Shown here: positions 1 through 64,000 of the stretch, in pieces | Position numbering within the stretch: the stretch's first letter is position 1 | Layout of the letters: the number at the start of each line of letters is the position of its first letter | From: Candidatus Geothermocultor quzhuomuensis | GTDB lineage: Bacteria > Actinomycetota > Aquicultoria > Geothermocultorales > Geothermocultoraceae | Reading direction: 5' to 3' | Assembly (NCBI GenBank): GCA_015711795.1 | Contig: JACVJC010000007.1 | Coordinates: 5,809-69,808 of the forward strand | Length of the DNA: 64,000 nt | Notes under the pieces: generated by a model | Databases searched by the model: none | What the model was told of the DNA's origin: nothing | Seen by the model: only the letters and a program-made list of their open reading frames with translations | Program-made: the position numbers and the translations under genes

Positions 1-1038
1 CCTGAAATTACTCGACAAGGCAGAAACAATATCCTAGTGCAGTTACCGGGGATAAAACGTCCAGAAAAAGCTTTGGAGATAATTGGAAAACCAGCTTTTC
101 TGGAATTTAAAGAAGTTAAGGGAACTGACAAGAAAGGGAAAATCATTTTGGGGAAGACTGAGATGACCGGAAGATATTTAAAGGATGCCCAGGTTGATTT
201 TGATGAATTGGGTAAACCTAAGGTAAATCTTCAGTTTACCTCAGAAGGTGGAAGAAAGTTTGAGGAGGTCACTGGTCGCTTAGTCGGGAAACAACTGGCT
301 ATTGTTTTAGATGGTAAAGTTATGTCTGCTCCTCAAGTGCGAGAGAAAATTAGTGGAGGAAGGGCTGAGATAACAGGCGATTTTACTATTGATAAGGCTA
401 AGGAACTAGCACTGGTGCTTCAAACTGGTGCTTTACCTGTGAAGCTGGAAATTGAAGAGAACCGTACAGTCGGTCCAACCTTAGGTGCTGATTCACTAAG
501 AGCAGGTATAAAAGCTGGAATTATTGGTTTGATTTTAGTTGCTCTTTATATGCTTCTTTATTATCGAGGATTGGGGGGAATTACCTGTGTTGCCCTCCTT
601 GTTTTCGCCACACTTTTCTGGGGTGTCATTGTTATTATTAATAAGTTTACCTCTTGGGGCTGGCCCCTCACTCTTCCTGGAATTGCTGGAATCATCTTAA
701 CCATTGGTGTAGCTGCTGATTCCAGTATTGTTATCTTTGAGAGGGTTAAAGAAGAAGTTAAAGTAGGTAAAACACTAAGGTCAGCGGCAGATTCTGGCTT
801 TACCCATGCCTTTAAAACTATTCTTGATGCTGATTTTGTTACTTTAATTGCTGCAGTAATCCTTGTTTTTGTGGGGATAGGTCCTGTTAGGGGTTTTGCT
901 ATCTCTTTAATTTGTGGAATTTGCCTTGACTTGTTTACTGCTCTCTTTTTTACCCGACCTTTACTTGCCCTTTTAGTTCGGTTTAAACCTTTTACTCGTC
1001 CTACTCTGGTTGGAATAAAGGAGGTTGTGCCTGAATGA
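1..1038 (+). CDS. secD: Protein translocase subunit SecD, 5'-truncated at window edge. The frame is open from nt 1, and the conserved ILVQLPG motif spans the track start.
   Basis: Translation PEITRQGRNNILVQLPGIKR... followed by multiple transmembrane segments typical of the SecD C-terminal half. The overlapping downstream gene is secF, as in the canonical secDF pair. Confidence 0.88.
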   Translation, partial: PEITRQGRNNILVQLPGIKRPEKALEIIGKPAFLEFKEVKGTDKKGKIILGKTEMTGRYLKDAQVDFDELGKPKVNLQFTSEGGRKFEEVTGRLVGKQLAIVLDGKVMSAPQVREKISGGRAEITGDFTIDKAKELALVLQTGALPVKLEIEENRTVGPTLGADSLRAGIKAGIIGLILVALYMLLYYRGLGGITCVALLVFATLFWGVIVIINKFTSWGWPLTLPGIAGIILTIGVAADSSIVIFERVKEEVKVGKTLRSAADSGFTHAFKTILDADFVTLIAAVILVFVGIGPVRGFAISLICGICLDLFTALFFTRPLLALLVRFKPFTRPTLVGIKEVVPE

Positions 1039-1934
1039 ATTTTGATTTTATTGGGAGAAAAAAGATTTGGTTTTCGATTTCAGGAGTAATAATTGCTGCC
1101 GGGGTTATTGCCTTCTTTTTCAAAGGAATGAATTTTGGGATTGAATTTAAGGGAGGAACTATCTTTGATTTTAAGCTAAAAAGGGAAATTTCTGTGGGTG
1201 AAGCAAGGAGAGTTATGAGGCAATTTAACCTTGAGAAAAGTATTATTCAGTTAGTTGGCAAGAGAGAAATCCTTATTCGAACTCCTTCACTTTCAAGAGA
1301 AAAGCAAGTTCTCATTAGAAAAGTATTTAACCAAGAAGTGGGGATAGAAGAGATAAAATATATTCAAAATGTTGGTCCTGGTTGGGGCGCTCAGATAACT
1401 CGTGCTGCCTCATTAGCTTTGATAATTTCTCTTGTTTCTATTCTCGTTTACATTAGCTTTCGCTTTGAGTTTAAAATGGCTGTTACAGCCATTGTTGCTT
1501 TATTTCACGATCTTTTAATTACAATTGGAATTTATGCTTTAGTTGGAAGAGAAGTAACACCATCAACAGTAGCTGCTATCTTAACCATTTTAGGTTATTC
1601 TCTTTATGACACTATTGTTGTTTTCCATCGGATTAGGGAAAACGCTAAGCAGTTGGGTAAAAGAACTTATTCCATGATGGTTAATGACTCAATTAATCAA
1701 GTTTTAATGCGTTCTATTAATACTTCATTAACAACTCTTCTTCCTGTCGTTTCCCTTCTTTTAATTGGTGGGGAAACCCTAAAAGATTTTGCCTTTGCTC
1801 TCTTTGTTGGGCTGATTTCGGGTGCTTATTCTTCAATTTTTACAGCAAGCCCCCTTCTTGCTCTTTGGAAAGAAACAGAGCCATACTACAAGAGCTTAAA
1901 GAAGAAATATGGTAAAATTAATGCTAAGAACTGA
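1035..1934 (+). CDS. secF: Protein translocase subunit SecF
   Basis: 299 aa membrane protein with the SecD/SecF fold. It follows secD with a 4-nt overlap (ATGA). Confidence 0.88.
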   Translation: MNFDFIGRKKIWFSISGVIIAAGVIAFFFKGMNFGIEFKGGTIFDFKLKREISVGEARRVMRQFNLEKSIIQLVGKREILIRTPSLSREKQVLIRKVFNQEVGIEEIKYIQNVGPGWGAQITRAASLALIISLVSILVYISFRFEFKMAVTAIVALFHDLLITIGIYALVGREVTPSTVAAILTILGYSLYDTIVVFHRIRENAKQLGKRTYSMMVNDSINQVLMRSINTSLTTLLPVVSLLLIGGETLKDFAFALFVGLISGAYSSIFTASPLLALWKETEPYYKSLKKKYGKINAKN

Positions 1935-1954
1935 AGAGACAAGAATAATTCAGA

Positions 1955-2296
1955 TTGACTTTAGTGGGGGTGAATAAATTGAAAGATTTGTTAGAAAAAG
2001 GGTTACTTTTTACCCTTGGAGCTTGGCTTTATCTTCACGAAAAGGCTGATGAAGTTATCAAAGATTTAATTGAGAAAGGTAAAGTTGCTCCAGAAGAAGG
2101 ACGCAAGTTTTTAGATGAATTTTCGGTTAGAGTCGAGAAAGAAAAGGAAGAAATCAAAGAAACCATAGCTGACCTTTTACAAGCTTCCTTTAAAGACTTC
2201 GGGTTCCTAACTAAGAAAGATATTGTGGAGTTAGTTAATCGATTAGAAAAGCTAGAAAATAAAGTTGCCCACCTAGAGAAAAAATCTCCAAAGTAA
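1955..2296 (+). CDS. Phasin-family / COG3937-like coiled-coil protein (small, K/E-rich)
   Basis: Similar by eye to PHA-granule regulator phasin-family proteins (LLEKGLL..GA...K.DE.I..LIEKGKV..EEG.K...E). The real start is probably GTG/TTG a few codons downstream (around 1970-1979), after a GGGGGTG Shine-Dalgarno-like sequence. Confidence 0.45.
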   Translation: MTLVGVNKLKDLLEKGLLFTLGAWLYLHEKADEVIKDLIEKGKVAPEEGRKFLDEFSVRVEKEKEEIKETIADLLQASFKDFGFLTKKDIVELVNRLEKLENKVAHLEKKSPK

Positions 2297-2635
2297 AAAA
2301 GGAAAACTTAAGATCCAAAAAACTAAATACCAATCGGGAGCAGTATTTAAAGGCTAGGGTTCAGGATTCAGCGAACATCAGTGCTCAAATATTAGTGTTC
2401 AGAGTTCAGTCAAAATTCATTAGATCCTAGATCCTAACAACTAAATCCTAAAAATATTTAGATTTTAAACATTTGAATTTAGAATTCTCGCCTACCAAAG
2501 CTGAGTGCGATAAGAACTCTCTAACAAATGTTTAACAAGTAAACAGAAAAGAAAGGTGGAAAGATAAAGTTTTCTTAGAAAAGCTTGGTTTGAGTAGGCA
2601 GGTGTTTGGGATTTAAATTTTAAGATTTAGTATTT

Positions 2636-4288
2636 ATGTTAGAAAAGGGGATATTTTTGAGAGGAAGAAGAAGGAAAAGCATTAGAAGGCTTGTAAAAAT
2701 TGGTCAAATTGCGTTAAAGCATGGATTTGGCTATTTTCTAGAAAAATTTGGCCTTTTGCAGCTGTTGCCAGGGGGGGAAAAACAAACTTTTACCCCGCCT
2801 CCCTTAGAAACAATTGGTCGTCGCTTAAGACTTCTTCTAGAGGATTTAGGTCCAACCTTCGTTAAGGTAGGGCAGCTTTTAAGTGTTCGCCCTGATTTAG
2901 TCCCTCCGGATGTTTTATTTGAACTTGAGAAACTACAAGATAAAGTTCCTCCTTTTCCTTTTGAACTGGCTAAAAAAATTATTGAAGAAGAGCTAGAGAG
3001 AAAGATTGATGAAGTCTTTTCGCATTTTAATCCTGAGGTAATTGCTTCTGCCTCCATTGGCCAGGTTTATGAAGCCTTTCTTAAGAATGGAGAAAAGGTA
3101 GCGGTAAAGATTCAAAGACCTGGCTCGAAAGAAATGATTGAAAGTGATTTGGACTTATTTTTCTTTCTTTCGGAACTTCTTAAGGAGAGAGTCCCCTTTA
3201 TCGACTTGGTTGGAGTGGCTCAAGAGTTTTCCGATTCCCTTCACCGAGAACTTGATTATCGGATTGAAGGCCGTCATATCGACCGTTTCCGAGAAAACTT
3301 TCGCCTCGAGCCTTTAATAAAAATTCCCATCGTTTACTGGAATTATACTACTAAAAGAGTTCTTACCCTTGAATATGTTGAGGGAACAAAGGTTAGTGAT
3401 TTAGCAACGCCGGAAAGGGCAGGAATTGATACTTATTCTTTAGCTATTAAGGGTGCTCAAGCTTTTATGAAGCAGGTTTTAGAAGATGGCTTTTTCCATG
3501 GTGACCTCCATCCAGCTAATGTATTGATTACTCCCGATGGGAAAATTGGTTACCTTGATTTTGGAATAGTGGGTGAATTGAAAGAAGAAGATAAAGAGAT
3601 AATTACCAATTTACTTTCGGGAATTGTTCGCCAAGATGCAGAAAAGATTGTTGAGGAAGCAGAGAAGTTAGGGGTAGAGATACCAAGGAATAAGATTCCT
3701 CAAATGAAAACAGAGCTAAAAGAAATATTAGACCGATATTACGGAAGAACCCTTGGCGAACTTCAAATTGATATTATTGGAAAAGAATTCCTGTCTCTCA
3801 TTTACCGTCATAAGTTAAGGATTCCTAAAGAATATGCTCTTTTGGCAAAAGCCTTAATTACCATTGAAGGGGTGGCTAAGAAGCTTTATCCTCAAATAAA
3901 TATAATTGAAGTGGCTAAGCCTTACGTTTACGAGGTTTTGAGGAAGAGATATTCAAGAGAAAAGATGGTTAAGGACTTATATGAGGAGTTAAAGAAATAT
4001 TCCTTTTACGCCATCGATTTGCCAAAACAAGTTTACTCAATTTTGGGACAGCTTCGGCGGGGTGAAATGCAAATAAAATATAGGTATGTCGGTCTTGAGG
4101 AGCTTTCTTCTAGTATAAAAGAAGCTTCAAAATCAATATCAGTTGGTCTAGTTTTAGCCTCTTTAATCTTTTCCCTTCCCCTCATTGTTCTTCTCTTTAA
4201 TTTTTATCCACTTTGGGGAATATTGGTTTTAATTTTTATCTTACTAATTTTATCCATTTTCTTATTTATTTCCCGCCAAAAAAGCTAA
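2636..4288 (+). CDS. ABC1/UbiB-family atypical protein kinase with C-terminal transmembrane helices
   Basis: Motifs SIGQVY, VAVKIQRPG, HGDLHPANVLI and DFG match the ABC1/AarF/UbiB kinase family. Two hydrophobic helices lie at the C-terminus. Confidence 0.8.
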   Translation: MLEKGIFLRGRRRKSIRRLVKIGQIALKHGFGYFLEKFGLLQLLPGGEKQTFTPPPLETIGRRLRLLLEDLGPTFVKVGQLLSVRPDLVPPDVLFELEKLQDKVPPFPFELAKKIIEEELERKIDEVFSHFNPEVIASASIGQVYEAFLKNGEKVAVKIQRPGSKEMIESDLDLFFFLSELLKERVPFIDLVGVAQEFSDSLHRELDYRIEGRHIDRFRENFRLEPLIKIPIVYWNYTTKRVLTLEYVEGTKVSDLATPERAGIDTYSLAIKGAQAFMKQVLEDGFFHGDLHPANVLITPDGKIGYLDFGIVGELKEEDKEIITNLLSGIVRQDAEKIVEEAEKLGVEIPRNKIPQMKTELKEILDRYYGRTLGELQIDIIGKEFLSLIYRHKLRIPKEYALLAKALITIEGVAKKLYPQINIIEVAKPYVYEVLRKRYSREKMVKDLYEELKKYSFYAIDLPKQVYSILGQLRRGEMQIKYRYVGLEELSSSIKEASKSISVGLVLASLIFSLPLIVLLFNFYPLWGILVLIFILLILSIFLFISRQKS

Positions 4289-4801
4289 ACTAGAGCTGAG
4301 GACTGAAGCAAAATGCCTTAATTTCCTTTTTGCTAACTCACTGGAGTTTATTAGGTGCTTTCTAACAATTCCGAGAAAGTGAGAAAAACAACTTATTGGA
4401 ATTTTTTCTTACTAGTCTTTTTGCCTCGAGACTTCTTTTTCTCAAGTTTTACCCCTCTCAAAACTTCTTCCTAAGAAATTGATGGCTCCTCCTTTATTCT
4501 ATCTACGAAAGCTTTAAACCTTTTTCTTTTTAAGTGACCTCAAAACAAGTGGTGTTTTTGCTTAAGCTCTTTTAATCCTATCAATGCCATAGAGGAGTCC
4601 TTAGTGTTACTTATATAACTACTTTAAGAAAAGTTAAGCTTTATGTCAGCCTGTAATATATGCAATGTTGGATTAGAGGACGGACCTTTTTACCTTTTAT
4701 TTTATTGCCAGCAATTACCTAATTTTGGTAATAACTTTTCTGATGTAAGTCTTTAAGATATTACTTTCAATTTTCTTCTTTTTTATCAGTTCAAAAAGAT
4801 A

Positions 4802-4830
4802 TTGACAACTCAAAGCTTGAGTTGTACAAT
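4802..4830 (+). promoter_or_regulatory. Near-consensus sigma70 promoter: -35 TTGACA (4802-4807), 17-nt spacer, -10 TACAAT (4825-4830). A perfect 9-bp-arm inverted repeat, ACAACTCAA-agc-TTGAGTTGT (4805-4825), fills the spacer.
   Basis: Read directly from the sequence. The ATG of the PIN gene at 4837 lies 6 nt after the -10, so the transcript is expected to be leaderless with no Shine-Dalgarno sequence. The palindrome is a likely autoregulatory operator. Confidence 0.5.
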
Positions 4831-4836
4831 TAGGCC

Positions 4837-5226
4837 ATGGAAATTGTAGCAGATGTAAGCGCATTTCTGGCTGTTGTTCTCAATGAGAGTGACCGCGATT
4901 GGCTTATTTATAAAACCGCCGGACGAAGCATTGTTTCACCGGAAGTTTTACCTTATGAAGTTGGCAATGCCTTAATCGCTATAAGAAGAAAAGGACACCT
5001 TAATGATCGAGAAATCCTTCGGGCGTTTGACCTGTCGCAGCGAATAGCAGTTAGGTTGGTGTCAGTCAAGATACATGAGGCGATGAAAATCGCTTTGCGG
5101 TTCAACATCAATGCTTATGATGCGTACTATCTCCAGTGCTGCATAGAAAACAAATTGCCTCTCATTAGCCTTGATGATCGCATATGTGGAGTTGCAGGAG
5201 ATCTTGGAATAGAGGTGGTGGAGTAA
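4837..5226 (+). CDS. PIN-domain ribonuclease toxin (VapC-like)
   Basis: Conserved acidic positions of the PIN fold: D6 (MEIVADVS), E in LNESD, D in AYDAYYL and D in SLDDRI. The segment SPEVLPYEVGNAL matches the VapC helix. GC content is visibly higher than in the flanking genes. Confidence 0.72.
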   Translation: MEIVADVSAFLAVVLNESDRDWLIYKTAGRSIVSPEVLPYEVGNALIAIRRKGHLNDREILRAFDLSQRIAVRLVSVKIHEAMKIALRFNINAYDAYYLQCCIENKLPLISLDDRICGVAGDLGIEVVE

Positions 5227-5229
5227 CTT

Positions 5230-5451
5230 ATGAAGATTTATACCTATTCACAAGCTCGCGCGAAACTGGCAGACATACTTGAAGAGTCTAAGAAAGAAGA
5301 AGTCATCATTCGGCGTCGAAGAGGGGATATGTTTTCTATTGTGCCAAAAACACCCTCTCGTCGTTCTCCCTTTGATGTGCCGGGCTTGCGTAAAAAGATT
5401 ACCCGAAAAGAAATATTAGAGGCGATACGCGAATCAAGGGAAAAGGCATAA
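5230..5451 (+). CDS. Phd/YefM-family antitoxin-like protein, located downstream of the toxin (inverted order)
   Basis: The N-terminus MKIYTYSQARAKLADILEE...EVIIRRRRG matches the Phd/YefM antitoxin fold signature. GGAG lies 8 nt upstream of the ATG, and the start is 3 nt after the PIN stop, which suggests translational coupling. Confidence 0.55.
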   Translation: MKIYTYSQARAKLADILEESKKEEVIIRRRRGDMFSIVPKTPSRRSPFDVPGLRKKITRKEILEAIRESREKA

Positions 5452-5606
5452 TATCACTGCTGAGGACAGCTAATCGCCACCGCTGAGCACGGGCGTTGTT
5501 TCCACCATTTATGATAGGACAGTTGGAATATTTACTTTCGCTTCTATTAGATGTAGGTTGAATTTGTTAAAATTAATAAGGCAATGGTTTTTACCCCTTT
5601 TGAAGG

Positions 5607-7775
5607 GTGTTGGTTTATATGCTTACTAAAACTCCAGTTGAAGACCTGATTAAAAAAATAAAAACTTATAATCCTTTAGTCGATACTGACTTAATTAATC
5701 GAGCTTACGAGTTTGCCAATAAATTACACTCAAAGCAGTATCGAGATTCTGGCGAAATTTTTATTACTCATCCTTTAGAAGTTGCTAACATCTGTGCTGA
5801 TTTGGGCTTAGATACTGTGACTATTGCTGCTGCTTTACTTCATGATGTGATTGAAGATACTCCTGCTTCTCTCTCTCAAGTTAAGAAAGAGTTTGGGGAA
5901 GAAATTGCTACACTGGTTGATGGGGTGACTAAACTGGAGAAGTTGAAATTTAGGGTGGAGGAAGAACAAGCTGAGAATTTAAGGAAAATGCTGGTCGCAA
6001 TGGCAAAGGACATAAGAGTTATCTTGATAAAATTGGCTGACCGCCTTCACAATATGCGAACAGCTGATCATATTCATCCAGAGAAACAAAAGGAAAAAGC
6101 TGAAGAAACTCTTGAAATATATGCTCCTTTAGCTCACCGTTTGGGCATTTCTCAGCTTAAATCGGAACTGGAAGACCTTTCTTTTGCTATTTTGGAGCCG
6201 AAAAGATATGCTCAAGTGAGAAAGCTGGTAGCTGAAACAAAAGAAGCAAGGGAAGCTTATCTTAAAGAAGTTATTAATGCTTTAAGCAAGGAATTAGAAA
6301 AGGTGGGCATTAAGGGTGAAATTGTAGGACGGGCTAAGCATTTTTACAGCATTTATCAGAAAATGAAGCAACGAGGTAAAGATTTTAATGAAATTCATGA
6401 CCTCTCAGCAGTTCGAATAATTGTTGATACAGTTAAGGATTGTTATGCATCACTTGGGGTTGTTCACACCCTTTGGAAACCAATTCCTGGGAGATTTAAG
6501 GATTACATTGCAATGCCTAAGTTTAATATGTATCAAACCCTTCACACTTCAGTTATTGGACCGCAAGGGAAGCAATTAGAGGTTCAAATCAGGACAAAGG
6601 AAATGCACCGCATAGCTGAGTTTGGTATTGCTGCCCATTGGCGCTACAAAGAAGGAATGAAAGAGCCCAACAAGTTTGAAGAAAGGTTAGCTTGGCTAGC
6701 TCAAATGCTTGAATGGGAAAGCGAACTTAAAGACCCAAGAGAATTTATGAAAGCTTTAAAAATTGACCTTTTTGAAGATGAGGTTTTTGTTTTTACCCCC
6801 AAAGGGGATGTCATAAGCTTACCTGTAGGTTCTTCCCCAGTCGATTTTGCTTATGCTATTCATACAGAAGTTGGCCATAGCTGTGTTGGGGCGAAAGTTA
6901 ATAATGCTATTGTCCCTCTTGATTATAAACTCCAGATGGGGGATATTGTTGAGATAATGACTTCTAAGTCAGCGAGTGGTCCAAGCCGAGACTGGCTTTA
7001 CTTCACTCGAACATCTCGAGCTCGAAACAAAATAAGGCAGTGGTTTAGCAAGGAAGTTAGAGAAGACAGTATTAATCTAGGGAAAGAAGCCTTACAAAAG
7101 ATTCTGCGCAAGCATGGTTTAAGCTTAAAAGTTTCTTTAGATTCATCCTTGCTTAACTCAATAGCCAAGGAGTTTAACTTTGCTCATTCAGATGACCTTT
7201 ACGCAAGTATTGGGGCAGGAAATATTTCCCCGAAGCAGGTAGTCACAAAAATAATCCAGTCACTCTCAGATCGAGAAAGGTTAGCTAAACCCACTGTTGC
7301 TAAGCACCGTCCTAAGAAAGTAGTTAGTGCGGGGGTTAGGGTGAAGGGAGTTGAAGATATTTTAATCAGGCTGGCTAGATGTTGTAACCCTGTTCCTTAT
7401 GATGAGATAATTGGTTTTGTCACTCAGGGAAGAGGAGTTTCTGTCCATCGGAAAGATTGTCACAATGTTCAAGACTTTTTATTATTTCCTGACCGGCTAG
7501 TTGAAGTAGTTTGGGATATTAAAAAGCCTGGTACATTTACGATTGAAATTCGGGTTGAAGCAATTGATAGAACAAAACTTTTACGAGATGTTAGCACTGT
7601 TATTAGTGATGCAGGGGTAAATATTCTTTCAGCTAATGTTACAACAACTAAGGATGGTTTAGCTTTTCTCCGTTTTGTCTTTGAGATTGGAAACCTCTCT
7701 CTTTTAGATAAAATTCTTGAAGAAGTGAAGAAAGTTGATTCTGTTTTTGATGCTTATCGGGTTTTACCTTCTTAA
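5607..7775 (+). CDS. rel: Bifunctional (p)ppGpp synthetase/hydrolase Rel (RelA/SpoT family)
   Basis: HD hydrolase motif HDVIEDT, a synthetase domain, and TGS and ACT C-terminal domains. The true start may be ATG at 5619 (MLTKTPVEDL). Confidence 0.9.
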   Translation: MLVYMLTKTPVEDLIKKIKTYNPLVDTDLINRAYEFANKLHSKQYRDSGEIFITHPLEVANICADLGLDTVTIAAALLHDVIEDTPASLSQVKKEFGEEIATLVDGVTKLEKLKFRVEEEQAENLRKMLVAMAKDIRVILIKLADRLHNMRTADHIHPEKQKEKAEETLEIYAPLAHRLGISQLKSELEDLSFAILEPKRYAQVRKLVAETKEAREAYLKEVINALSKELEKVGIKGEIVGRAKHFYSIYQKMKQRGKDFNEIHDLSAVRIIVDTVKDCYASLGVVHTLWKPIPGRFKDYIAMPKFNMYQTLHTSVIGPQGKQLEVQIRTKEMHRIAEFGIAAHWRYKEGMKEPNKFEERLAWLAQMLEWESELKDPREFMKALKIDLFEDEVFVFTPKGDVISLPVGSSPVDFAYAIHTEVGHSCVGAKVNNAIVPLDYKLQMGDIVEIMTSKSASGPSRDWLYFTRTSRARNKIRQWFSKEVREDSINLGKEALQKILRKHGLSLKVSLDSSLLNSIAKEFNFAHSDDLYASIGAGNISPKQVVTKIIQSLSDRERLAKPTVAKHRPKKVVSAGVRVKGVEDILIRLARCCNPVPYDEIIGFVTQGRGVSVHRKDCHNVQDFLLFPDRLVEVVWDIKKPGTFTIEIRVEAIDRTKLLRDVSTVISDAGVNILSANVTTTKDGLAFLRFVFEIGNLSLLDKILEEVKKVDSVFDAYRVLPS

Positions 7776-7844
7776 TTTATTTATTCCTCTTTCAGTAGAA
7801 TGAAAGTTCTATTTTGTGTTAAAATTCCTTGAAATTCCTTATTT

Positions 7845-8306
7845 TTGAGGTGTTGTTTGAGGGCTGTTGTTCAAAGAGTGAAAAGCGGAAGTGTTTTAGT
7901 TGACCAGGAAATTTTGGCTCAAATTAAGAGGGGATTAGTTGTTTTTCTTGGCGTGAGTAAAGATGATAATGAAGAAGATGCTAAATTAATCGCTGAGAAG
8001 CTGGCTAACTTGCGAATATTCGATGATAGTGAAGGAAAATTAAATCTTTCTCTTCGAGAGGTTGGAGGGGAAGTTCTTATTGTTTCTCAGTTTACGCTCT
8101 ATGGAGATTGTCGAAAAGGGCATCGTCCTAGTTTTGATCAAGCAGCTTATCCTAAAAAAGCTTTACCCCTTTATCAGAAAGTTATTAACCTTCTTTCAGC
8201 TCAAGGGTTAGGGGTTAAGGAAGGAACATTTGGGAAAAAGATGCTAGTTAAAATTGATAATGATGGGCCAGTAACCCTTTTGCTCGATAGTAAAAAAATA
8301 TTTTAG
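7845..8306 (+). CDS. dtd: D-aminoacyl-tRNA deacylase
   Basis: SQFTLYGD and GPVT motifs. The probable true start is TTG at 7857, giving MRAVVQRV, the usual Dtd N-terminus. Confidence 0.85.
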   Translation: MRCCLRAVVQRVKSGSVLVDQEILAQIKRGLVVFLGVSKDDNEEDAKLIAEKLANLRIFDDSEGKLNLSLREVGGEVLIVSQFTLYGDCRKGHRPSFDQAAYPKKALPLYQKVINLLSAQGLGVKEGTFGKKMLVKIDNDGPVTLLLDSKKIF

Positions 8307-8316
8307 GAGAATTTAA

Positions 8317-8895
8317 GTGATTATCGAAAAACTGGTTGTTGGACCTCTTTTTACTAATTGCTACATCTTAGCGGCTGGGAAAGGTTCAGAGGCAGTTATT
8401 ATTGACCCAGGTGCAGAAGCCAATCGAATTTTAAAGACTTTAAGGGAATTTGAATTCAAATTAAGATTTATTCTTTTAACTCATAGCCATTTTGACCATA
8501 TTGGAGCAGTTCAAGAAGTTGCACAAGCAACTCACGCTAAGATTTGTCTTTACCAAGATGGAGAGAGTATTCCTTTTATCCCTGACATTTTTTTAAAGGA
8601 AAGTAAAGATATTCTTATTGATGGCTTGACTTTAGAGATTATTTATACCCCTGGGCATTCTCAAGATAGTGTTTCCCTTTACTTTCCAGGTCATTTGTTC
8701 ACTGGTGATCTCCTTTTTGCTGGTTCAGTTGGAAGAACGGACTTGGCAGGTGGCTCGATGAAAGATTTAATCTCCTCGCTAAAAGAAAAAATTTTGAGTT
8801 TACCCGATGATACACTAATTTTTCCTGGTCATGGTCCTGAGACAAAGCTTGGTCTGGAAAAAAAGTCAAACTACTTCTTAAAGGAGGTTTTTTAA
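8317..8895 (+). CDS. MBL-fold metallo-hydrolase
   Basis: HSHFDH metal-binding motif and beta-lactamase-fold organisation, about 190 aa. Confidence 0.75.
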   Translation: MIIEKLVVGPLFTNCYILAAGKGSEAVIIDPGAEANRILKTLREFEFKLRFILLTHSHFDHIGAVQEVAQATHAKICLYQDGESIPFIPDIFLKESKDILIDGLTLEIIYTPGHSQDSVSLYFPGHLFTGDLLFAGSVGRTDLAGGSMKDLISSLKEKILSLPDDTLIFPGHGPETKLGLEKKSNYFLKEVF

Positions 8896-8897
8896 TT

Positions 8898-10196
8898 TTG
8901 GGAAGGAATAAGTTTAAAGCACCCAAAGGAACCCGTGACATTTTACCGGAAGAAGCTAAGAAGAGAGAATATATTGAGGAGATAGCTAAGGAGATTTTTC
9001 AATTGTATAACTATCAACCGATTATTACACCCCTTTTTGAAAAAACTGAACTTTTTATTAGGGGTATCGGTGAGTCAACTGATATTGTTCAAAAAGAAAT
9101 GTATACTTTTCAAGATAAAAAAGGAAGGAGCTTAACTCTTCGGCCAGAGGGAACAGCTTCCATTGTCCGAGCTTTTCTAGAACATAATTTTAATCAAAAA
9201 CCTTTTCCACTTAAGCTGTTTTATATTGGTCCAATGTATCGCTTTGAACGACCTCAAGCAGGCCGTTCTCGTGAATTTTGGCAGATTGGTGCTGAAGCAA
9301 TTGGCTCAATTGAACCAGCTATTGATGCTGAAATAATTTGTTTAATGATTGAATACTTAACTCGATTAGGTTTAAAGGATTTTACTCTTTTGTTAAATAG
9401 TATGGGTTGCCCTAAATGTCGGCTTAGTTTTATTAAAGTTTTAGAAAAATATCTTCATCCTTTTAAAGGTGAGCTTTGCCCTGATTGTGTGAGAAGACTT
9501 TCTACTAACCTCTTAAGAATATATGATTGCAAAAACAAAAATTGCCTGAAAATTTTACGTCAGGGGCCAATAATTTCTCATTTTTTATGTGAGGAATGTC
9601 TTTCTCATTTTAAAGAACTTCAAGCCCTCTTAACTCAAGAGGGAATCCATTTTCAAATTGAACCCTTTTTAGCAAGAGGTCTTGATTATTACACCAAGAC
9701 GACTTTTGAAGTAAGGAGCCCTTATTTAGGAGCTCAAAATGCCATTGGTGGCGGTGGAAGGTATGATGGGTTAATTGAGGAGTTGGGGGGTGACTCTACA
9801 CCCGGTATAGGTTTTGCAATTGGTGTAGAAAGGCTCCTTCTCCATGCTGAAGTTGAAAAAATAAAAATTCCTCAAGCTGCAAAACCAAAAGTTTTTATCG
9901 GATTGGTCGAGAGGGATTTAAAAAGGGAAGCTTTTAAGATTCTCCAGGACTTGAGGGATGCTTCAATCTCAGCTGAAATGGATTTTCTAGGAAGAAGTCT
10001 TAAAAGTCAAATTAGACTAGCTGATAAACTTGGCGTCTCTTTTGTCTTATTTATTGGGCCGGATGAAATGGAAAAAGGTGTCGTTAAGGTAAGAGATATG
10101 GAATCAGGCTTAGAAGAAGAGATTAAAAAAGATAACTTAATATTTTCTTTAAAGAAAAAACTCTCAGTAAAAGATGGGGGAAACAATGAATCCTAA
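8898..10196 (+). CDS. hisS: Histidine--tRNA ligase
   Basis: Class II aaRS motifs (..RPEGTA.., GGGRYD), HisRS architecture, and an anticodon-binding C-terminus. Confidence 0.9.
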
Positions 10197-11952
10197 AATT
10201 AAATACTCCCAAAAGACTCACAACTGTGGGGAAGTTAGGTTAAAGAATGTTGGTGAAAATGTTACTCTTTTTGGCTGGGTTCATCGGAGAAGAGATCATG
10301 GTGGTTTAATCTTTCTTGATTTGCGAGATCGGAGTGGGTTGATTCAGGTTGTAGCTGATCCTAGCTTATCAAGGGAAGCTTTTAAGATAGCTCAAAAAGT
10401 GAGAGGTGAGTATGTTATCTCAGCTAAGGGTAAGATTTGTCGCCGACCACCAGAGACTGAAAATCCTAACTTGCCCACAGGGGAAGTTGAGTTAAGAGCT
10501 GATGAAATAAGGATTGTAAGTAAAGCAAAGACTCCTCCTTTCGAAGTTGAAGATGGAATTGTAGTTGACGAAAACTTAAGGCTTAAATACCGTTATATCG
10601 ATTTGAGACGAAGGGAGATGCTTTCATCTTTAGAATTACGGCATAAAGTAGTTGCTTGCTTGAGGAATTTTTTAAATCAAGAGGGTTTTCTCGAAGTAGA
10701 AACACCTTATTTAACTAAGAGCACTCCTGAGGGAGCTCGTGATTATCTTGTTCCGAGTCGGGTTCATCCAGGGCATTTTTATGCTCTTCCTCAATCTCCT
10801 CAGCTTTTCAAGCAAATCCTTATGGTGGCGGGAATAGAAAGATATTACCAAATTGCCCGGTGTTTCCGTGACGAGGACTTACGAGCTGACCGTCAGCCTG
10901 AGCACACCCAGATTGATTTAGAGATGTCTTTTGTCTCTCGCGATGATATCCTTTCCCTGGTTGAGGCAATGTTAAAGAAGGTTTTTCTCCTAATTAACCA
11001 AGATTTAATTATTCCATTCCCTCGGATGACCTATGATGAAGCAATGAGAAGATACGGAACAGATAAACCTGATTTAAGATATGGCTTGGAAATAACTGAC
11101 TTAACTCCGATCTTTAAAGAAACTAATTTTAAGGTTTTTGCTCAAGTGATAAGGGATGGGGGAGTGATTCGGGGAATTAAAGTGGAAAAAGAATTTACTC
11201 GGAAGCAAATTGATGATGTTATAAATTTAGCTCTTCAAAATGGCGCCAAGGGGTTGACTTGGTTTTCTTATTTAGGGGGAGAATTAAAATCCCCAGTTGT
11301 TAAGTTTTTAAATCAAGATGAGATAAAAAATTTAATTCAGGCTTTTCAATTGAGAGGCAAAAATACACTTTTCTTGATGGCTGATCAATCTCATGTGGCC
11401 AGTCAGGTTTTGGGGATTTTAAGAGAAAACCTTTGTAAACAACTTAACTTGGTTAAGTCTAACAATTTTAAATTTCTTTGGATTATTAACTTTCCTCTTT
11501 TTGAATATGACGAAGAGGAAAAGCGGCTCAAGTCACATCACCATCCCTTTACATCTCCAACGGAAGAATCAATTCCTCTCTTAGATAGCGAACCTCTAAA
11601 AGCTAAAGCAAATGCTTATGACTTGGTTGTTAATGGAGTTGAGATTGGGGGAGGGAGCCTAAGGATTCATTTGACAGGGCTTCAAGAAAAAATTTTTTCT
11701 CTTTTAGGTCTCTCGCCGTTAGAAATTAAAGAAAAATTTGGTTTTCTTCTGGAAGCTTTTAAGTATGGCGTTCCACCCCATGGAGGGATTGCTCTTGGGC
11801 TCGATAGGTTAGTGATGCTGATGGCTAGGCGCGAGAGTATCCGTGATGTCATTGCTTTTCCTAAAACTCAATCTGCTTTTTGCCCTCTTACGAAAGCTCC
11901 TGACGCTGTGAAGGAAAAACAGTTAAGAGAACTTCACATTCGACTTCGTTAA
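10174..11952 (+). CDS. aspS: Aspartate--tRNA ligase
   Basis: OB-fold N-domain, [13 protein letters not shown] motif 2, GGGSLRIH and GLDRL motif 3, and a bacterial-type insertion domain. The likely start is ATG at 10186 (MNPKIKY). Confidence 0.9.
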
Positions 11953-12343
11953 AAGAGCTAAAGACATGAAGAGGACTGAAGAGAGTAGACTGAAACAAAA
12001 AAGCAATCTTCTGACTGAAGGCTTAAGACAGAATCAAAATCATCTAAAATTAAATATTTAAAGGAACATTTAACTTTAGTCTTCAGTCTTTGAGTGGTGG
12101 ACTTTATTACGTTACTTGTTTATGCTAAAATTAAGCTAGGTGGCTCGGCCTTGTGCGTGTGAGGGAATATACTCGCTTGAGCCAACACACAAAGCGAGGG
12201 AGCCTGGCCTTTATTTGTAGATAGAATGCCTCCAAAGTATGAGGACTCTAGAAGCAAGTAAGAGGGCACCCACAATATGTGGGGAAGGGTTCAGCAGAGT
12301 TTTCCTGACACGGCAAGGCGGAGCTTCAAAATGGGGGAAAGTT

Positions 12344-12871
12344 TTGAGAAAGATAGTTATAGGGTTATTGGTAGTAATTGTTGTACTAGTAATAACTGGT
12401 TGTGGAGGTGGAGAGCCTACCCCCTCTACGGAAGTGACTCCTAGCATATCTACTTCCCCAGCTGGAGGAACAACTGCCACAGTTAGTATTACTAAACTTG
12501 AGGTTCCTCGAAAATTTACTCTTTCTGAACGGACACCAACTTTTTTTAAGGAAGCTCTTGAGAAAAAAGAGCCAATATTGTTAATGTTTTATTCTCCAAC
12601 TGACATTGTTTCCAATAAGCTTAGGGAAGTAGTGAGAAAAGTAAATGAAGATGTTGATTACCAAGGTAAGTTCATTCTTCTCCTTCTTGATATAGATGAT
12701 ATTGACAAGACTTTTGTTCTTGCAGAAGAGTTTGGGGTAGGAGATATACCTCAACTCTCAATTCTTGATGCTGAAGGAAATGTGGTCAGAGAGTTTCGAG
12801 GTGAGAGTGAATATATTGATGAGACACTTTTAAAGCAAGTTCTTTATAATATTATTAAAAAACCAAAATAA
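12344..12871 (+). CDS. Thioredoxin-fold lipoprotein lacking a CxxC motif
   Basis: Lipobox LVITGC follows a hydrophobic signal peptide (MRKIVIGLLVVIVVLVITGC). The C-terminal domain resembles a thioredoxin-like fold, with SPTD in place of CGPC. The ORF track extends to 12239, but that extension overlaps a GC-rich noncoding element. TTG at 12344 after GGGGGA is the plausible start. Confidence 0.5.
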   Translation: MRKIVIGLLVVIVVLVITGCGGGEPTPSTEVTPSISTSPAGGTTATVSITKLEVPRKFTLSERTPTFFKEALEKKEPILLMFYSPTDIVSNKLREVVRKVNEDVDYQGKFILLLLDIDDIDKTFVLAEEFGVGDIPQLSILDAEGNVVREFRGESEYIDETLLKQVLYNIIKKPK

Positions 12872-12924
12872 AAGAAAATTTAAATTAACTTATTGGTTCT
12901 GGGGTAATAAGTAAGGAATGTACT

Positions 12925-13851
12925 ATGAATTGTCCAAAATGTGGTAGCAAAAACCCAGAAGATAATTTATTTTGTGGTAAATGTGGTGCTTCGCTCTCTT
13001 CTAAAAGCGAAAGTCAGCCAAAATTGCCATGGAAAAGATATTGTAATTATTGTCAGTTTAAAGAAGAAAATCTTCCTAATGGTTCTTCTTACTGCTCTTG
13101 GTGTTATGAAGAAGCTTTTCAAAACCCAAACCTTCAAAAGCCACCATTTTTAACTGATGAAGAGAGCACTCAGTCAAAAAAAGCAAGTTTGAAAACTTCA
13201 TTGTCGGTGAGAGGTCGTCCCTCTTTTGCTCAAAAAGCTTCACGGCTGGAAAGGACTCTTTTTAGAAAAAAGGAAAAAATTAGTTGGAAGTCTTACATCA
13301 AGGAAAACCTAGGTTTATTTCTTTTCTTTTTATTAATTATTTTTATTTTTGCCATTTTTTTATTTTATTCTTTAAAAATTGAGAGCAGCAAAAATCTTAA
13401 AGAAGCTAGGGAGTACCTTGAATTTACCGATCGAGCAATAAAGGCTTATCCAGAAATTGTTAGGGATATGGGTTCAATTGCTAATCAAGTTTACTTACCA
13501 GGTAAAGGAGATTTCGAATCAAGACGAGAAGATGCTCTTAAGAAAATTGAAGATTTAAAAGAAAAAGTTAAAAAAAATTACAATTTGCTCAAAAAATCAA
13601 AGCCAAAGAAGAAAGAACTAAAAAGTCTTAAGGAAAATCTCTCTCTGGCTTACAAAATTTTACTTCAAACTGACCTACCTGAACTGGAAGAATTTATCAG
13701 AACAATTGATACTAATCTTATCAGTTCAATGATGAAAGGAGAATTAAGTCAGGCTCCTTTTATCCGAGCAATTTCTATTTCAAAAGATGCCTCTTCTCAT
13801 TTAGATAAAGCTATTGAGATTTGGTATGAAGAAAAAGACCTCATTTCATAA
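12925..13851 (+). CDS. Double zinc-ribbon membrane protein with a C-terminal coiled-coil domain (hypothetical)
   Basis: CPKCGS...CGKCG and CNYCQ...CSWC zinc-ribbon motifs, one transmembrane helix (LGLFLFFLLIIFIFAIFLFYSL), and a K/E-rich coiled coil. Confidence 0.5.
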   Translation: MNCPKCGSKNPEDNLFCGKCGASLSSKSESQPKLPWKRYCNYCQFKEENLPNGSSYCSWCYEEAFQNPNLQKPPFLTDEESTQSKKASLKTSLSVRGRPSFAQKASRLERTLFRKKEKISWKSYIKENLGLFLFFLLIIFIFAIFLFYSLKIESSKNLKEAREYLEFTDRAIKAYPEIVRDMGSIANQVYLPGKGDFESRREDALKKIEDLKEKVKKNYNLLKKSKPKKKELKSLKENLSLAYKILLQTDLPELEEFIRTIDTNLISSMMKGELSQAPFIRAISISKDASSHLDKAIEIWYEEKDLIS

Positions 13852-13953
13852 GGAATAATAAATTTTTTCTAAATTTTTGTCTTAATTTTCATAAAGCAAT
13901 TTACTTTTTGCCAGAAAGAAAAAAATTTATTAAAATAATGAAAAGTAAAGGAG

Positions 13954-16902
13954 TTGATGATGAAGAAATTAAAGTTAACTTTAATTATATTTACTCTTAT
14001 TGTCTTGATTGTTGGTTGTGCCCCCAAAATTGAGAAAATTCCTAGGATACCAGAGGTTAGAGAAAAAAAGCTTAAGGAATATTCTTTAAGTGAAGTTCAA
14101 AAAGATTCACTTCTTGCCTTAGCCGAGGGTGAGATAGGTGTTTTTGAAGGTGACCCAATCTTAGCTCAACTTGAGGTTTTTAAGGAAAGGGAACTAGTTA
14201 AAGCCATTCGAATTCCTGAGATTATGATAATTGAACCAGAAGAAGGTGCTTTTCTCAAGGGGAGAGTGGATGTTAAATGTTCTATTAAGAATGTTAAAGA
14301 TGTTGAAGAAGTGCGATTTTATGTCGATGGAGTTTTACGCCAAACGGTTAAAACATCTCCTTTTCAATGGAGCTGGGATACAAATGTTGAAACAAAGACT
14401 TCTCATACACTTAAGGTAGTTGCTAAAAGCAAAGTTGGTGAAACTCAAGATACAGTTAATGTTTATGTGGTGGTTGAAGGCTCGATGGGTTTTCCATCAA
14501 CTAACTACACTAGTGCTAACGGCAACGTAAAGGCAGTTACCTATTACGATGTAAGCTCAGCTCAGTATTTAACTGGCCTTTTAGCACAAACTTACTCCAC
14601 TACTGCGACCTTAACTTATACTTTTACGCCCCCCCATCCCAATAGTTATTTATCTGGTGCAATAGATGTGAAAGGAGAGTTAATATCAGGGGATGAACCT
14701 ACCTACAAGATTTATAACTGGTCAACGGAGCGATATGAAAGTGAAGTTTATGACCCAAAGGCACGAGCTTACACTGGTAGTTACGGTTCTGGTACAGCCT
14801 TTCAGTTTCCTTACTTTCAACCAAAGCAAAATAAGGTCAAAATTAAAATTGAAATCCCTCCCTTCACCACCTATCGCTTTGAAGATCTCAATTTTTCCTA
14901 CCAGTATGTTTATGATAAAAAAGCACCAACAGTTAGCTCTCTCTTTACTGACTTTACTTTAATTGCTGATGAATCTCCTAACGCTGTTAGATTCTTTTAC
15001 AACCTTTCAGAAAATTCATTTGTTAAGATAAAAATTTATAATCGTTCAGGGAAGCTTGTAACCACTATTAAGCGAACTGATTGGATTGGTTTTCAATATA
15101 GTGATTACTGGAATATCCCAAAGGGTTATTCTTCAAGTGACTTAAAGTTTAAGGTTGAAGTTCAAGATTCGGCTGGTTACACTGGTTCATCAAAAACTTA
15201 CTATCTCTCTCAAGTAGCAACTGGCTTTCCTAAAGAGTGGCAAACTCTTGAAGGGACACTGGTAATTCCTTTAAGTTCTTACTCTGAAGCGAGGGGAAGC
15301 ATTAAGCTTAAAACTTTTTATGATGAAGAAGTGGGAGGCACAAAGCAGGCTTTAGAGATTGGTTCAAATGCCAGCCCAGCTCAGGTTTGTTTCACTTTTT
15401 ACCCTCCCCACCCTTTTAATTACTCTATAGGTAATGTTCCAATTGAGGGTAAAATACTTTCAGGGGAGGAGCCAACTTTTGAGATATTTGATTGGGCAAG
15501 TGAGAAATTTGTTGAGAAAGTCGAAGATGTCGAAGAGGGTGGAAGCGTAGATTTTGGGCCTGAGGTTCCCTTTGGTTTTCAATACTTTGAGCCAGGCGGG
15601 AACAGAGTTAAAATTAAAATCAAGTTACCTCCTTACAGTCTTTATCGCATTGAAAGCATGAGACTTTATTACAAGTGCTATTATGATAAAACTCCTCCCT
15701 CGATTAGCCGAGTTTCTAATGCTTATTCTCTCGAAACAAGGGAGTATTTACCAATTGTTAACTTTTATTATGAGTTATCCGAGAACTCTTTTGTTAAGAT
15801 AAAAATTTATGACTCAAGCAACAATTTAGTTAAAACGATTTCTGAAGCAAAAGGGAAATATTACCAAAGCTCTAGTTGGAAAGTTCCAAAAGGTTATTCG
15901 CTGAGCAATCTCAAATTTAAAATTGAGGTTAGAGATTCAACTGGTTTTTCAGCTACTTCTCTTACTTATCCTTTTGGTCAATTTGCTCTTACTCTTCCTG
16001 AGGAAGGAGCTCCAAACTTATTGCCTTTCTTTGAGTCAACTCCGGGGGCAATTGAAACTACTTCATCATTAATTAGTGCTTGGTCTTATACTGGCTACTC
16101 AGGTAATGTCCGAAAAGTAGTTTATTATGACCAACCCCACTACTCAGCTACTCTTATTGGGCCAGATGAAGCAACTTCATCGGTCACCTATGCTTTTAAA
16201 GTTAATCCACCTGCCTTTTCCTCTAAGGCTTTTAAGATGATATTTAATAAAGATGCAGCTATTCCCAAGGTTACAGTTGAAGGGGAAGCTATCTACACAC
16301 CTGAGGGGAAAAGTGTTTCTTATAGTGTCTACAATTATTTAACTGAAAGGTTTGACTATAATCTTTATGATTGGATTGAGTCAAGAGAGAAAGATAGTGT
16401 CTTAGACGAAGAAATTTATAAAGAACCCTATAGCAGTGGAGCTAATTTACCAATTGTTTATGTTGATCCAAAGACCAAAACATTTAAGGTTCGCATAGAG
16501 GTTCCCCCGAGAATGATTTATCGAATAAAAGATTCAGGAGGAGCTTTAGCGATAAAGGTTGATTATACTTGTGAATTTGATACCGAATTGCCATGGGTTG
16601 AGAAAGTTAGTGTCAGTGACATTGTGCCCAATGATGGTAAAGTTGAAATTCGCTATCTTTTAAGCGAGGATGCCTTTGTTAAAATTCGAGTTGAAACAGC
16701 TAGAGGAAGCTTAGTTGATACCATTAAGTGGGCAGATTATCAAGGGATAAAGGCAGGTTCCGAGTTTGTCTATCACTACTGGAAGGTTCCTTCACCTCGA
16801 TATTATGGCTCATATTTAAGGTTAAGATTTGATTTAACTGATTTGGCAGGAAATGAATATACTTCTGATTATTACCCAGTGACCATTCCATTTAATCCCT
16901 AG
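13954..16902 (+). CDS. Large surface lipoprotein (982 aa) made of three diverged tandem modules of about 250-300 aa, with Ig-like/FlgD-Ig-like beta domains
   Basis: Signal peptide with lipobox IVGCAP. The module order PPHP-containing domain, KVKIKIEIPP..YR domain, then FVKIKIY..W.VPKGYS domain is repeated three times. A DNA-level repeat remnant, ttgttaagataaaaatttat, occurs at 15020 and 15793. Confidence 0.7.
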   Translation: MMMKKLKLTLIIFTLIVLIVGCAPKIEKIPRIPEVREKKLKEYSLSEVQKDSLLALAEGEIGVFEGDPILAQLEVFKERELVKAIRIPEIMIIEPEEGAFLKGRVDVKCSIKNVKDVEEVRFYVDGVLRQTVKTSPFQWSWDTNVETKTSHTLKVVAKSKVGETQDTVNVYVVVEGSMGFPSTNYTSANGNVKAVTYYDVSSAQYLTGLLAQTYSTTATLTYTFTPPHPNSYLSGAIDVKGELISGDEPTYKIYNWSTERYESEVYDPKARAYTGSYGSGTAFQFPYFQPKQNKVKIKIEIPPFTTYRFEDLNFSYQYVYDKKAPTVSSLFTDFTLIADESPNAVRFFYNLSENSFVKIKIYNRSGKLVTTIKRTDWIGFQYSDYWNIPKGYSSSDLKFKVEVQDSAGYTGSSKTYYLSQVATGFPKEWQTLEGTLVIPLSSYSEARGSIKLKTFYDEEVGGTKQALEIGSNASPAQVCFTFYPPHPFNYSIGNVPIEGKILSGEEPTFEIFDWASEKFVEKVEDVEEGGSVDFGPEVPFGFQYFEPGGNRVKIKIKLPPYSLYRIESMRLYYKCYYDKTPPSISRVSNAYSLETREYLPIVNFYYELSENSFVKIKIYDSSNNLVKTISEAKGKYYQSSSWKVPKGYSLSNLKFKIEVRDSTGFSATSLTYPFGQFALTLPEEGAPNLLPFFESTPGAIETTSSLISAWSYTGYSGNVRKVVYYDQPHYSATLIGPDEATSSVTYAFKVNPPAFSSKAFKMIFNKDAAIPKVTVEGEAIYTPEGKSVSYSVYNYLTERFDYNLYDWIESREKDSVLDEEIYKEPYSSGANLPIVYVDPKTKTFKVRIEVPPRMIYRIKDSGGALAIKVDYTCEFDTELPWVEKVSVSDIVPNDGKVEIRYLLSEDAFVKIRVETARGSLVDTIKWADYQGIKAGSEFVYHYWKVPSPRYYGSYLRLRFDLTDLAGNEYTSDYYPVTIPFNP

Positions 16903-17188
16903 CTTACACTTTGAGTAGGCAGCAGTTCTCTTTTCATACTAAATCTTTTTTCTGCTCTTTCCTTTTTGTTTGTATTTTCTATTAGCTAGTGAAATTAAAA
17001 ATTAAAAGTGCCTGTCTGGTTGAGAATCAGGCAAATAAAAATCTTCGCATTTTAATAAATCATTTTGCTTACTCTCAAGCCAGACTGCCTAACTCGCAGG
17101 TGGGGCTTTTAATCTTTTATCTTTAAGTTTCACTCTCCACCGCTACTAGTTACTTGTCACTCATTTTTATAAAATAAAGATAGATAGG

Positions 17189-18529
17189 GTGGTTAAGTTG
17201 AACCTTTTTGATAGTGAATTTAAAAAGGAGAGTAAACCTTATCAGCCTTTAGCTTTGCGAATGAGACCTCGCAAGTTAGAAGAATTTGTTGGTCAAGAGG
17301 AAATTGTTGGCGAAGGAACTTTTTTAAAGAAAGCAATTGAAGAAGATAAACTAGTTCCAATAATTTTATATGGTCCACCTGGTTCGGGGAAAACAAGCTT
17401 AGCAAAGATAATAGCTGAAGCTACCTCTGCTTATTGGGAGCAAATAAGTGCTGTTACTTCAGGTGTAGCTGAAGTACGTAAGGTAATTGAAGAAGCGCGT
17501 GAGAGATTTTCTCTTTTTGGGCAGAGGACTATCCTTTTTATCGATGAGATACATCGCTTTAATAAAGCTCAACAAGATGTTCTTTTGCCGGCGGTTGAGG
17601 AAGAGGTAATTATTTTAATTGGGGCAACCACTGAAAATCCCTATTTTGAAATAAATTCCCCTCTTATTTCTCGTTCAAAAATTTTACCTTTAAAGCCTCT
17701 TTCTTCCAAGGAGATTGAATTAATTTTAAAAAGAGCTCTAAAAGATAGAGAAAGAGGCTTAGGCAAAGAAAAAATTTTAATTGAGGACGAGGCACTTCAA
17801 TATATTATTGATAAATCAAATGGAGATGGCCGTGTTGCTCTTAATACACTCGAGACAGCAGTTTTTTTGGCTTCTGGAGAGAAAAGAAAAAAAATTGTTA
17901 ATTTAGAAGTTGCCAAAGAGGCAATTCAAAGGAGAAGCATATATTATGACAAAGACCGTGACATCCATTATGACACTATTTCTGCTTTTATTAAGAGTCT
18001 AAGAGGGTCTGACCCTGATGCTGCTATTTATTATTTAGCTAGAATGCTTAGGGGAGGAGAAGACCCTAGGTTTATTGCCCGAAGAATGATTATTTTTGCT
18101 TCTGAAGACATTGGAAACGCAGATCCTCGTGCTTTAACTATTGCAACCTCAGCATTTGAGGCAGTTGAATTTGTTGGAATGCCAGAGTGTCGTCTTAATT
18201 TAGCTCAAGCTGCTATTTATTTAGCTACAGCTCCAAAGAGTAACTCAGTTATCAAAGCAATCGATAAAGCTCTGGAAGCCTTAGAGGAAGAGGCTACTCC
18301 ACCCATCCCTGACCACTTAAAAGATTCTCATTATCCTGGAGCAAAAAAGCTGGGGCACGGTAAGGGTTATAAGTACCCTCACGTTTTTCCTCACCATTAT
18401 GTTGAGCAACCTTACTTGCCTGAGAATTTAAAAAAAAGGAAATATTATTTTCCTTCTGATGCTGGGTATGAGAAGAAAATAAAGGAATTTTTGAGATATT
18501 TAAAGGAAGCTGATAAAAAGACTAGTTAA
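17189..18529 (+). CDS. rarA: Replication-associated recombination protein A (AAA+ ATPase MgsA/RarA)
   Basis: Walker A GPPGSGKTS, Walker B FIDEIHRF, and the MgsA C-terminal domain. Confidence 0.85.
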   Translation: MVKLNLFDSEFKKESKPYQPLALRMRPRKLEEFVGQEEIVGEGTFLKKAIEEDKLVPIILYGPPGSGKTSLAKIIAEATSAYWEQISAVTSGVAEVRKVIEEARERFSLFGQRTILFIDEIHRFNKAQQDVLLPAVEEEVIILIGATTENPYFEINSPLISRSKILPLKPLSSKEIELILKRALKDRERGLGKEKILIEDEALQYIIDKSNGDGRVALNTLETAVFLASGEKRKKIVNLEVAKEAIQRRSIYYDKDRDIHYDTISAFIKSLRGSDPDAAIYYLARMLRGGEDPRFIARRMIIFASEDIGNADPRALTIATSAFEAVEFVGMPECRLNLAQAAIYLATAPKSNSVIKAIDKALEALEEEATPPIPDHLKDSHYPGAKKLGHGKGYKYPHVFPHHYVEQPYLPENLKKRKYYFPSDAGYEKKIKEFLRYLKEADKKTS

Positions 18530-18649
18530 TAAGCTGACAGGCTTTTAATTCAGGAGACTGCAGAAATTTCTCGCTGTTAAATTAAAGGGTTTGAAATGGT
18601 TTTTTAGAAATAAGAAAATATTTGTGATAGCATTTAAAAGGAGGAAAGA

Positions 18650-19012
18650 ATGAGTTTAAATTTGGCAATGGATATTATTTTAGTAATACTTGCAGCAATT
18701 TTAACCCTTTTTTTTGTTTATGTTTTAATCCAGCTCTCTAAAACTCTTGGTAGTATCAATGAGTTGATTAAAGATGTTAATAAACAAGTTCCTTCGCTAC
18801 TTGAAAAGCTCCAAATCACAATAGATGAAGTTAATTCGGAGTTAGGGCAGGTTGGTGAGATAGTTAAATCGGTTGAGGAAATAAGCGATAAGGTTAATAC
18901 AACAACTAATGTTGTTCAAGAAATAATTTCTTCACCATTAATTAAATTAGCTTCATTTTCAGCTGGGGCTAAGAAGGCAATTAGTACTTTAATTAAGGAG
19001 AAAAAAAAGTGA
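18650..19012 (+). CDS. DUF948-family membrane protein
   Basis: N-terminal transmembrane helix plus a coiled coil. It is paired with the YtxH-like gene downstream, as in the Bacillus ytxG/ytxH pair. Confidence 0.5.
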   Translation: MSLNLAMDIILVILAAILTLFFVYVLIQLSKTLGSINELIKDVNKQVPSLLEKLQITIDEVNSELGQVGEIVKSVEEISDKVNTTTNVVQEIISSPLIKLASFSAGAKKAISTLIKEKKK

Positions 19013-19266
19013 AAAAAATTTCAGGAAAGCATATCCTTTTAGGTATCTTTGGGGGTGTTTTGATTTTTTTGTTAACTACTCCTGTGGGGAGAGAAAAAGC
19101 AAAGAGAATCTTTTTACAAATTTCTGGACAATTTGTCTTAAAGGTTAAAGAGGCAATTGACCAATCTTCGGCTCGCTTAATGAAGGCAATTAAGGAAGGA
19201 ATAGAAGAAGCAAAAAGAAAAGAAGAAGAATTACAGGAAAAGATGATGCTTAAGACAGAAGACTAA
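19009..19266 (+). CDS. YtxH-like small membrane protein
   Basis: An N-terminal G-rich transmembrane segment (LLGIFGGVLIFLL) and a K/E-rich helix. It overlaps the upstream gene by 4 nt. Confidence 0.45.
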   Translation: MKKISGKHILLGIFGGVLIFLLTTPVGREKAKRIFLQISGQFVLKVKEAIDQSSARLMKAIKEGIEEAKRKEEELQEKMMLKTED

Positions 19267-19331
19267 AGACAGAAGGCTGAAGCTATAAAGTTCTACTTCG
19301 GTCTTTATCTTATAATTTAAAGGGATGTGAT

Positions 19332-20399
19332 TTGAAAAAAACCAAGGAAGTTTTAGAAAGATATAAAGAAATAGGCGTTATTATCTGGTCCTATATTGGT
19401 ATATTAATTTTAGTCATTTTTTTTCTCTACATCCTTTCCTTAATTAGCTCTATTTTGCTTCCTTTTGTTTATGCTATGGCTCTCGTTTATATTTTGCGTC
19501 CCTTTGTGAATTTCTTTGAGAAAAAAGGATTAAACCGAGCTGTTTCCCTCATTTTAATTTATTTGGTTCTTGCTTTGATTGTGACTATCTTTTTATTTTA
19601 TTTAGTCCCAGCTCTTAGCTATCAATTTAGTCAATTTTTAAAGAACTTCCCTCTTTACCTTAAAGCAGTTCAAGGGTTTTTAAAAACTTGGCAAGGTAAA
19701 TTTACTCGTCTTCGCATTCCAAAAGAGGCAGTTAAACTTTTTGAGGAGGGTATCCAAAATTTGCAGAATTGGATTGTTTCAGCTCTTACTCGTTTACCTC
19801 GAGTGAGCATCAATCTTGTATCAAATCTTTTTTATCTTATTTTAGCCCCCGTGATTGCTTTTTATATTCTTAAAGATTTAAAAGCAATAACAGAAACTGC
19901 TTTTGCTCTTGTTCCGGTAAGGTATCGAGAAGAAGCAAAGGTTATTGCAAAAAAAATTGACACAGTTCTTGGGAGTTTTATTAAAGGGCAGTTTTTGGTT
20001 GCTCTTTCGGTTGGTATTTTAACTAGTATTGGACTCTCTGTTATAAGGGTGGATTACGCCATTGTGATTGGAATGATTACTGGTGTTTTAAATATAATAC
20101 CTTATTTTGGACCTGTTGTTGGTGCTTTGCTCGCTGGCATAGTTGGTTTGTTTAGGTCACCTCTTACTGCTCTTTGGGCAGTTTTAGTTTTACTTATAGT
20201 TCAGCAAATTGATAGCCTTTTCTTAACCCCTAATATTATGAGAAAACAAGTGAGCCTTCATCCTGTTTTAATAGTCTTTTCCCTTTTAACAGGGGGGGTT
20301 TTATTTGGTGTTATGGGAATGTTACTAGCAATTCCAGTAGCAGCTGTAGGTAAGGTTTTAATTTATCATTTTGTTGAAAAATACGAGGAACATTTTTAG
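19332..20399 (+). CDS. AI-2E family transporter (PerM/YhhT-like permease)
   Basis: Eight predicted transmembrane helices with the AI-2E family topology and conserved central region. Confidence 0.72.
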   Translation: MKKTKEVLERYKEIGVIIWSYIGILILVIFFLYILSLISSILLPFVYAMALVYILRPFVNFFEKKGLNRAVSLILIYLVLALIVTIFLFYLVPALSYQFSQFLKNFPLYLKAVQGFLKTWQGKFTRLRIPKEAVKLFEEGIQNLQNWIVSALTRLPRVSINLVSNLFYLILAPVIAFYILKDLKAITETAFALVPVRYREEAKVIAKKIDTVLGSFIKGQFLVALSVGILTSIGLSVIRVDYAIVIGMITGVLNIIPYFGPVVGALLAGIVGLFRSPLTALWAVLVLLIVQQIDSLFLTPNIMRKQVSLHPVLIVFSLLTGGVLFGVMGMLLAIPVAAVGKVLIYHFVEKYEEHF

Positions 20400-20410
20400 T
20401 AGAGGTCAAA

Positions 20411-23038
20411 TTGAAAAGTAAGGAAATTCGAGAAAGTTTTTTAGAATATTTCAAAGAGCACAACCATTCTATTGTTCCTAGTTCTTCATTGATCCCTGAA
20501 GACCCTACACTTCTTTTAACAGCTGCAGGCATGGTTCAGTTTAAGCCAATTTTTTTAGGCAAGATTAAGCCTGACTTTACCCGAGCAGCTTCTTGCCAGA
20601 AATGTGTCCGAACAACCGATATTGAAAAAGTAGGGTTAACTGCTAGACATTTAACCTTCTTCGAGATGCTGGGCAATTTTTCTTTTGGGGACTATTACAA
20701 AAAAGAGGCAATTTCCTGGGCTTGGGAATTTTTGACTGAGAAGATGGGATTGGAAAAGGAAAAACTTTGGGTGACGATTTTTCGGGAAGACGAAGAAGCT
20801 TATCAAATTTGGCGAGACCTTATTAAAATACCTGATAAGAAAATTGTAAGAATGGGGGAAGAAGACAATTTTTGGGCAGCAGGTTCCACCGGCCCTTGTG
20901 GTCCTTGTTCCGAGCTCATTTATGACCTTGGTGAAGAGAGAAGTTGCAGGAAGCCCGATTGTGGCATCGGATGTGATTGCGATCGATTTTTGGAGGTTTG
21001 GAATTTAGTTTTTATGGAATTTGAAAGAGGAGAAGATGGAGAGCTGAACCCTTTACCCCAAAAAAACATTGATACAGGTATGGGGCTAGAGAGAATTGCT
21101 TTAATTAAACAAAATGTAACGAGTACATTTGAGACTGATTTAATGAAGCCGATAGTAGAAGAAATTCTTTCTTTAACAAAGGAGGAAAAAGGTGCAATTT
21201 CTACCAAAATTATTGCTGACCATGTCCGAGCAATAACTTTCTTGGTCAATGATGGGGTAATTCCCTCCAATGAAGGAAGAGGTTATATCCTTCGGCGCCT
21301 TTTAAGAAGAGCAGTTCGCCATGGCCGGTTATTAGGAATTGAAAAGATTTTTCTCCCCCACTTGGTAGATAAGGTGATTAAAGTTATGGTTGAAACCTAT
21401 TCTGACTTAAAAACAAATGCTCAATTTATTAAAAAAATTGTCCAGAAGGAGGAGGAAAGATTTTCTCATACTTTAAAGCAAGGATTGAATATGTTAAGTG
21501 AAATAATTAAAAAGGCTCATTCTCAAAAACTTTCAACTGTACCAGCCAATTTTGCTTTTGTTCTTTATGATACTTATGGTTTTCCTTTTGAGTTGACTAG
21601 AGAAATTCTGGCCGAAAGCAGCCTCTCAGTTAGCGAGGAAGATTACCAAAAATTAATGGAGGAGCAGAGAGAGAAATCAAGACAAAGCTTTGAGGGAAAA
21701 ACTTTTACATTTTCAAAAGATGTTTATCGATTAGTGACCGAGAAATTTGGCCCAACTGAATTTGTCGGATACGCTGAGTTAGAAACTACTAGCAATGTTA
21801 AAGCGATAATTAAAGGGGAAAACATGATTTTAAAAGCCAAAGAAGGGGAGGAAGTAGAGATAATCTTAGATAAAACACCATTCTATGCTGAAATGGGAGG
21901 ACAAGTTGGTGATAAGGGTCAAATAATTACCGATACTGGTATAATGGAAATTTATGATACCACAAGCCCTTTTCCTTCTCTTTATACCCATAAAGGAAAA
22001 GTGGTAAGTGGTTATATTGAAGTTGAAACTTCAGCAAAAGGTAAGGTAAACCAAAAGAGGCGGCAAAGCATTTCTAGTAACCACACTGCAACTCATCTTC
22101 TTCACTGGGCACTTAGGATTGTTTTAGGAGAGCATGTTAAACAGTCTGGTTCCTTGGTTGATGATAAAAAATTGAGGTTTGACTTTACTCATTTTGAAGC
22201 TTTGACTCCTGAACAAATTATTAAGGTGGAAAAGTTAGTCAACAGCAAGATTTTTGAGAATCACCCAGTCAGAGCTTATATTACTTCCATGGAGTTTGCT
22301 AAAGAAATTGGAGTAATTGCTTTATTTGGAGAAAAGTATGGGGACTTTGTTCGAGTTGTCGAGGTGGGTAATTTTAGTAAGGAACTATGTGGAGGTACCC
22401 ATGTTACCAGGTCAAGTGATATTGGTCTCTTTAAGATTGTCTCAGAAGGCAGTATTGGAGCAAATTTAAGGAGGATTGAAGCTTTAACTCTTTATGAGGC
22501 TTTGAACTTTGTTTACAAGGAAGAAGAACTTTATCGTCAAATTTCTCGAACCTTAAAGGCTCCTTTTTCAGAAGTTCCAGCTAAAGTCGATTTTTTAATC
22601 ACTTCTTTAAAGGAAAAAGATAGAGAGTTGGAAAGGTTAAAAAAGGTTTACTTTGCTGAAAAGGTTGAAAGATTTTTAAAAGAAGCGGTTGAAGTAAATG
22701 AAACAAAAGTAGTTGTGGAAAAATTAGAGGTCGAGGAAGCTCAGGACTTAAAGATATTAGCTGACGCTTTGCGCTCTCGGGTGGAAAAGGGAATCTTTCT
22801 TTTTGGAGCTTCGATTAAGGGGAAGGCGATATTGCTTAGTGCAGCAACCCCCTCAATTGTTCTTAAGGGATTTCACGCTGGTGAGTTAGTTGAAAACATT
22901 TCAGGTTTAGTAAGAGGCGGTGGAGGAGGTAAAGCTGATTTAGCCGAAGCTGGTGGAAAAAGCCCAGAAAAAATTGATGAGGCTTTAAAAGTCGGGAAAG
23001 AAAAAATAATTAATATTTTAAGAAAAATTAAGAGTTAA
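20411..23038 (+). CDS. alaS: Alanine--tRNA ligase
   Basis: 875 aa with a class II catalytic core, the editing-domain HxxxH...CGGTH motif, and the C-terminal DHHA1-like domain with a GGGG motif. Confidence 0.92.
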   Translation: MKSKEIRESFLEYFKEHNHSIVPSSSLIPEDPTLLLTAAGMVQFKPIFLGKIKPDFTRAASCQKCVRTTDIEKVGLTARHLTFFEMLGNFSFGDYYKKEAISWAWEFLTEKMGLEKEKLWVTIFREDEEAYQIWRDLIKIPDKKIVRMGEEDNFWAAGSTGPCGPCSELIYDLGEERSCRKPDCGIGCDCDRFLEVWNLVFMEFERGEDGELNPLPQKNIDTGMGLERIALIKQNVTSTFETDLMKPIVEEILSLTKEEKGAISTKIIADHVRAITFLVNDGVIPSNEGRGYILRRLLRRAVRHGRLLGIEKIFLPHLVDKVIKVMVETYSDLKTNAQFIKKIVQKEEERFSHTLKQGLNMLSEIIKKAHSQKLSTVPANFAFVLYDTYGFPFELTREILAESSLSVSEEDYQKLMEEQREKSRQSFEGKTFTFSKDVYRLVTEKFGPTEFVGYAELETTSNVKAIIKGENMILKAKEGEEVEIILDKTPFYAEMGGQVGDKGQIITDTGIMEIYDTTSPFPSLYTHKGKVVSGYIEVETSAKGKVNQKRRQSISSNHTATHLLHWALRIVLGEHVKQSGSLVDDKKLRFDFTHFEALTPEQIIKVEKLVNSKIFENHPVRAYITSMEFAKEIGVIALFGEKYGDFVRVVEVGNFSKELCGGTHVTRSSDIGLFKIVSEGSIGANLRRIEALTLYEALNFVYKEEELYRQISRTLKAPFSEVPAKVDFLITSLKEKDRELERLKKVYFAEKVERFLKEAVEVNETKVVVEKLEVEEAQDLKILADALRSRVEKGIFLFGASIKGKAILLSAATPSIVLKGFHAGELVENISGLVRGGGGGKADLAEAGGKSPEKIDEALKVGKEKIINILRKIKS

Positions 23039-23039
23039 A

Positions 23040-23456
23040 ATGACCAAAATGGCATTTGATATCGGGGAAAAGAAAATTGGTGTAGCTATATCTGATGAGT
23101 CGAATAAAGTTGCTTTAAGCTTAGGGGTTATTTGGAGAAAAACATTTAAGGAAGAACTTAAGGAAATAAAAAGGCTTCTTTTAAAATATAAAGTAAAAGA
23201 AATTGTTGTAGGTATTCCCTACAATTTAAAGGGAGAAACTTCAATTCAAGCAGAAAAAGTTAAAAAATATGTTGATGAACTTAGGAAAGAGCTTTTTGTT
23301 CCTATCCGTGAATGGGATGAACGACTAACAACTCGCATAGCTAATCGTACACTTTCCTATTTTAAAACACCTTGCAAGAGAAGAAAAGAAATTGTTGACA
23401 AATTGGCTGCTACTTTAATATTGCAAAGCTATCTCGATAGCTTGAGGGATCAGTAG
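23040..23456 (+). CDS. ruvX: Putative pre-16S rRNA nuclease / Holliday junction resolvase-like YqgF
   Basis: RNase H-like N-terminus (FDIGEKKIGVAISD). It follows alaS as in many bacteria. Confidence 0.8.
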   Translation: MTKMAFDIGEKKIGVAISDESNKVALSLGVIWRKTFKEELKEIKRLLLKYKVKEIVVGIPYNLKGETSIQAEKVKKYVDELRKELFVPIREWDERLTTRIANRTLSYFKTPCKRRKEIVDKLAATLILQSYLDSLRDQ

Positions 23457-24478
23457 TGAATAAGGGTTGGTTAAAATACTTTTGGAGAATACTAATCCTT
23501 ACTATAATTTTATTTTTTATCTTTTTTTTGATTAATCAATTTTCCTTATTTCCATCTTCCAAGAAAGTTCGAGTGATTATTTCTCCTGGGCAATCTATTG
23601 ATGAAATTGGCAAGTTGTTAGTTGAAAAAAAAGTCATTAGAAATGCTATTATTTTTAAGTTATTAGTTTGGTATTGGGGAGTTGACCGAAAAATTGATGC
23701 AGGTGAATATCTTTTTAAAGAAGACATGGGTTATAGAAGAGTTACAGAAATTTTAACTAAAGACCCTCTGAAAAAAGTTTTTAAAGTGACTATTCCAGAA
23801 GGATTTACTATCGAACAAATTGGTAACCGATTATCATCTCAAACAAACATCGATGGTAATGAGTTTAAAACTATTGCTTCTACAGGAAATAAAAAAATTT
23901 TCAACTATTCCTTCCTCTCTAGTAATCCTTTAGGAACACTCGAAGGCTACCTTTTCCCTGCGACCTATTATTTAGTTGAAGGAAGTTCTCCTAGAGAGGC
24001 AGTAGATTTGATGCTGAGGCAGTTTGGCAAAGAAATTTCTTCTCAAGATCTTGAAAAAATAAAGGCGAAGGGATTGAATCTTCATCAATTAATTACTATT
24101 GCCTCAATGATTGAAAAAGAGGCTAAGTTGCCTCATGAAAGACCGATAATCGCTGCGGTAATTTATAATCGCCTTCAAAGAAAAATGCGTCTTGAAATAG
24201 ATGCGACTGTCCAGTATGCTTTAGGGGAATGGAAGTCAAGGTTATACGAAAGAGATACCCAAGTAAATTCTCCTTATAATACTTATATTCATTTTGGACT
24301 TCCACCTGGGCCAATTTGTAGTCCTGGTTTAGCTTCAATAAAAGCTGCATTAAATCCTTCTAAAGTAAATTATCTTTACTATGTTTTAACTGACCCTAAG
24401 GGAAGCCACACTTTTACTCAAACCCATAAAGAGTTTTTAAAAGCTAAAGAGAAAGCAAAAAAGATATTTAAAAATTAG
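23456..24478 (+). CDS. mltG: Endolytic murein transglycosylase MltG (YceG family)
   Basis: N-terminal transmembrane segment and the YceG domain. It follows ruvX in conserved order. Confidence 0.85.
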   Translation: MNKGWLKYFWRILILTIILFFIFFLINQFSLFPSSKKVRVIISPGQSIDEIGKLLVEKKVIRNAIIFKLLVWYWGVDRKIDAGEYLFKEDMGYRRVTEILTKDPLKKVFKVTIPEGFTIEQIGNRLSSQTNIDGNEFKTIASTGNKKIFNYSFLSSNPLGTLEGYLFPATYYLVEGSSPREAVDLMLRQFGKEISSQDLEKIKAKGLNLHQLITIASMIEKEAKLPHERPIIAAVIYNRLQRKMRLEIDATVQYALGEWKSRLYERDTQVNSPYNTYIHFGLPPGPICSPGLASIKAALNPSKVNYLYYVLTDPKGSHTFTQTHKEFLKAKEKAKKIFKN

Positions 24479-24718
24479 AATTAGTCAATAAAGTGCTGAA
24501 GAACTGAAGGCAGTGATAAGGGAGGAGTAACCAGCGAGCCAACTAAAGACAAAAGAAATATAAAATTAATTTCAGCTCTAAATTTTATTGTGGCTGTTAA
24601 TAGCACAGGTTATAATTTTTTAAATAAAGAAGGAATTTTGGTTTGGATACTAGTAAGAATAATTTTAAATTGTAAGGAGTTATTAAAGAAAAATTTGTCT
24701 TTTTAAGGAGAAAGTAAT

Positions 24719-25231
24719 TTGATGAGGGAAAAATTTTTAAAAATCTTGCTTCCAGATAAATATTATTCATCAGTAAACCAAATAAACTTAATTAATTTAA
24801 AAAAAGAGGGAGTGAGAGGGTTAATCATTGATTTGGACAATACCATTGTTCCAAGGAAGGATGAGATTGTTACGGAAGAAATTAAAGACTGGTTTAAGTT
24901 GCTTTCTTCTTTAGGTTTTCGGGTTTGTCTTGTTTCTAATAATTGGTCATCACGGGCAAGTAAGATCGCTGAGGAGCTGAAAATTCCATTAATAGCCCCA
25001 GCTGGTAAACCAAGGAGGAAGGCTTTTCGGCGTGGGTTAGAACTTTTAGGGATGGAAGTTGAGCAAGTAGCAGTCATTGGTGACCAGCTTTTTACTGATA
25101 TTTTGGGTGGTAATCTTCTTAAGATGAAAACAATTTTGGTTTCACCAATGAGTAGCCAAGACCTTTTTCACACCCAGCTTTTAAGGAAGTTGGAAAGGAG
25201 AATCTTAAGAAATATAAAGTTGGAAAAATAA
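24719..25231 (+). CDS. YqeG-family HAD-IIIA phosphatase
   Basis: GLIIDLDNTIVP motif I and GDQLFTDI motif. It precedes aroE as in the Bacillus yqeG operon. Confidence 0.7.
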   Translation: MMREKFLKILLPDKYYSSVNQINLINLKKEGVRGLIIDLDNTIVPRKDEIVTEEIKDWFKLLSSLGFRVCLVSNNWSSRASKIAEELKIPLIAPAGKPRRKAFRRGLELLGMEVEQVAVIGDQLFTDILGGNLLKMKTILVSPMSSQDLFHTQLLRKLERRILRNIKLEK

Positions 25232-25381
25232 GTAAAGAGTTATCGATTTTTTCAAGTTTTCTTGGGGACTTGAGAAAATCATTTTTTTTGACGATAAAAA
25301 AATGTAATTATTTGTCTTCAAAAAAATTGCTAATAAATTTTGCTAGTTTGACGAGAATGAGGTAAGATAGAAGAGATAACG

Positions 25382-26269
25382 ATGAAGATAAATGGAGAGA
25401 CAAAATTAGTTGGAATTATTGGTTATCCTTTGAAGCACACTTATTCGCCGTTTATTTTTAATGGTCTTTTTGATTATTATCAATTGAATTGGGCTTATGT
25501 TCCTTTACCAGTTTTAAGGGAGGAAAATTTGCCTTCTGCGCTTAATGGAATTCGAGCTTTGAACTTTGTCGGGGTTAATGTGACTATGCCATATAAGGAG
25601 GCAGTTATTTCTTATCTCGATGAGTTGGATACTTATGCTCAAATGGTCAAGGCAATTAATGTTATTCATGTTCAGAATGGTAAGTTAATTGGATATAATA
25701 CTGATGGGAAGGGTTTTTTAAATTCTTTGGAAAGAGATGCTAATTTTTATCCCAAAGGGAAGAGCTTTCTAATTATTGGTGCTGGTGGAGGTGCTCGGGC
25801 GATTTGCTTAACTTTAGCTATGGAAGAACCAAAAAGAATTATTATTGCCAACCGCACTCCTGAGAAAGCTAAGAATTTAAGAGACATGGTAAAAGAGAAT
25901 TTCCCTTCAGTTCAAGTTGATTGGATTTCTTTAAATGAACCACTGGCTAAAATTTTTAAAGATGTTGAGGTGGTTATTAATGCGACACCAGTTGGTATGG
26001 GTTCTTTAGAAGGGGAGATGCCAATTTCAAGGGAAGATTGGGAAGGAGTGACGGAAAAACATTTAGTTTGTGATTTAATTTATTACCCTGAAGAGACTAA
26101 ATTTTTAAAGACGGCTAGGGAAAGAGGCGCTCAAACCTTAAATGGCTTGGGAATGTTAATTTTCCAGGGGATAGGTGCTTTTAAAGTCTGGACTGGCTTA
26201 GAGCCACCAGCTGAGATAGTTAAAAGGATTATCGATAAGGAACTTTCGTTAGTTAAAAGTGGAGCCTAA
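25382..26269 (+). CDS. aroE: Shikimate dehydrogenase
   Basis: N-terminal substrate-binding domain and a GAGGGARA Rossmann motif. Confidence 0.85.
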   Translation: MKINGETKLVGIIGYPLKHTYSPFIFNGLFDYYQLNWAYVPLPVLREENLPSALNGIRALNFVGVNVTMPYKEAVISYLDELDTYAQMVKAINVIHVQNGKLIGYNTDGKGFLNSLERDANFYPKGKSFLIIGAGGGARAICLTLAMEEPKRIIIANRTPEKAKNLRDMVKENFPSVQVDWISLNEPLAKIFKDVEVVINATPVGMGSLEGEMPISREDWEGVTEKHLVCDLIYYPEETKFLKTARERGAQTLNGLGMLIFQGIGAFKVWTGLEPPAEIVKRIIDKELSLVKSGA

Positions 26270-26271
26270 AA

Positions 26272-27954
26272 ATGGTTAGATTAAAGAAAAGATTAGGCAA
26301 AATATTAGTTGAAGCAGGATTAATAACTGAAGAGCAGTTACAAGAAGCAGTTGAAGCTCAAGATGGTAAGTCAGTCACTTCAGCTTTAATTGATTTAGGC
26401 TATGTTTCAGAAGCTGACATTGCTAAGGTTATAGCTAAGGCGACAGGCTTACCTTATGTAGATTTAAGCAAATATGAAATTAATCCTAATGCTGCTACTT
26501 TAATCTCAGAAGATATTGCTCGAAAGTATTCTGTTCTCCCCATTGATTTTGAAGATAACAAATTAGTTGTGGCTATGGCTGAGCCTGCAAATATATTTGC
26601 CATTGACGATTTAAGAATTATCACTGGTTATGAAATCAAGACAGTAGTTGCTTTAGAATCCGCAATTCAAAATGCTATAAATCAGTTTTGCCGGATGGAC
26701 CATGAAGTAGAAGAGATGACTGAGAGTGTGGCTGGTGAAGAGGAGGAAGCTGCTGTTTCAGCTACCACTGTGGAGGAAGAATATGAGGTTGAAGAAGCTC
26801 CCATTGTTAAGCTCGTTAATGTAATTATAACCGAGGCTGCCCGGAGTCGAGCTGCTGATATCCATATTGAACCTCAAGAAGGAGATATTAGAATTAGGTA
26901 TCGAATTGATGGCGTTTTACATGAGGTAATGCGTTCACCAAAGAGAGTTCAAACTGGAATGGTTGCTCGGATAAAGATTCTTGCTAACATGGATATTGCT
27001 GAAAAGCGGCTTCCTCAAGATGGCCGTTTTAGCTTAATGGTTGATGGAAAACCTATTGATTTTCGGGTTGCAACTTTACCCACTGTTTACGGGGAAAAAG
27101 TTGTTCTCAGGCTTTTGGAGAAAGAAAGCATTTTAATGCAACTAGAAGATTTAGGTTTTCTCCCTGAAAGTCTCAAGAAGTTTAAAAAGTCTTTAAATAA
27201 GCCTTATGGAGCTATTTTTGTTACTGGTCCAACTGGTTGTGGGAAGACAACAACCCTTTATGCTGGATTAAATTTGTTAAACAAAGATGAAAAGAACTTA
27301 ATTACTGTTGAAGATCCAGTTGAGTATCGCTTGCCTGGAGTAAATCAAGTTCAAGTTAACCCTAAGGCTGGTTTAACTTTTGCTTCAGCTCTTCGTTCCA
27401 TTTTGCGAAATGACCCTGATATTGTAATGATTGGTGAAATTAGGGATCAAGAAACAGCTCTCATTGCCATTGAATCTGCTTTAACAGGCCATTTAGTGCT
27501 TTCTACTCTTCACACTAATGATGCTCCATCTGCCATTACTCGTTTAACTGAGATGGGTATTGAGCCTTTTTTAACTTCATCGGCTATTGATTCAGTTGTT
27601 GCTCAAAGATTAGCTAGAAAGCTTTGTGACCAATGCAAAGAAGCTTATACTCCTTCCCTTGAATCACTTCAAAGAGTAAAATTTCCTTTAGGAGAAGGGG
27701 AAAGTTTACCTACTCTTTATCGAGCAAAGGGTTGTGATGCTTGTAATGGTACAGGTTATCGAGGCAGAGTCGGGATTTTTGAAGTAATGGAAATGAGTGA
27801 AACAATTGAGAGGTTAACTGTTGAGAGGGCATCAACAGATGAGATAAAAAAAGTAGCTATTGCTGAAGGAATGTTAACTCTCAGAGAAGAAGGGATGGAA
27901 AAAGTGAAGCAGGGGATTACTTCAATTGAAGAAATCATGAGAGTAATTGTTTAA
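26272..27954 (+). CDS. pilB: Type IV pilus assembly ATPase PilB/GspE family (paralog 1). It has a single N-terminal MshEN-type domain with a consensus c-di-GMP-binding motif.
   Basis: N-terminus RLGKILVEAGLITEEQLQEAVEAQ. It also has Walker A GPTGCGKTT, Asp and His boxes, and the tetracysteine CDQC...CDAC motif. Confidence 0.85.
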   Translation: MVRLKKRLGKILVEAGLITEEQLQEAVEAQDGKSVTSALIDLGYVSEADIAKVIAKATGLPYVDLSKYEINPNAATLISEDIARKYSVLPIDFEDNKLVVAMAEPANIFAIDDLRIITGYEIKTVVALESAIQNAINQFCRMDHEVEEMTESVAGEEEEAAVSATTVEEEYEVEEAPIVKLVNVIITEAARSRAADIHIEPQEGDIRIRYRIDGVLHEVMRSPKRVQTGMVARIKILANMDIAEKRLPQDGRFSLMVDGKPIDFRVATLPTVYGEKVVLRLLEKESILMQLEDLGFLPESLKKFKKSLNKPYGAIFVTGPTGCGKTTTLYAGLNLLNKDEKNLITVEDPVEYRLPGVNQVQVNPKAGLTFASALRSILRNDPDIVMIGEIRDQETALIAIESALTGHLVLSTLHTNDAPSAITRLTEMGIEPFLTSSAIDSVVAQRLARKLCDQCKEAYTPSLESLQRVKFPLGEGESLPTLYRAKGCDACNGTGYRGRVGIFEVMEMSETIERLTVERASTDEIKKVAIAEGMLTLREEGMEKVKQGITSIEEIMRVIV

Positions 27955-28049
27955 TTTCAAGCCTATAAGTAATTGTTGACTAAATAAAAACTTAGAAAAG
28001 TTTAAGCCTTTTCTTAAATAAACGGAAAGAATGAAGGAGGAAAATTAGG

Positions 28050-28715
28050 ATGGATGAGATAAAAACTGGCGATTGGGAATTTGAAGAGCCTGAAAAACCA
28101 AAATATGATGAGGGAGAATTAATTAAGTCTGACTTTGAAGAGGCTGAAGAGACTTCAGGTGTTCCTGTAGATGTTTTTGAAACGGAAGAGGAAAAAGTAA
28201 TAGAGAAGAAAAAAGAAGCAGTTAAAGAGAAAGAAACTGAAAAAGAGGGTAAGAAAATAAAGCTTGGAGATTTTGAAATTACGGCAGAAGGAGAAGGTCC
28301 AAAAGCAGAAGCTGAAAAAGTGATAGAAGAGAAATCTAAAGAAAAAGGGGAAACTTTGGAAGAAAAACTTATGGTCATATTGAGTGATTTTATTGCGCTT
28401 TCACCAAGCATTGAAGCAGCTGCTTTAGTAAGTTTGGATGGTTTAATCATGGCTTCAGCTTTACCACCTGGCGCTGAGGAAGACAGAGTTGCTGCAATGT
28501 CTGCTGCCATTTTGAGCTTAGGTGAAAAAGCAGCATCAGAGTTGGGGAGGGGAGATTTAGCTCAAGTTTTTGTTGAAGGCAATAAAGGTTATGTATTTTT
28601 AATGTCAACGGCTGGTAAGGCTGTTCTCACTTGTTTAGCTGGGAAGGAAGCTAAGATTGGATTAGTCTTCTATGATATGAAAAAAATTGCTCATCAGTTG
28701 GGGGAAATATTGTAA
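28050..28715 (+). CDS. Roadblock/LC7 (MglB-like) domain protein with an acidic N-terminal extension of about 100 aa
   Basis: The C-terminal roughly 110 aa match the Roadblock/LC7 fold pattern (IEAAALVSLDGLIMAS....VFVEGNKGYVFL..AG.AVL). The N-terminus is an E/K-rich low-complexity region. Confidence 0.62.
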   Translation: MDEIKTGDWEFEEPEKPKYDEGELIKSDFEEAEETSGVPVDVFETEEEKVIEKKKEAVKEKETEKEGKKIKLGDFEITAEGEGPKAEAEKVIEEKSKEKGETLEEKLMVILSDFIALSPSIEAAALVSLDGLIMASALPPGAEEDRVAAMSAAILSLGEKAASELGRGDLAQVFVEGNKGYVFLMSTAGKAVLTCLAGKEAKIGLVFYDMKKIAHQLGEIL

Positions 28716-28731
28716 TTTAAGAGGTTAAGAG

Positions 28732-29934
28732 ATGGCTCTTAAAGGAAATTTAAAAGATTTCAATCTAGCTGATATTTTTCAGTTAATTACATTGAGTAAG
28801 AAAAAGGGAGCCTTGGTTATCGAGAGCTCTGAGGGAAAAGGATCAATTTATTTTAAGGATGGGGGGATATATTTTGCTTCAACCCCTTGGAGTGAAAAAT
28901 CATGGCTTCAAAAGTTACTAACTTCTCAAAAGGTTTCTAATGAAGAGCGGGAGAGAATTTTGAAGGATAAGGAAAAGGACACTTCAAAGAAGGTGGGAAC
29001 CGCTTTAGTTGAAAAAGGTATATTTTCCTTAGAAGAACTCCAAAGTTTTCTTGTCAATCAAATTGCTGATGCTATTTTTGATCTATTTACTTGGAAAGAA
29101 GGTGATTTTAATTTTGAAGGGGATCAAGAAAGAGATGATGAGGATTTGGGGATAGTTGCTGACTCTTCAAAGGTTATTTCGGAGGTAAATGCTCGCCTAG
29201 ATGAATGGAAGAAGATAAAGAAGATAATTCCTAGCTTGAAGATGTATTTTAAAATAAGTTCATCTCCCGGTGAGGGAGATAAAGACATTAGCTTAAAACC
29301 TAAGGAATGGAAAGTTATTAGTGGTTTGGATGGGAGAAAAGATATAAGCACAGTTTCTAAGGAAGTTGGTTTGAGTGAGTTTGAAACTTGTAAGATACTC
29401 TCTGATGTTTATTCTAAAGGTTTAATTGAGGTTGCAGAACCGCCAGTAGCTGAAGTGGTCGAAAAGGAAAAAAAGGAAGAAGTTATTTCTTTAGAAGAGG
29501 TTAGGGAGGAAAAAAAGGAAGAAGTTATTGAGGAGAAAAAAGAGGAAGTAAAAGAAGGACTTCCTGTTGAAGAAATAAAACCTGAAGAAGCTGAAAGGAA
29601 AGAAGCAGTTGCTGAGGAAATTAAGAAGAAGGCGGACCAAGTAGTTGAGGAGATTACAGCTAAGATTACTGAGCAGATTCTCGGAGCAAAGAAAGAAAAA
29701 GTTAAAGGAGGCAAGCCGAAAGTTGATGTGGAGGTGGAGAGCAAAGGAGAAGTTCCTGTTGAGGAACTTGAAGAGATGCTTGAGGAGCTAACATCTTTAA
29801 CCGAAGTGGCACCACCTGAATCTTCTTCTGAATTGGAAGAAGCGACTAAGGTTGAAGAGGAGGGTACTTCTTTAGATAAAGGAATCACAAGGGAGCTTGT
29901 TTTAAAAATTATTAAAGGGATCAAAAGATTATAG
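28732..29934 (+). CDS. DUF4388 (PATAN-like) domain protein with a long Glu/Lys-rich repetitive C-terminal tail
   Basis: The N-terminus LKGNLKDFNLADIFQLITLSKKKGALVIESSEGKGSIYFKDGGIYFA fits the DUF4388 signature. The C-terminal half is EEKKEEV-type low complexity. Confidence 0.55.
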   Translation: MALKGNLKDFNLADIFQLITLSKKKGALVIESSEGKGSIYFKDGGIYFASTPWSEKSWLQKLLTSQKVSNEERERILKDKEKDTSKKVGTALVEKGIFSLEELQSFLVNQIADAIFDLFTWKEGDFNFEGDQERDDEDLGIVADSSKVISEVNARLDEWKKIKKIIPSLKMYFKISSSPGEGDKDISLKPKEWKVISGLDGRKDISTVSKEVGLSEFETCKILSDVYSKGLIEVAEPPVAEVVEKEKKEEVISLEEVREEKKEEVIEEKKEEVKEGLPVEEIKPEEAERKEAVAEEIKKKADQVVEEITAKITEQILGAKKEKVKGGKPKVDVEVESKGEVPVEELEEMLEELTSLTEVAPPESSSELEEATKVEEEGTSLDKGITRELVLKIIKGIKRL

Positions 29935-29943
29935 GAGGGTAAA

Positions 29944-30501
29944 TTGCGCTCGGTAAAGGTAGTGGTTACAGGTCCTTTTGCAGCTGGGAAAACAACATTT
30001 ATTCGAACAATCAGTGAGATAACAGTTCTTTCTACTGAAAGAGCGGTTTCAGACTCGAGTAAAGAGGTAAAAAGGGAGACAACTGTTGCTATGGACTTTG
30101 GTCGAATTACAGTCGATGACGATGTGGCTCTCTATCTTTTTGGAACCCCAGGTCAGGAACGTTTCAGTTTTATGTGGGAAACTCTTTCCAAGGGAATGCT
30201 CGGCTTTATTGTCTTAGTTGATTACTCAACCCCTGAGGGTGTTGCAGAATCACAAAAAATTTTAAATTATTTTAAGACTCTTTCCAGAGTTCCTTATGTT
30301 GTGGCAGTGACTAAGTTTGATGGAGCAGTTACTCCTCAGCTCCTTGAGGAGATTAGAGCTGGTCTCAGCATAAAAAGCAGTGTTCCTATCTATTCTTGCG
30401 ATGCTAGAAATAAAGAGGATGTTAAAGAAGTTCTCTTAGGATTGATGCATAAAGTTTTAGAGGTAGTCGATAGGAGAGAAAAGCAAGCTACTTCTTATTA
30501 A
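29944..30501 (+). CDS. Ras-like small GTPase of the MglA/CvnD (COG2229-like) family
   Basis: G1 GPFAAGKTT, switch I TTVAMDFG, non-canonical G3 FGTPGQERF, G4-like VTKFD, and G5-like YSCDA. It has a TTG start after AGGAGGG. Confidence 0.65.
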   Translation: MRSVKVVVTGPFAAGKTTFIRTISEITVLSTERAVSDSSKEVKRETTVAMDFGRITVDDDVALYLFGTPGQERFSFMWETLSKGMLGFIVLVDYSTPEGVAESQKILNYFKTLSRVPYVVAVTKFDGAVTPQLLEEIRAGLSIKSSVPIYSCDARNKEDVKEVLLGLMHKVLEVVDRREKQATSY

Positions 30502-30509
30502 AAATTCTT

Positions 30510-30728
30510 ATGAAAACTTTTTATAAGATATTAATTTCTCTTGGTTTAATTGGTCTAATTGCTCTTTGGTTCAAAAAGGGTAAAAGAAAATCTGAGCCAA
30601 AGAAGGTGGAATTATATTTTAATGATGGAAGCAAGCTAGAGGTGGGTGAGGATTCACCATATTATAGTGATTTTACCAGTATGGCTGATGAAATTTTTGA
30701 ATTATCCACTAAAGAAGGGGACGAATAA
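30510..30728 (+). CDS. Small single-transmembrane-helix protein (hypothetical)
   Basis: A 72-aa ORF with one hydrophobic helix. It lies tightly between the GTPase gene and pilB2. Confidence 0.3.
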   Translation: MKTFYKILISLGLIGLIALWFKKGKRKSEPKKVELYFNDGSKLEVGEDSPYYSDFTSMADEIFELSTKEGDE

Positions 30729-32741
30729 GTGGCAAAAAAAGATTTGGCCAGTTTACTTAAGGAATCTAATTTAATCAGTGACGAACAGCTTCAGGAGGCA
30801 ATAGAAATTCAAAAGAAATCTGGTCTTCCTTTAGGCAGGGCTTTAGTTTACCTTGGCTATGTTAGTCAGAGGGACCTTATTTCAAAGATTGCTGAACAAT
30901 TAGGTTTAACATTTGTCGATTTTTCAACGGAAAAAATTGAAAAAAGGGCAGTTCAACTTATTCCAGAAGAGCTATGTCGAAAATTTCTAGTTTTCCCAGT
31001 AAAGATTCGTGACAACAAACTTTTAGTTGCGATGACTAACCCTAAGGATGTTATAGCGTTAGAAGAGTTGAAATCTCTTAGTGGGTATGAAATTGAGCCA
31101 GCTGTTTCAACTAGGGAGGATATTTTAGCTGCAATTAATCGATATTTTAAAGAGGGTGCTTTTGAGGAAGAGCTAACCAGCCTCTTGGAAGAAACAGAGA
31201 GAGAAGCTAGCTTAAAGGAGCTGGGAAAAACTTTTGAAACGGTTGAAGAAGTTGATTTAAGTAATTATTCAATTGACCCTAATGCAGTTATGACTATTTC
31301 TGAAGATTTAGCTCGCAAACATAAAATAATCCCTCTAGGCTTTGATGATAATCTTCTTCTTGTGGCTATGGCTAATCCAAGAGATATTTTTCTCCTTGAT
31401 AACTTGAGGATTTCTAGTGGGTATGACATTAAACCTTTTAAAGCTAGCGAGGAAGATATTTTAAATTCAATTAATCGCTATTATAAGATGGCAGAAGTTG
31501 TCGGAGTTGAAGAAGAACTGGAAAGTTTCTTTGCTGAGATAGGCAAAGAGGCTGATTTAACAAAGGTAAAAGAAGTAGTTGAAGATGCTCCTATTGTTAA
31601 GTTAGTTAATTTGATTATTACCAGAGCGGTTAGGGAGAGAGCAAGTGATATTCATATAGAGCCTCAAGAAAAAGATTTGAGAATAAGGTATCGCATTGAT
31701 GGGGTGCTTCATGAAGTTATGAGGTCACCGAAGCGCATTCAAGCTGGCATTTTATCTCGTTTAAAAATTATGGCAAGTATGGATATTGCTGAACGGAGAA
31801 AACCTCAAGATGGTCATTGTGCCTTAATGGTTGGTGGTAAAGCTATTGATTTTCGAGTGGCTACCTTACCAACCATTTATGGTGAGAGAGTTGTTTTGCG
31901 AGTTTTGGCAAAAGAAAGCATTTTATTAAGGCTTGAAGACCTTGGTTTCTTACCTGAGAGTTTAGAGAGGTATACCTCTGCATATACTTTACCTTATGGT
32001 GCCATTTTAATTACTGGTCCAACTGGTTCTGGTAAGTCAACAACTCTTTATGCTACTTTAAATGTTTTAAATACACCCGAGAAAAACATTGTTACCATTG
32101 AAGATCCTGTTGAGTATCGTCTTTCAGGGATAAATCAAGTTCAGATTAACCCCAAAGCTGGTTTGACTTTTGCCCGAGGGTTAAGGTCGATTTTAAGAAC
32201 CTCTCCTGATATTGTTATGGTTGGTGAGATTCGAGACCAAGAAACAGCTCAAATTGCCATTGAGGCTGCTTTAACTGGTCACCTTGTTTTATCAACCCTT
32301 CATACTAATGACGCGCCTAGTGCCATCTCTCGACTTATTGAAATGGGGATTGAACCTTTTTTAGTTGCTTCAGCAGTTGACTGTGTTCAAGCTCAAAGAT
32401 TGGCAAGAAGGCTTTGTAATGAGTGTAAAGAGCCATATACTCCTTCCAGAAAAGCTTTGGAGGAAATTGGTTTTCCTTTGGAAGATGATGAGGTTCCTAC
32501 TTTATATCGGGCAAAAGGTTGTCCTAAATGTGGTAATACTGGTTATAAGGGTCGAGTTGGGATTTATGAGGTTATGTTGGTTAGCGAAACCATTGAGCGC
32601 TTAGCAGTGGAAAAGGCTACAGCGGAGCAGATAAAGAAAGTGGCGATTGAAGAAGGGATGTTTACATTAAGACGAGATGGTTTTGAGAAGGTTAGAAAAG
32701 GGATAACTTCAATTGAGGAGGTTTTAAGGGTAGTAGTCTAA
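30729..32741 (+). CDS. pilB: Type IV pilus assembly ATPase PilB/GspE family (paralog 2), with two tandem N-terminal GSPII_E_N/MshEN-like domains whose c-di-GMP motif is degenerate
   Basis: Duplicated N-terminal domains (residues about 1-140 and 175-250), Walker A GPTGSGKST, and tetracysteine CNEC...CPKC. It has a GTG start. Confidence 0.85.
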   Translation: MAKKDLASLLKESNLISDEQLQEAIEIQKKSGLPLGRALVYLGYVSQRDLISKIAEQLGLTFVDFSTEKIEKRAVQLIPEELCRKFLVFPVKIRDNKLLVAMTNPKDVIALEELKSLSGYEIEPAVSTREDILAAINRYFKEGAFEEELTSLLEETEREASLKELGKTFETVEEVDLSNYSIDPNAVMTISEDLARKHKIIPLGFDDNLLLVAMANPRDIFLLDNLRISSGYDIKPFKASEEDILNSINRYYKMAEVVGVEEELESFFAEIGKEADLTKVKEVVEDAPIVKLVNLIITRAVRERASDIHIEPQEKDLRIRYRIDGVLHEVMRSPKRIQAGILSRLKIMASMDIAERRKPQDGHCALMVGGKAIDFRVATLPTIYGERVVLRVLAKESILLRLEDLGFLPESLERYTSAYTLPYGAILITGPTGSGKSTTLYATLNVLNTPEKNIVTIEDPVEYRLSGINQVQINPKAGLTFARGLRSILRTSPDIVMVGEIRDQETAQIAIEAALTGHLVLSTLHTNDAPSAISRLIEMGIEPFLVASAVDCVQAQRLARRLCNECKEPYTPSRKALEEIGFPLEDDEVPTLYRAKGCPKCGNTGYKGRVGIYEVMLVSETIERLAVEKATAEQIKKVAIEEGMFTLRRDGFEKVRKGITSIEEVLRVVV

Positions 32742-32780
32742 CGCTAATTAAAAATTGGAAATTTTGAGGAGGATGATTAA

Positions 32781-33854
32781 GTGATTGATTTAAATCAGCT
32801 TTTACTCGAAATGATTGATAAAGGAGCATCAGATCTTCACATAACAGTTGGTGCCCCTCCAGTAATTAGACTACATGGACGCTTAGAACCTTTAGATTAT
32901 CCCAAGTTAATGCCACAGGATACCAAGGAAATGATTTATGGAATCTTAACTCAAGAGCAAAGAGAACAGGTAGAGAGAAACTGGGAGTATGATTTTTCTC
33001 ATTCTCTTCCTGGCAAAGGCCGTTTTAGAGTTAATATTTTTTTCCAAAGAGGGAGCTTAGCTGCTGCTTTTCGTTTGATACCAGTCAGAATTCCAACCCT
33101 TGAGGAATTAGGGCTTCCTCCTGTTTTAGTTGAATTTACCCGCAAACCTCGGGGTTTTGTTTTGGTTACAGGACCAACTGGCGCTGGTAAATCTACAACT
33201 TTAGCTGCTTTAATTAATATTATTAATGAAACTCGAAGTGAGCACATTATTACTATTGAAGATCCGGTTGAATTTCTCCATACTCACAAAAAATCAATTG
33301 TTAATCAACGAGAAATTGCATCAGATACAAAATCTTTTGCTAGTGCCTTAAAATATGTCTTGAGGCAAGACCCTGATGTTATTTTAATTGGAGAGATGAG
33401 AGACATTGAAACCATTTCTGCTGCCTTAACAGCGGCTGAAACTGGTCATCTTGTTTTTACTACTTTGCATACTCAAGATGCCCCCCAAACTATAGACCGA
33501 ATTATTGATGTTTTTCCACCTTATCAACAGCAGCAAATTAGAATTCAGCTGGCTGGGACCCTTCAGGGGATAATCTCTCAACAACTCCTTCCTACTCGAG
33601 ATGGTAGGGGTAGAGTTGTAGCTGTTGAAGTTCTTATTCCAACTCCGGGTATTCGCAATATGATTAGAGAAGCAAAAGTTCACCAAATTTACACCGCAAT
33701 GCAAACAGGAGGAAAACACGGGATGCAAACGATGGACCAAGCCTTGGCATCGTTAGTAAAAAGAGGTAAAATAACATATGATTTAGCAATTCAAAGGGCA
33801 ATTGACCCTCAAGACTTAAAAACTCTTTTAAGACAATCAGGGGTGGTGATTTAA
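32781..33854 (+). CDS. pilT: Twitching-motility (retraction) ATPase PilT
   Basis: Walker A GPTGAGKSTT and the PilT-specific motif GIRNMIREAKVHQI...GMQTMDQAL. Confidence 0.85.
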   Translation: MIDLNQLLLEMIDKGASDLHITVGAPPVIRLHGRLEPLDYPKLMPQDTKEMIYGILTQEQREQVERNWEYDFSHSLPGKGRFRVNIFFQRGSLAAAFRLIPVRIPTLEELGLPPVLVEFTRKPRGFVLVTGPTGAGKSTTLAALINIINETRSEHIITIEDPVEFLHTHKKSIVNQREIASDTKSFASALKYVLRQDPDVILIGEMRDIETISAALTAAETGHLVFTTLHTQDAPQTIDRIIDVFPPYQQQQIRIQLAGTLQGIISQQLLPTRDGRGRVVAVEVLIPTPGIRNMIREAKVHQIYTAMQTGGKHGMQTMDQALASLVKRGKITYDLAIQRAIDPQDLKTLLRQSGVVI

Positions 33855-35066
33855 ATGCCAGCAACCTTTGTTTATAAAGTAAGAGACCGAACAGGTAAAA
33901 TTATTAGTGGTGCCATTGAGGCTGACAGTCAAATTGCTGTTGCCTCGAAACTAAGGAGCATGGGTTATATTGTTGTTAATATTAGTGAGAAGAAGGAAGG
34001 TCTTTCCTTTTCTTTACCTGTTAAAAGGAAGGTTAAAGCCAAAGATTTAACTGTTTTTGCCCGACAATTCGCTACGATGATTAATTCAGGTGTTTCTATA
34101 ACTAAGTCGCTTTCTATTTTAGCTGATCAAACTGAGAGCCAAGCTTTAGCCAATATTGTTCTTCAGCTTCAAAAAGATGTTGAAGGGGGACTTTCCCTCT
34201 CGGAAGCTTTATCAAAGCATAGCAAGATTTTCCCTCCTCTTTTTATTAATATGGTTAGAGCTGGTGAGGCTGGTGGTGTTTTAGATGAAGTGCTTTTAAG
34301 AATTGCTGAGCATTTTGAAAAAGAGCAGGGTTTAAAGTCAAGAATTAAATCTGCTTTAGCTTATCCTGTGGCTATCTTTAGTTTCTCAGTCGTTTTAGTT
34401 TTCATTATGATTACCTTCATTGTCCCTATTTTTGTTGGGATGTTTGCCACTTTAGGTGGAGAGTTACCTTTACCAACCAAGATACTCTTAGCAATGAGTA
34501 ATTTCATTCGGGGAATTGGTGGACTTTTCTTGTTGGGTGGAGTTATTGGTTTTATTTTTGGTTACCGCAGTTTCACTGCTACAGAGAAAGGGAGATTCCT
34601 TGTTGATAAAGTTAAGTTGCACTTACCGGTTTTTGGTTCATTGACTCAAAAAATGGCTATTGCTAAATTTACTCGAACTTTTGGTACTTTAATCTCAAGT
34701 GGTGTTCCTATTCTCCAAGCCTTAGACATTGTCGCTGATACTGCTGAAAATGCAGTCGTTACTAAATCAGTCAGGGAAGCCCGAGCTAGCATAAAGGAAG
34801 GGGAAACTATTTCAGCTCCTCTTTCTTCAAGTGGGGTTTTCCCTCCCATGGTTGTTCAAATGATTGCAGTTGGAGAAGAAACTGGAGCTCTAGACTCAAT
34901 GCTTAAAAAGATTGCTGACTTTTATGATGAAGAAGTTTCATCAACGGTTGATACCTTAACTTCCCTTATTGAACCTTTTATGATGCTTTTCCTTGGTTTA
35001 ACCATTGGAGGCATTGTTATTTCTCTTTACATGCCAATGTTCAAAGTCGTCACCTTAATTAAATAA
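33855..35066 (+). CDS. pilC: Type IV pilus platform protein PilC (GspF family)
   Basis: Two GspF repeats separated by transmembrane helices, 403 aa. Confidence 0.85.
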   Translation: MPATFVYKVRDRTGKIISGAIEADSQIAVASKLRSMGYIVVNISEKKEGLSFSLPVKRKVKAKDLTVFARQFATMINSGVSITKSLSILADQTESQALANIVLQLQKDVEGGLSLSEALSKHSKIFPPLFINMVRAGEAGGVLDEVLLRIAEHFEKEQGLKSRIKSALAYPVAIFSFSVVLVFIMITFIVPIFVGMFATLGGELPLPTKILLAMSNFIRGIGGLFLLGGVIGFIFGYRSFTATEKGRFLVDKVKLHLPVFGSLTQKMAIAKFTRTFGTLISSGVPILQALDIVADTAENAVVTKSVREARASIKEGETISAPLSSSGVFPPMVVQMIAVGEETGALDSMLKKIADFYDEEVSSTVDTLTSLIEPFMMLFLGLTIGGIVISLYMPMFKVVTLIK

Positions 35067-35226
35067 TGCTCAAGCTTTAAAGGATTTCAGTCTTTTTGTA
35101 ATATCCCTCATTTGAGGGAGAAAAAAGTCACCTTTTTAGTTTCTATTTAGATTTTACTAAAGTTTTTTTAATTTTTTGCCGATTAATTTATTGCAAGGAA
35201 GTTTTTATGAGAGGAGGTGAAGAAAG

Positions 35227-35637
35227 ATGTTTAAGCATGAAGAAGGTTTTACCTTAATTGAGTTGATGGTTGTCGTCCTTATTATCGCTATTTTAGTTGC
35301 TATCGCTGTGCCTGTCTTTAATGCTGCTCGTCAAAATGCTTGGAAGAGAACTTGTCAAGCAAACTTAAGAACAATTGATGGACAAATTCAAGCTTACTGG
35401 GCTGAATATGAAGCATTTCCGGCTGGTTTTAATGGTGTTGCTGTTCTTACTAGTAATCATGCTTTAGTAACTGCTCAATATATTAGGACTGCCCCTCAGT
35501 GCCCAAGAAGTAAAGCGGAAGGAGATATAGCTAATTCCTATTACACAATTGGTAATTCTACAGCTGGAGATTTAGTTTCTGGAGCGACACCTCAATCCTT
35601 CTGTGTTAAATACAATGCTCAAGGCCACTCCTATTAA
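35227..35637 (+). CDS. pilA: Type IV pilin (probable major pilin, paralog 1)
   Basis: Class III signal MFKHEEG^FTLIELMVVVLIIAILVAIAVP. A strong Shine-Dalgarno AGGAGGTG lies upstream, and a strong intrinsic terminator follows immediately downstream. Confidence 0.75.
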   Translation: MFKHEEGFTLIELMVVVLIIAILVAIAVPVFNAARQNAWKRTCQANLRTIDGQIQAYWAEYEAFPAGFNGVAVLTSNHALVTAQYIRTAPQCPRSKAEGDIANSYYTIGNSTAGDLVSGATPQSFCVKYNAQGHSY

Positions 35638-35654
35638 AGTGTTCTTCAAGCAAA

Positions 35655-35680
35655 GGGCGGTCTAAGAGACCGCCCTTTTT
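35655..35680 (+). terminator. Rho-independent terminator: GGGCGGTCT-aag-AGACCGCCC followed by TTTTT
   Basis: A perfect 9-bp GC-rich stem, 3-nt loop and T-run, immediately after the pilA1 stop. Confidence 0.7.
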
Positions 35681-35691
35681 ACTTTAATCTT

Positions 35692-35707
35692 TGGCATTTA
35701 GCTTGCC
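35692..35707 (+). promoter_or_regulatory. Candidate sigma54 (-24/-12) promoter: TGGCAT-ttagc-TTGCC
   Basis: It matches the TGGCAC-N5-TTGCW consensus at all key positions: GG at -24, GC at -12, and correct spacing. It lies between the pilA1 terminator and the second pilin gene. Confidence 0.4.
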
Positions 35708-35742
35708 AGTTAAATCACTCCCTGCCTTAGTTTATTTACAAA

Positions 35743-36216
35743 ATGAAGAAGAAAATATATATTTCTTTTATGTTTAAATTTCAAGAAGGTTTTACCTTAA
35801 TTGAGTTGATGGTTGTCGTCCTTATTATCGCCATTTTAGTTGCTATTGCTGTTCCTGTCTTTAATGCGGTTAAGGAAGGGGCTTGGAAAAGAACTTGTCA
35901 AGCAAACTTAAGGATAATTGATGGTCAAATTCAAGCTTATTCAGCTGAGACGGAATACTTACTTCCAGCTAATTTTCAAGGTTTGCGGGTTCTTAATTTA
36001 AACCATCCTTTAATTACTGGTCAATACCTTAAGTCGGTTCCTTTATGTCCACGGACAAAGGCGGAAGGAGATGTGACAAATGCTTTTTACTCAATTGGTG
36101 ATTCCTATGACGGAACAAATGGAATGGTAGGAACAGTTACTAATGCTTCTAGTGGACGAGAAGCTTCTGCTTTTTGTACTTTATATAATCCTTCTCATAG
36201 GTATCGAGGCGAGTAA
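35743..36216 (+). CDS. Type IV pilin paralog 2
   Basis: MFKFQEG^FTLIELMVVVLIIAILVAIAVP is nearly identical to the paralog 1 N-terminus. The start is probably ATG at 35770, giving a 7-aa leader as in paralog 1. Confidence 0.65.
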   Translation: MKKKIYISFMFKFQEGFTLIELMVVVLIIAILVAIAVPVFNAVKEGAWKRTCQANLRIIDGQIQAYSAETEYLLPANFQGLRVLNLNHPLITGQYLKSVPLCPRTKAEGDVTNAFYSIGDSYDGTNGMVGTVTNASSGREASAFCTLYNPSHRYRGE

Positions 36217-36443
36217 ATATAAAACAAAGGCCAGGGGAGCAGTAGGAAAAAAGTTGAGTTGGAAATGGCTTTTAACTTGTGGCTGATAACGGTGAACTGG
36301 GAGCAGAGCAATTTCTTTCTCAAAATTCTGAGAAAGTGGCGAAGTCAAAAAGATAAGTAGAGAAGGGCAAAAAGCAAGGGAACAGATGGGATTTATAATG
36401 AGCACCTATTTACAAGCGAAGGTGGGAAATATATATTTTTTTT

Positions 36444-36803
36444 ATGCTTTTTAGAGAAAAGGGCTTCACTTTAATTGAGATTATGGTAGTGGTGCTAATT
36501 TTTGGATTTTTACTGGCCATAGCTATTCCCTTTTATGCTACTTTAAGTTCCTCCGTTAAGAAAAATGCCTGCTACGCTAATTTACAGGTTCTCGATAACA
36601 CACTGGCTCGTTATAACATTGACAAGGGAAGTTATCCTCCCTTGGCTGATGGTTCACCTTTAACTGATTTTGAACCTTATTTTGTTCCTGAATATTTAAA
36701 GAGGCTTCCCTCCTGTCCTCAAGGTGGAGATTATACTTATCATCTTCTTGGAACCAATGCTTACTTTTCATGCTCAATTCATGGCAACCTTCCCAAGAAG
36801 TGA
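36444..36803 (+). CDS. Type IV pilin-like protein, paralog 3
   Basis: MLFREKG^FTLIEIMVVVLIFGFLLAIAIP prepilin signal, followed by a short globular domain with two Cys. Confidence 0.6.
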   Translation: MLFREKGFTLIEIMVVVLIFGFLLAIAIPFYATLSSSVKKNACYANLQVLDNTLARYNIDKGSYPPLADGSPLTDFEPYFVPEYLKRLPSCPQGGDYTYHLLGTNAYFSCSIHGNLPKK

Positions 36804-37596
36804 GGTTTTTGCCTTGCTTTCTCTTTTTTCTTTTCTCTTTGGTTTATCTTTAGGGAGTTTTATTAATGTTCTTATTTATCGATTGCCCAAGGGTGAATCA
36901 ATTATTTTCCCTCCTTCTCACTGTCCTCATTGCCAGATTCCCCTCAAGTTTTATGATAACATTCCTCTCTTGAGTTTCCTTATTTTAAAAGGAAAATGTC
37001 GCTCTTGTAAGCAAAAAATTTCAATTAGATATCCAATAGTTGAAGCGTTAACTGCCTCTTTAGTTTGGCTTTCTTTTTACAAGTTTGGGATAAGTTTTCA
37101 AGCTTTTATTTCCACTCTTTTCTTTTCGAGCCTTGTTCTTATTTCCTTTATTGACCTTGACTCTCATTTAATACCAAATAAAATTGTTTATCCTCTTCTT
37201 CTCATATCCCTTGTTTTATTTCTCTTTTCCTGGATTTTTAAATTACCCTTAGTGCCCTTAATGAACTCATCTTATTTTTCTTCCATCTACGGGTTTTTAC
37301 TTGGGGGGGGAATTCTTTACCTTGTTGCTCTTATTTCCCCCTTTGTTTTTAAAAAAGAAGGGATGGGAGGGGGGGACATAAAACTCGCTTCTTTTATTGG
37401 AATTTACTTAGGTTATTATATTCTTTTAGCTTTACTTTTTGCCTTTTTCTTTGGGAGTATTGGCGGGTTACTTTTAATTAAAAAGGGGGGTTCAACCAAG
37501 AGCGAGATTCCCTTTGCTCCCTTTTTAAGTTTGGGAGCTCTCTTTACTTTTATGTTTGGTTTTCCTATTGCCCGTTGGTACTTTTCTTTTCTTTAA
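36781..37596 (+). CDS. pilD: Prepilin peptidase / N-methyltransferase PilD (A24 family)
   Basis: N-terminal CPHC...CRSC zinc motif, transmembrane helices, and the conserved Asp-containing GGGDIKL region. The ORF track starts at 36724, but ATG at 36781 (MATFPRSEV) is the likely start. Confidence 0.8.
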   Translation: MATFPRSEVFALLSLFSFLFGLSLGSFINVLIYRLPKGESIIFPPSHCPHCQIPLKFYDNIPLLSFLILKGKCRSCKQKISIRYPIVEALTASLVWLSFYKFGISFQAFISTLFFSSLVLISFIDLDSHLIPNKIVYPLLLISLVLFLFSWIFKLPLVPLMNSSYFSSIYGFLLGGGILYLVALISPFVFKKEGMGGGDIKLASFIGIYLGYYILLALLFAFFFGSIGGLLLIKKGGSTKSEIPFAPFLSLGALFTFMFGFPIARWYFSFL

Positions 37597-37737
37597 TCCC
37601 CTAAAGGAAAAACCTTTTTCTGACGATAATATATAGGAAACAGTGAACAGGATTAAGGTTAAGAGCTTTGAAGAAAGAAATGTCAATTTCAAAATTTTTT
37701 TAAGCGATATGGTAAAATAAAAAAGGTGGTTAAGTTG

Positions 37738-39183
37738 ATGATAGTTTCAAGAGAAAAGGGTATGACCTTATTAGAGATTGTTTTTGCTTTCTTTGTTTTA
37801 GCTCTGGTTTTGGTTTCTTTAATTGGAGTTATGGGGGTAGCAACTAGGCTGATTAGAGAAAGCAAACTTGAAACCATAGCTACTGCCATTGCTAATGAAG
37901 AGATTGAACGAATTCGCACTCTTCCTTATGGGCAGGTGGGGCTTCTTTCACCTCCTAGCCCTGATGTTCCAACTGGAACCTTGCCGGAGACAACCCAAGT
38001 AACAAGGATGGGAGTAACTTTTACAGTTGCTTATGATATTCGGTGGGTCGATGATGCTTATGACGGTTTGGGAGAAGAGGACAAAACTAGACCTGGTGAA
38101 GGAAAGGGACAAGATTATAAAATATTAAAAGTTACTGTTAGTTGGCAATCAGGGGGAAAAACCTCATCAGTTAGGGTATCATCTTATATTCGGGAAATTC
38201 CTCGAACTAATCGTCGCCCCTTTGTCAAATATCAAGACCTAGCTCCAAGTGCTGGTTCAGTTGTTTGGGATCAAGGGGAAGGAGTTAGCATTCCACTTTA
38301 TGCTCTAGATTATGATGGATATATTTCTACAGTTCGCTACTCAATTGATGGTTACTATCCCCCTGGTTCTTCCTACAGTTATTCCAGTCCAGAGGTTAAT
38401 CACATCTTTATTTGGAATACCTATTATATTCCAACTGGCTCGACTACACCTTTTAAAGATGGAGCTAGGAAAGTAATAATTGAAGCTTGGGACAACTCAG
38501 GGGGTCAAGATAGAAAGGAAAGGATTTGGTGTCTTGATAACTATCCACCAGAAACCCCAACTGGTTTAGAAACATCAGAAACAGCAATTACAACAGAGAC
38601 TATTCCTCTCTTTTGGACAGCTTCTTGGGATGCAACCACTCCTGGTTGGGCTACTATTCATGCTTATTCTTACTTAATTTATCAAAGTAGAAATGGCAGT
38701 CCCTTTAGCCAAGTTGGGGCAGTGACTGCTACAGGGGAGTTACCATACATTATGGATAATTGTCCCACTACCTATACTGATAAAAATTTAACCCCCTTTA
38801 CTTATTATGGTTATTATTTAGTGGCAAAAAGTCCTAGAGGACTTACTTCTTCAGCTTCAGCCATTCTTACTACCAAAACTAGAATAAGAGCTTGGGTTTC
38901 GGGTATTATTTCATCCGGCGTAAAGAGGCAACTTGTTTTCAGCTGGGAAGGTCCAACTTTTACTTCAGATTCAACTTATACCCTTGAGCGGTCAACAAGT
39001 TCTAGCGGACCCTGGACTCAAGATGCTGGTCCGACTACATTATTAACCCTTACTGGAAGCCAAATTACAAAGAATGATACCTATTATTACCGAGTTAAGG
39101 CAAAATATCTATATGGTGTTGTTTCAGATACAAATATTAGCAACCTTATCTTGTTTGATCGAGACACAATTTCATATCCATAG
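37738..39183 (+). CDS. Minor pilin (PilV-like) with a large C-terminal beta-rich domain (fibronectin-III-like)
   Basis: Prepilin-like leader MIVSREKG^MTLLEIVFAFFVLALV with an ATG at 37738 after AAAGGTGG. The C-terminal domain of more than 400 aa is T/S/Y-rich. Confidence 0.55.
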   Translation: MIVSREKGMTLLEIVFAFFVLALVLVSLIGVMGVATRLIRESKLETIATAIANEEIERIRTLPYGQVGLLSPPSPDVPTGTLPETTQVTRMGVTFTVAYDIRWVDDAYDGLGEEDKTRPGEGKGQDYKILKVTVSWQSGGKTSSVRVSSYIREIPRTNRRPFVKYQDLAPSAGSVVWDQGEGVSIPLYALDYDGYISTVRYSIDGYYPPGSSYSYSSPEVNHIFIWNTYYIPTGSTTPFKDGARKVIIEAWDNSGGQDRKERIWCLDNYPPETPTGLETSETAITTETIPLFWTASWDATTPGWATIHAYSYLIYQSRNGSPFSQVGAVTATGELPYIMDNCPTTYTDKNLTPFTYYGYYLVAKSPRGLTSSASAILTTKTRIRAWVSGIISSGVKRQLVFSWEGPTFTSDSTYTLERSTSSSGPWTQDAGPTTLLTLTGSQITKNDTYYYRVKAKYLYGVVSDTNISNLILFDRDTISYP

Positions 39184-39193
39184 GTGATTTAAG

Positions 39194-39760
39194 ATGATAA
39201 AGGAAGAAAAAGGTTTTACTTTAGTAGAGCTGCTTTGGGTCATTTCTTTAATCGTCATTTTATTAGTTTCAACTTATTACATTTTTGAAGGTGGCTTAAC
39301 TCTTAATCAAGTCGTTGGTGACCAGTCAAAAGTTCAAACAGAAGCAAGGGCTTCTCTTGAGCGGATGGCAAAATATTTAAGGGGTGCTACTTTATGGGGA
39401 GCAGGAGATTATGAGATTACATTTCGATGTGATGTGGATGACGATTTGATGGGAGAAGATACCACCTTTACCTTATCAGGGACAAGGCTCATCCTTAAAA
39501 TTGAAGAAATGAATGATGTGCCAATGAGAGATATCACTCTAGCAACTTATGTTCGAAATCGTGAGCAAGGTGTTCCCATTTTTACTTATTATGGGGAATC
39601 AACTGGGACACTCGGTCCTCAGTTAATTGAAAACCCAGAAGAGGAGTATAGTAACGTTCGGATGATTCACATTAAATTGATTGTTGATGTTGATCCCACT
39701 AGGAAGCCAGGTCCTTACACTGTAGAAACCGATGTTAAGCTAAGAAATTTTGAGATTTAA
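39194..39760 (+). CDS. Minor pilin (PilW-like)
   Basis: MIKEEKG^FTLVELLWVISLIVILL class III signal. Confidence 0.55.
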   Translation: MIKEEKGFTLVELLWVISLIVILLVSTYYIFEGGLTLNQVVGDQSKVQTEARASLERMAKYLRGATLWGAGDYEITFRCDVDDDLMGEDTTFTLSGTRLILKIEEMNDVPMRDITLATYVRNREQGVPIFTYYGESTGTLGPQLIENPEEEYSNVRMIHIKLIVDVDPTRKPGPYTVETDVKLRNFEI

Positions 39761-41304
39761 TGAAGGAGGTAATGATGCTCAAGATTTTAAATAAAGAAAA
39801 TGGTATCGCAACAATAGTAGTCATTGGGGTAATGATGGTTATTAGCATATTAGTTGTTGGGCTTATTTTTATGGCTGTAACTGAGCGAACAGCTAGCCGA
39901 AAAGGGAAATATTCTGAGAGAGCTCTTCATGTTGCTGATTCTGGGATTGATAGAGCCCTGTGGTATCTTAGAAATTTAAAGCCTGGGGAATCTTTACCTT
40001 CAACCTTTGAGGTAGTCGTTGAAGGCGAGGGAACAGCAACTGTTGTAACTAAGGTAACTGGGGCTGATTTTGCTTATGAGGTTGTTTCGACAGGAAGAGT
40101 TCAAGCTCCTTTCGGTGACATCTTTCGCCGTGCAATTAAGGTTCAGGTTTATGGAATTTCAATTTGGCAGATGTATATTTCTGCTTCTCCTGAGCCTTTA
40201 ACGGCTGGAGGAAACGGAGTTGAAGGAAACACTGCTGTTATAGGACCTTTTTACATTCGCGGCAATGTACCTTTATCTGGAAATTCCTTTATTAAGGTGG
40301 GACCTTTAATGATTAAAAATGGTTATCTTTCTTTTCAGTCTAATTCAGCATTGGTTGAAACTACAACAATGCCTTTAATGGTAACTGAAGGTGTTTATGA
40401 TGCTAGGGGCGGAGGGCAGCTAATTCGCATCACTGACCCAGTTTATCCTCCTCTTCTTTATTGCAAAGAAATATCGGAAACAGCTCCCGAACTTGAGCTT
40501 CCTGCCTTAGAGGCTGATAAAGATTATCAAGCTGATGCGGCTAATGAATCAATTCCTGAACATCTCAATACATCTTCAACACTCGGTTACCCTACTAAAT
40601 TGGGAAATCCCTATAAAGTGGTTGACATTGATTCTTTTGATTGGGGTGGTAGCAATATCAACGAAAATACCCCTTTGATAATTAGTTCTATAACACCATC
40701 TTTTGGTATGTGGGATGGAAATGGTGATGGTTATATTAATGAGAGTGACTCTCTCTATTGGAAATTTGCTTGGGACCAAACTAATAAAACTCTTTATATT
40801 GACGGAACTATCTTTGTTGACGGTCCAGTTTATTTAGGAGGAACAGTAAATGGAAAGAATACTTGCGATATAACTTATAAAGGCAATGGGAAAATTGTTG
40901 CCAATGGTAGTAGTGATGTGGGAGTTGTTATTTGGGAAAAACTTATTCCCCCTTCTGGTGAACTTACCTCAACTTCAGTTATGGGCTTGGTGACTGATAA
41001 AAGTATTTATATGTGTGGAGATGGAGCTAATAACGATGTGGGTGGTAAAGTTGGGTACGATGTGGCAGGTGCCTTTTTTACTCCAAGCAAGATTGTTTTT
41101 GTTGATCAAACTGATAGCTTTAAAGATGCAGCTAACCTTTCTTTTAGTGGAAGTTGTATAGCTGGTCTTTTAAAGTTTGGTGATAAACCCAACAACCAAC
41201 TCTTTACTCATCCCCAATTACCTAACTTCTTACCTCGCGGCATGCCAGGTGCTGATATTTTAATTGTTTCTCTTTCCGGCTGGCACGAGATAAAACCTAA
41301 GTAA
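39760..41304 (+). CDS. PilX-N-domain pilus-associated protein (large, possibly a tip/adhesin component)
   Basis: N-terminal GIATIVVIGVMMVISILVVGLIFMAV helix typical of PilX_N, followed by a domain of more than 450 aa that is G/N/D-rich. Confidence 0.45.
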   Translation: MKEVMMLKILNKENGIATIVVIGVMMVISILVVGLIFMAVTERTASRKGKYSERALHVADSGIDRALWYLRNLKPGESLPSTFEVVVEGEGTATVVTKVTGADFAYEVVSTGRVQAPFGDIFRRAIKVQVYGISIWQMYISASPEPLTAGGNGVEGNTAVIGPFYIRGNVPLSGNSFIKVGPLMIKNGYLSFQSNSALVETTTMPLMVTEGVYDARGGGQLIRITDPVYPPLLYCKEISETAPELELPALEADKDYQADAANESIPEHLNTSSTLGYPTKLGNPYKVVDIDSFDWGGSNINENTPLIISSITPSFGMWDGNGDGYINESDSLYWKFAWDQTNKTLYIDGTIFVDGPVYLGGTVNGKNTCDITYKGNGKIVANGSSDVGVVIWEKLIPPSGELTSTSVMGLVTDKSIYMCGDGANNDVGGKVGYDVAGAFFTPSKIVFVDQTDSFKDAANLSFSGSCIAGLLKFGDKPNNQLFTHPQLPNFLPRGMPGADILIVSLSGWHEIKPK

Positions 41305-41544
41305 GATATGGTGAGCAGCCCAGCTTCTCTTGTGGAAGGATATTGGGGGCCAAATAGTAAGATTTTATTCCTTTCCCTTTCTCTCTACCATAGGTAAGCT
41401 TTTGAGAAGAGAAAAGGGGAAAGAATTACTTCCTGGTTTGTATGCTCAACCTAGAAACTTCAGTTTGATATTATAAAGAGGAGCAAAAAATATTTAAAAA
41501 ATACTTTAAAAATTTATAGAAAACTAGTAAAATAAGAAGAAGGG

Positions 41545-41573
41545 ATTGTCAAAAGGTCAGATATATGGTTTAA
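41545..41573 (+). promoter_or_regulatory. Candidate sigma70 promoter for pilMNO: -35 TTGTCA, 17-nt spacer, extended -10 TGgTTTAAT
   Basis: Read from the sequence, about 75 nt upstream of the pilM TTG start. AGGAGG lies 9 nt before the start codon. Confidence 0.35.
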
Positions 41574-41647
41574 TAGAGCCCAAGGTAATATTAATTTTAG
41601 CAAAAAAAATGAATTTAGTCGTAGTTTTTAAGTAGGAGGAAAAATTT

Positions 41648-42772
41648 TTGGGCATTTTTTCATTTGGAAAACCAAAAGTCAGTTTAGGGTTGGACATTGG
41701 TTCTGACACCTTTAGAGTTGCTCAAGTTCAACCTTCCAAAGGTCTCCCTCTATTAACCAACTGTGGAAGCATTAGAGTTCCTCGCGGAGCAGTGGTTGGT
41801 GGTGAAATTGTTGATTCTGAAGTTGTTTCTTATTCCCTTTCCGAACTCTGGAAAAAAGCTGGTTTAAGTGAGAAAAGAGTCATTCTCGGGGTATCCAATC
41901 AAAAAGTTGTCGTTCGTTTAATTGACTTACCTTATATGGAAAAGAGTGAGCTTAAAAGCGCTCTCCAGTTTCAAGCTCAAGATTATATTCCCATTCCTGT
42001 TGAGGATGTTATCCTAGATTATCTTGTGGTTAATGAATATACCACTGAAGCTGGAGAGAGAATGCTTCAAATCCTTTTAGTAGCAGCTCAAAGAGATATG
42101 ATTCAAAATATTGTCAGTTCAGTTGAAGCAGCTGGTTTGAGACCTGAAGTTATTGATGTCTCCGCTTTTGCTATTACTCGTTCCTTAATTTCAGCTCCAC
42201 CTCCAACTCTCGCTGAAGAGCCTCGCCCAAAAGAAACAGTGGCTCTTTTAAATATTGGAGCTGGTATTACCTCTATGGTTGTGGTAGAAGGAAATGTTGT
42301 CAAGTTTGCAAGAGTTATAGCTCTAGCTGGTGATGACTGGAGCGAAGCTTTAGCTGATGGGATGGGAATTACCTTTGATGAAGCTGAAGATATAAAAATT
42401 AGAGTCGGTCTCCCTCCTCTAGTTGGTGATCGGTTTATTGATGTTCCCTCAGAGCTAATGGATAGAGCTGATATTGCTCAAGATATTATGGAAAGGGAGG
42501 TTATGAGGTTTATTGGGGAGTGTCGACGTTCTTTTGATTATTATCTAGCTCAGGTCCCGACAGGAGAAATTCAGCGAGTTATTTTAAGTGGAGGTGCCTC
42601 AAAACTTAAAAATTTAATTCCTTACATGGAAAAAGGTTTACAAACTGAAGTTATTGCAGGACATCCTTTGCAATCTGTCAAGGTCAGCCCAAGACTTTCT
42701 CAAGAAGCTTTAGGAGAGGATGAGCCATCTTTAGCTATTTGTTTAGGCTTGGCTTTAGGGGGGATTGACTAA
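41648..42772 (+). CDS. pilM: Type IV pilus assembly protein PilM (actin-like ATPase fold)
   Basis: N-terminus LGLDIGSDTFRVAQV and an actin/FtsA-like fold, 374 aa. Confidence 0.8.
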   Translation: MGIFSFGKPKVSLGLDIGSDTFRVAQVQPSKGLPLLTNCGSIRVPRGAVVGGEIVDSEVVSYSLSELWKKAGLSEKRVILGVSNQKVVVRLIDLPYMEKSELKSALQFQAQDYIPIPVEDVILDYLVVNEYTTEAGERMLQILLVAAQRDMIQNIVSSVEAAGLRPEVIDVSAFAITRSLISAPPPTLAEEPRPKETVALLNIGAGITSMVVVEGNVVKFARVIALAGDDWSEALADGMGITFDEAEDIKIRVGLPPLVGDRFIDVPSELMDRADIAQDIMEREVMRFIGECRRSFDYYLAQVPTGEIQRVILSGGASKLKNLIPYMEKGLQTEVIAGHPLQSVKVSPRLSQEALGEDEPSLAICLGLALGGID

Positions 42773-43314
42773 TGGCAGCAAGAATAAATCTCCTTCCCCC
42801 TGAAATAATCGAAAAAAGGCAGTCAGAGAAGAGATTAGCTGTTCTCCTTTTGGTAGTAAGTTTATATATTTTAATGCTGGTTGGGATTTATCTCTTAATG
42901 CAAGTGAAGATTTTTCAAGAATCACAGGTTTTAATGCAAAGGAGAGCCCATAATACTAAACTAAATCAAAAAATCGCTGAATTTGAGGTTTTTAAAAGGA
43001 GAAAAGAAGAGGCTCAAAAGAGGGAAGAAATAATTAATAAAGCTTTAAGCGGAGAAAAGTCGTGGTACCGACTTTTGCTTAAATTAAGCATTATTATCCC
43101 TGGAGAAGTAAACATTACTAGTTTTTCCGGTGATGAAATAGCTGGGTTAACCTTTTCGGGTCAAGCTCTAGGCTATAATTCTTTAGTTAAGTGGTTAGTT
43201 CGATTAAGTGAGATTAAAGAATTAAGTGAGATTTGGTTGGGAAGTGCTTCTAAATCGGTGGTGGGAACGACTGAAATAGTTAATTACTCAATTACGACTA
43301 AGTTTAGTCAATAA
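42772..43314 (+). CDS. pilN: Type IV pilus assembly protein PilN
   Basis: INLLPPEI N-terminus, a single transmembrane helix, and a periplasmic/extracellular domain. It overlaps the pilM stop. Confidence 0.65.
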   Translation: MAARINLLPPEIIEKRQSEKRLAVLLLVVSLYILMLVGIYLLMQVKIFQESQVLMQRRAHNTKLNQKIAEFEVFKRRKEEAQKREEIINKALSGEKSWYRLLLKLSIIIPGEVNITSFSGDEIAGLTFSGQALGYNSLVKWLVRLSEIKELSEIWLGSASKSVVGTTEIVNYSITTKFSQ

Positions 43315-43351
43315 ATTAAAAGCTAGTCCTGCCTCGCCTTCTAGGATTGGA

Positions 43352-43972
43352 GTGGGAAAGTTGGAAATAAGGCTAAAGCTTCAAGAAGCAATAGCTGTTG
43401 GGCTTGTTGTTATAATAATTTTAACTATTTTTTTTGTTATGTTTGTTTGGAAACCTCAGATGACTAAATTATCTGAGATTAGAAGGGCAATTGAGGAAGA
43501 AAAGAAGAAATCAGAGATGGCAACTATTACTCTTCAAAGACTTCAGGCTTTAAAGCAAGAAGAAGCAGAAATCGAAAAAAGTTTGATTAAGTTAAGTTTA
43601 AGAATGCCTGAAAGCCCTGAACTTCCTTCTTTAATCGTTGAACTTCAAGAATTAGCTAGTCAATCTGGGATGGATTTGATTTCGATATCTCCTTCTCCTC
43701 CCACATCTGTTGGGGAATATAATGAAATGGCCTTATCCCTTAATATTAAGGGCTCTTTCAATAAGGTTAAAGACCAAGGGGGCAGTTTACTTGATTTTCT
43801 TTACCGTCTGGAACATTTTCCAAGGGAATTGAGAGTGAAAACAATAAGCATTTCAGGTGAGGAAACTCTTACTATCTCTCTTCAAATGAGCACTTATGTT
43901 TTATCTGGAGCTCCTCCAGCTGGGGCACCAACTGGTCAACCAGCCCAACAAGAAGTGCCAGCGGCACCATAG
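43352..43972 (+). CDS. pilO: Type IV pilus assembly protein PilO
   Basis: Transmembrane helix, coiled coil and C-terminal domain. Its position after pilN matches the conserved pilMNO order. Confidence 0.6.
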   Translation: MGKLEIRLKLQEAIAVGLVVIIILTIFFVMFVWKPQMTKLSEIRRAIEEEKKKSEMATITLQRLQALKQEEAEIEKSLIKLSLRMPESPELPSLIVELQELASQSGMDLISISPSPPTSVGEYNEMALSLNIKGSFNKVKDQGGSLLDFLYRLEHFPRELRVKTISISGEETLTISLQMSTYVLSGAPPAGAPTGQPAQQEVPAAP

Positions 43973-43986
43973 AAAGGGGAAAATAA

Positions 43987-44559
43987 TTGCCGGAGTTTAT
44001 TGATAAAGTAAAAGATTTTGTTAAAACACCACGAGGGAAGCTAGCTATTGGAGCTGCAGCTGGTGGTATCTTTTTTATTATTATTTTAATCATTATTTAT
44101 TTTATTTTTTTAGGTGCTCCACCTGAAGTTACTCCTGAAGTTAAAGAGCTAATTCCTTCTCCACCTGTTTCCAAAGAAGTAGAAGCAACTGTAACCGTTC
44201 CGCCTTTAACTGAAGGGTTTGAAGTATATGGAGCAGAAGGTTTTAAAAACCCATTTAAAAAACTTTATATTGAGTCAACTACTACTCCAGCTAGTGGCTC
44301 TCTCGCGGAGCACCGAATTGCCTTAAAGGGAATTACTTATTCTGATGGTGTATATTCAGCTGAGTTAATTTATAATGGAGAGTCTTTTCAAGCAAAAGAA
44401 GGAGAAATTGTTTCTAATTCTCCTTATATGGTTTTAAGTATTGGAATGGACTGGGTAAAGCTTCTTTATGGGGATAATACTTTTACTTTACATTTAGGCG
44501 AAGAACATGTTGAAAGAGAAGAATCTTCAACTGAATTAGCAACGGAAACTATTCCTTAA
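43987..44559 (+). CDS. PilP-like pilus assembly protein (putative)
   Basis: N-terminal transmembrane helix, a Pro-rich linker, and a C-terminal beta domain (YSAELIYNGESFQAKEGEIV...VLSIGMDWVKLL) in the position PilP usually occupies. Confidence 0.3.
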   Translation: MPEFIDKVKDFVKTPRGKLAIGAAAGGIFFIIILIIIYFIFLGAPPEVTPEVKELIPSPPVSKEVEATVTVPPLTEGFEVYGAEGFKNPFKKLYIESTTTPASGSLAEHRIALKGITYSDGVYSAELIYNGESFQAKEGEIVSNSPYMVLSIGMDWVKLLYGDNTFTLHLGEEHVEREESSTELATETIP

Positions 44560-44891
44560 GAGATTTATAATACTCATCTTCACCTTATTCCGAGATTCAA
44601 GTGAAATGTTATATCTCAAATAAATTAGAAAAATGCAAAGGGCACTTTTTACTTGAAAAGCAGGGTGAGCTTAAAAATTCCAAATAAAAAGGACCAAACA
44701 CTAAACCCCGAAGAGAAGTCAAAGATTTTCTACGAGGTAGGCAAGATCAAATGACCAAAAATTCAAGTAAAACATAGAGATTAGTGTTAGTGACTAGTGT
44801 CGAGCCTTGATTTGGCTTACAAAATTTTACTGGCACTATTTTAACTTAATTGTTTGAGATTTTGAGCCTTTAAATTTATCAGGGGGATAAT

Positions 44892-46049
44892 TTGTTAAAA
44901 ATAATTACTGCCGGTGAATCTCACGGAAAGTGCATTTTAGCAATTGTTCAAGGGTTACCAGCTAATTTGGTGATATCAAAAGATTTTATTGATAAGGAAT
45001 TAGCTAGAAGGCAAAAAGGTTTTGGCAGAGGTCCCAGAATGGAAATTGAAAAAGACAGCGTTGAAATTTTAAGCGGCGTGAGACATGGAAAAACATTAGG
45101 TTCTCCAATTGCTTTAATGATTAAAAATAAAGATTGGTTGAATTGGCAGGAAGAAATGAGGGTTGAAGAAAGCAAGCCAGTAAGTCCTCTCCTTAACCCT
45201 CGTCCGGGTCATGCTGACCTAGCTGGAGCTTTAAAATATGGATTTAATGAGATAAGAAATGTCCTTGAAAGGGCTAGTGCAAGAGAAACGGTAGCTCGAG
45301 TAGCTGGAGGGGCATTGGCAAAAATTTTTCTCAAGGAGTTTAAAATAACTATTTTAAGCCAAGTCGTTAAAATTGGAGCCATTGAAGCTCCATTAAGAGA
45401 ACTATCTTTAAAGGATGAAAGAAAAATCGAATCCTCACCAGTCAGATGTTTTGACCAAGAAGCTTCAAAAAGGATGGTTGAGGCAATTAATCAAGCTCAA
45501 GAGAGAGGGGAGACTTTGGGGGGAATTTTCGAGGTAGCTGCTTTTAATGTTCCACCAGGCTTAGGAACTTATGCAATTTTTGAAAAGAGACTTGATGCCC
45601 AACTAGCTTCTGCTTTAATTAGCATCCCAGGGGTAAAGGGAGTTGAATTTGGGGATGGTTTTAAATTGGCAGACCAAGTGGGAAGTGAGTCCCATGATGA
45701 GATTTTTTATTCTTCTAAAAAGGGTTTTTATCGAAAAACTAACCATGCTGGAGGAATTGAGGGAGGGGTTAGTAATGGAGAAACTATTTTAATTCGGGCT
45801 GTAATGAAGCCTATACCAACCTTGGGCAAGCCTTTAAGAACGGTAAACATTTTGACCAAAAAGCCTTCACAGGCTTTTAAGGAAAGAGCAGATATTTGTG
45901 TTGTTCCAAGTGCAGCTGTTATTGCAGAAAATATGGTTGCTTTCGTTTTAACTCAAGTATTTTTAGAAAAATTTGGTGGTGATTCCTTGATTGATATCAA
46001 AGGAAACTATCAAACTTATCTTAAGCGAATTAATTGGAGAAAAAGATAA
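44892..46049 (+). CDS. aroC: Chorismate synthase
   Basis: GESHG N-terminal motif and the AroC fold, 385 aa. Confidence 0.9.
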   Translation: MLKIITAGESHGKCILAIVQGLPANLVISKDFIDKELARRQKGFGRGPRMEIEKDSVEILSGVRHGKTLGSPIALMIKNKDWLNWQEEMRVEESKPVSPLLNPRPGHADLAGALKYGFNEIRNVLERASARETVARVAGGALAKIFLKEFKITILSQVVKIGAIEAPLRELSLKDERKIESSPVRCFDQEASKRMVEAINQAQERGETLGGIFEVAAFNVPPGLGTYAIFEKRLDAQLASALISIPGVKGVEFGDGFKLADQVGSESHDEIFYSSKKGFYRKTNHAGGIEGGVSNGETILIRAVMKPIPTLGKPLRTVNILTKKPSQAFKERADICVVPSAAVIAENMVAFVLTQVFLEKFGGDSLIDIKGNYQTYLKRINWRKR

Positions 46050-46050
46050 G

Positions 46051-46572
46051 ATGAACATTGTCTTAATTGGCTTTATGGGTTCGGGAAAATCTAGTATCGG
46101 AAAGATACTCTCCAAAAGGTTGAAGATGAAATTGGTTGATACTGACAAGTTAATTGAGAAAAAAACCAAAAAAAGAATTTCCGAAATCTTTAAGGAAATA
46201 GGTGAGCGTGGCTTTCGTCAAATTGAGGTGGAGGTAATTGATGATGTTTCCTCTCTTGACCAAAGAGTAATAGCTTGTGGTGGAGGGGCTGTTTTAAATC
46301 CTTTAAATGTTAAAAATTTAAAAAAAAAGGGGATTCTTGTTTATCTTAAAGCCATCCCGCAAGTTCTGGAGAAAAGGCTTGAGAAAGTTACTGACCGCCC
46401 TCTTTTAGAAGGTAAAAACCATCAGTTAGAGATAATCAAACTTCTTTCAAAAAGGGAACCAATTTATCAAAAAGTTGCTGATTTAATTGTTGAAACCTCT
46501 TCTTTGTCTCCTGAGGAGGTAAGTGAAAAGATTATTGAAGAGTTAAAAAGAATAGGGAAATGGAGAAAGTAG
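46051..46572 (+). CDS. aroK: Shikimate kinase
   Basis: Starts MNIVLIGFMGSGKSS (Walker A). ATG at 46051 lies inside the longer track ORF. Confidence 0.85.
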   Translation: MNIVLIGFMGSGKSSIGKILSKRLKMKLVDTDKLIEKKTKKRISEIFKEIGERGFRQIEVEVIDDVSSLDQRVIACGGGAVLNPLNVKNLKKKGILVYLKAIPQVLEKRLEKVTDRPLLEGKNHQLEIIKLLSKREPIYQKVADLIVETSSLSPEEVSEKIIEELKRIGKWRK

Positions 46573-47639
46573 TAGTTTCTTTAGGGAGGAAAAGTTATCC
46601 TATTTATATTAATTGGGACCTTTTTTACCTATTGGGAGAAGAAATTTCTTCATGTGAAAAAGTTGCGGTGATTACTAACCCAGAAGTGAAGATGCTCTAT
46701 GGTGAGAAGGTTAAAGAAGCATTTAAAAAGACGGATATTGAAGTAATTTTCTTTGAGGTTCCTGAAGGCGAAGAACAGAAATCTTTAAAGTCAGCAAATC
46801 GTCTTTATAGCCAGCTCGCAAAAAATAATTTTTTAAGATACCATCCGATCATTACTTTAGGTGGAGGTGTAATTGGGGATTTAGGAGGTTTTGTTGCATC
46901 TACTTATATGAGAGGAGTTCCTTTCATTCAAGTTCCTACTACTTTGTTAGCTCAAGTTGATAGCAGTGTTGGAGGGAAAGTAGCGGTAAATCATCCTCGG
47001 GGAAAAAATTTAATCGGCACATTTTATCAGCCAAAGTTTGTATTGATTTCCCTTTTAACCCTTAAGAGCTTACCTTATTTTTATTTTAAAACTGGGATAG
47101 CTGAGGTAATAAAGTACGGTTTTTTAGCTGGGGAGGATTTCCTTTCTTTTTTAGAGAAAAATCTGGAAAAAGTAATTAAATGTGATAGAGAAGTTATATT
47201 AAAAGTGGTAAAAGAGTGTTGTGAGATAAAAGCAAGGATTACTGAAGAAGATGAGCTTGATTTATCTGGAAAAAGAGCAATTCTTAATTATGGGCATACT
47301 ATTGGTCATGCTTTGGAAACAATTAGTGAGTATAAAGAACTTCAGCATGGAGAAGCTATTTCTCTAGGAATGGTTGTTGAGTCTTGGATTTCTCATAAGC
47401 TTGGTTATATTTCTAAAGATGTGGTGGAGAGGCAGATTTCCTTGCTTTCCAGAGTTGGACTCCCAACCTCTCTTCCTAGCCTTTCAGTTGATAAGGTTTT
47501 ATCTCAAATCACTTTGGATAAGAAAGCGAAGGTAGACAAGCCTATTTTTGCTCTTTTGAAAGGGGTTGGAAATCCGAGCATCCAAGAAGTCCCTCAAAAA
47601 ATAATTATTGAATCTTTAAAAGAAATTATTAAAGTTTAA
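46560..47639 (+). CDS. aroB: 3-dehydroquinate synthase
   Basis: GGGVIGDLGGF NAD-binding motif and metal-binding His residues (HTIGHALE). Confidence 0.85.
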   Translation: MEKVVVSLGRKSYPIYINWDLFYLLGEEISSCEKVAVITNPEVKMLYGEKVKEAFKKTDIEVIFFEVPEGEEQKSLKSANRLYSQLAKNNFLRYHPIITLGGGVIGDLGGFVASTYMRGVPFIQVPTTLLAQVDSSVGGKVAVNHPRGKNLIGTFYQPKFVLISLLTLKSLPYFYFKTGIAEVIKYGFLAGEDFLSFLEKNLEKVIKCDREVILKVVKECCEIKARITEEDELDLSGKRAILNYGHTIGHALETISEYKELQHGEAISLGMVVESWISHKLGYISKDVVERQISLLSRVGLPTSLPSLSVDKVLSQITLDKKAKVDKPIFALLKGVGNPSIQEVPQKIIIESLKEIIKV

Positions 47640-49892
47640 GTGATGAAAAAAGAAATTGATAAGAGTTTGCTTTTTCCTGGATTACCCGCTGAGGAATTTA
47701 ATTTTACCTTAAGACTTTTTCTAATTTTTCTCCTTTTCCCTTGGGATTTTTTATTTCCTATTTTAACTGGGGGCGGCATTTTTTTTGAGATGAGGGCTTT
47801 GATTTATCTCTTTATCTTTTCTCTCTTTATCTGGTTTATTTGGCAACCTGCCTTCAAATATCCATACCTTTCAGTAAATTTATTTATTTTTACTCTTTTC
47901 TTTTCTTCTCTTTTTTCTCTATCTCAAAAGGTTAATTTTCAAGCTTCTCTCGATGGGCTCCTTCTCATTCTTTCCTATTTTATCCTTTTTTTAATCATTG
48001 TTTCGAGTGTTAAAAACTATCAAGAAGTTTTTAAATTTACCTCAATTTTAATTTTTGGTGGTTTTTTACTCTCACTTTATGGGATTTACCAGTATCTTTG
48101 GGGTTTTAAGCAATTAAGGGAGCAAGTTGAAGAGATGCAGCTAGCTCTTCCCGTAGTAAGCAGGGTCTTTGCCATTTTTAGTAATCCTAATTCTTTAGCC
48201 TGTTTGCTTCTTCTGCTTTTACCGTTTTCATTTTTCTCCTTTTTTGAAGAAAAAAGCCGTATAAAGAAAACTTTTTTTGGAATTTCAACAGTTTTTATGT
48301 TAACTTGCTTTTTCTTCACTTATTCTCGGGTTGGTTTTTTTGCTTCTTTAATTTTATTTCTTATTCTTTTTACTGGGATTTTTACCAGTGGCCAAGGAGA
48401 AAAAATTAAATTTTTTTTAGGCTTCTTTGCTTTATCTTTTGTCTTAGGGCTTTTCCTTCACTTAGCTTTCCTCAAGCTCTCTTCTCAAGTTGGTGTTTAT
48501 GGTAAAGCAATCGTAACAGGGTTGGTTGGCAGTGCAGCTGGTCGATTAAACTTATGGCGAGGGACTTTTAAAATAATTAATTTTAATCCTCTATTGGGAA
48601 CGGGAATAAATACTTTTTCCTCAATTTATCCTTTTTATGAGTTTGGCTCATTTTACTCAAAGTATGCTCATAATACCTTTTTTCAAGTTTTTTCTGAAAC
48701 TGGCTTTTTAGGTTTTCTCTCCTTGGTTGGCTTATTTTTTTTAATTTTAAAACATCAATGGGGCTTGTTTTTTGAAAGGACTATGAAGAGAAAAAATTTT
48801 GGCTTAGCAACTTTTGCTACTACTTGTGCCTTTATTGTCCAAAATTTTTTTGATTACCATTGGTATGTTCCAGTGGTTACTTTAACTTTTTGGAGCTTGA
48901 TTGGGTTAAGTTTCTCCGAAGCAATAGTTGGAAAGGACAGAGTAGTAGAAAGGAGGGTTAAAAGCAAAGTTATTCCCACACTTTTCTTTGCTTTTTTGAT
49001 TCTTGTCGCTCTTTCTTTAATGATTGGTTATTTCTATGGGGAAATAGGCAAGGATTTTTTAACCAAAGGAGAAGTTGAAGGAATTACTTATTTGGAAAAA
49101 GCGGTTATTTTTGCTCCTTTTTCCGCTCGCAATCATTCAAGATTATCAGAGGGATATCGGCTCAAAGCCACTTTAGAGCCAAATTCAATACAAAAAAAGA
49201 AATTGTATAAAAAAGCTTTAGTTGAAGCAAAGAAAGCGGTATTTTGGGAACCCTATTGGTCAGAATTTCACGCCAAGTTAGCCTCTCTTTATGGGGAATT
49301 AAAGGAGGAGGAAAAAGCAACATTTCATTTTAAAAGGGCAATTAATTTCTATCCTTCTAATCCCCTTTACCCCTTTTTGCTTGGGGATTTCTTTTTAAAG
49401 GAAAAAAAGTTTTTTGAAGCAGCTAAATTTTTTCAAAAAACATTAAAATATTTAAAATATTATCAACCAGCTCTTACCGATGGTAAAATAACTAGAAAGT
49501 TTGTAAAAGAAAATAATGACCCATTGACCGTAATTGAGAAAGGCTATTTGGGTCTGGGCGAAGCATACTTTCGTCAAGGAGATTTAGAGAAATCTTTAGA
49601 AGTTTATAATAAGTTAATATTGTTGAGTTCGAAAAACCCTTGGGCTTATGCTAAAAGAGGATTATTGTTTAGAGAAAAGAAAATGTATAAAGAAGCAATT
49701 TTTGATTTTAAAAAGGCTATTAAAATTGAAGGAAGGAATGCTAATTTTCATTTTTGGCTAGCTAAAACTTATCATGATAACTCAAAGATAAAGCTAGCCA
49801 AAGTGGAATTGAGAAAAACTCTTGCTTTAAATCCAAGACATGAGCAAGCAAAAAAACTTCTTTTAAAGCTTGAAAAGGGGGAAAAGAAATGA
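47640..49892 (+). CDS. O-antigen-ligase-family (Wzy_C) polytopic membrane protein with a C-terminal TPR-repeat domain
   Basis: About 10 transmembrane helices with a Wzy_C-like loop (YSRVGF...) and at least three TPR repeats at the C-terminus (GLGEAYFRQGDLEKSLEVY...). Confidence 0.65.
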   Translation: MMKKEIDKSLLFPGLPAEEFNFTLRLFLIFLLFPWDFLFPILTGGGIFFEMRALIYLFIFSLFIWFIWQPAFKYPYLSVNLFIFTLFFSSLFSLSQKVNFQASLDGLLLILSYFILFLIIVSSVKNYQEVFKFTSILIFGGFLLSLYGIYQYLWGFKQLREQVEEMQLALPVVSRVFAIFSNPNSLACLLLLLLPFSFFSFFEEKSRIKKTFFGISTVFMLTCFFFTYSRVGFFASLILFLILFTGIFTSGQGEKIKFFLGFFALSFVLGLFLHLAFLKLSSQVGVYGKAIVTGLVGSAAGRLNLWRGTFKIINFNPLLGTGINTFSSIYPFYEFGSFYSKYAHNTFFQVFSETGFLGFLSLVGLFFLILKHQWGLFFERTMKRKNFGLATFATTCAFIVQNFFDYHWYVPVVTLTFWSLIGLSFSEAIVGKDRVVERRVKSKVIPTLFFAFLILVALSLMIGYFYGEIGKDFLTKGEVEGITYLEKAVIFAPFSARNHSRLSEGYRLKATLEPNSIQKKKLYKKALVEAKKAVFWEPYWSEFHAKLASLYGELKEEEKATFHFKRAINFYPSNPLYPFLLGDFFLKEKKFFEAAKFFQKTLKYLKYYQPALTDGKITRKFVKENNDPLTVIEKGYLGLGEAYFRQGDLEKSLEVYNKLILLSSKNPWAYAKRGLLFREKKMYKEAIFDFKKAIKIEGRNANFHFWLAKTYHDNSKIKLAKVELRKTLALNPRHEQAKKLLLKLEKGEKK

Positions 49893-50320
49893 AAGTTTTA
49901 GTTATTCATGGTCCGAACTTAAATTTAACAGGTCTTCGGGAAAAAGAAATTTATGGACAAATGAAGTTAGAAGAGATTAATTCACTCCTTTTAGATAAAG
50001 GAAAAAAGTTAGGCATGGAATTAGATATTTATCAATCTAATCACGAAGGTGAGATAATTGACCGAATTCATCAAGCAATGGAAGTTGATTGCATTATCAT
50101 TAATCCAGGGGCTTTTACTCATTATAGTTTTGCAATTAGAGATGCATTAGCTGCTTGTCAAGTTCCTGTAATTGAAGTCCATCTTTCCAATATTTACGCT
50201 CGAGAAAAATTTCGGCATCACTCAGTCATTTCTCCAATCGCCAAAGGGCAGATCTCTGGCTTTGGTTATCTTAGTTACTTATTAGCTCTTGAAGCAGCGG
50301 TTGAATTAGTTAAAAAGTGA
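49889..50320 (+). CDS. aroQ: 3-dehydroquinate dehydratase, type II
   Basis: GPNLNLTG...NHEGE...INPGAFTHYS motifs. Confidence 0.88.
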   Translation: MKVLVIHGPNLNLTGLREKEIYGQMKLEEINSLLLDKGKKLGMELDIYQSNHEGEIIDRIHQAMEVDCIIINPGAFTHYSFAIRDALAACQVPVIEVHLSNIYAREKFRHHSVISPIAKGQISGFGYLSYLLALEAAVELVKK

Positions 50321-50324
50321 CCCT

Positions 50325-51395
50325 TTGGTAATGAAAAAAAGAATTGGACATCTTAAAAAGATAATTAAGGATAATGACTTAGATGGAGTAATTCTAACTA
50401 GTCTATCGAATATTCGTTATTTTACTTCTTTTAGTGGTGCATCCGGTCTTGCTTTTTTGGGGAGGAATTTTTCTTATTTGCTTGTTGATTTTCGGTATTT
50501 CGAACAAGCTAAAATTGAAGCTAGAAACTTTAAAGTAGAAATAGTAGGAAAAAATTTTTTTAATAAATTAGCTGAAATAGTAAAGTCTCACGAGTCGTTA
50601 AAGACTTTAGGTTTTGAAGAGGATAATTTGACCTTTTCTCTTTACCGTCAAGCGAAGGAAAAGCTTAAAGAGGTTAAATTGGTGCCTCTTCAGTTAAGTA
50701 ATGTGAGGATTATTAAGGAGGAAAAAGAGATTGAGAAAATTAAAAAAGCAGCAAAAATTGCTGATAATAGTTTTTCTGAGATAATTCCTTTCATAAAACC
50801 CGGGGTCCAAGAAAACGATATCGCACTAGAGCTTGAATATTTAATGCGAAGAAAGGGAGCAGAGAAAGCTTCTTTTGATATTATTGTTGCTTCGGGAAAT
50901 CGCTCAAGTATGCCTCATGCTAAAACATCAGTTAAGAAAATAAGAAAAGGTGAGCTAATTAAAATCGATTGGGGATGTGTTTATGAAGGTTATTGCTCTG
51001 ATTGTACTAGGACACTTGCTCTTGGAGAGATAGATGAGGAAAAGAAAAAAATTTATTATTTAGTGAAAGAAGCACAAAAAATGGCTTTAGAAATTCTTTC
51101 AGTGGGGAGAAGAGTGCGAGAGATTGATCAGAAAGTAAGAAAACATTTTTCTCGATTTGGGGTGGAGAAAAGATTTGGGCATAATTTAGGACATGGGGTT
51201 GGCTTAGAGGTTCACGAGGCTCCAACTATCAATTCAAAGAGTAAGGAAGTTCTTAAATCAAGAATGGTTTTTACTATCGAGCCCGGTCTCTATTTTGAAG
51301 GAATTGGTGGTGTAAGGATTGAGGATATGGTGGTGTTACGTGAGAACGGTCCAGAAATTTTAACCAGCTTTTCAAAAGAGTTAATTGAACTCTAA
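50325..51395 (+). CDS. pepP: Xaa-Pro aminopeptidase / M24 family peptidase
   Basis: Creatinase-like N-domain plus the M24 pita-bread domain with HNLGHGVGLEVHE and EPG metal ligands. Confidence 0.8.
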   Translation: MVMKKRIGHLKKIIKDNDLDGVILTSLSNIRYFTSFSGASGLAFLGRNFSYLLVDFRYFEQAKIEARNFKVEIVGKNFFNKLAEIVKSHESLKTLGFEEDNLTFSLYRQAKEKLKEVKLVPLQLSNVRIIKEEKEIEKIKKAAKIADNSFSEIIPFIKPGVQENDIALELEYLMRRKGAEKASFDIIVASGNRSSMPHAKTSVKKIRKGELIKIDWGCVYEGYCSDCTRTLALGEIDEEKKKIYYLVKEAQKMALEILSVGRRVREIDQKVRKHFSRFGVEKRFGHNLGHGVGLEVHEAPTINSKSKEVLKSRMVFTIEPGLYFEGIGGVRIEDMVVLRENGPEILTSFSKELIEL

Positions 51396-51481
51396 CAATA
51401 AGAAGAGTGATGGGTGGATAGTGGTCAGTAGTTAGTGAAAATCAGCTAACAAATTAACTAATAACTGATTTAAAAGGGGGA

Positions 51482-52042
51482 ATGATGATTTCAACAAGTC
51501 AATTTAAAATAGGGATGGCGATTAAGGTTGAGGGAACTATCTATATAATTTTGGATTTTCAGCATGTAAAGCCAGGGAAGGGTCAAGCTTTTGTGAGGAC
51601 AAGATTAAAAAATTTAAAAACTGGTGGAGTCATTGACCGAAATTTTCGAGCTGGTGAGGAAATTGAACAAGCCATATTGGACTTGAGAGAAATGGAATTC
51701 CTCTATTCAGAAGATGACAATTACTACTTTATGGATACTCAAACTTTTGAACAAATAGTTTTGGATAAAGAGAAGGTTGGTGAAGTTAAGAAGTTTCTTA
51801 AGGAAAATTTAGTTGTTGGAATTACTATTCATGAAGGTAAACCCGTTTCAGTTGAACCACCTATTTTCGTTGAATTAAAAGTTGTTCAAACTGAACCTGG
51901 CGTAAGGGGTGATACAGCTTCAGGAGGAGGAAAGCCTGCAACTTTGGAGACTGGTTTGGTTATTCAAGTTCCCCTCTTTGTTAAAGTTGGGGATATAGTT
52001 AAAGTAGATACGAGAACTTGTGAGTATGTGACCAGGGTTTAA
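51482..52042 (+). CDS. efp: Elongation factor P
   Basis: [16 protein letters not shown] motif with the modified-Lys loop, 186 aa. Confidence 0.9.
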
Positions 52043-52243
52043 ACAGACTTGGTGAACAGGGAACAGTGAACAAATAGCAGCAAGAGCAGTGAGGGAAAAG
52101 AGCTCTTCTGAACTAAGGCAAAAAGTTGCTAACTGCTTATTTCTCACGAGGTTTGGATTGGGAGAGAGTTAAGTTTGTATTCTAAGTTATACCTCAGGGG
52201 CAAAATAGGGTATAATTTTTAATCAAACTTAAAGGAGGTTATT

Positions 52244-54127
52244 TTGGAAAGTAAGCCAATAAAGATTACTGATACTACTTTAAGAGATGCTCATCAATCG
52301 CTTTGGGCTACTCGAATGCGGACTGAACATATGGTCCCTATTTTAGAAAAGATTGACCAAGTTGGTTTTTTCTCCCTTGAGATGTGGGGCGGAGCAACTT
52401 TTGATGCTCCTTTAAGGTTTTTGGACGAGAACCCTTGGGACCGGATTAGGGTGGTTAAAAATCATGTCCGAAACACAAAACTTCAAATGCTCTTAAGAGG
52501 GCAAAATCTTGTTGGGTATCGGCACTATTCAGATGATATCGTGAGGAGGTTTGTGCGCCACGCTGCCGAGTCAGGGATTGATATCTTCCGAATTTTTGAT
52601 GCCTTAAATGATGTAAGAAATTTAATTGTTCCAATTGAAGCTGTTAAAGAAGCAGGAGCCCATGCTCAAGGTGCGGTTGTTTATACTATTAGCCCAGTTC
52701 ACACCCTTGAACACTATGTCGAAACAGCTCATAAGTTAGTTGAGATGGGGGTCGACTCAATTTGTGTTAAAGATATGGCTGGTCTTTTGACTCCTTATCG
52801 AACTTATCGATTAATTGAAAGATTGCGAAAAGAAATCAAACTTCCTATCCATCTTCACTGCCATTATATTGGAGGAATGGCACCAATGAACTACCTTAAA
52901 GGGATTGAAGCAGGGGTTGATATCATTGATACAGCTACTTTTCCTCTCGCATTTGGTAATTCTCAACCAGCAACTGAAATGATTGTTGCTGCTTTAAAGG
53001 ATACTCCAAGAGACCCTGGTTTTGACCTTGAGTTGCTTTATGAAATTGCTGAATATTTTGAAAAAGTTAGGGAAAAAGCCAAGTTTCATCGTGGTGTCAC
53101 TTCACTTGTTCATATGAAGATTTTTTCTCATCAGGTTCCTGGTGGGATGATTTCTAATCTTTACTCTCAGCTTGAGCAACAGAAATCTCTTGATAGATTG
53201 CCTGAAGTACTGGAAGAAATCCCCCGAGTTAGAGCAGAAGTAGGCTTTCCTCCTTTAGTGACTCCTCTCAGTCAGATTGTTGGAACTCAGGCAGTTTTGA
53301 ATGTTTTATCTGGGAAAAGGTGGGCAATTGTCCCTGGTGAGATGAAAGATTATCTCAAGGGGCTTTATGGAAAGCCGCCTGGACCAATTGAACCTGATAT
53401 TCTTAAAAAGGTTCTTAAAGATGAGGAACCAATTGAGTGTCGACCAGCTGAACTTTTAACGGAAACTTTTGAAGATTACAAGAAAGAAATTGGGAATCTA
53501 GCTCGATCAGAAGAGGACATTTTATCATATGCTTTATTTCCTAAAGAAACAAAAGCATTCCTTGAAAGGCATCAAGAAGGAGTGGAAAAAGCTGTTTTTA
53601 TGGTGAGTGGTGAAATTAGAGCGGTGAGGGAGGTAGATACAATGGACGTTTCTCAAATAAAAGAGCTAGTTAAAGTGGTTGAGGAGAGTAATATTGATGA
53701 AATAATTGTTGAAGAAGGGGATGCCAAGGTAATTATTCGGAAGGGGAAAAAAGAGGAAGAAGCCCTTTCTTTAGTTGGAGAGAAGGAAAAGATGGTTCTT
53801 GAAGAAGATAAGCCTAAAGAAACACTTCAAAAGATGTCTGATACAGAAGAATATCCCGACCATTGGAAAGCAATTATCTCACCAATGGTTGGAACTTTTT
53901 ATCGAGCACCTAATCCAGATGCTCCACCTTTTGTTAATGAGGGAGATATAGTTAAAGTTGGTCAAACAGTTTGCATACTTGAAGCTATGAAGCTTTTTAA
54001 TGAGATAAAAGCTGAAGAAGAAGGGGTAATAAGAAAGATTTGCGTTGAGAATGCTCAGCCAGTTGAGTATGGACAACCGCTTTTTCTTTATGAACCTTTA
54101 AACGATAAAAAAGTCCCTCAAGGGTGA
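52244..54127 (+). CDS. Pyruvate carboxylase subunit B / oxaloacetate-decarboxylase-alpha-type 5S carboxyltransferase with a C-terminal biotinyl (BCCP) domain
   Basis: [11 protein letters not shown] carboxyltransferase motif and a C-terminal EAMKLFNEI biotinylation motif. It has a TTG start after AAAGGAGG. Confidence 0.7.
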
Positions 54128-54136
54128 AAAAGGAGA

Positions 54137-55486
54137 ATGTTTAAAAAAGTTTTAATTGCAAACCGGGGGGAGGTGGCAGTTAGAGTAATAAGAGCTTGTC
54201 AGGAGTTAAATATTTCAACTGTTGCAGTTTATTCTGAAGCAGACAAAGATTCTCTCCATGTAAAATTAGCTGATGAAGCTATTTGCATCGGTCCACCCCC
54301 TGCGATTAAAAGTTACCTTAACATTCCTGCCTTGATTAGTGCAGCCCAGGTTTCTGGAGCTGATGCAATTCACCCTGGTTATGGTTTTTTAGCTGAAAAT
54401 TCTTCTTTTGCTGAGATTTGTAAATCTTCAGAAATTACTTTTATTGGTCCTTCTCCTCAAGTAATTGAGAAGATGGGTCATAAATCTTTAGCTAAAAAAA
54501 TTCTAAGTAAAGTAGGTTTACCAGTTATTCCTGGCACTAAGGAGCCGATAAAATCAGAAAAAGAGGCCTTAACCTTTGCTCAGGAAGTTGGATATCCTCT
54601 TATTGTTAAAGCGGCTGCTGGCGGTGGGGGCAGGGGGATGAGGATAATTCATAACGAAAAGGATTTATTAAGGTCACTCCAGGTTGCTCAGGCTGAAGCT
54701 CATTCTTCATTTGGTAACTCTGAGGTTTACCTTGAAAAATACTTGGAGGAACCACGCCATATAGAAGTGCAAATTTTAGGGGATAGCCATGGAAATATCG
54801 TTTATTTAGGTGAAAGGGATTGTTCTATCCAAAGAAGACACCAAAAGCTAATTGAGGAGTCACCTTGTTCCATTTTAAGCTCAGAACAAAGGGAATCTTT
54901 AGGTAAGATGGCGGTAAAAGCGGGAAAAACAATTGGTTATCAAAGTGCTGGGACAGTAGAATTTCTGATGGACAATAAGTTTAATTTTTATTTTATGGAA
55001 ATGAATACCAGAATCCAAGTTGAGCATCCGGTTACTGAAATGGTAACAGGGATTGATATTGTTAAGGAACAAATTTTAATTGCTGCTGGTGAGAAGATTA
55101 GTTTTACTCAAGAAGATGTTAAATCTAGAGGTCATTCTATCGAGTTTAGGATTAATGCTGAAGATATTAACAAAAGTTTTTTACCTACTTCAGGTCGGAT
55201 TTTGCGTTACATTCCTCCTGGAGGGATTGGGGTAAGAGTCGATAGCCATCTTTATACAGGTTTTTCAATTACTCCTTTTTACGATTCTCTTTTAGCAAAG
55301 TTGGTTGTTTGGGGAAGAAATCGAGAAGAAGCAATTATTCGGGGGAGAAGAGCTTTGAACGAATTTATTATTGAAGGGGTTCCCACTACTATTCCTTTTC
55401 ATTTAAAGGTGGTTGAAAATGCTTTTTTTCAACGAAATGAAATTTATACCAATTTTGTCTCCCGCCGTATTTTATGTGAGGACTAG
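54137..55486 (+). CDS. accC: Biotin carboxylase (pyruvate carboxylase subunit A / AccC-type)
   Basis: ATP-grasp fold, GGGGRGMR glycine loop, and an EMNTR catalytic region. Confidence 0.85.
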   Translation: MFKKVLIANRGEVAVRVIRACQELNISTVAVYSEADKDSLHVKLADEAICIGPPPAIKSYLNIPALISAAQVSGADAIHPGYGFLAENSSFAEICKSSEITFIGPSPQVIEKMGHKSLAKKILSKVGLPVIPGTKEPIKSEKEALTFAQEVGYPLIVKAAAGGGGRGMRIIHNEKDLLRSLQVAQAEAHSSFGNSEVYLEKYLEEPRHIEVQILGDSHGNIVYLGERDCSIQRRHQKLIEESPCSILSSEQRESLGKMAVKAGKTIGYQSAGTVEFLMDNKFNFYFMEMNTRIQVEHPVTEMVTGIDIVKEQILIAAGEKISFTQEDVKSRGHSIEFRINAEDINKSFLPTSGRILRYIPPGGIGVRVDSHLYTGFSITPFYDSLLAKLVVWGRNREEAIIRGRRALNEFIIEGVPTTIPFHLKVVENAFFQRNEIYTNFVSRRILCED

Positions 55487-55487
55487 G

Positions 55488-55814
55488 ATGGAAAAGGAGA
55501 TAAAGATTTCAACTGAGGTATTAGAGGCGATAGTAATTCAAATAATTTCTGAAATTAAAGGGGTTAGACTTTTAGGAGCGCTTAACGGAAATATTAGCTA
55601 TTTTTTTCAAAAGAAGATTCCTGAAAGAAGTGTGCAAATTTCGTTAAAGGATAAAGAGGTTTTAATAAAGGTTAATCTCTCAATTCAATATGGTGAGAAG
55701 ATTTTAGATAAAGCTCGGGAGGTTCAGGAAGCGGTTAAGAAAACTGTTGAGAGCACATCGGATATTAAAGTGAAAAGCATAGATGTAAATGTAAAGAAAA
55801 TTTACTTTGAGTAG
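55488..55814 (+). CDS. Asp23/Gls24-family alkaline-shock/envelope-stress protein
   Basis: MEKEIKISTEVLEAIVIQ..VKGV N-terminus typical of Asp23. ATG at 55488 lies inside the longer track ORF. Its position between accC and nusB matches Bacillus yqhY. Confidence 0.7.
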   Translation: MEKEIKISTEVLEAIVIQIISEIKGVRLLGALNGNISYFFQKKIPERSVQISLKDKEVLIKVNLSIQYGEKILDKAREVQEAVKKTVESTSDIKVKSIDVNVKKIYFE

Positions 55815-55816
55815 CA

Positions 55817-56245
55817 ATGTCAGAAAGGAGAAAAGCAAGAAAAACAGCTTTAGAAATCCTTTATCAAGTGGAAATTAATGAATCATCCCTTGATGAAGTG
55901 ATTAAGAATCGTCAATTTGCTCGAGAAGGTGAATCAATTAGTCAGTTTTGCTTAAGGTTAGTTAAAGGAGTCTTAGATAATAAGGAAAAAATTGATAAAG
56001 TTATTGAGAGATATGCCAAAAACTGGCGAATTGAGAGGATGCCTTTTATTGATAAAAACATTTTAAGAATTGCTCTTCAAGAAATGCTTTTTGAAAATGT
56101 CCCCCTTAGTGTTTCAATAAATGAAGCTGTTGAGTTGGCAAAGACTTATGGAACAATAGATTCAAAAAAATTTGTTAATGGTGTTTTAGGTAAAATTGCA
56201 AGAGACTTAGAATCAGTAAGAGGTTTTTTTGACCAAAAGAGCTAG
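55817..56245 (+). CDS. nusB: Transcription antitermination factor NusB
   Basis: ARKTALEILYQ N-terminus and an all-helical NusB fold. Confidence 0.85.
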   Translation: MSERRKARKTALEILYQVEINESSLDEVIKNRQFAREGESISQFCLRLVKGVLDNKEKIDKVIERYAKNWRIERMPFIDKNILRIALQEMLFENVPLSVSINEAVELAKTYGTIDSKKFVNGVLGKIARDLESVRGFFDQKS

Positions 56246-56271
56246 CTTTAAATTTTGTTTAAAAAATAGGA

Positions 56272-56310
56272 AGGCTGAACAGGTTGCTGGCTTAAATTAT
56301 GGTTCAGCCT
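56272..56310 (+). other. Perfect 10-bp-stem inverted repeat (AAGGCTGAAC...GTTCAGCCTT) with a 19-nt loop in the nusB-xseB spacer
   Basis: Read from the sequence. It sits where folD and xseA would be in the conserved Firmicutes gene order. It may be a terminator or attenuator, or a deletion scar. Confidence 0.35.
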
Positions 56311-56336
56311 TATACTATTAAAATGGTGATAAGAAA

Positions 56337-56537
56337 TTGAGTGAGAAGGATTATTCATTCGATCAAGCTTTATCTCGCTTAAAAGAAATTGCCAAAGAAA
56401 TAAAGAAAAAAGATATAGATTTAGATAAAGCGATAGAACTTTTAGAAGAAGGGATTATTCTCTTTAATATTTGTGGCGAAAAAGTTGACCAGACCAGATT
56501 TGAAGGTGATTTAATTGAAAAAAACACTTCAAGCTAA
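56337..56537 (+). CDS. xseB: Exodeoxyribonuclease VII small subunit
   Basis: SFDQALSRLKEIAKEI...LDKAIELLEEGIIL matches the XseB helical hairpin. It has a TTG start. Confidence 0.7.
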   Translation: MSEKDYSFDQALSRLKEIAKEIKKKDIDLDKAIELLEEGIILFNICGEKVDQTRFEGDLIEKNTSS

Positions 56538-57408
56538 AGGTTACCCTCAAGAATTAGTTTTACTGGTTGAAGAAGGTTTAAGAAGATATTTTCCATCTGA
56601 AAAAAAATATCCACCTCAAATTTATCGTGCAATGAATTATTCTCTTTTCTCAGGTGGAAAGAGGTTTAGACCTATTCTTAATATTCTTACAGCAAACTTA
56701 TTTGGCCAAAAAGCTGAATTTGTTTTACCAACTGCTTGTGCTCTTGAATATATTCATACTTATTCACTAATTCATGATGATTTACCCGCTATTGATAATG
56801 ACGATTTAAGAAGAGGTAAACCAACTTGCCATATTGTTTTTGGTGAGGATACGGCAATTTTGGCTGGTGATGCCCTTTTTGCTGAAGCATTTTTTTTAAT
56901 CGCAAGTAAACAGCAAGGAGAATCTGAGAGAGTGTTAAGGGTTATTAAAGAAATTGCTGAAGCAGCCGGTCCTCGCGGAATGGTTGGGGGGCAAATGGTT
57001 GATCTTCTTTTTTCTGGAAAAAAGGTTGATGAAAAAACTCTTACTTATATTCACGAGCACAAAACAGCGCGGTTTATAGAAGCTTCAGCGAAGAGCGGAG
57101 CTATTTTATCTCAAGCTAGTGAAAAGGAGATTGAAATTGTGGCTAAATTTGCTCGCAATTTGGGATTAGCTTTTCAGATTGTTGATGATATTCTCAATGT
57201 AGTGGGAAAAACTGAAAATTTAGGTAAACCGACTGGAAGTGATTTCAAAAGAAGTAAAGCTACTTTTCCATCGCACTTTGGGCTTGAAGAATCAAAAAGA
57301 GCAGCCCAAGACTATATTAAGAAAGCCAAACAATCACTTTTTTCTTTAAAATATAATACTCGTGATTTGGAAAATCTTGCTGATTTTGTTCTTGAAAGGG
57401 ATTTTTGA
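56515..57408 (+). CDS. ispA: (2E,6E)-farnesyl diphosphate synthase / polyprenyl synthetase
   Basis: First DDxxD motif (IHDDLPAIDNDDLRRG) and second motif (VDDILN). Confidence 0.8.
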   Translation: MKKTLQAKGYPQELVLLVEEGLRRYFPSEKKYPPQIYRAMNYSLFSGGKRFRPILNILTANLFGQKAEFVLPTACALEYIHTYSLIHDDLPAIDNDDLRRGKPTCHIVFGEDTAILAGDALFAEAFFLIASKQQGESERVLRVIKEIAEAAGPRGMVGGQMVDLLFSGKKVDEKTLTYIHEHKTARFIEASAKSGAILSQASEKEIEIVAKFARNLGLAFQIVDDILNVVGKTENLGKPTGSDFKRSKATFPSHFGLEESKRAAQDYIKKAKQSLFSLKYNTRDLENLADFVLERDF

Positions 57409-59354
57409 TGGGGGAGAAAAAGCAAAGTTTTCTTAAAAAAATAAATTCACCAAAAGATTTAAAAGCATTAACCTTTGAACAGCTAAATCAGCTAGCTAAT
57501 GAAATAAGGGAATTTTTAATTAAGGTTGTTTCTCAAACAGGGGGACATTTAGCACCTAATTTGGGAGTTGTTGAGCTGACAATTGCTCTTCACTACGCCC
57601 TAGAAAGTCCAAAAGATAAGATTATTTGGGATGTGGGCCACCAATCTTATGTTCATAAGATTATTACTGGTAGGAAAGATAAATTTTCCACTTTACGCCA
57701 GTATCAAGGGTTGTGTGGTTTTCCTAAAAAGTCTGAAAGCGAACATGATATTTTCGATTCGGGTCATGCTTCTAATTCTATTAGTGTTGCTCTTGGACTA
57801 GCGATTGCTCGCGATAAAAAAAAGACTAATGAAACAGTTGTTGCTGTGATCGGTGATGGTTCTTTAACTGGAGGGATGGCTTATGAGGCTCTTAATCAGG
57901 CAGGACATCTTAAAACAAACTTGATTGTTGTTTTGAACGATAATGCTATGTCAATTGCTAAAAATGTTGGAGCTATGTCATCTTATCTTTCAAGGATTAG
58001 AATCGATCCTACTTATAATAAATTAAGGGAGGAAATTGAAGAAAGGATTAAAAAGATTCCTGGTGTTGGTGAAAAAATTTATGCCTTAGGGGAACATGTT
58101 AAGGAAAGCATCAAGCATCTATTTGTTCCTGGGATGATCTTTGAAGAACTAGGTTTTAAATATATTGGCCCAATTGATGGTCATAACATCGAAGTAATTG
58201 CAACAGCTATTAGTTTAGCTAAGCAAGCAAAAGGACCGGTTTTAATTCATGTTCTAACTCAGAAAGGAAAGGGGTATCCCCCAGCTGAAAGCTATCCAGA
58301 TAAATTTCATGGTATTTCACCATTGGCTCAAGAAAATGGTGAGTTAGCGAAGAAGGAGCCGTTACCAACTTATACTGAGGTTTTTGGAAAAACTTTAATT
58401 GAGCTAGCTAAGAAGGAAGAAAAAATTATTGGAATTACAGCTGCAATGCCAGGTGGAACTGGAATTGATATTTTTGCACGCGAGTTTCCTGATCGCTTTT
58501 TTGATGTTGGAATTGCTGAGCAGCACGCTGTAACTTTTGCTGCGGGCTTAGCTTTAGGAGGCTTCATACCGGTTGTGGCTATTTATTCAACATTTTTGGA
58601 AAGAGCTTATGACCAAATTATTCAGGATATAGCGTTACAGGGACTCCATATAATCTTTGCCATTGACCGAGCAGGTTTAGTTGGAGAAGATGGCCCAACT
58701 CATCATGGTGCTTTTGACCTTTCTTATCTCCGGCATATTCCTGGTTTAGTAATTATGGCTCCTAAAGATGAAAATGAACTTCGTCATATGATTTATACTG
58801 CAACAAAGCTGAGTGGACCAGTTGCTATTCGATACCCCCGTGGCGCGGGTTTAGGTGTGCCCTTAGAGAAAAGTTTTTCTCTTTTAGAGATAGGAAAGTG
58901 GGAAAAATTAAGGGAGGGGAAGGAAGTTTGCTTGTTGGCAGTTGGGCGAATGGTTGAACTTGCTTTAAAAACTGGAGCTATTCTTGAGCAGAAAAAAATT
59001 TCTACTACCATAATTAATAGCCGTTTTGTTAAGCCACTTGATGAAGATACTATTTGCAAGGAGGCGTTAAGACACCAGCTTTTAGTGGGGATGGAAGAGA
59101 ATTCTCTTATTGGAGGTTTTTGCTCAGGAGTCCTTGATATTTTAAATTCCCGAAATATTAAAACGCCTTTTTTGCCAATTGGTTTACCTGATTCATTTGT
59201 CACTCATGGATCACTAAAAGACCTCTTTGAGGAATTAGGGCTAACTCCCGAAAAGGTTGCTCAGAAAATCGAGGATAAACTTTTCAGTCTTCATAACAAA
59301 AAAAGAGAAAGTTTCTTTTCTCGTTTTAAAGTGAGTAAAACTTTAAACCTATAA
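57405..59354 (+). CDS. dxs: 1-deoxy-D-xylulose-5-phosphate synthase
   Basis: TPP-binding GDG...N motif, transketolase-like domains, 649 aa. Confidence 0.9.
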   Translation: MMGEKKQSFLKKINSPKDLKALTFEQLNQLANEIREFLIKVVSQTGGHLAPNLGVVELTIALHYALESPKDKIIWDVGHQSYVHKIITGRKDKFSTLRQYQGLCGFPKKSESEHDIFDSGHASNSISVALGLAIARDKKKTNETVVAVIGDGSLTGGMAYEALNQAGHLKTNLIVVLNDNAMSIAKNVGAMSSYLSRIRIDPTYNKLREEIEERIKKIPGVGEKIYALGEHVKESIKHLFVPGMIFEELGFKYIGPIDGHNIEVIATAISLAKQAKGPVLIHVLTQKGKGYPPAESYPDKFHGISPLAQENGELAKKEPLPTYTEVFGKTLIELAKKEEKIIGITAAMPGGTGIDIFAREFPDRFFDVGIAEQHAVTFAAGLALGGFIPVVAIYSTFLERAYDQIIQDIALQGLHIIFAIDRAGLVGEDGPTHHGAFDLSYLRHIPGLVIMAPKDENELRHMIYTATKLSGPVAIRYPRGAGLGVPLEKSFSLLEIGKWEKLREGKEVCLLAVGRMVELALKTGAILEQKKISTTIINSRFVKPLDEDTICKEALRHQLLVGMEENSLIGGFCSGVLDILNSRNIKTPFLPIGLPDSFVTHGSLKDLFEELGLTPEKVAQKIEDKLFSLHNKKRESFFSRFKVSKTLNL

Positions 59355-59365
59355 TAGAGGAACCT

Positions 59366-60214
59366 TTGAAAAAGGAAAGAATTGACATAGTTTTAGTTAA
59401 GAAAGCTTTTTTTGAGACAAGAGAAAAAGCAAAAAGAGCGATTTTGGAAGGAAAAGTTTTAGTCGAGAGTCAAGTTGCGACTAAAGCTCGGATGCTTATA
59501 TCACCTGATTCTAAAATTGAAGTTAAACCTGATTTACCTTATGTATCGCGTGGTGGAATAAAGCTGGAGAAAGCTTTAAGAAAGTTTAAAGTTAAAGTTG
59601 AGGGTAAAACTTGCTTGGATGTTGGTTCTTCGACTGGTGGTTTTGTCGATTGCCTTCTCAAGTTTGGTGCTAAAAGAGTTATCGCTGTTGATGTGGGTTA
59701 TGGGCAACTTGCTTGGAGTTTAAGGAATGACCCAAGGGTTTTTCTTTTGGAGAGAACAAATGTTAGATATCTTGAACCATCAAAACTACCAGAAAGGGCT
59801 GATTTAGCCACTGTTGACCTTTCTTTTATTTCAGTAAGAAAAGTTTTTTCCAATTTAATAAGACTCTTAAAGAAAAAGGCAAGAATCATTATCTTAGTTA
59901 AACCACAATTTGAAGCCGGAAAAGAACAGGTGGGGAAAGGTGGAGTAGTTAAAGACCCACAAGTTCATGAAGAGGTGTTATATTCTCTCAGTCAATTTTT
60001 TTCTAGTCAGGGCTTTGGTGTGAATTTAACTTATTCACCAATTTGTGGGTCTGATGGAAATATTGAGTTTTTGATGATGTTGAGTCCTAAAAGAGAAAAA
60101 GGTGAATTTCCCAATCAAGATTTTATTAAAAATTTAGTTAAAGAAGCTCATCAAACTTTAAAGGGGAAGAAAAATGAAGAAAATTCTTGTCATTCCTCAT
60201 CTCGGAAAAGATGA
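59366..60214 (+). CDS. tlyA: TlyA-family rRNA 2'-O-methyltransferase (S4 domain plus FtsJ-like methyltransferase)
   Basis: N-terminal S4-like RIDIVLV and the SAM-binding LDVGSSTGGF motif. Confidence 0.8.
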   Translation: MKKERIDIVLVKKAFFETREKAKRAILEGKVLVESQVATKARMLISPDSKIEVKPDLPYVSRGGIKLEKALRKFKVKVEGKTCLDVGSSTGGFVDCLLKFGAKRVIAVDVGYGQLAWSLRNDPRVFLLERTNVRYLEPSKLPERADLATVDLSFISVRKVFSNLIRLLKKKARIIILVKPQFEAGKEQVGKGGVVKDPQVHEEVLYSLSQFFSSQGFGVNLTYSPICGSDGNIEFLMMLSPKREKGEFPNQDFIKNLVKEAHQTLKGKKNEENSCHSSSRKR

Positions 60215-61031
60215 AGTAAAAAAAGCTTTGGAGAAATTGCTCGTTAAAAGTGAAAAAATGGGGTTTGAAATTCAACTTTTACCTAAAGATGCTTCGAATC
60301 TCAAAAAAGAGTCTTTAATTTGTTTAGAAGAGGATTTGAAAAAGCTTGACTTAGTTTTAGTTTTAGGAGGGGATGGAACAATCTTAAGAGCAGTTAGAAT
60401 TTTGGGAGGAATTGAGATTCCCATTTTAGGGATAAATTTTGGCAAAATTGGCTTTTTGTCCGGGGTTGACGAGTCTCAACTTTATTTAGCTCTGGAGAAG
60501 TTTCTCGCTTCAAATTTTCAAATTGAGAAAAGAATGACTCTAGCTTGCCAAATTTGTAAGGGCAGCAAAAAAGATATCTTTTATGCTTTAAATGAAGTAT
60601 TTATAGGTCGAGGACCAGGCGGGAGGTTAATTACTCTTGATTTAAAAATTAATGGTCATTTTTTCTATCGCTATCTTTGTGATGGACTCATTTTTGCAAC
60701 TCCAACTGGTTCAACTGCTTATTCTCTCTCCGCTGGTGGACCTCTTGTCTCACCAATCACTCGTTTAATTGTGATAACTCCTGTTTGTCCTCACTCCCTT
60801 TTTAACAGACCAATAATCCTTGGTGAAAACGAAACGGCAGAGGTTTCTTCTTCTCTTGATTTTCCCCAAGTTGGCATCACAATCGATGGCATGCCCCTTT
60901 CTTTAAAGGGCAGCTTTGATAGGATTATTATTTCTTCTTCTCCTTATACGGTAAACTTGGTTAAAATGGATGGACAAGATTTTTATTCTCTCATAAAGGA
61001 AAAGTTAATAAGTTTAGAGGAGAAGCCTTAA
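60174..61031 (+). CDS. nadK: NAD kinase
   Basis: GGDGT motif and the NGHFFYRYLCDGLIFATPTGSTAYSLSAGGP region. Confidence 0.85.
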   Translation: MKKILVIPHLGKDEVKKALEKLLVKSEKMGFEIQLLPKDASNLKKESLICLEEDLKKLDLVLVLGGDGTILRAVRILGGIEIPILGINFGKIGFLSGVDESQLYLALEKFLASNFQIEKRMTLACQICKGSKKDIFYALNEVFIGRGPGGRLITLDLKINGHFFYRYLCDGLIFATPTGSTAYSLSAGGPLVSPITRLIVITPVCPHSLFNRPIILGENETAEVSSSLDFPQVGITIDGMPLSLKGSFDRIIISSSPYTVNLVKMDGQDFYSLIKEKLISLEEKP

Positions 61032-61038
61032 ACAAAAA

Positions 61039-62745
61039 ATGCTTAAGGAACTTTTTATTGAAGACTTGGCTCTTATTGAAAGAATATCTTTGGAGTTTAG
61101 TCCTGGCTTAAATATTTTTACTGGAGAAACTGGGGCAGGCAAAACTCTTATCATTGGAGGGCTTAATCTCCTTTTAGGTGAGAGAGGAGATACTAGTTTA
61201 ATTAGGGTCGGGGCAAAAACTTGTCGGGTTGAGGGGATTTTTTTCTTAACGCCACCTTTAAAAAATTTCTTTTCTCATCTTTTTGAAGAAGATTTAAGTG
61301 ACGAAATTTTTCTGGCTCGAACAATTTCACAAGATGGAAAAAGTCGTAGCTATCTTAATGGGCGACCCATTCCTTTAAATCTTTTGCATCAAATAGGGGA
61401 AAAGTTAGTTGACATTCATGGTCAGCACGAACATCAAGTAATTTTAAAAACTAGTTCTCACTTAGATTATCTGGATAGTTATGGGGGAAAAGAAATCGCT
61501 ACTTTAAAAAATCAATTTTTTTTAACTTTTCAGGAAACCAAGAAAATCCAAAAAGAACTTTTTAATCTAAAAGAGGCGGAAAAAAACCGAGAGCGAGAAG
61601 AAGAGCTGCTTAAATTTCAAATCGAGGATATAGAAAGAGCTCAACTTCAGGAGGGAGAGGAAGAAGAGCTTAAAAAAGAAAGAGATGTTTTAAGAAATTT
61701 AGAGAAAATTCATTTAGCTTTGGCAAAAGCAATTCAACTAATTAGTGAAGATGCATTTTCTTCACTGGAACAATTAAGGCAAGCAGAAAAGGAATTAAGC
61801 CCTATTGCCAATTACGACCAGAGAATTGAAGAATCATATTTAAAGTTAAAAGAGGTAATTTTTACTTGCCAAGAAATTTGCAGTTCATTTAGAGATTATA
61901 TTGAGAGATTGGAGTTTGACCCAAACCGACTTGAGGAATTAGAGTCGAGGCTAAATTTAATTGAACTTCTTAAGAAAAAATATGGTCAATCAATCCCCGA
62001 AATTTTAGCTTATTTAGATAAGATAAAAAGGGAGGTGGCTAGCTTCAAAGACTTTGTGGGAAAGATTGCTTTTCTTGAAGAAGAGTTAAAATCTAACGGG
62101 CAGAAATTGAAGAGGCTGGGCGAGGGGCTTTCTTTAAAGAGAAAAGAGGTAGCAAGGGATTTTGAAAGTAAAGTCGAAAGCGAATTAAAGCTCTTAGATA
62201 TGGGAAATACCCAATTTAAAGTATCCCTTTCACAAGAAAACTCTAATGGAGAGGGTATTTTTTTGCAAGATAAATTTTTTTCACCAACGGGAATTGATAA
62301 AATAGAGTTTTTAATCTCTCCAAATAAAGGGGAACCCTTAAAGCCGCTTTCTAAAATCGCTTCAGGAGGAGAAATTTCTCGAATTGTTTTAGCTTTGAAA
62401 ATTATTTTGGGAGAAGTGGACCAAATACCCACTTTAATCTTTGATGAAATCGATGTTGGGATTGGTGGAAAAACTGCTTCAATGGTAGGGCGTCTCTTAT
62501 CAAATCTTTGCCAAAATCACCAGGTCATTTGCGTAACTCATTTACCCCAAATTGCCTCCTTTGCCGATAGACACTTTTATATTTTTAAAGAGGAAGAGGT
62601 AAAAAGAACTAAGACAAAGGTTAAATTGTTAAATGAAGAAGAACGAGTTAAGGAGATAGCAAGAATGCTCAGCGGGGCAAAAATTCTAGAAACTTCATTA
62701 AAGCACGCGCGCCAGCTAATTCAAGTTGCCAAAAGGGCAAGTTGA
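61039..62745 (+). CDS. recN: DNA repair protein RecN (SMC-like)
   Basis: Walker A GETGAGKT, a long coiled coil, and the C-terminal signature/Walker B (LIFDEID). Confidence 0.85.
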   Translation: MLKELFIEDLALIERISLEFSPGLNIFTGETGAGKTLIIGGLNLLLGERGDTSLIRVGAKTCRVEGIFFLTPPLKNFFSHLFEEDLSDEIFLARTISQDGKSRSYLNGRPIPLNLLHQIGEKLVDIHGQHEHQVILKTSSHLDYLDSYGGKEIATLKNQFFLTFQETKKIQKELFNLKEAEKNREREEELLKFQIEDIERAQLQEGEEEELKKERDVLRNLEKIHLALAKAIQLISEDAFSSLEQLRQAEKELSPIANYDQRIEESYLKLKEVIFTCQEICSSFRDYIERLEFDPNRLEELESRLNLIELLKKKYGQSIPEILAYLDKIKREVASFKDFVGKIAFLEEELKSNGQKLKRLGEGLSLKRKEVARDFESKVESELKLLDMGNTQFKVSLSQENSNGEGIFLQDKFFSPTGIDKIEFLISPNKGEPLKPLSKIASGGEISRIVLALKIILGEVDQIPTLIFDEIDVGIGGKTASMVGRLLSNLCQNHQVICVTHLPQIASFADRHFYIFKEEEVKRTKTKVKLLNEEERVKEIARMLSGAKILETSLKHARQLIQVAKRAS

Positions 62746-62748
62746 GAA

Positions 62749-63465
62749 ATGCATGGGAAAGGAAATGAGTTTAAATCATCGCTTCTTGTTTTTTTTCTTG
62801 GCGTTTGCCTTATTTTTTTAACTTTTTTCACCTTTAATTTATTTATCAAAAAGAAAAAAGTTGTCAAAGAGGAAATCATCCAGCCCAGTGAATTACTTTC
62901 AGCCTTTTATTTTGCTCAAGTAGCTGGTGGAAACTTATATTTAGCTTATCCTGTTGATTTAAGTCAAGTTATCTTAGTTGGCTTACATGAAGCTGAAAAC
63001 CCTAAAACTCTTTCACTAATTCCTTTAGAAAAAGCACTTATTGAAACGACGGAGACCATCAGAAAGCTTATTAGGAAAAGGAAATCTCCCTTAGTTGCAA
63101 TTTTAAACACTCGAGATAGAAATCAAGTACCAACCTCTGCTGCTGATATTGGGGTAAAAAGAGGGACAAAAATTTTAAGTCCAGTTGATGGAAGAGTAAC
63201 AAAAGTTAAATTTTATTCCCTTTATGGCCGTATCCCTGATTATCATATTGAAATTGAGCCAAAAGAAAATCCTCATTTAAGAGTCGTCTTAATTCACTTG
63301 AAGGATATTGAAGTTAAAGAAGGTGATCTGGTTAAAAAACAAAAGACCATTATTGGAAAGGTTCGACCTTTGTCTGATAAAATAAATCCACAAATAAATA
63401 GATATATTCCTTTTCCTTGTGAGCATATCCATATTCAAGTAAATCCAGTGGAAGAAAGCAAATGA
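62749..63465 (+). CDS. Membrane-anchored M23/LytM-domain protein, with partly degenerate catalytic motifs
   Basis: N-terminal transmembrane helix. The LytM-like region is DIGVKRGTKILSPVDGRV...IHL...EHIHIQV. The first His of the HxxxD motif is replaced by Ala, while the HxH-like HIH is retained. Confidence 0.45.
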   Translation: MHGKGNEFKSSLLVFFLGVCLIFLTFFTFNLFIKKKKVVKEEIIQPSELLSAFYFAQVAGGNLYLAYPVDLSQVILVGLHEAENPKTLSLIPLEKALIETTETIRKLIRKRKSPLVAILNTRDRNQVPTSAADIGVKRGTKILSPVDGRVTKVKFYSLYGRIPDYHIEIEPKENPHLRVVLIHLKDIEVKEGDLVKKQKTIIGKVRPLSDKINPQINRYIPFPCEHIHIQVNPVEESK

Positions 63466-63765
63466 GTAAACATAAACATAAAGAACCCAAGGCTAAAGAG
63501 CAAAGGAAGGAAATAAAAAATAAGAATTAGGATGAAGAAGTGTTTTTAGTTGCAAGTTGGAGATTACAAAAAGGTTCAGGAACTGCCCGCTTGCTGTTGG
63601 GCAGGTGTTCAGAATTAAGTCAATATTTACTAGACTTTAGCAACTATACACTATAACTTAAAACTTGAGACTTGCTACTTGAAACTACCTTTTAATTTTT
63701 GATTTTAAATGGCTATGGACTAAACTGAGTAGATTTAGAAATTGAAAGAATAAAAGGGTTAGAAA

Positions 63766-64000
63766 GTGGAGTATACAGGAAAAGTTAAGTTAGACAAAAG
63801 AACAAAAAATTTAGTAAAGAGATTGACACCATTTGATATTGCTCTGATTGACCACTTAGATTTAGATAGAGTTACAGCTGAATCACTTGTTGAAACTAAA
63901 GTCAAAGTAGTAATAAATGCTGATAGCTTTATTTCAGGCCGATACCCAAACCAAGGTCCTTTGATCTTATCTCAAAGAGGAATTCACTTAATAGATTCAG
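63766..64000 (+). CDS. SteA-like cytokinetic-ring-associated protein, 3'-truncated at window end
   Basis: GTG start. The translation VEYTGKVKLDKRTKNLVKRLTPFDIALIDHLDLDRVTAESLV...INADSFISGRYPNQGP matches the conserved SteA N-terminus. Confidence 0.5.
   Translation, partial: MEYTGKVKLDKRTKNLVKRLTPFDIALIDHLDLDRVTAESLVETKVKVVINADSFISGRYPNQGPLILSQRGIHLIDS

What the first reader, a model, noticed from the sequence alone, without database searches (positions are those of the whole stretch)
28050..30728. MglB-like Roadblock + DUF4388/PATAN-like + MglA/Ras-like GTPase module wedged between duplicated PilB ATPases
Three consecutive genes, plus a 72-aa single-transmembrane-helix ORF, sit exactly between the two pilB paralogs inside an otherwise canonical type IV pilus locus. 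(1) The Roadblock/LC7 protein carries an unusual acidic/Lys-rich N-terminal extension of about 100 aa. (2) The second protein has a DUF4388-type N-domain, followed by roughly 250 aa of EEKKEEV-like low complexity. (3) The small GTPase has G1 GPFAAGKTT but a non-canonical G3 (FGTPGQ, with no Asp) and G4 (TKFD rather than NKxD), as seen in MglA/CvnD-like GTPases. In established work, MglA GTPase with its Roadblock GAP MglB sets the polarity of type IV pilus extension and retraction (Myxococcus, Thermus), and Roadblock plus a GTPase are conservon components. A three-part GTPase/Roadblock/DUF4388 cassette physically embedded between the extension ATPases, in a secretin-less pilus locus, suggests a dedicated and possibly uncharacterised GTPase switch that picks which PilB engages the platform or localises it.
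Basis: partly seen in the sequence, partly recalled or inferred. Interest (0 to 1): 0.72.

Follow-up and report, generated by a model that had tools for sequence, protein, structure and literature searches.

The report
Pilus-operon GTPase switch module in actinomycetes
A conserved four-gene cassette (Roadblock protein, PATAN adaptor, small GTPase, small membrane protein) sits inside the type IV pilus motor operon of many uncultured Actinomycetota, most likely acts as a nucleotide-driven switch on the pilus assembly ATPase, and did not turn up in the literature searched here.

Summary
Between two intact PilB genes lie a Roadblock protein (Pfam E 3.5e-18), a PATAN/DUF4388 protein (4.6e-30), a small GTPase (ATP_bind_1, 4.3e-20) and a 72-aa membrane protein, all tightly spaced.

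The parts are conservon-like (CvnB/CvnD type), not MglB/MglA proper. The PATAN "low-complexity tail" actually holds a winged helix and conserved helices. The 72-aa ORF is a real fourth member.

The window comes from a deep-branching, low-GC uncultured actinomycete. In actinomycete-type loci with enough flank, the cassette was next to pilB in 25 of 25. All 9 close GTPase relatives looked up were also beside pilB. These span Coriobacteriia, Solincola/Geothermincola types, Nanopelagicales and a Dermatophilaceae MAG. Several of these have only one PilB, so choosing between two PilBs cannot be the general role. Anaerolineae keep only a PATAN–GTPase pair, away from pilB.

Best reading, by inference: the GTPase, tuned by the Roadblock protein, controls a PATAN adaptor that binds PilB or PilC, as PATAN domains do in Synechocystis. 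I found no paper describing this module.

Verdict: a new variant of a known kind, of moderate to high interest. No biochemistry supports it yet, and conserved synteny is weak evidence here because the functionally unrelated aro genes share it.

The parts
26272..27954 (+). PilB1, type IV pilus extension ATPase (560 aa, one MshEN-type N-domain). It is the upstream paralog.
   Evidence: TIGR02538 scores 686 bits against a cutoff of 675.65, with T2SSE and MshEN Pfam hits. Upstream PilBs from the window's lineage and from Coriobacteriia form one clade.
28050..28715 (+). Roadblock/LC7 protein (221 aa), CvnB-like. The Roadblock domain is residues ~112-221 (28383-28712). The N-terminal extension is about 105 aa and E/K-rich.
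   Evidence: Pfam Robl_LC7 E 3.5e-18. PDB matches are 7f8m at 4e-28, cvnB5 3leq at 2e-9 and MglB at about 0.1. GAAGGAGG lies 10 nt before the ATG.
28050..28094 (+). Conserved extreme N-terminal motif of the Roadblock protein (MDEIKTGDWEFEEPE). It is a candidate tethered binding peptide, followed by a variable disordered linker.
   Evidence: The window's lineage has IKTGDWE[FY]EE and Coriobacteriia loci have GIGDYF[IV]xDxDDE. The linker varies in length and composition.
28732..29934 (+). PATAN (DUF4388) plus winged-helix adaptor protein (400 aa) with a partly disordered acidic tail.
   Evidence: Pfam DUF4388 E 4.6e-30. The AF2 model has pLDDT about 90 for residues 1-240. At least 594 relatives were found in reference genomes.
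28903..29088 (+). Four-helix 'alpha-clip' insertion in the PATAN domain (residues 58-119). Its second hairpin resembles the 24-residue MshEN repeat found in PilB N-termini.
   Evidence: Helices 58-64, 70-82, 88-94 and 100-119 appear in the model. A relaxed motif matches 50 of 88 proteins, a strict motif 0 of 88, and no Pfam MshEN hit was listed. The resemblance was already noted in the literature.
29299..29436 (+). Winged helix-turn-helix module of the PATAN protein (residues ~190-235).
   Evidence: The AF2 model shows helices 190-197, 205-212 and 216-228 plus strand 232-235 at high confidence. Relatives give weak TrmB, MarR_2 and HTH_27 hits and no DUF742 hit.
29884..29931 (+). Conserved C-terminal amphipathic helix of the PATAN protein (ITRELVLKIIKGIKRL-COOH). 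It is a candidate GTPase- or partner-binding element.
   Evidence: The consensus L(V/L)xK(I/L)I(D/E/K)GI(K/E)xL sits at the very C-terminus in about 73 of 75 family members by eye (a strict regex matched 44 of 75). This includes the short Anaerolineae proteins that are paired only with the GTPase.
29944..30501 (+). Small Ras-superfamily GTPase (185 aa) of the CvnD/COG2229 type. G1 is at 29971-29994 (GPFAAGKT), G3 at 30139-30156 (FGTPGQ) and G4 at 30310-30321 (TKFD). The G5-like motif is CDAR.
   Evidence: Pfam ATP_bind_1 4.3e-20 and Ras 1e-7. There are thousands of relatives at about 60% identity. G1, switch I and G3 are invariant in 74 sequences. The fold matches Sec4, Ras and MglA equally well. 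AGGAGG precedes the TTG start.
30510..30728 (+). Bitopic membrane protein (72 aa). The TM helix is residues 7-21 (30528-30572), followed by a basic stretch and a conserved C-terminal motif at residues 33-63 (30606-30698, VELYFNDGSKLEVGEDSPYYSDFTSMADEIF).
   Evidence: A gene with an N-terminal TM helix, a variable linker and a C-terminal VELxF.dG...vgV..G..y..F...A..L motif follows the GTPase in nearly all two-PilB loci, and also in a Nanopelagicales locus. Its stop codon abuts the PilB2 start.
30729..32741 (+). PilB2, type IV pilus extension ATPase (670 aa, two MshEN-type N-domains). It is the downstream paralog and groups with the single PilB of one-PilB genomes.
   Evidence: TIGR02538 scores 710 bits, with MshEN matched in two stretches. 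It is 66% identical to PilB1 and has an extra N-terminal repeat. Tree.
32781..35066 (+). PilT retraction ATPase (32781-33854) and PilC platform protein (33855-35066). These are probable co-transcribed targets or context.
   Evidence: Pfam T2SSE and T2SSF hits. No strong terminator-like site lies on the + strand before 35652.

Best explanation

Proposed mechanism:
1. The small GTPase (CvnD-like, with a catalytic Gln in FGTPGQ) cycles between GTP- and GDP-bound states.
2. The Roadblock protein, presumably a dimer as in MglB and CvnB, serves as its platform and as a GAP and/or GEF. Its N-terminal acidic peptide motif and the bitopic membrane protein may tether the complex at the membrane beside the pilus machine.
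3. The PATAN plus winged-helix protein is the effector or adaptor. Its conserved C-terminal helix or winged helix reads the state of the GTPase, and its PATAN domain contacts the N-terminal domain of PilB and/or the cytoplasmic domain of PilC.
4. The output is switching pilus extension on or off, or placing it in the cell.

In the window's sub-lineage an extra PilB paralog (PilB1) and the membrane protein have been added, so the module may also bias use of PilB1 versus PilB2 there.

Shown here: gene content, domain identities, operon-like spacing, conservation of the cassette and of its short motifs, and its repeated linkage to pilB.

Inferred: every protein-protein contact, the GAP/GEF role, and the effect on pili.
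For: Operon layout:
- Gaps between genes are 0-16 nt from the Roadblock gene to PilB2, with good Shine-Dalgarno sites.
- No strong terminator-like site lies between aroE and the first pilin.

Synteny:
- The same PilB-Robl-PATAN-GTPase-TM-PilB-PilT-PilC order is found in the nearest relatives and in about 45 Coriobacteriia-type loci.
- 3xRobl-PATAN-GTPase-aroE-PilB-PilT-PilC is found in Solincola/Geothermincola types.
- aroE-Robl-PATAN-GTPase...PilB-PilT-PilC is found in Nanopelagicales.
- Of loci with enough flank, 25 of 25 actinomycete-type loci are linked to pilB.
- All 9 close GTPase homologs looked up are pilus-linked.

Conserved short motifs imply specific partners: the Roadblock N-terminal motif, the PATAN C-terminal helix and the TM-protein C-terminal motif.

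Precedents from the literature:
- The PATAN domain of Synechocystis PixE binds PilB1, PatA-type regulators also bind the PilC N-terminus, and the PATAN domain alone reverses phototaxis (bioRxiv 10.1101/2021.06.11.447907).
- MglA/MglB and SofG position PilB and PilT in Myxococcus, and conservon proteins interact in ways that depend on kinase and GTPase activity (PMC4316618).
- mglA- and mglB-like genes recur next to PATAN genes.
Against: - There is no experimental or co-folding evidence for any contact.
- Conserved synteny is weak evidence here. The functionally unrelated aro genes are equally conserved neighbours of these pil genes: aroE lies upstream and aroC-aroK-aroB downstream.
- In Anaerolineae the PATAN-GTPase pair lies among unrelated genes, with no PilB within 10 kb. 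So the pair is not intrinsically tied to pili.
- The PATAN protein has no REC domain, unlike the studied PatA-type regulators.
- The winged helix could mean DNA binding.
- The census loci were chosen by similarity to the PATAN protein (the best 80 of at least 594), so more distant contexts went unsampled.
Confidence: 0.55

Rival explanations
1. PilB selector. The GTPase module decides which of the two extension ATPases, PilB1 or PilB2, docks on the PilC platform. This would give two pilus modes, for example motility versus DNA uptake or adhesion.
For: The cassette lies exactly between two intact, anciently diverged PilB paralogs (66% identical, differing in the number of N-domains) in the window and in about 45 related loci. 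The TM protein co-occurs with the two-PilB layout. PATAN binds the PilB N-terminal region in Synechocystis.
Against: The same Robl-PATAN-GTPase cassette occurs with a single PilB in Solincola/Geothermincola-type and Nanopelagicales genomes. Selection between paralogs can therefore only be a lineage-specific elaboration. There is no evidence that the PATAN protein discriminates between the two N-domains.
Confidence: 0.15
2. A reduced conservon-type signalling module with no pilus function. On this view it is a CvnB/CvnD-like pair plus an adaptor that regulates something else, such as development or stress responses, and it stays next to the pil genes only through inherited gene order.
For: The Roadblock protein and the GTPase are CvnB/CvnD-like. 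The aro genes show that unrelated genes can stay syntenic with pil genes. The PATAN-GTPase pairs of Anaerolineae are not next to pil genes.
Against: The cassette keeps its link to pilB through at least three different rearrangements: between two PilBs, upstream of aroE-PilB, and downstream of aroE. Gene spacing is tight and operon-like, including a stop codon that abuts the PilB2 start. PATAN has an experimentally shown link to PilB and PilC elsewhere.
Confidence: 0.15
3. GTPase-controlled transcription factor. The winged helix of the PATAN protein binds DNA and regulates pil operon transcription, with the GTPase and Roadblock protein modulating it.
For: A confidently modelled winged helix follows the PATAN domain. 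Relatives give weak MarR, TrmB and HTH_27 hits. Wuichet and Sogaard-Andersen proposed a transcriptional output for Group 3 MglA systems that have a REC-like plus wHTH partner.
Against: All HTH hits fall below the Pfam thresholds. Han et al. argue that PatA-type regulators are membrane-localised and unlikely to bind DNA. The long acidic tail and the associated membrane protein fit a machine-associated adaptor better.
Confidence: 0.1

Closest known systems
MglA/MglB polarity module of Myxococcus xanthus and Thermus thermophilus (Group 1 MglA sensu Wuichet & Sogaard-Andersen 2015)
   Same: A small Ras-like GTPase lacking the G3 aspartate is paired with an adjacent Roadblock/LC7 protein. The module is functionally tied to type IV pili and sometimes neighbours PATAN genes. 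The MglA-MglB complex structures give the highest TM-score (0.70-0.71) and identity (25-26%) to the GTPase model.
   Different: G3 is GTPGQ, not TxxGQ. There is no conserved arginine finger. The Roadblock domain matches MglB only at E about 0.1, against 1e-9 for CvnB types. The genes lie inside the pilus motor operon of a probably monoderm organism. An obligatory PATAN-wHTH partner and a membrane protein are added. No RomR/RomX-type partners are seen.
Streptomyces/Mycobacterium conservon (CvnA-CvnB-CvnC-CvnD; MfpB system), 'Group 2 MglA'
   Same: Both are found in Actinomycetota. The Roadblock protein is CvnB-like (3leq, Rv3364c). The GTPase is ATP_bind_1/COG2229-type, sources name it 'ATP/GTP-binding protein', and it has the DAR-type G5 motif. 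Gene order is Roadblock, middle protein, GTPase.
   Different: There is no CvnA histidine kinase. The middle protein is PATAN plus wHTH, not DUF742. G4 here keeps the Lys and Asp (TKFD). The module is embedded in a pilus operon, and a small bitopic protein stands where a membrane sensor might be expected.
Cyanobacterial PatA-type PATAN response regulators (PixE, PixG, LsiR, TaxP1; HmpA)
   Same: A PATAN/DUF4388 domain with a four-helix alpha-clip insertion. In Synechocystis this domain binds PilB1 and PilC and is sufficient to redirect pilus-based motility.
   Different: There is no REC domain and no chemotaxis-like input. Input is presumably the adjacent GTPase and Roadblock pair. There is an extra winged helix, an acidic tail and a conserved C-terminal helix. 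The organism is an actinomycete, not a cyanobacterium.
Eukaryotic and archaeal Roadblock-GTPase platforms (Ragulator-Rag, Asgard RB proteins)
   Same: A Roadblock-fold protein is encoded next to a small GTPase and is presumed to act as its platform. The PATAN model's best, non-significant fold hits are GATOR1 subunits.
   Different: The relationship is remote, there is no significant structural match for the PATAN protein, and the cellular process differs.

Membership tests
MglA proper (Group 1 MglA) | Ras-like small GTPase fold with P-loop, switch I Thr and a catalytic Gln in G3 | tested here: met
   GPFAAGKT, ETTVAMDF and TPGQ are present and invariant in 74 relatives. The AF2 model matches Sec4, Ras and MglA at E about 1e-10.
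MglA proper (Group 1 MglA) | G3 motif TxxGQ, with Thr replacing the canonical Asp | tested here: not met
   The window has G-T-P-G-Q. Gly67 aligns with MglA Thr78. The result agrees with the group descriptions in PMC4316618.
MglA proper (Group 1 MglA) | Intrinsic arginine finger in switch I (MglA Arg53) | tested here: not met
   BLASTP aligns Arg53 with window Arg44, but that position is E, G, A or P in relatives. It is not conserved.
MglA proper (Group 1 MglA) | Cognate MglB-type Roadblock GAP | tested here: inconclusive
   An adjacent Roadblock protein is present, but it matches MglB only at E 0.14-0.21 against 2e-9 for cvnB5. GAP activity is not testable here.
Conservon (CvnABCD) | CvnA membrane histidine kinase encoded in the cassette | tested here: not met
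   No kinase lies between aroE and PilC. The neighbours are PilB1 and a 72-aa TM protein. None was called in the related loci whose genes were Pfam-annotated.
Conservon (CvnABCD) | CvnB Roadblock/LC7 protein | tested here: met
   Robl_LC7 E 3.5e-18. PDB matches are cvnB5 3leq at 2.3e-9 and Rv3364c at 8.7e-10.
Conservon (CvnABCD) | CvnC DUF742 protein | tested here: not met
   The middle protein hits only DUF4388. No DUF742 hit appears for the whole protein or for the wHTH segment, even at E up to 10, and none is listed among the families shown for 19 relatives.
Conservon (CvnABCD) | CvnD-type GTPase (ATP_bind_1/COG2229, Asp-less G3, DAR G5) | tested here: met
   Best Pfam hit is ATP_bind_1 at 4.3e-20. 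FGTPGQ and CDAR are present. Sources name relatives 'ATP/GTP-binding protein'. No authentic conservon CvnD sequence was available for a direct tree.
PatA-type PATAN regulators | PATAN (DUF4388) domain with alpha-clip insertion | tested here: met
   DUF4388 E 4.6e-30, with profile positions 1-122 spread over residues 4-160. The model shows a four-helix insertion at 58-119.
PatA-type PATAN regulators | C-terminal REC (CheY-like) receiver domain | tested here: not met
   No Response_reg hit. The C-terminus is a wHTH plus an acidic tail.
PatA-type PATAN regulators | Binding of the PATAN domain to PilB and/or PilC | not testable with these tools
   Supported only by gene adjacency here. Shown experimentally for Synechocystis proteins.
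Type IVa pilus extension ATPase PilB (flanking genes) | TIGR02538 equivalog score above the cutoff, with Walker A and tetracysteine motifs | tested here: met
   Scores are 686.4 and 710.2 bits against a cutoff of 675.65. GPTGCGKTT and GPTGSGKST, plus the CxxC...CxxC motifs, are visible in the translations.

The most novel reading that the evidence does not exclude
The cassette is an Actinomycetota-wide, previously unrecognised regulator of the Gram-positive type IV pilus motor. In it, a CvnD-type GTPase gates PilB through a PATAN adaptor. It would also represent the evolutionary bridge, possibly the ancestral form, between the MglA/MglB polarity modules of diderm bacteria and the multi-copy conservons of Streptomyces. 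That would give the enigmatic conservon family its first concrete molecular output.
Probability: 0.3. Interest if true: 0.78.

Novelty: new variant of a known kind. Interest (0 to 1): 0.6.

Why it matters
How monoderm bacteria control where and when type IV pili are built is largely unknown. The well-studied regulators (MglA/MglB, Chp/Pil-Chp, PatA-type regulators) all come from diderm bacteria.

Here the regulator is written into the motor operon itself, with one GTPase, one Roadblock protein, one PATAN adaptor and one membrane anchor. That makes a minimal and directly testable system.

It also ties together three separate literatures: MglAB polarity, Streptomyces conservons and cyanobacterial PATAN regulators. 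It suggests that PATAN-to-PilB coupling is ancient and general.

The lineages involved (Nanopelagicales, Coriobacteriia and other uncultured Actinomycetota) are recovered from many environmental metagenomes, so the control of their pili could be of ecological interest.

Tried and rejected
1. c-di-GMP binding by the PATAN alpha-clip. The second hairpin looks like the 24-residue MshEN motif. However, a strict motif matched 0 of 88 proteins, a relaxed one 50 of 88, and no Pfam MshEN hit was listed for 19 relatives (only the first 25 of 40 families were shown). The resemblance is already in the literature. I kept it as a note, not a claim.

2. Equating the middle protein with CvnC. There is no DUF742 signal, even at E up to 10.

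3. A solved structural homolog for the PATAN protein. Foldseek against PDB gave nothing significant; the best E was 0.09, on a GATOR1 subunit.

4. Identity of PDB 7f8m, which shares many identical positions with this Roadblock domain (E 4e-28). No paper was found, and the Asgard Roadblock paper lists other codes.

5. Naming the organism from cluster metadata. No names are attached. Taxonomy was inferred from AlaRS neighbours only.

6. A prior description of the module. Seven literature searches found none. The library lacks most subscription journals, so absence is not proof.

7. Using the Anaerolineae context to find a shared non-pilus partner. The neighbours are unrelated: LysM, TPR, a hydrolase and V4R.

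8. Multimer prediction of GTPase-Roadblock-PATAN-PilB complexes was not possible with the single-chain tool.


Full report
**Observation**

On the + strand, between two PilB genes (26272-27954 and 30729-32741), lie four tightly packed ORFs.
- 28050-28715 (221 aa) has a Roadblock/LC7 domain at residues 114-197 (Pfam E 3.5e-18).
- 28732-29934 (400 aa) has a DUF4388/PATAN domain at residues 4-160 (E 4.6e-30).
- 29944-30501 (185 aa) is a small GTPase whose best Pfam match is ATP_bind_1 (4.3e-20), followed by Ras, EF-Tu and Arf.
- 30510-30728 (72 aa) has no family match.

Both flanking genes pass the PilB equivalog cutoff, with 686 and 710 bits against 675.65. They are 66% identical, and PilB2 carries an extra N-terminal MshEN-type repeat. 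Gaps between genes from the Roadblock gene to PilB2 are 0-16 nt. Strong Shine-Dalgarno sites precede the Roadblock and GTPase starts. No strong terminator-like site occurs on the + strand until after the first pilin gene at 35652. PilT, PilC, three pilins, the prepilin peptidase and PilM/N/O follow. None of the ten ORFs scanned downstream of pilD (37726-47639) is a secretin, and the whole pilus cluster is nested between aroE and aroC-aroK-aroB.

**Corrections to the description**

The PATAN protein is not a domain followed by 250 aa of low complexity. An AlphaFold model built on 20 sequences is confident (pLDDT about 90) for residues 1-240. It shows the beta-rich PATAN core, a four-helix alpha-clip insertion at 58-119, and a winged helix at about 190-235. 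The tail is mostly disordered but contains three helices. Alignments show that these helices are conserved. In particular, the very C-terminal helix (ITRELVLKIIKGIKRL here, consensus L(V/L)xK(I/L)I(D/E/K)GI(K/E)xL-COOH) is visible in about 73 of 75 family members.

The Roadblock N-terminal extension is genuine. It starts with a conserved aromatic-acidic motif: IKTGDWEFEE in the window's lineage and GIGDYFIxDxDDE in Coriobacteriia. [quoted passage not shown]

The 72-aa ORF is a real gene. A protein with an N-terminal TM helix, a linker bringing its total length to 72-534 aa, and a conserved C-terminal motif (VELxF.dG...vgV..G..y..F...A..L) follows the GTPase in nearly all two-PilB loci. It also appears in a Nanopelagicales locus.

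**What the parts are**

The Roadblock domain matches conservon-type structures (cvnB5 3leq at E 2e-9, Rv3364c at 9e-10) far better than MglB (E about 0.1). It is very close to an undescribed PDB entry, 7f8m, at 4e-28.

The GTPase has thousands of relatives at about 60% identity, which sources name 'ATP/GTP-binding protein'. Across 74 family members, G1 (TGPFxAGKT), switch I (ETTVAMDFGRIT) and G3 (LYLFGTPGQxRF) are essentially invariant, whereas G4 drifts through TKFD, NKVD, TRMP, NRAS and NKQD. FGTPGQ is therefore a family hallmark. TKFD fits the accepted [NT]KxD consensus.

By sequence profile the family is about as far from Rab/Sec4 (1e-9) as from MglA (5e-6). By fold, Sec4, Ras and MglA all match at about 1e-10, and the MglA-MglB complexes give the highest TM-score among the listed hits at 0.70-0.71. 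The catalytic Gln is kept. The Arg that aligns with MglA's arginine finger is not conserved in the family.

In the scheme of Wuichet and Sogaard-Andersen, this places the GTPase in the broad MglA family, near Group 2 (CvnD) or Group 5, and not in Group 1. The middle protein is not CvnC, since it gives no DUF742 signal. No histidine kinase is present. The cassette is therefore neither a canonical conservon nor a canonical MglAB pair.

**Organism**

The window's AlaRS is at most 58% identical to anything in the database. Its named neighbours are nearly all uncultured Actinomycetota: Aquicultor, Geothermincolales, Solincola and Coriobacteriia/Anaerosomatales. GC content is 34-39%. The source is therefore a deep-branching, low-GC actinomycete. 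Actinomycetota are typically monoderm (general knowledge), which would explain the missing secretin.

**Comparative genomics**

Nine close GTPase homologs were looked up, and all nine lie beside PilB genes. A scan of species-representative genomes with a PATAN alignment found at least 594 relatives, and the best 80 were fetched. I classified their genes by phmmer using the window's proteins. Three architectures emerged.
- (A) aroE-PilB1-Robl-PATAN-GTPase-TM-PilB2-(PilT)-PilC-PilD. This is the window's layout, seen in about 45 Coriobacteriia-type loci.
- (B) 3xRobl-long PATAN-GTPase-aroE-PilB-PilT-PilC, seen in Solincola/Geothermincola types.
- (C) A short PATAN-GTPase pair in Anaerolineae, with no PilB within 10 kb.

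Nanopelagicales show a fourth layout: aroE-Robl-PATAN-GTPase-X ... PilB-PilT-PilC. Among loci with enough flank, 25 of 25 actinomycete-type loci are linked to pilB, against 0 of 12 Anaerolineae loci. The Anaerolineae neighbours are unrelated genes.

A neighbour-joining tree of the PilB ATPase cores (no bootstrap, midpoint-rooted) puts all upstream PilBs in one clade and all downstream PilBs in another. The single PilBs of architectures B and Nanopelagicales fall on the downstream side. The duplication is therefore old, and PilB1 appears to be the added copy. The layout wedged between two PilBs is a derived form of a more general rule: the cassette sits at the head of the pilB-pilT-pilC operon.

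**Mechanism (inference)**

Three published facts frame the reading.
1. The PATAN domain of Synechocystis PixE binds PilB1, PatA-type regulators also bind the PilC N-terminus, and the domain alone reverses phototaxis. The authors also note that the alpha-clip resembles repeats at the PilB N-terminus, and that mglA- and mglB-like genes often neighbour PATAN genes.
2. MglA/MglB and SofG sort PilB and PilT in Myxococcus.
3. Conservon proteins interact in ways that depend on kinase and GTPase activity.

The most economical model is a nucleotide-driven switch. The Roadblock dimer tunes the GTPase, and the GTPase state is read by the PATAN-wHTH adaptor. The adaptor's C-terminal helix is the best candidate reader, because it is conserved even where the GTPase is the only conserved neighbour. 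The PATAN domain then acts on PilB and/or PilC. The membrane protein and the Roadblock N-terminal peptide would tether or localise the complex. I put this at about 0.55.

**Rival readings**

- A conservon-like module unrelated to pili could be retained by synteny inertia. This is a real caveat, because the aro genes are equally faithful neighbours of these pil genes.
- The module could be a GTPase-controlled winged-helix transcription factor.

**Novelty**

The gene-neighbourhood association of PATAN with MglA/MglB-like genes has been known since 2006 and 2015, and PATAN-PilB binding since 2021. None of the seven literature searches turned up the following:
- a conserved, operon-embedded Roadblock/PATAN-wHTH/CvnD-type GTPase/TM cassette in the type IV pilus loci of Actinomycetota;
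- its three architectures;
- its conserved short motifs.

The search library omits most subscription journals. I rate the finding as a new variant of a known kind, with interest 0.6. The components and the logic are familiar. The combination, the host phylum and the direct wiring into the motor operon are not, and they make a long-standing question directly testable: how monoderm bacteria regulate type IV pili, and what conservon-type GTPases act on.

**Limits**

- No interaction was tested, because the structure tool handles single chains only.
- The census is biased towards the closest PATAN relatives.
- Genes were classified by similarity to the window's own proteins.
- The PilB tree has no support values.
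- The comparison of MglA catalytic residues rests on a sequence recalled from memory.

Noticed in passing
window 25382-47639: The entire pilus cluster (pilB1 ... pilT, pilC, pilins, pilD, pilMNO) is nested inside the shikimate-pathway genes, with aroE upstream and aroC-aroK-aroB downstream. aroE-pilB adjacency is also conserved in nearly all related actinomycete loci. It shows that conserved synteny around pil genes need not mean shared function.
   Followed up: partly
window 26272-26440 and 30729-30900: Both PilB paralogs hit the NCBIfam MshE-related c-di-GMP-binding motif model (NF053729, E 2.8e-13 and 4.4e-14; cutoff 38 bits, scores 49 and 52). Both motors may therefore be c-di-GMP receptors. 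PilB2 also has a second MshEN-type N-domain.
   Followed up: no
window 28990-29064 (PATAN residues 87-110): KVGTALVEKGIFSLEELQSFLVNQ resembles the 24-residue MshEN c-di-GMP-binding repeat. Relatives have RLGQILVDEGYISEQVLETFVQEQ. A relaxed motif is found in 50 of 88 proteins and a strict one in none, and no Pfam MshEN hit was listed. Whether PATAN alpha-clips bind c-di-GMP or mimic the PilB N-terminus is open.
   Followed up: partly
window 28383-28712: The Roadblock domain matches PDB entry 7f8m ('Robl_LC7 domain-containing protein', 120 aa) at E 4e-28, with many identical positions. I could find no publication or source organism for that entry. It may be a solved ortholog of this cassette's Roadblock protein.
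   Followed up: partly
window 35227-36216: Two tandem pilin paralogs share near-identical N-terminal halves (FTLIELMVVVLIIAILVAIAVPVFNA...). A third pilin-like gene lies at 36444-36803. The strongest terminator-like hairpin in the region (35652-35678) follows the first pilin.
   Followed up: no
window 37726-39183 and 39760-41304: Two large ORFs (485 and 514 aa) lie between pilD and pilM and give no Pfam hit. The first begins with a pilin-like hydrophobic N-terminus. They may be large minor pilins or tip adhesins.
   Followed up: no
L052-L062, L007, L008 (e.g. L007:2967-7985): In Solincola/Geothermincola-type genomes the cassette has three tandem Roadblock genes and a PATAN protein of 1,100-1,470 aa, and it lacks the TM protein. 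G4 of their GTPase is TRMP or TRIG, with no Asp, which hints at relaxed nucleotide specificity.
   Followed up: partly
P0131, P0134-P0139 (alignment A1): More distant PATAN relatives, from Acidobacteria and other phyla, fuse PATAN plus wHTH to a TM segment and a C-terminal T2SSG (pseudopilin-like) domain (Pfam PF08334, 5 of 19 members). This is another architecture linking PATAN to type II secretion or type IV pilus machinery.
   Followed up: no
L077:12199-12831: In an Anaerolineae locus, a V4R-domain protein lies about 0.8 kb downstream of the PATAN-GTPase pair. V4R is the bacterial relative of TRAPPC3, a component of eukaryotic GTPase-regulating complexes. This is probably coincidental.
   Followed up: no
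L005, L022, L026-L028, L030, L039, L044, L047, L050, L051, L064: Many Coriobacteriia-type two-PilB loci have no PilT between PilB2 and PilC, while others do (L010, L012, L016, L020, L031, L040, L049). I did not check whether PilT lies elsewhere in those genomes.
   Followed up: no
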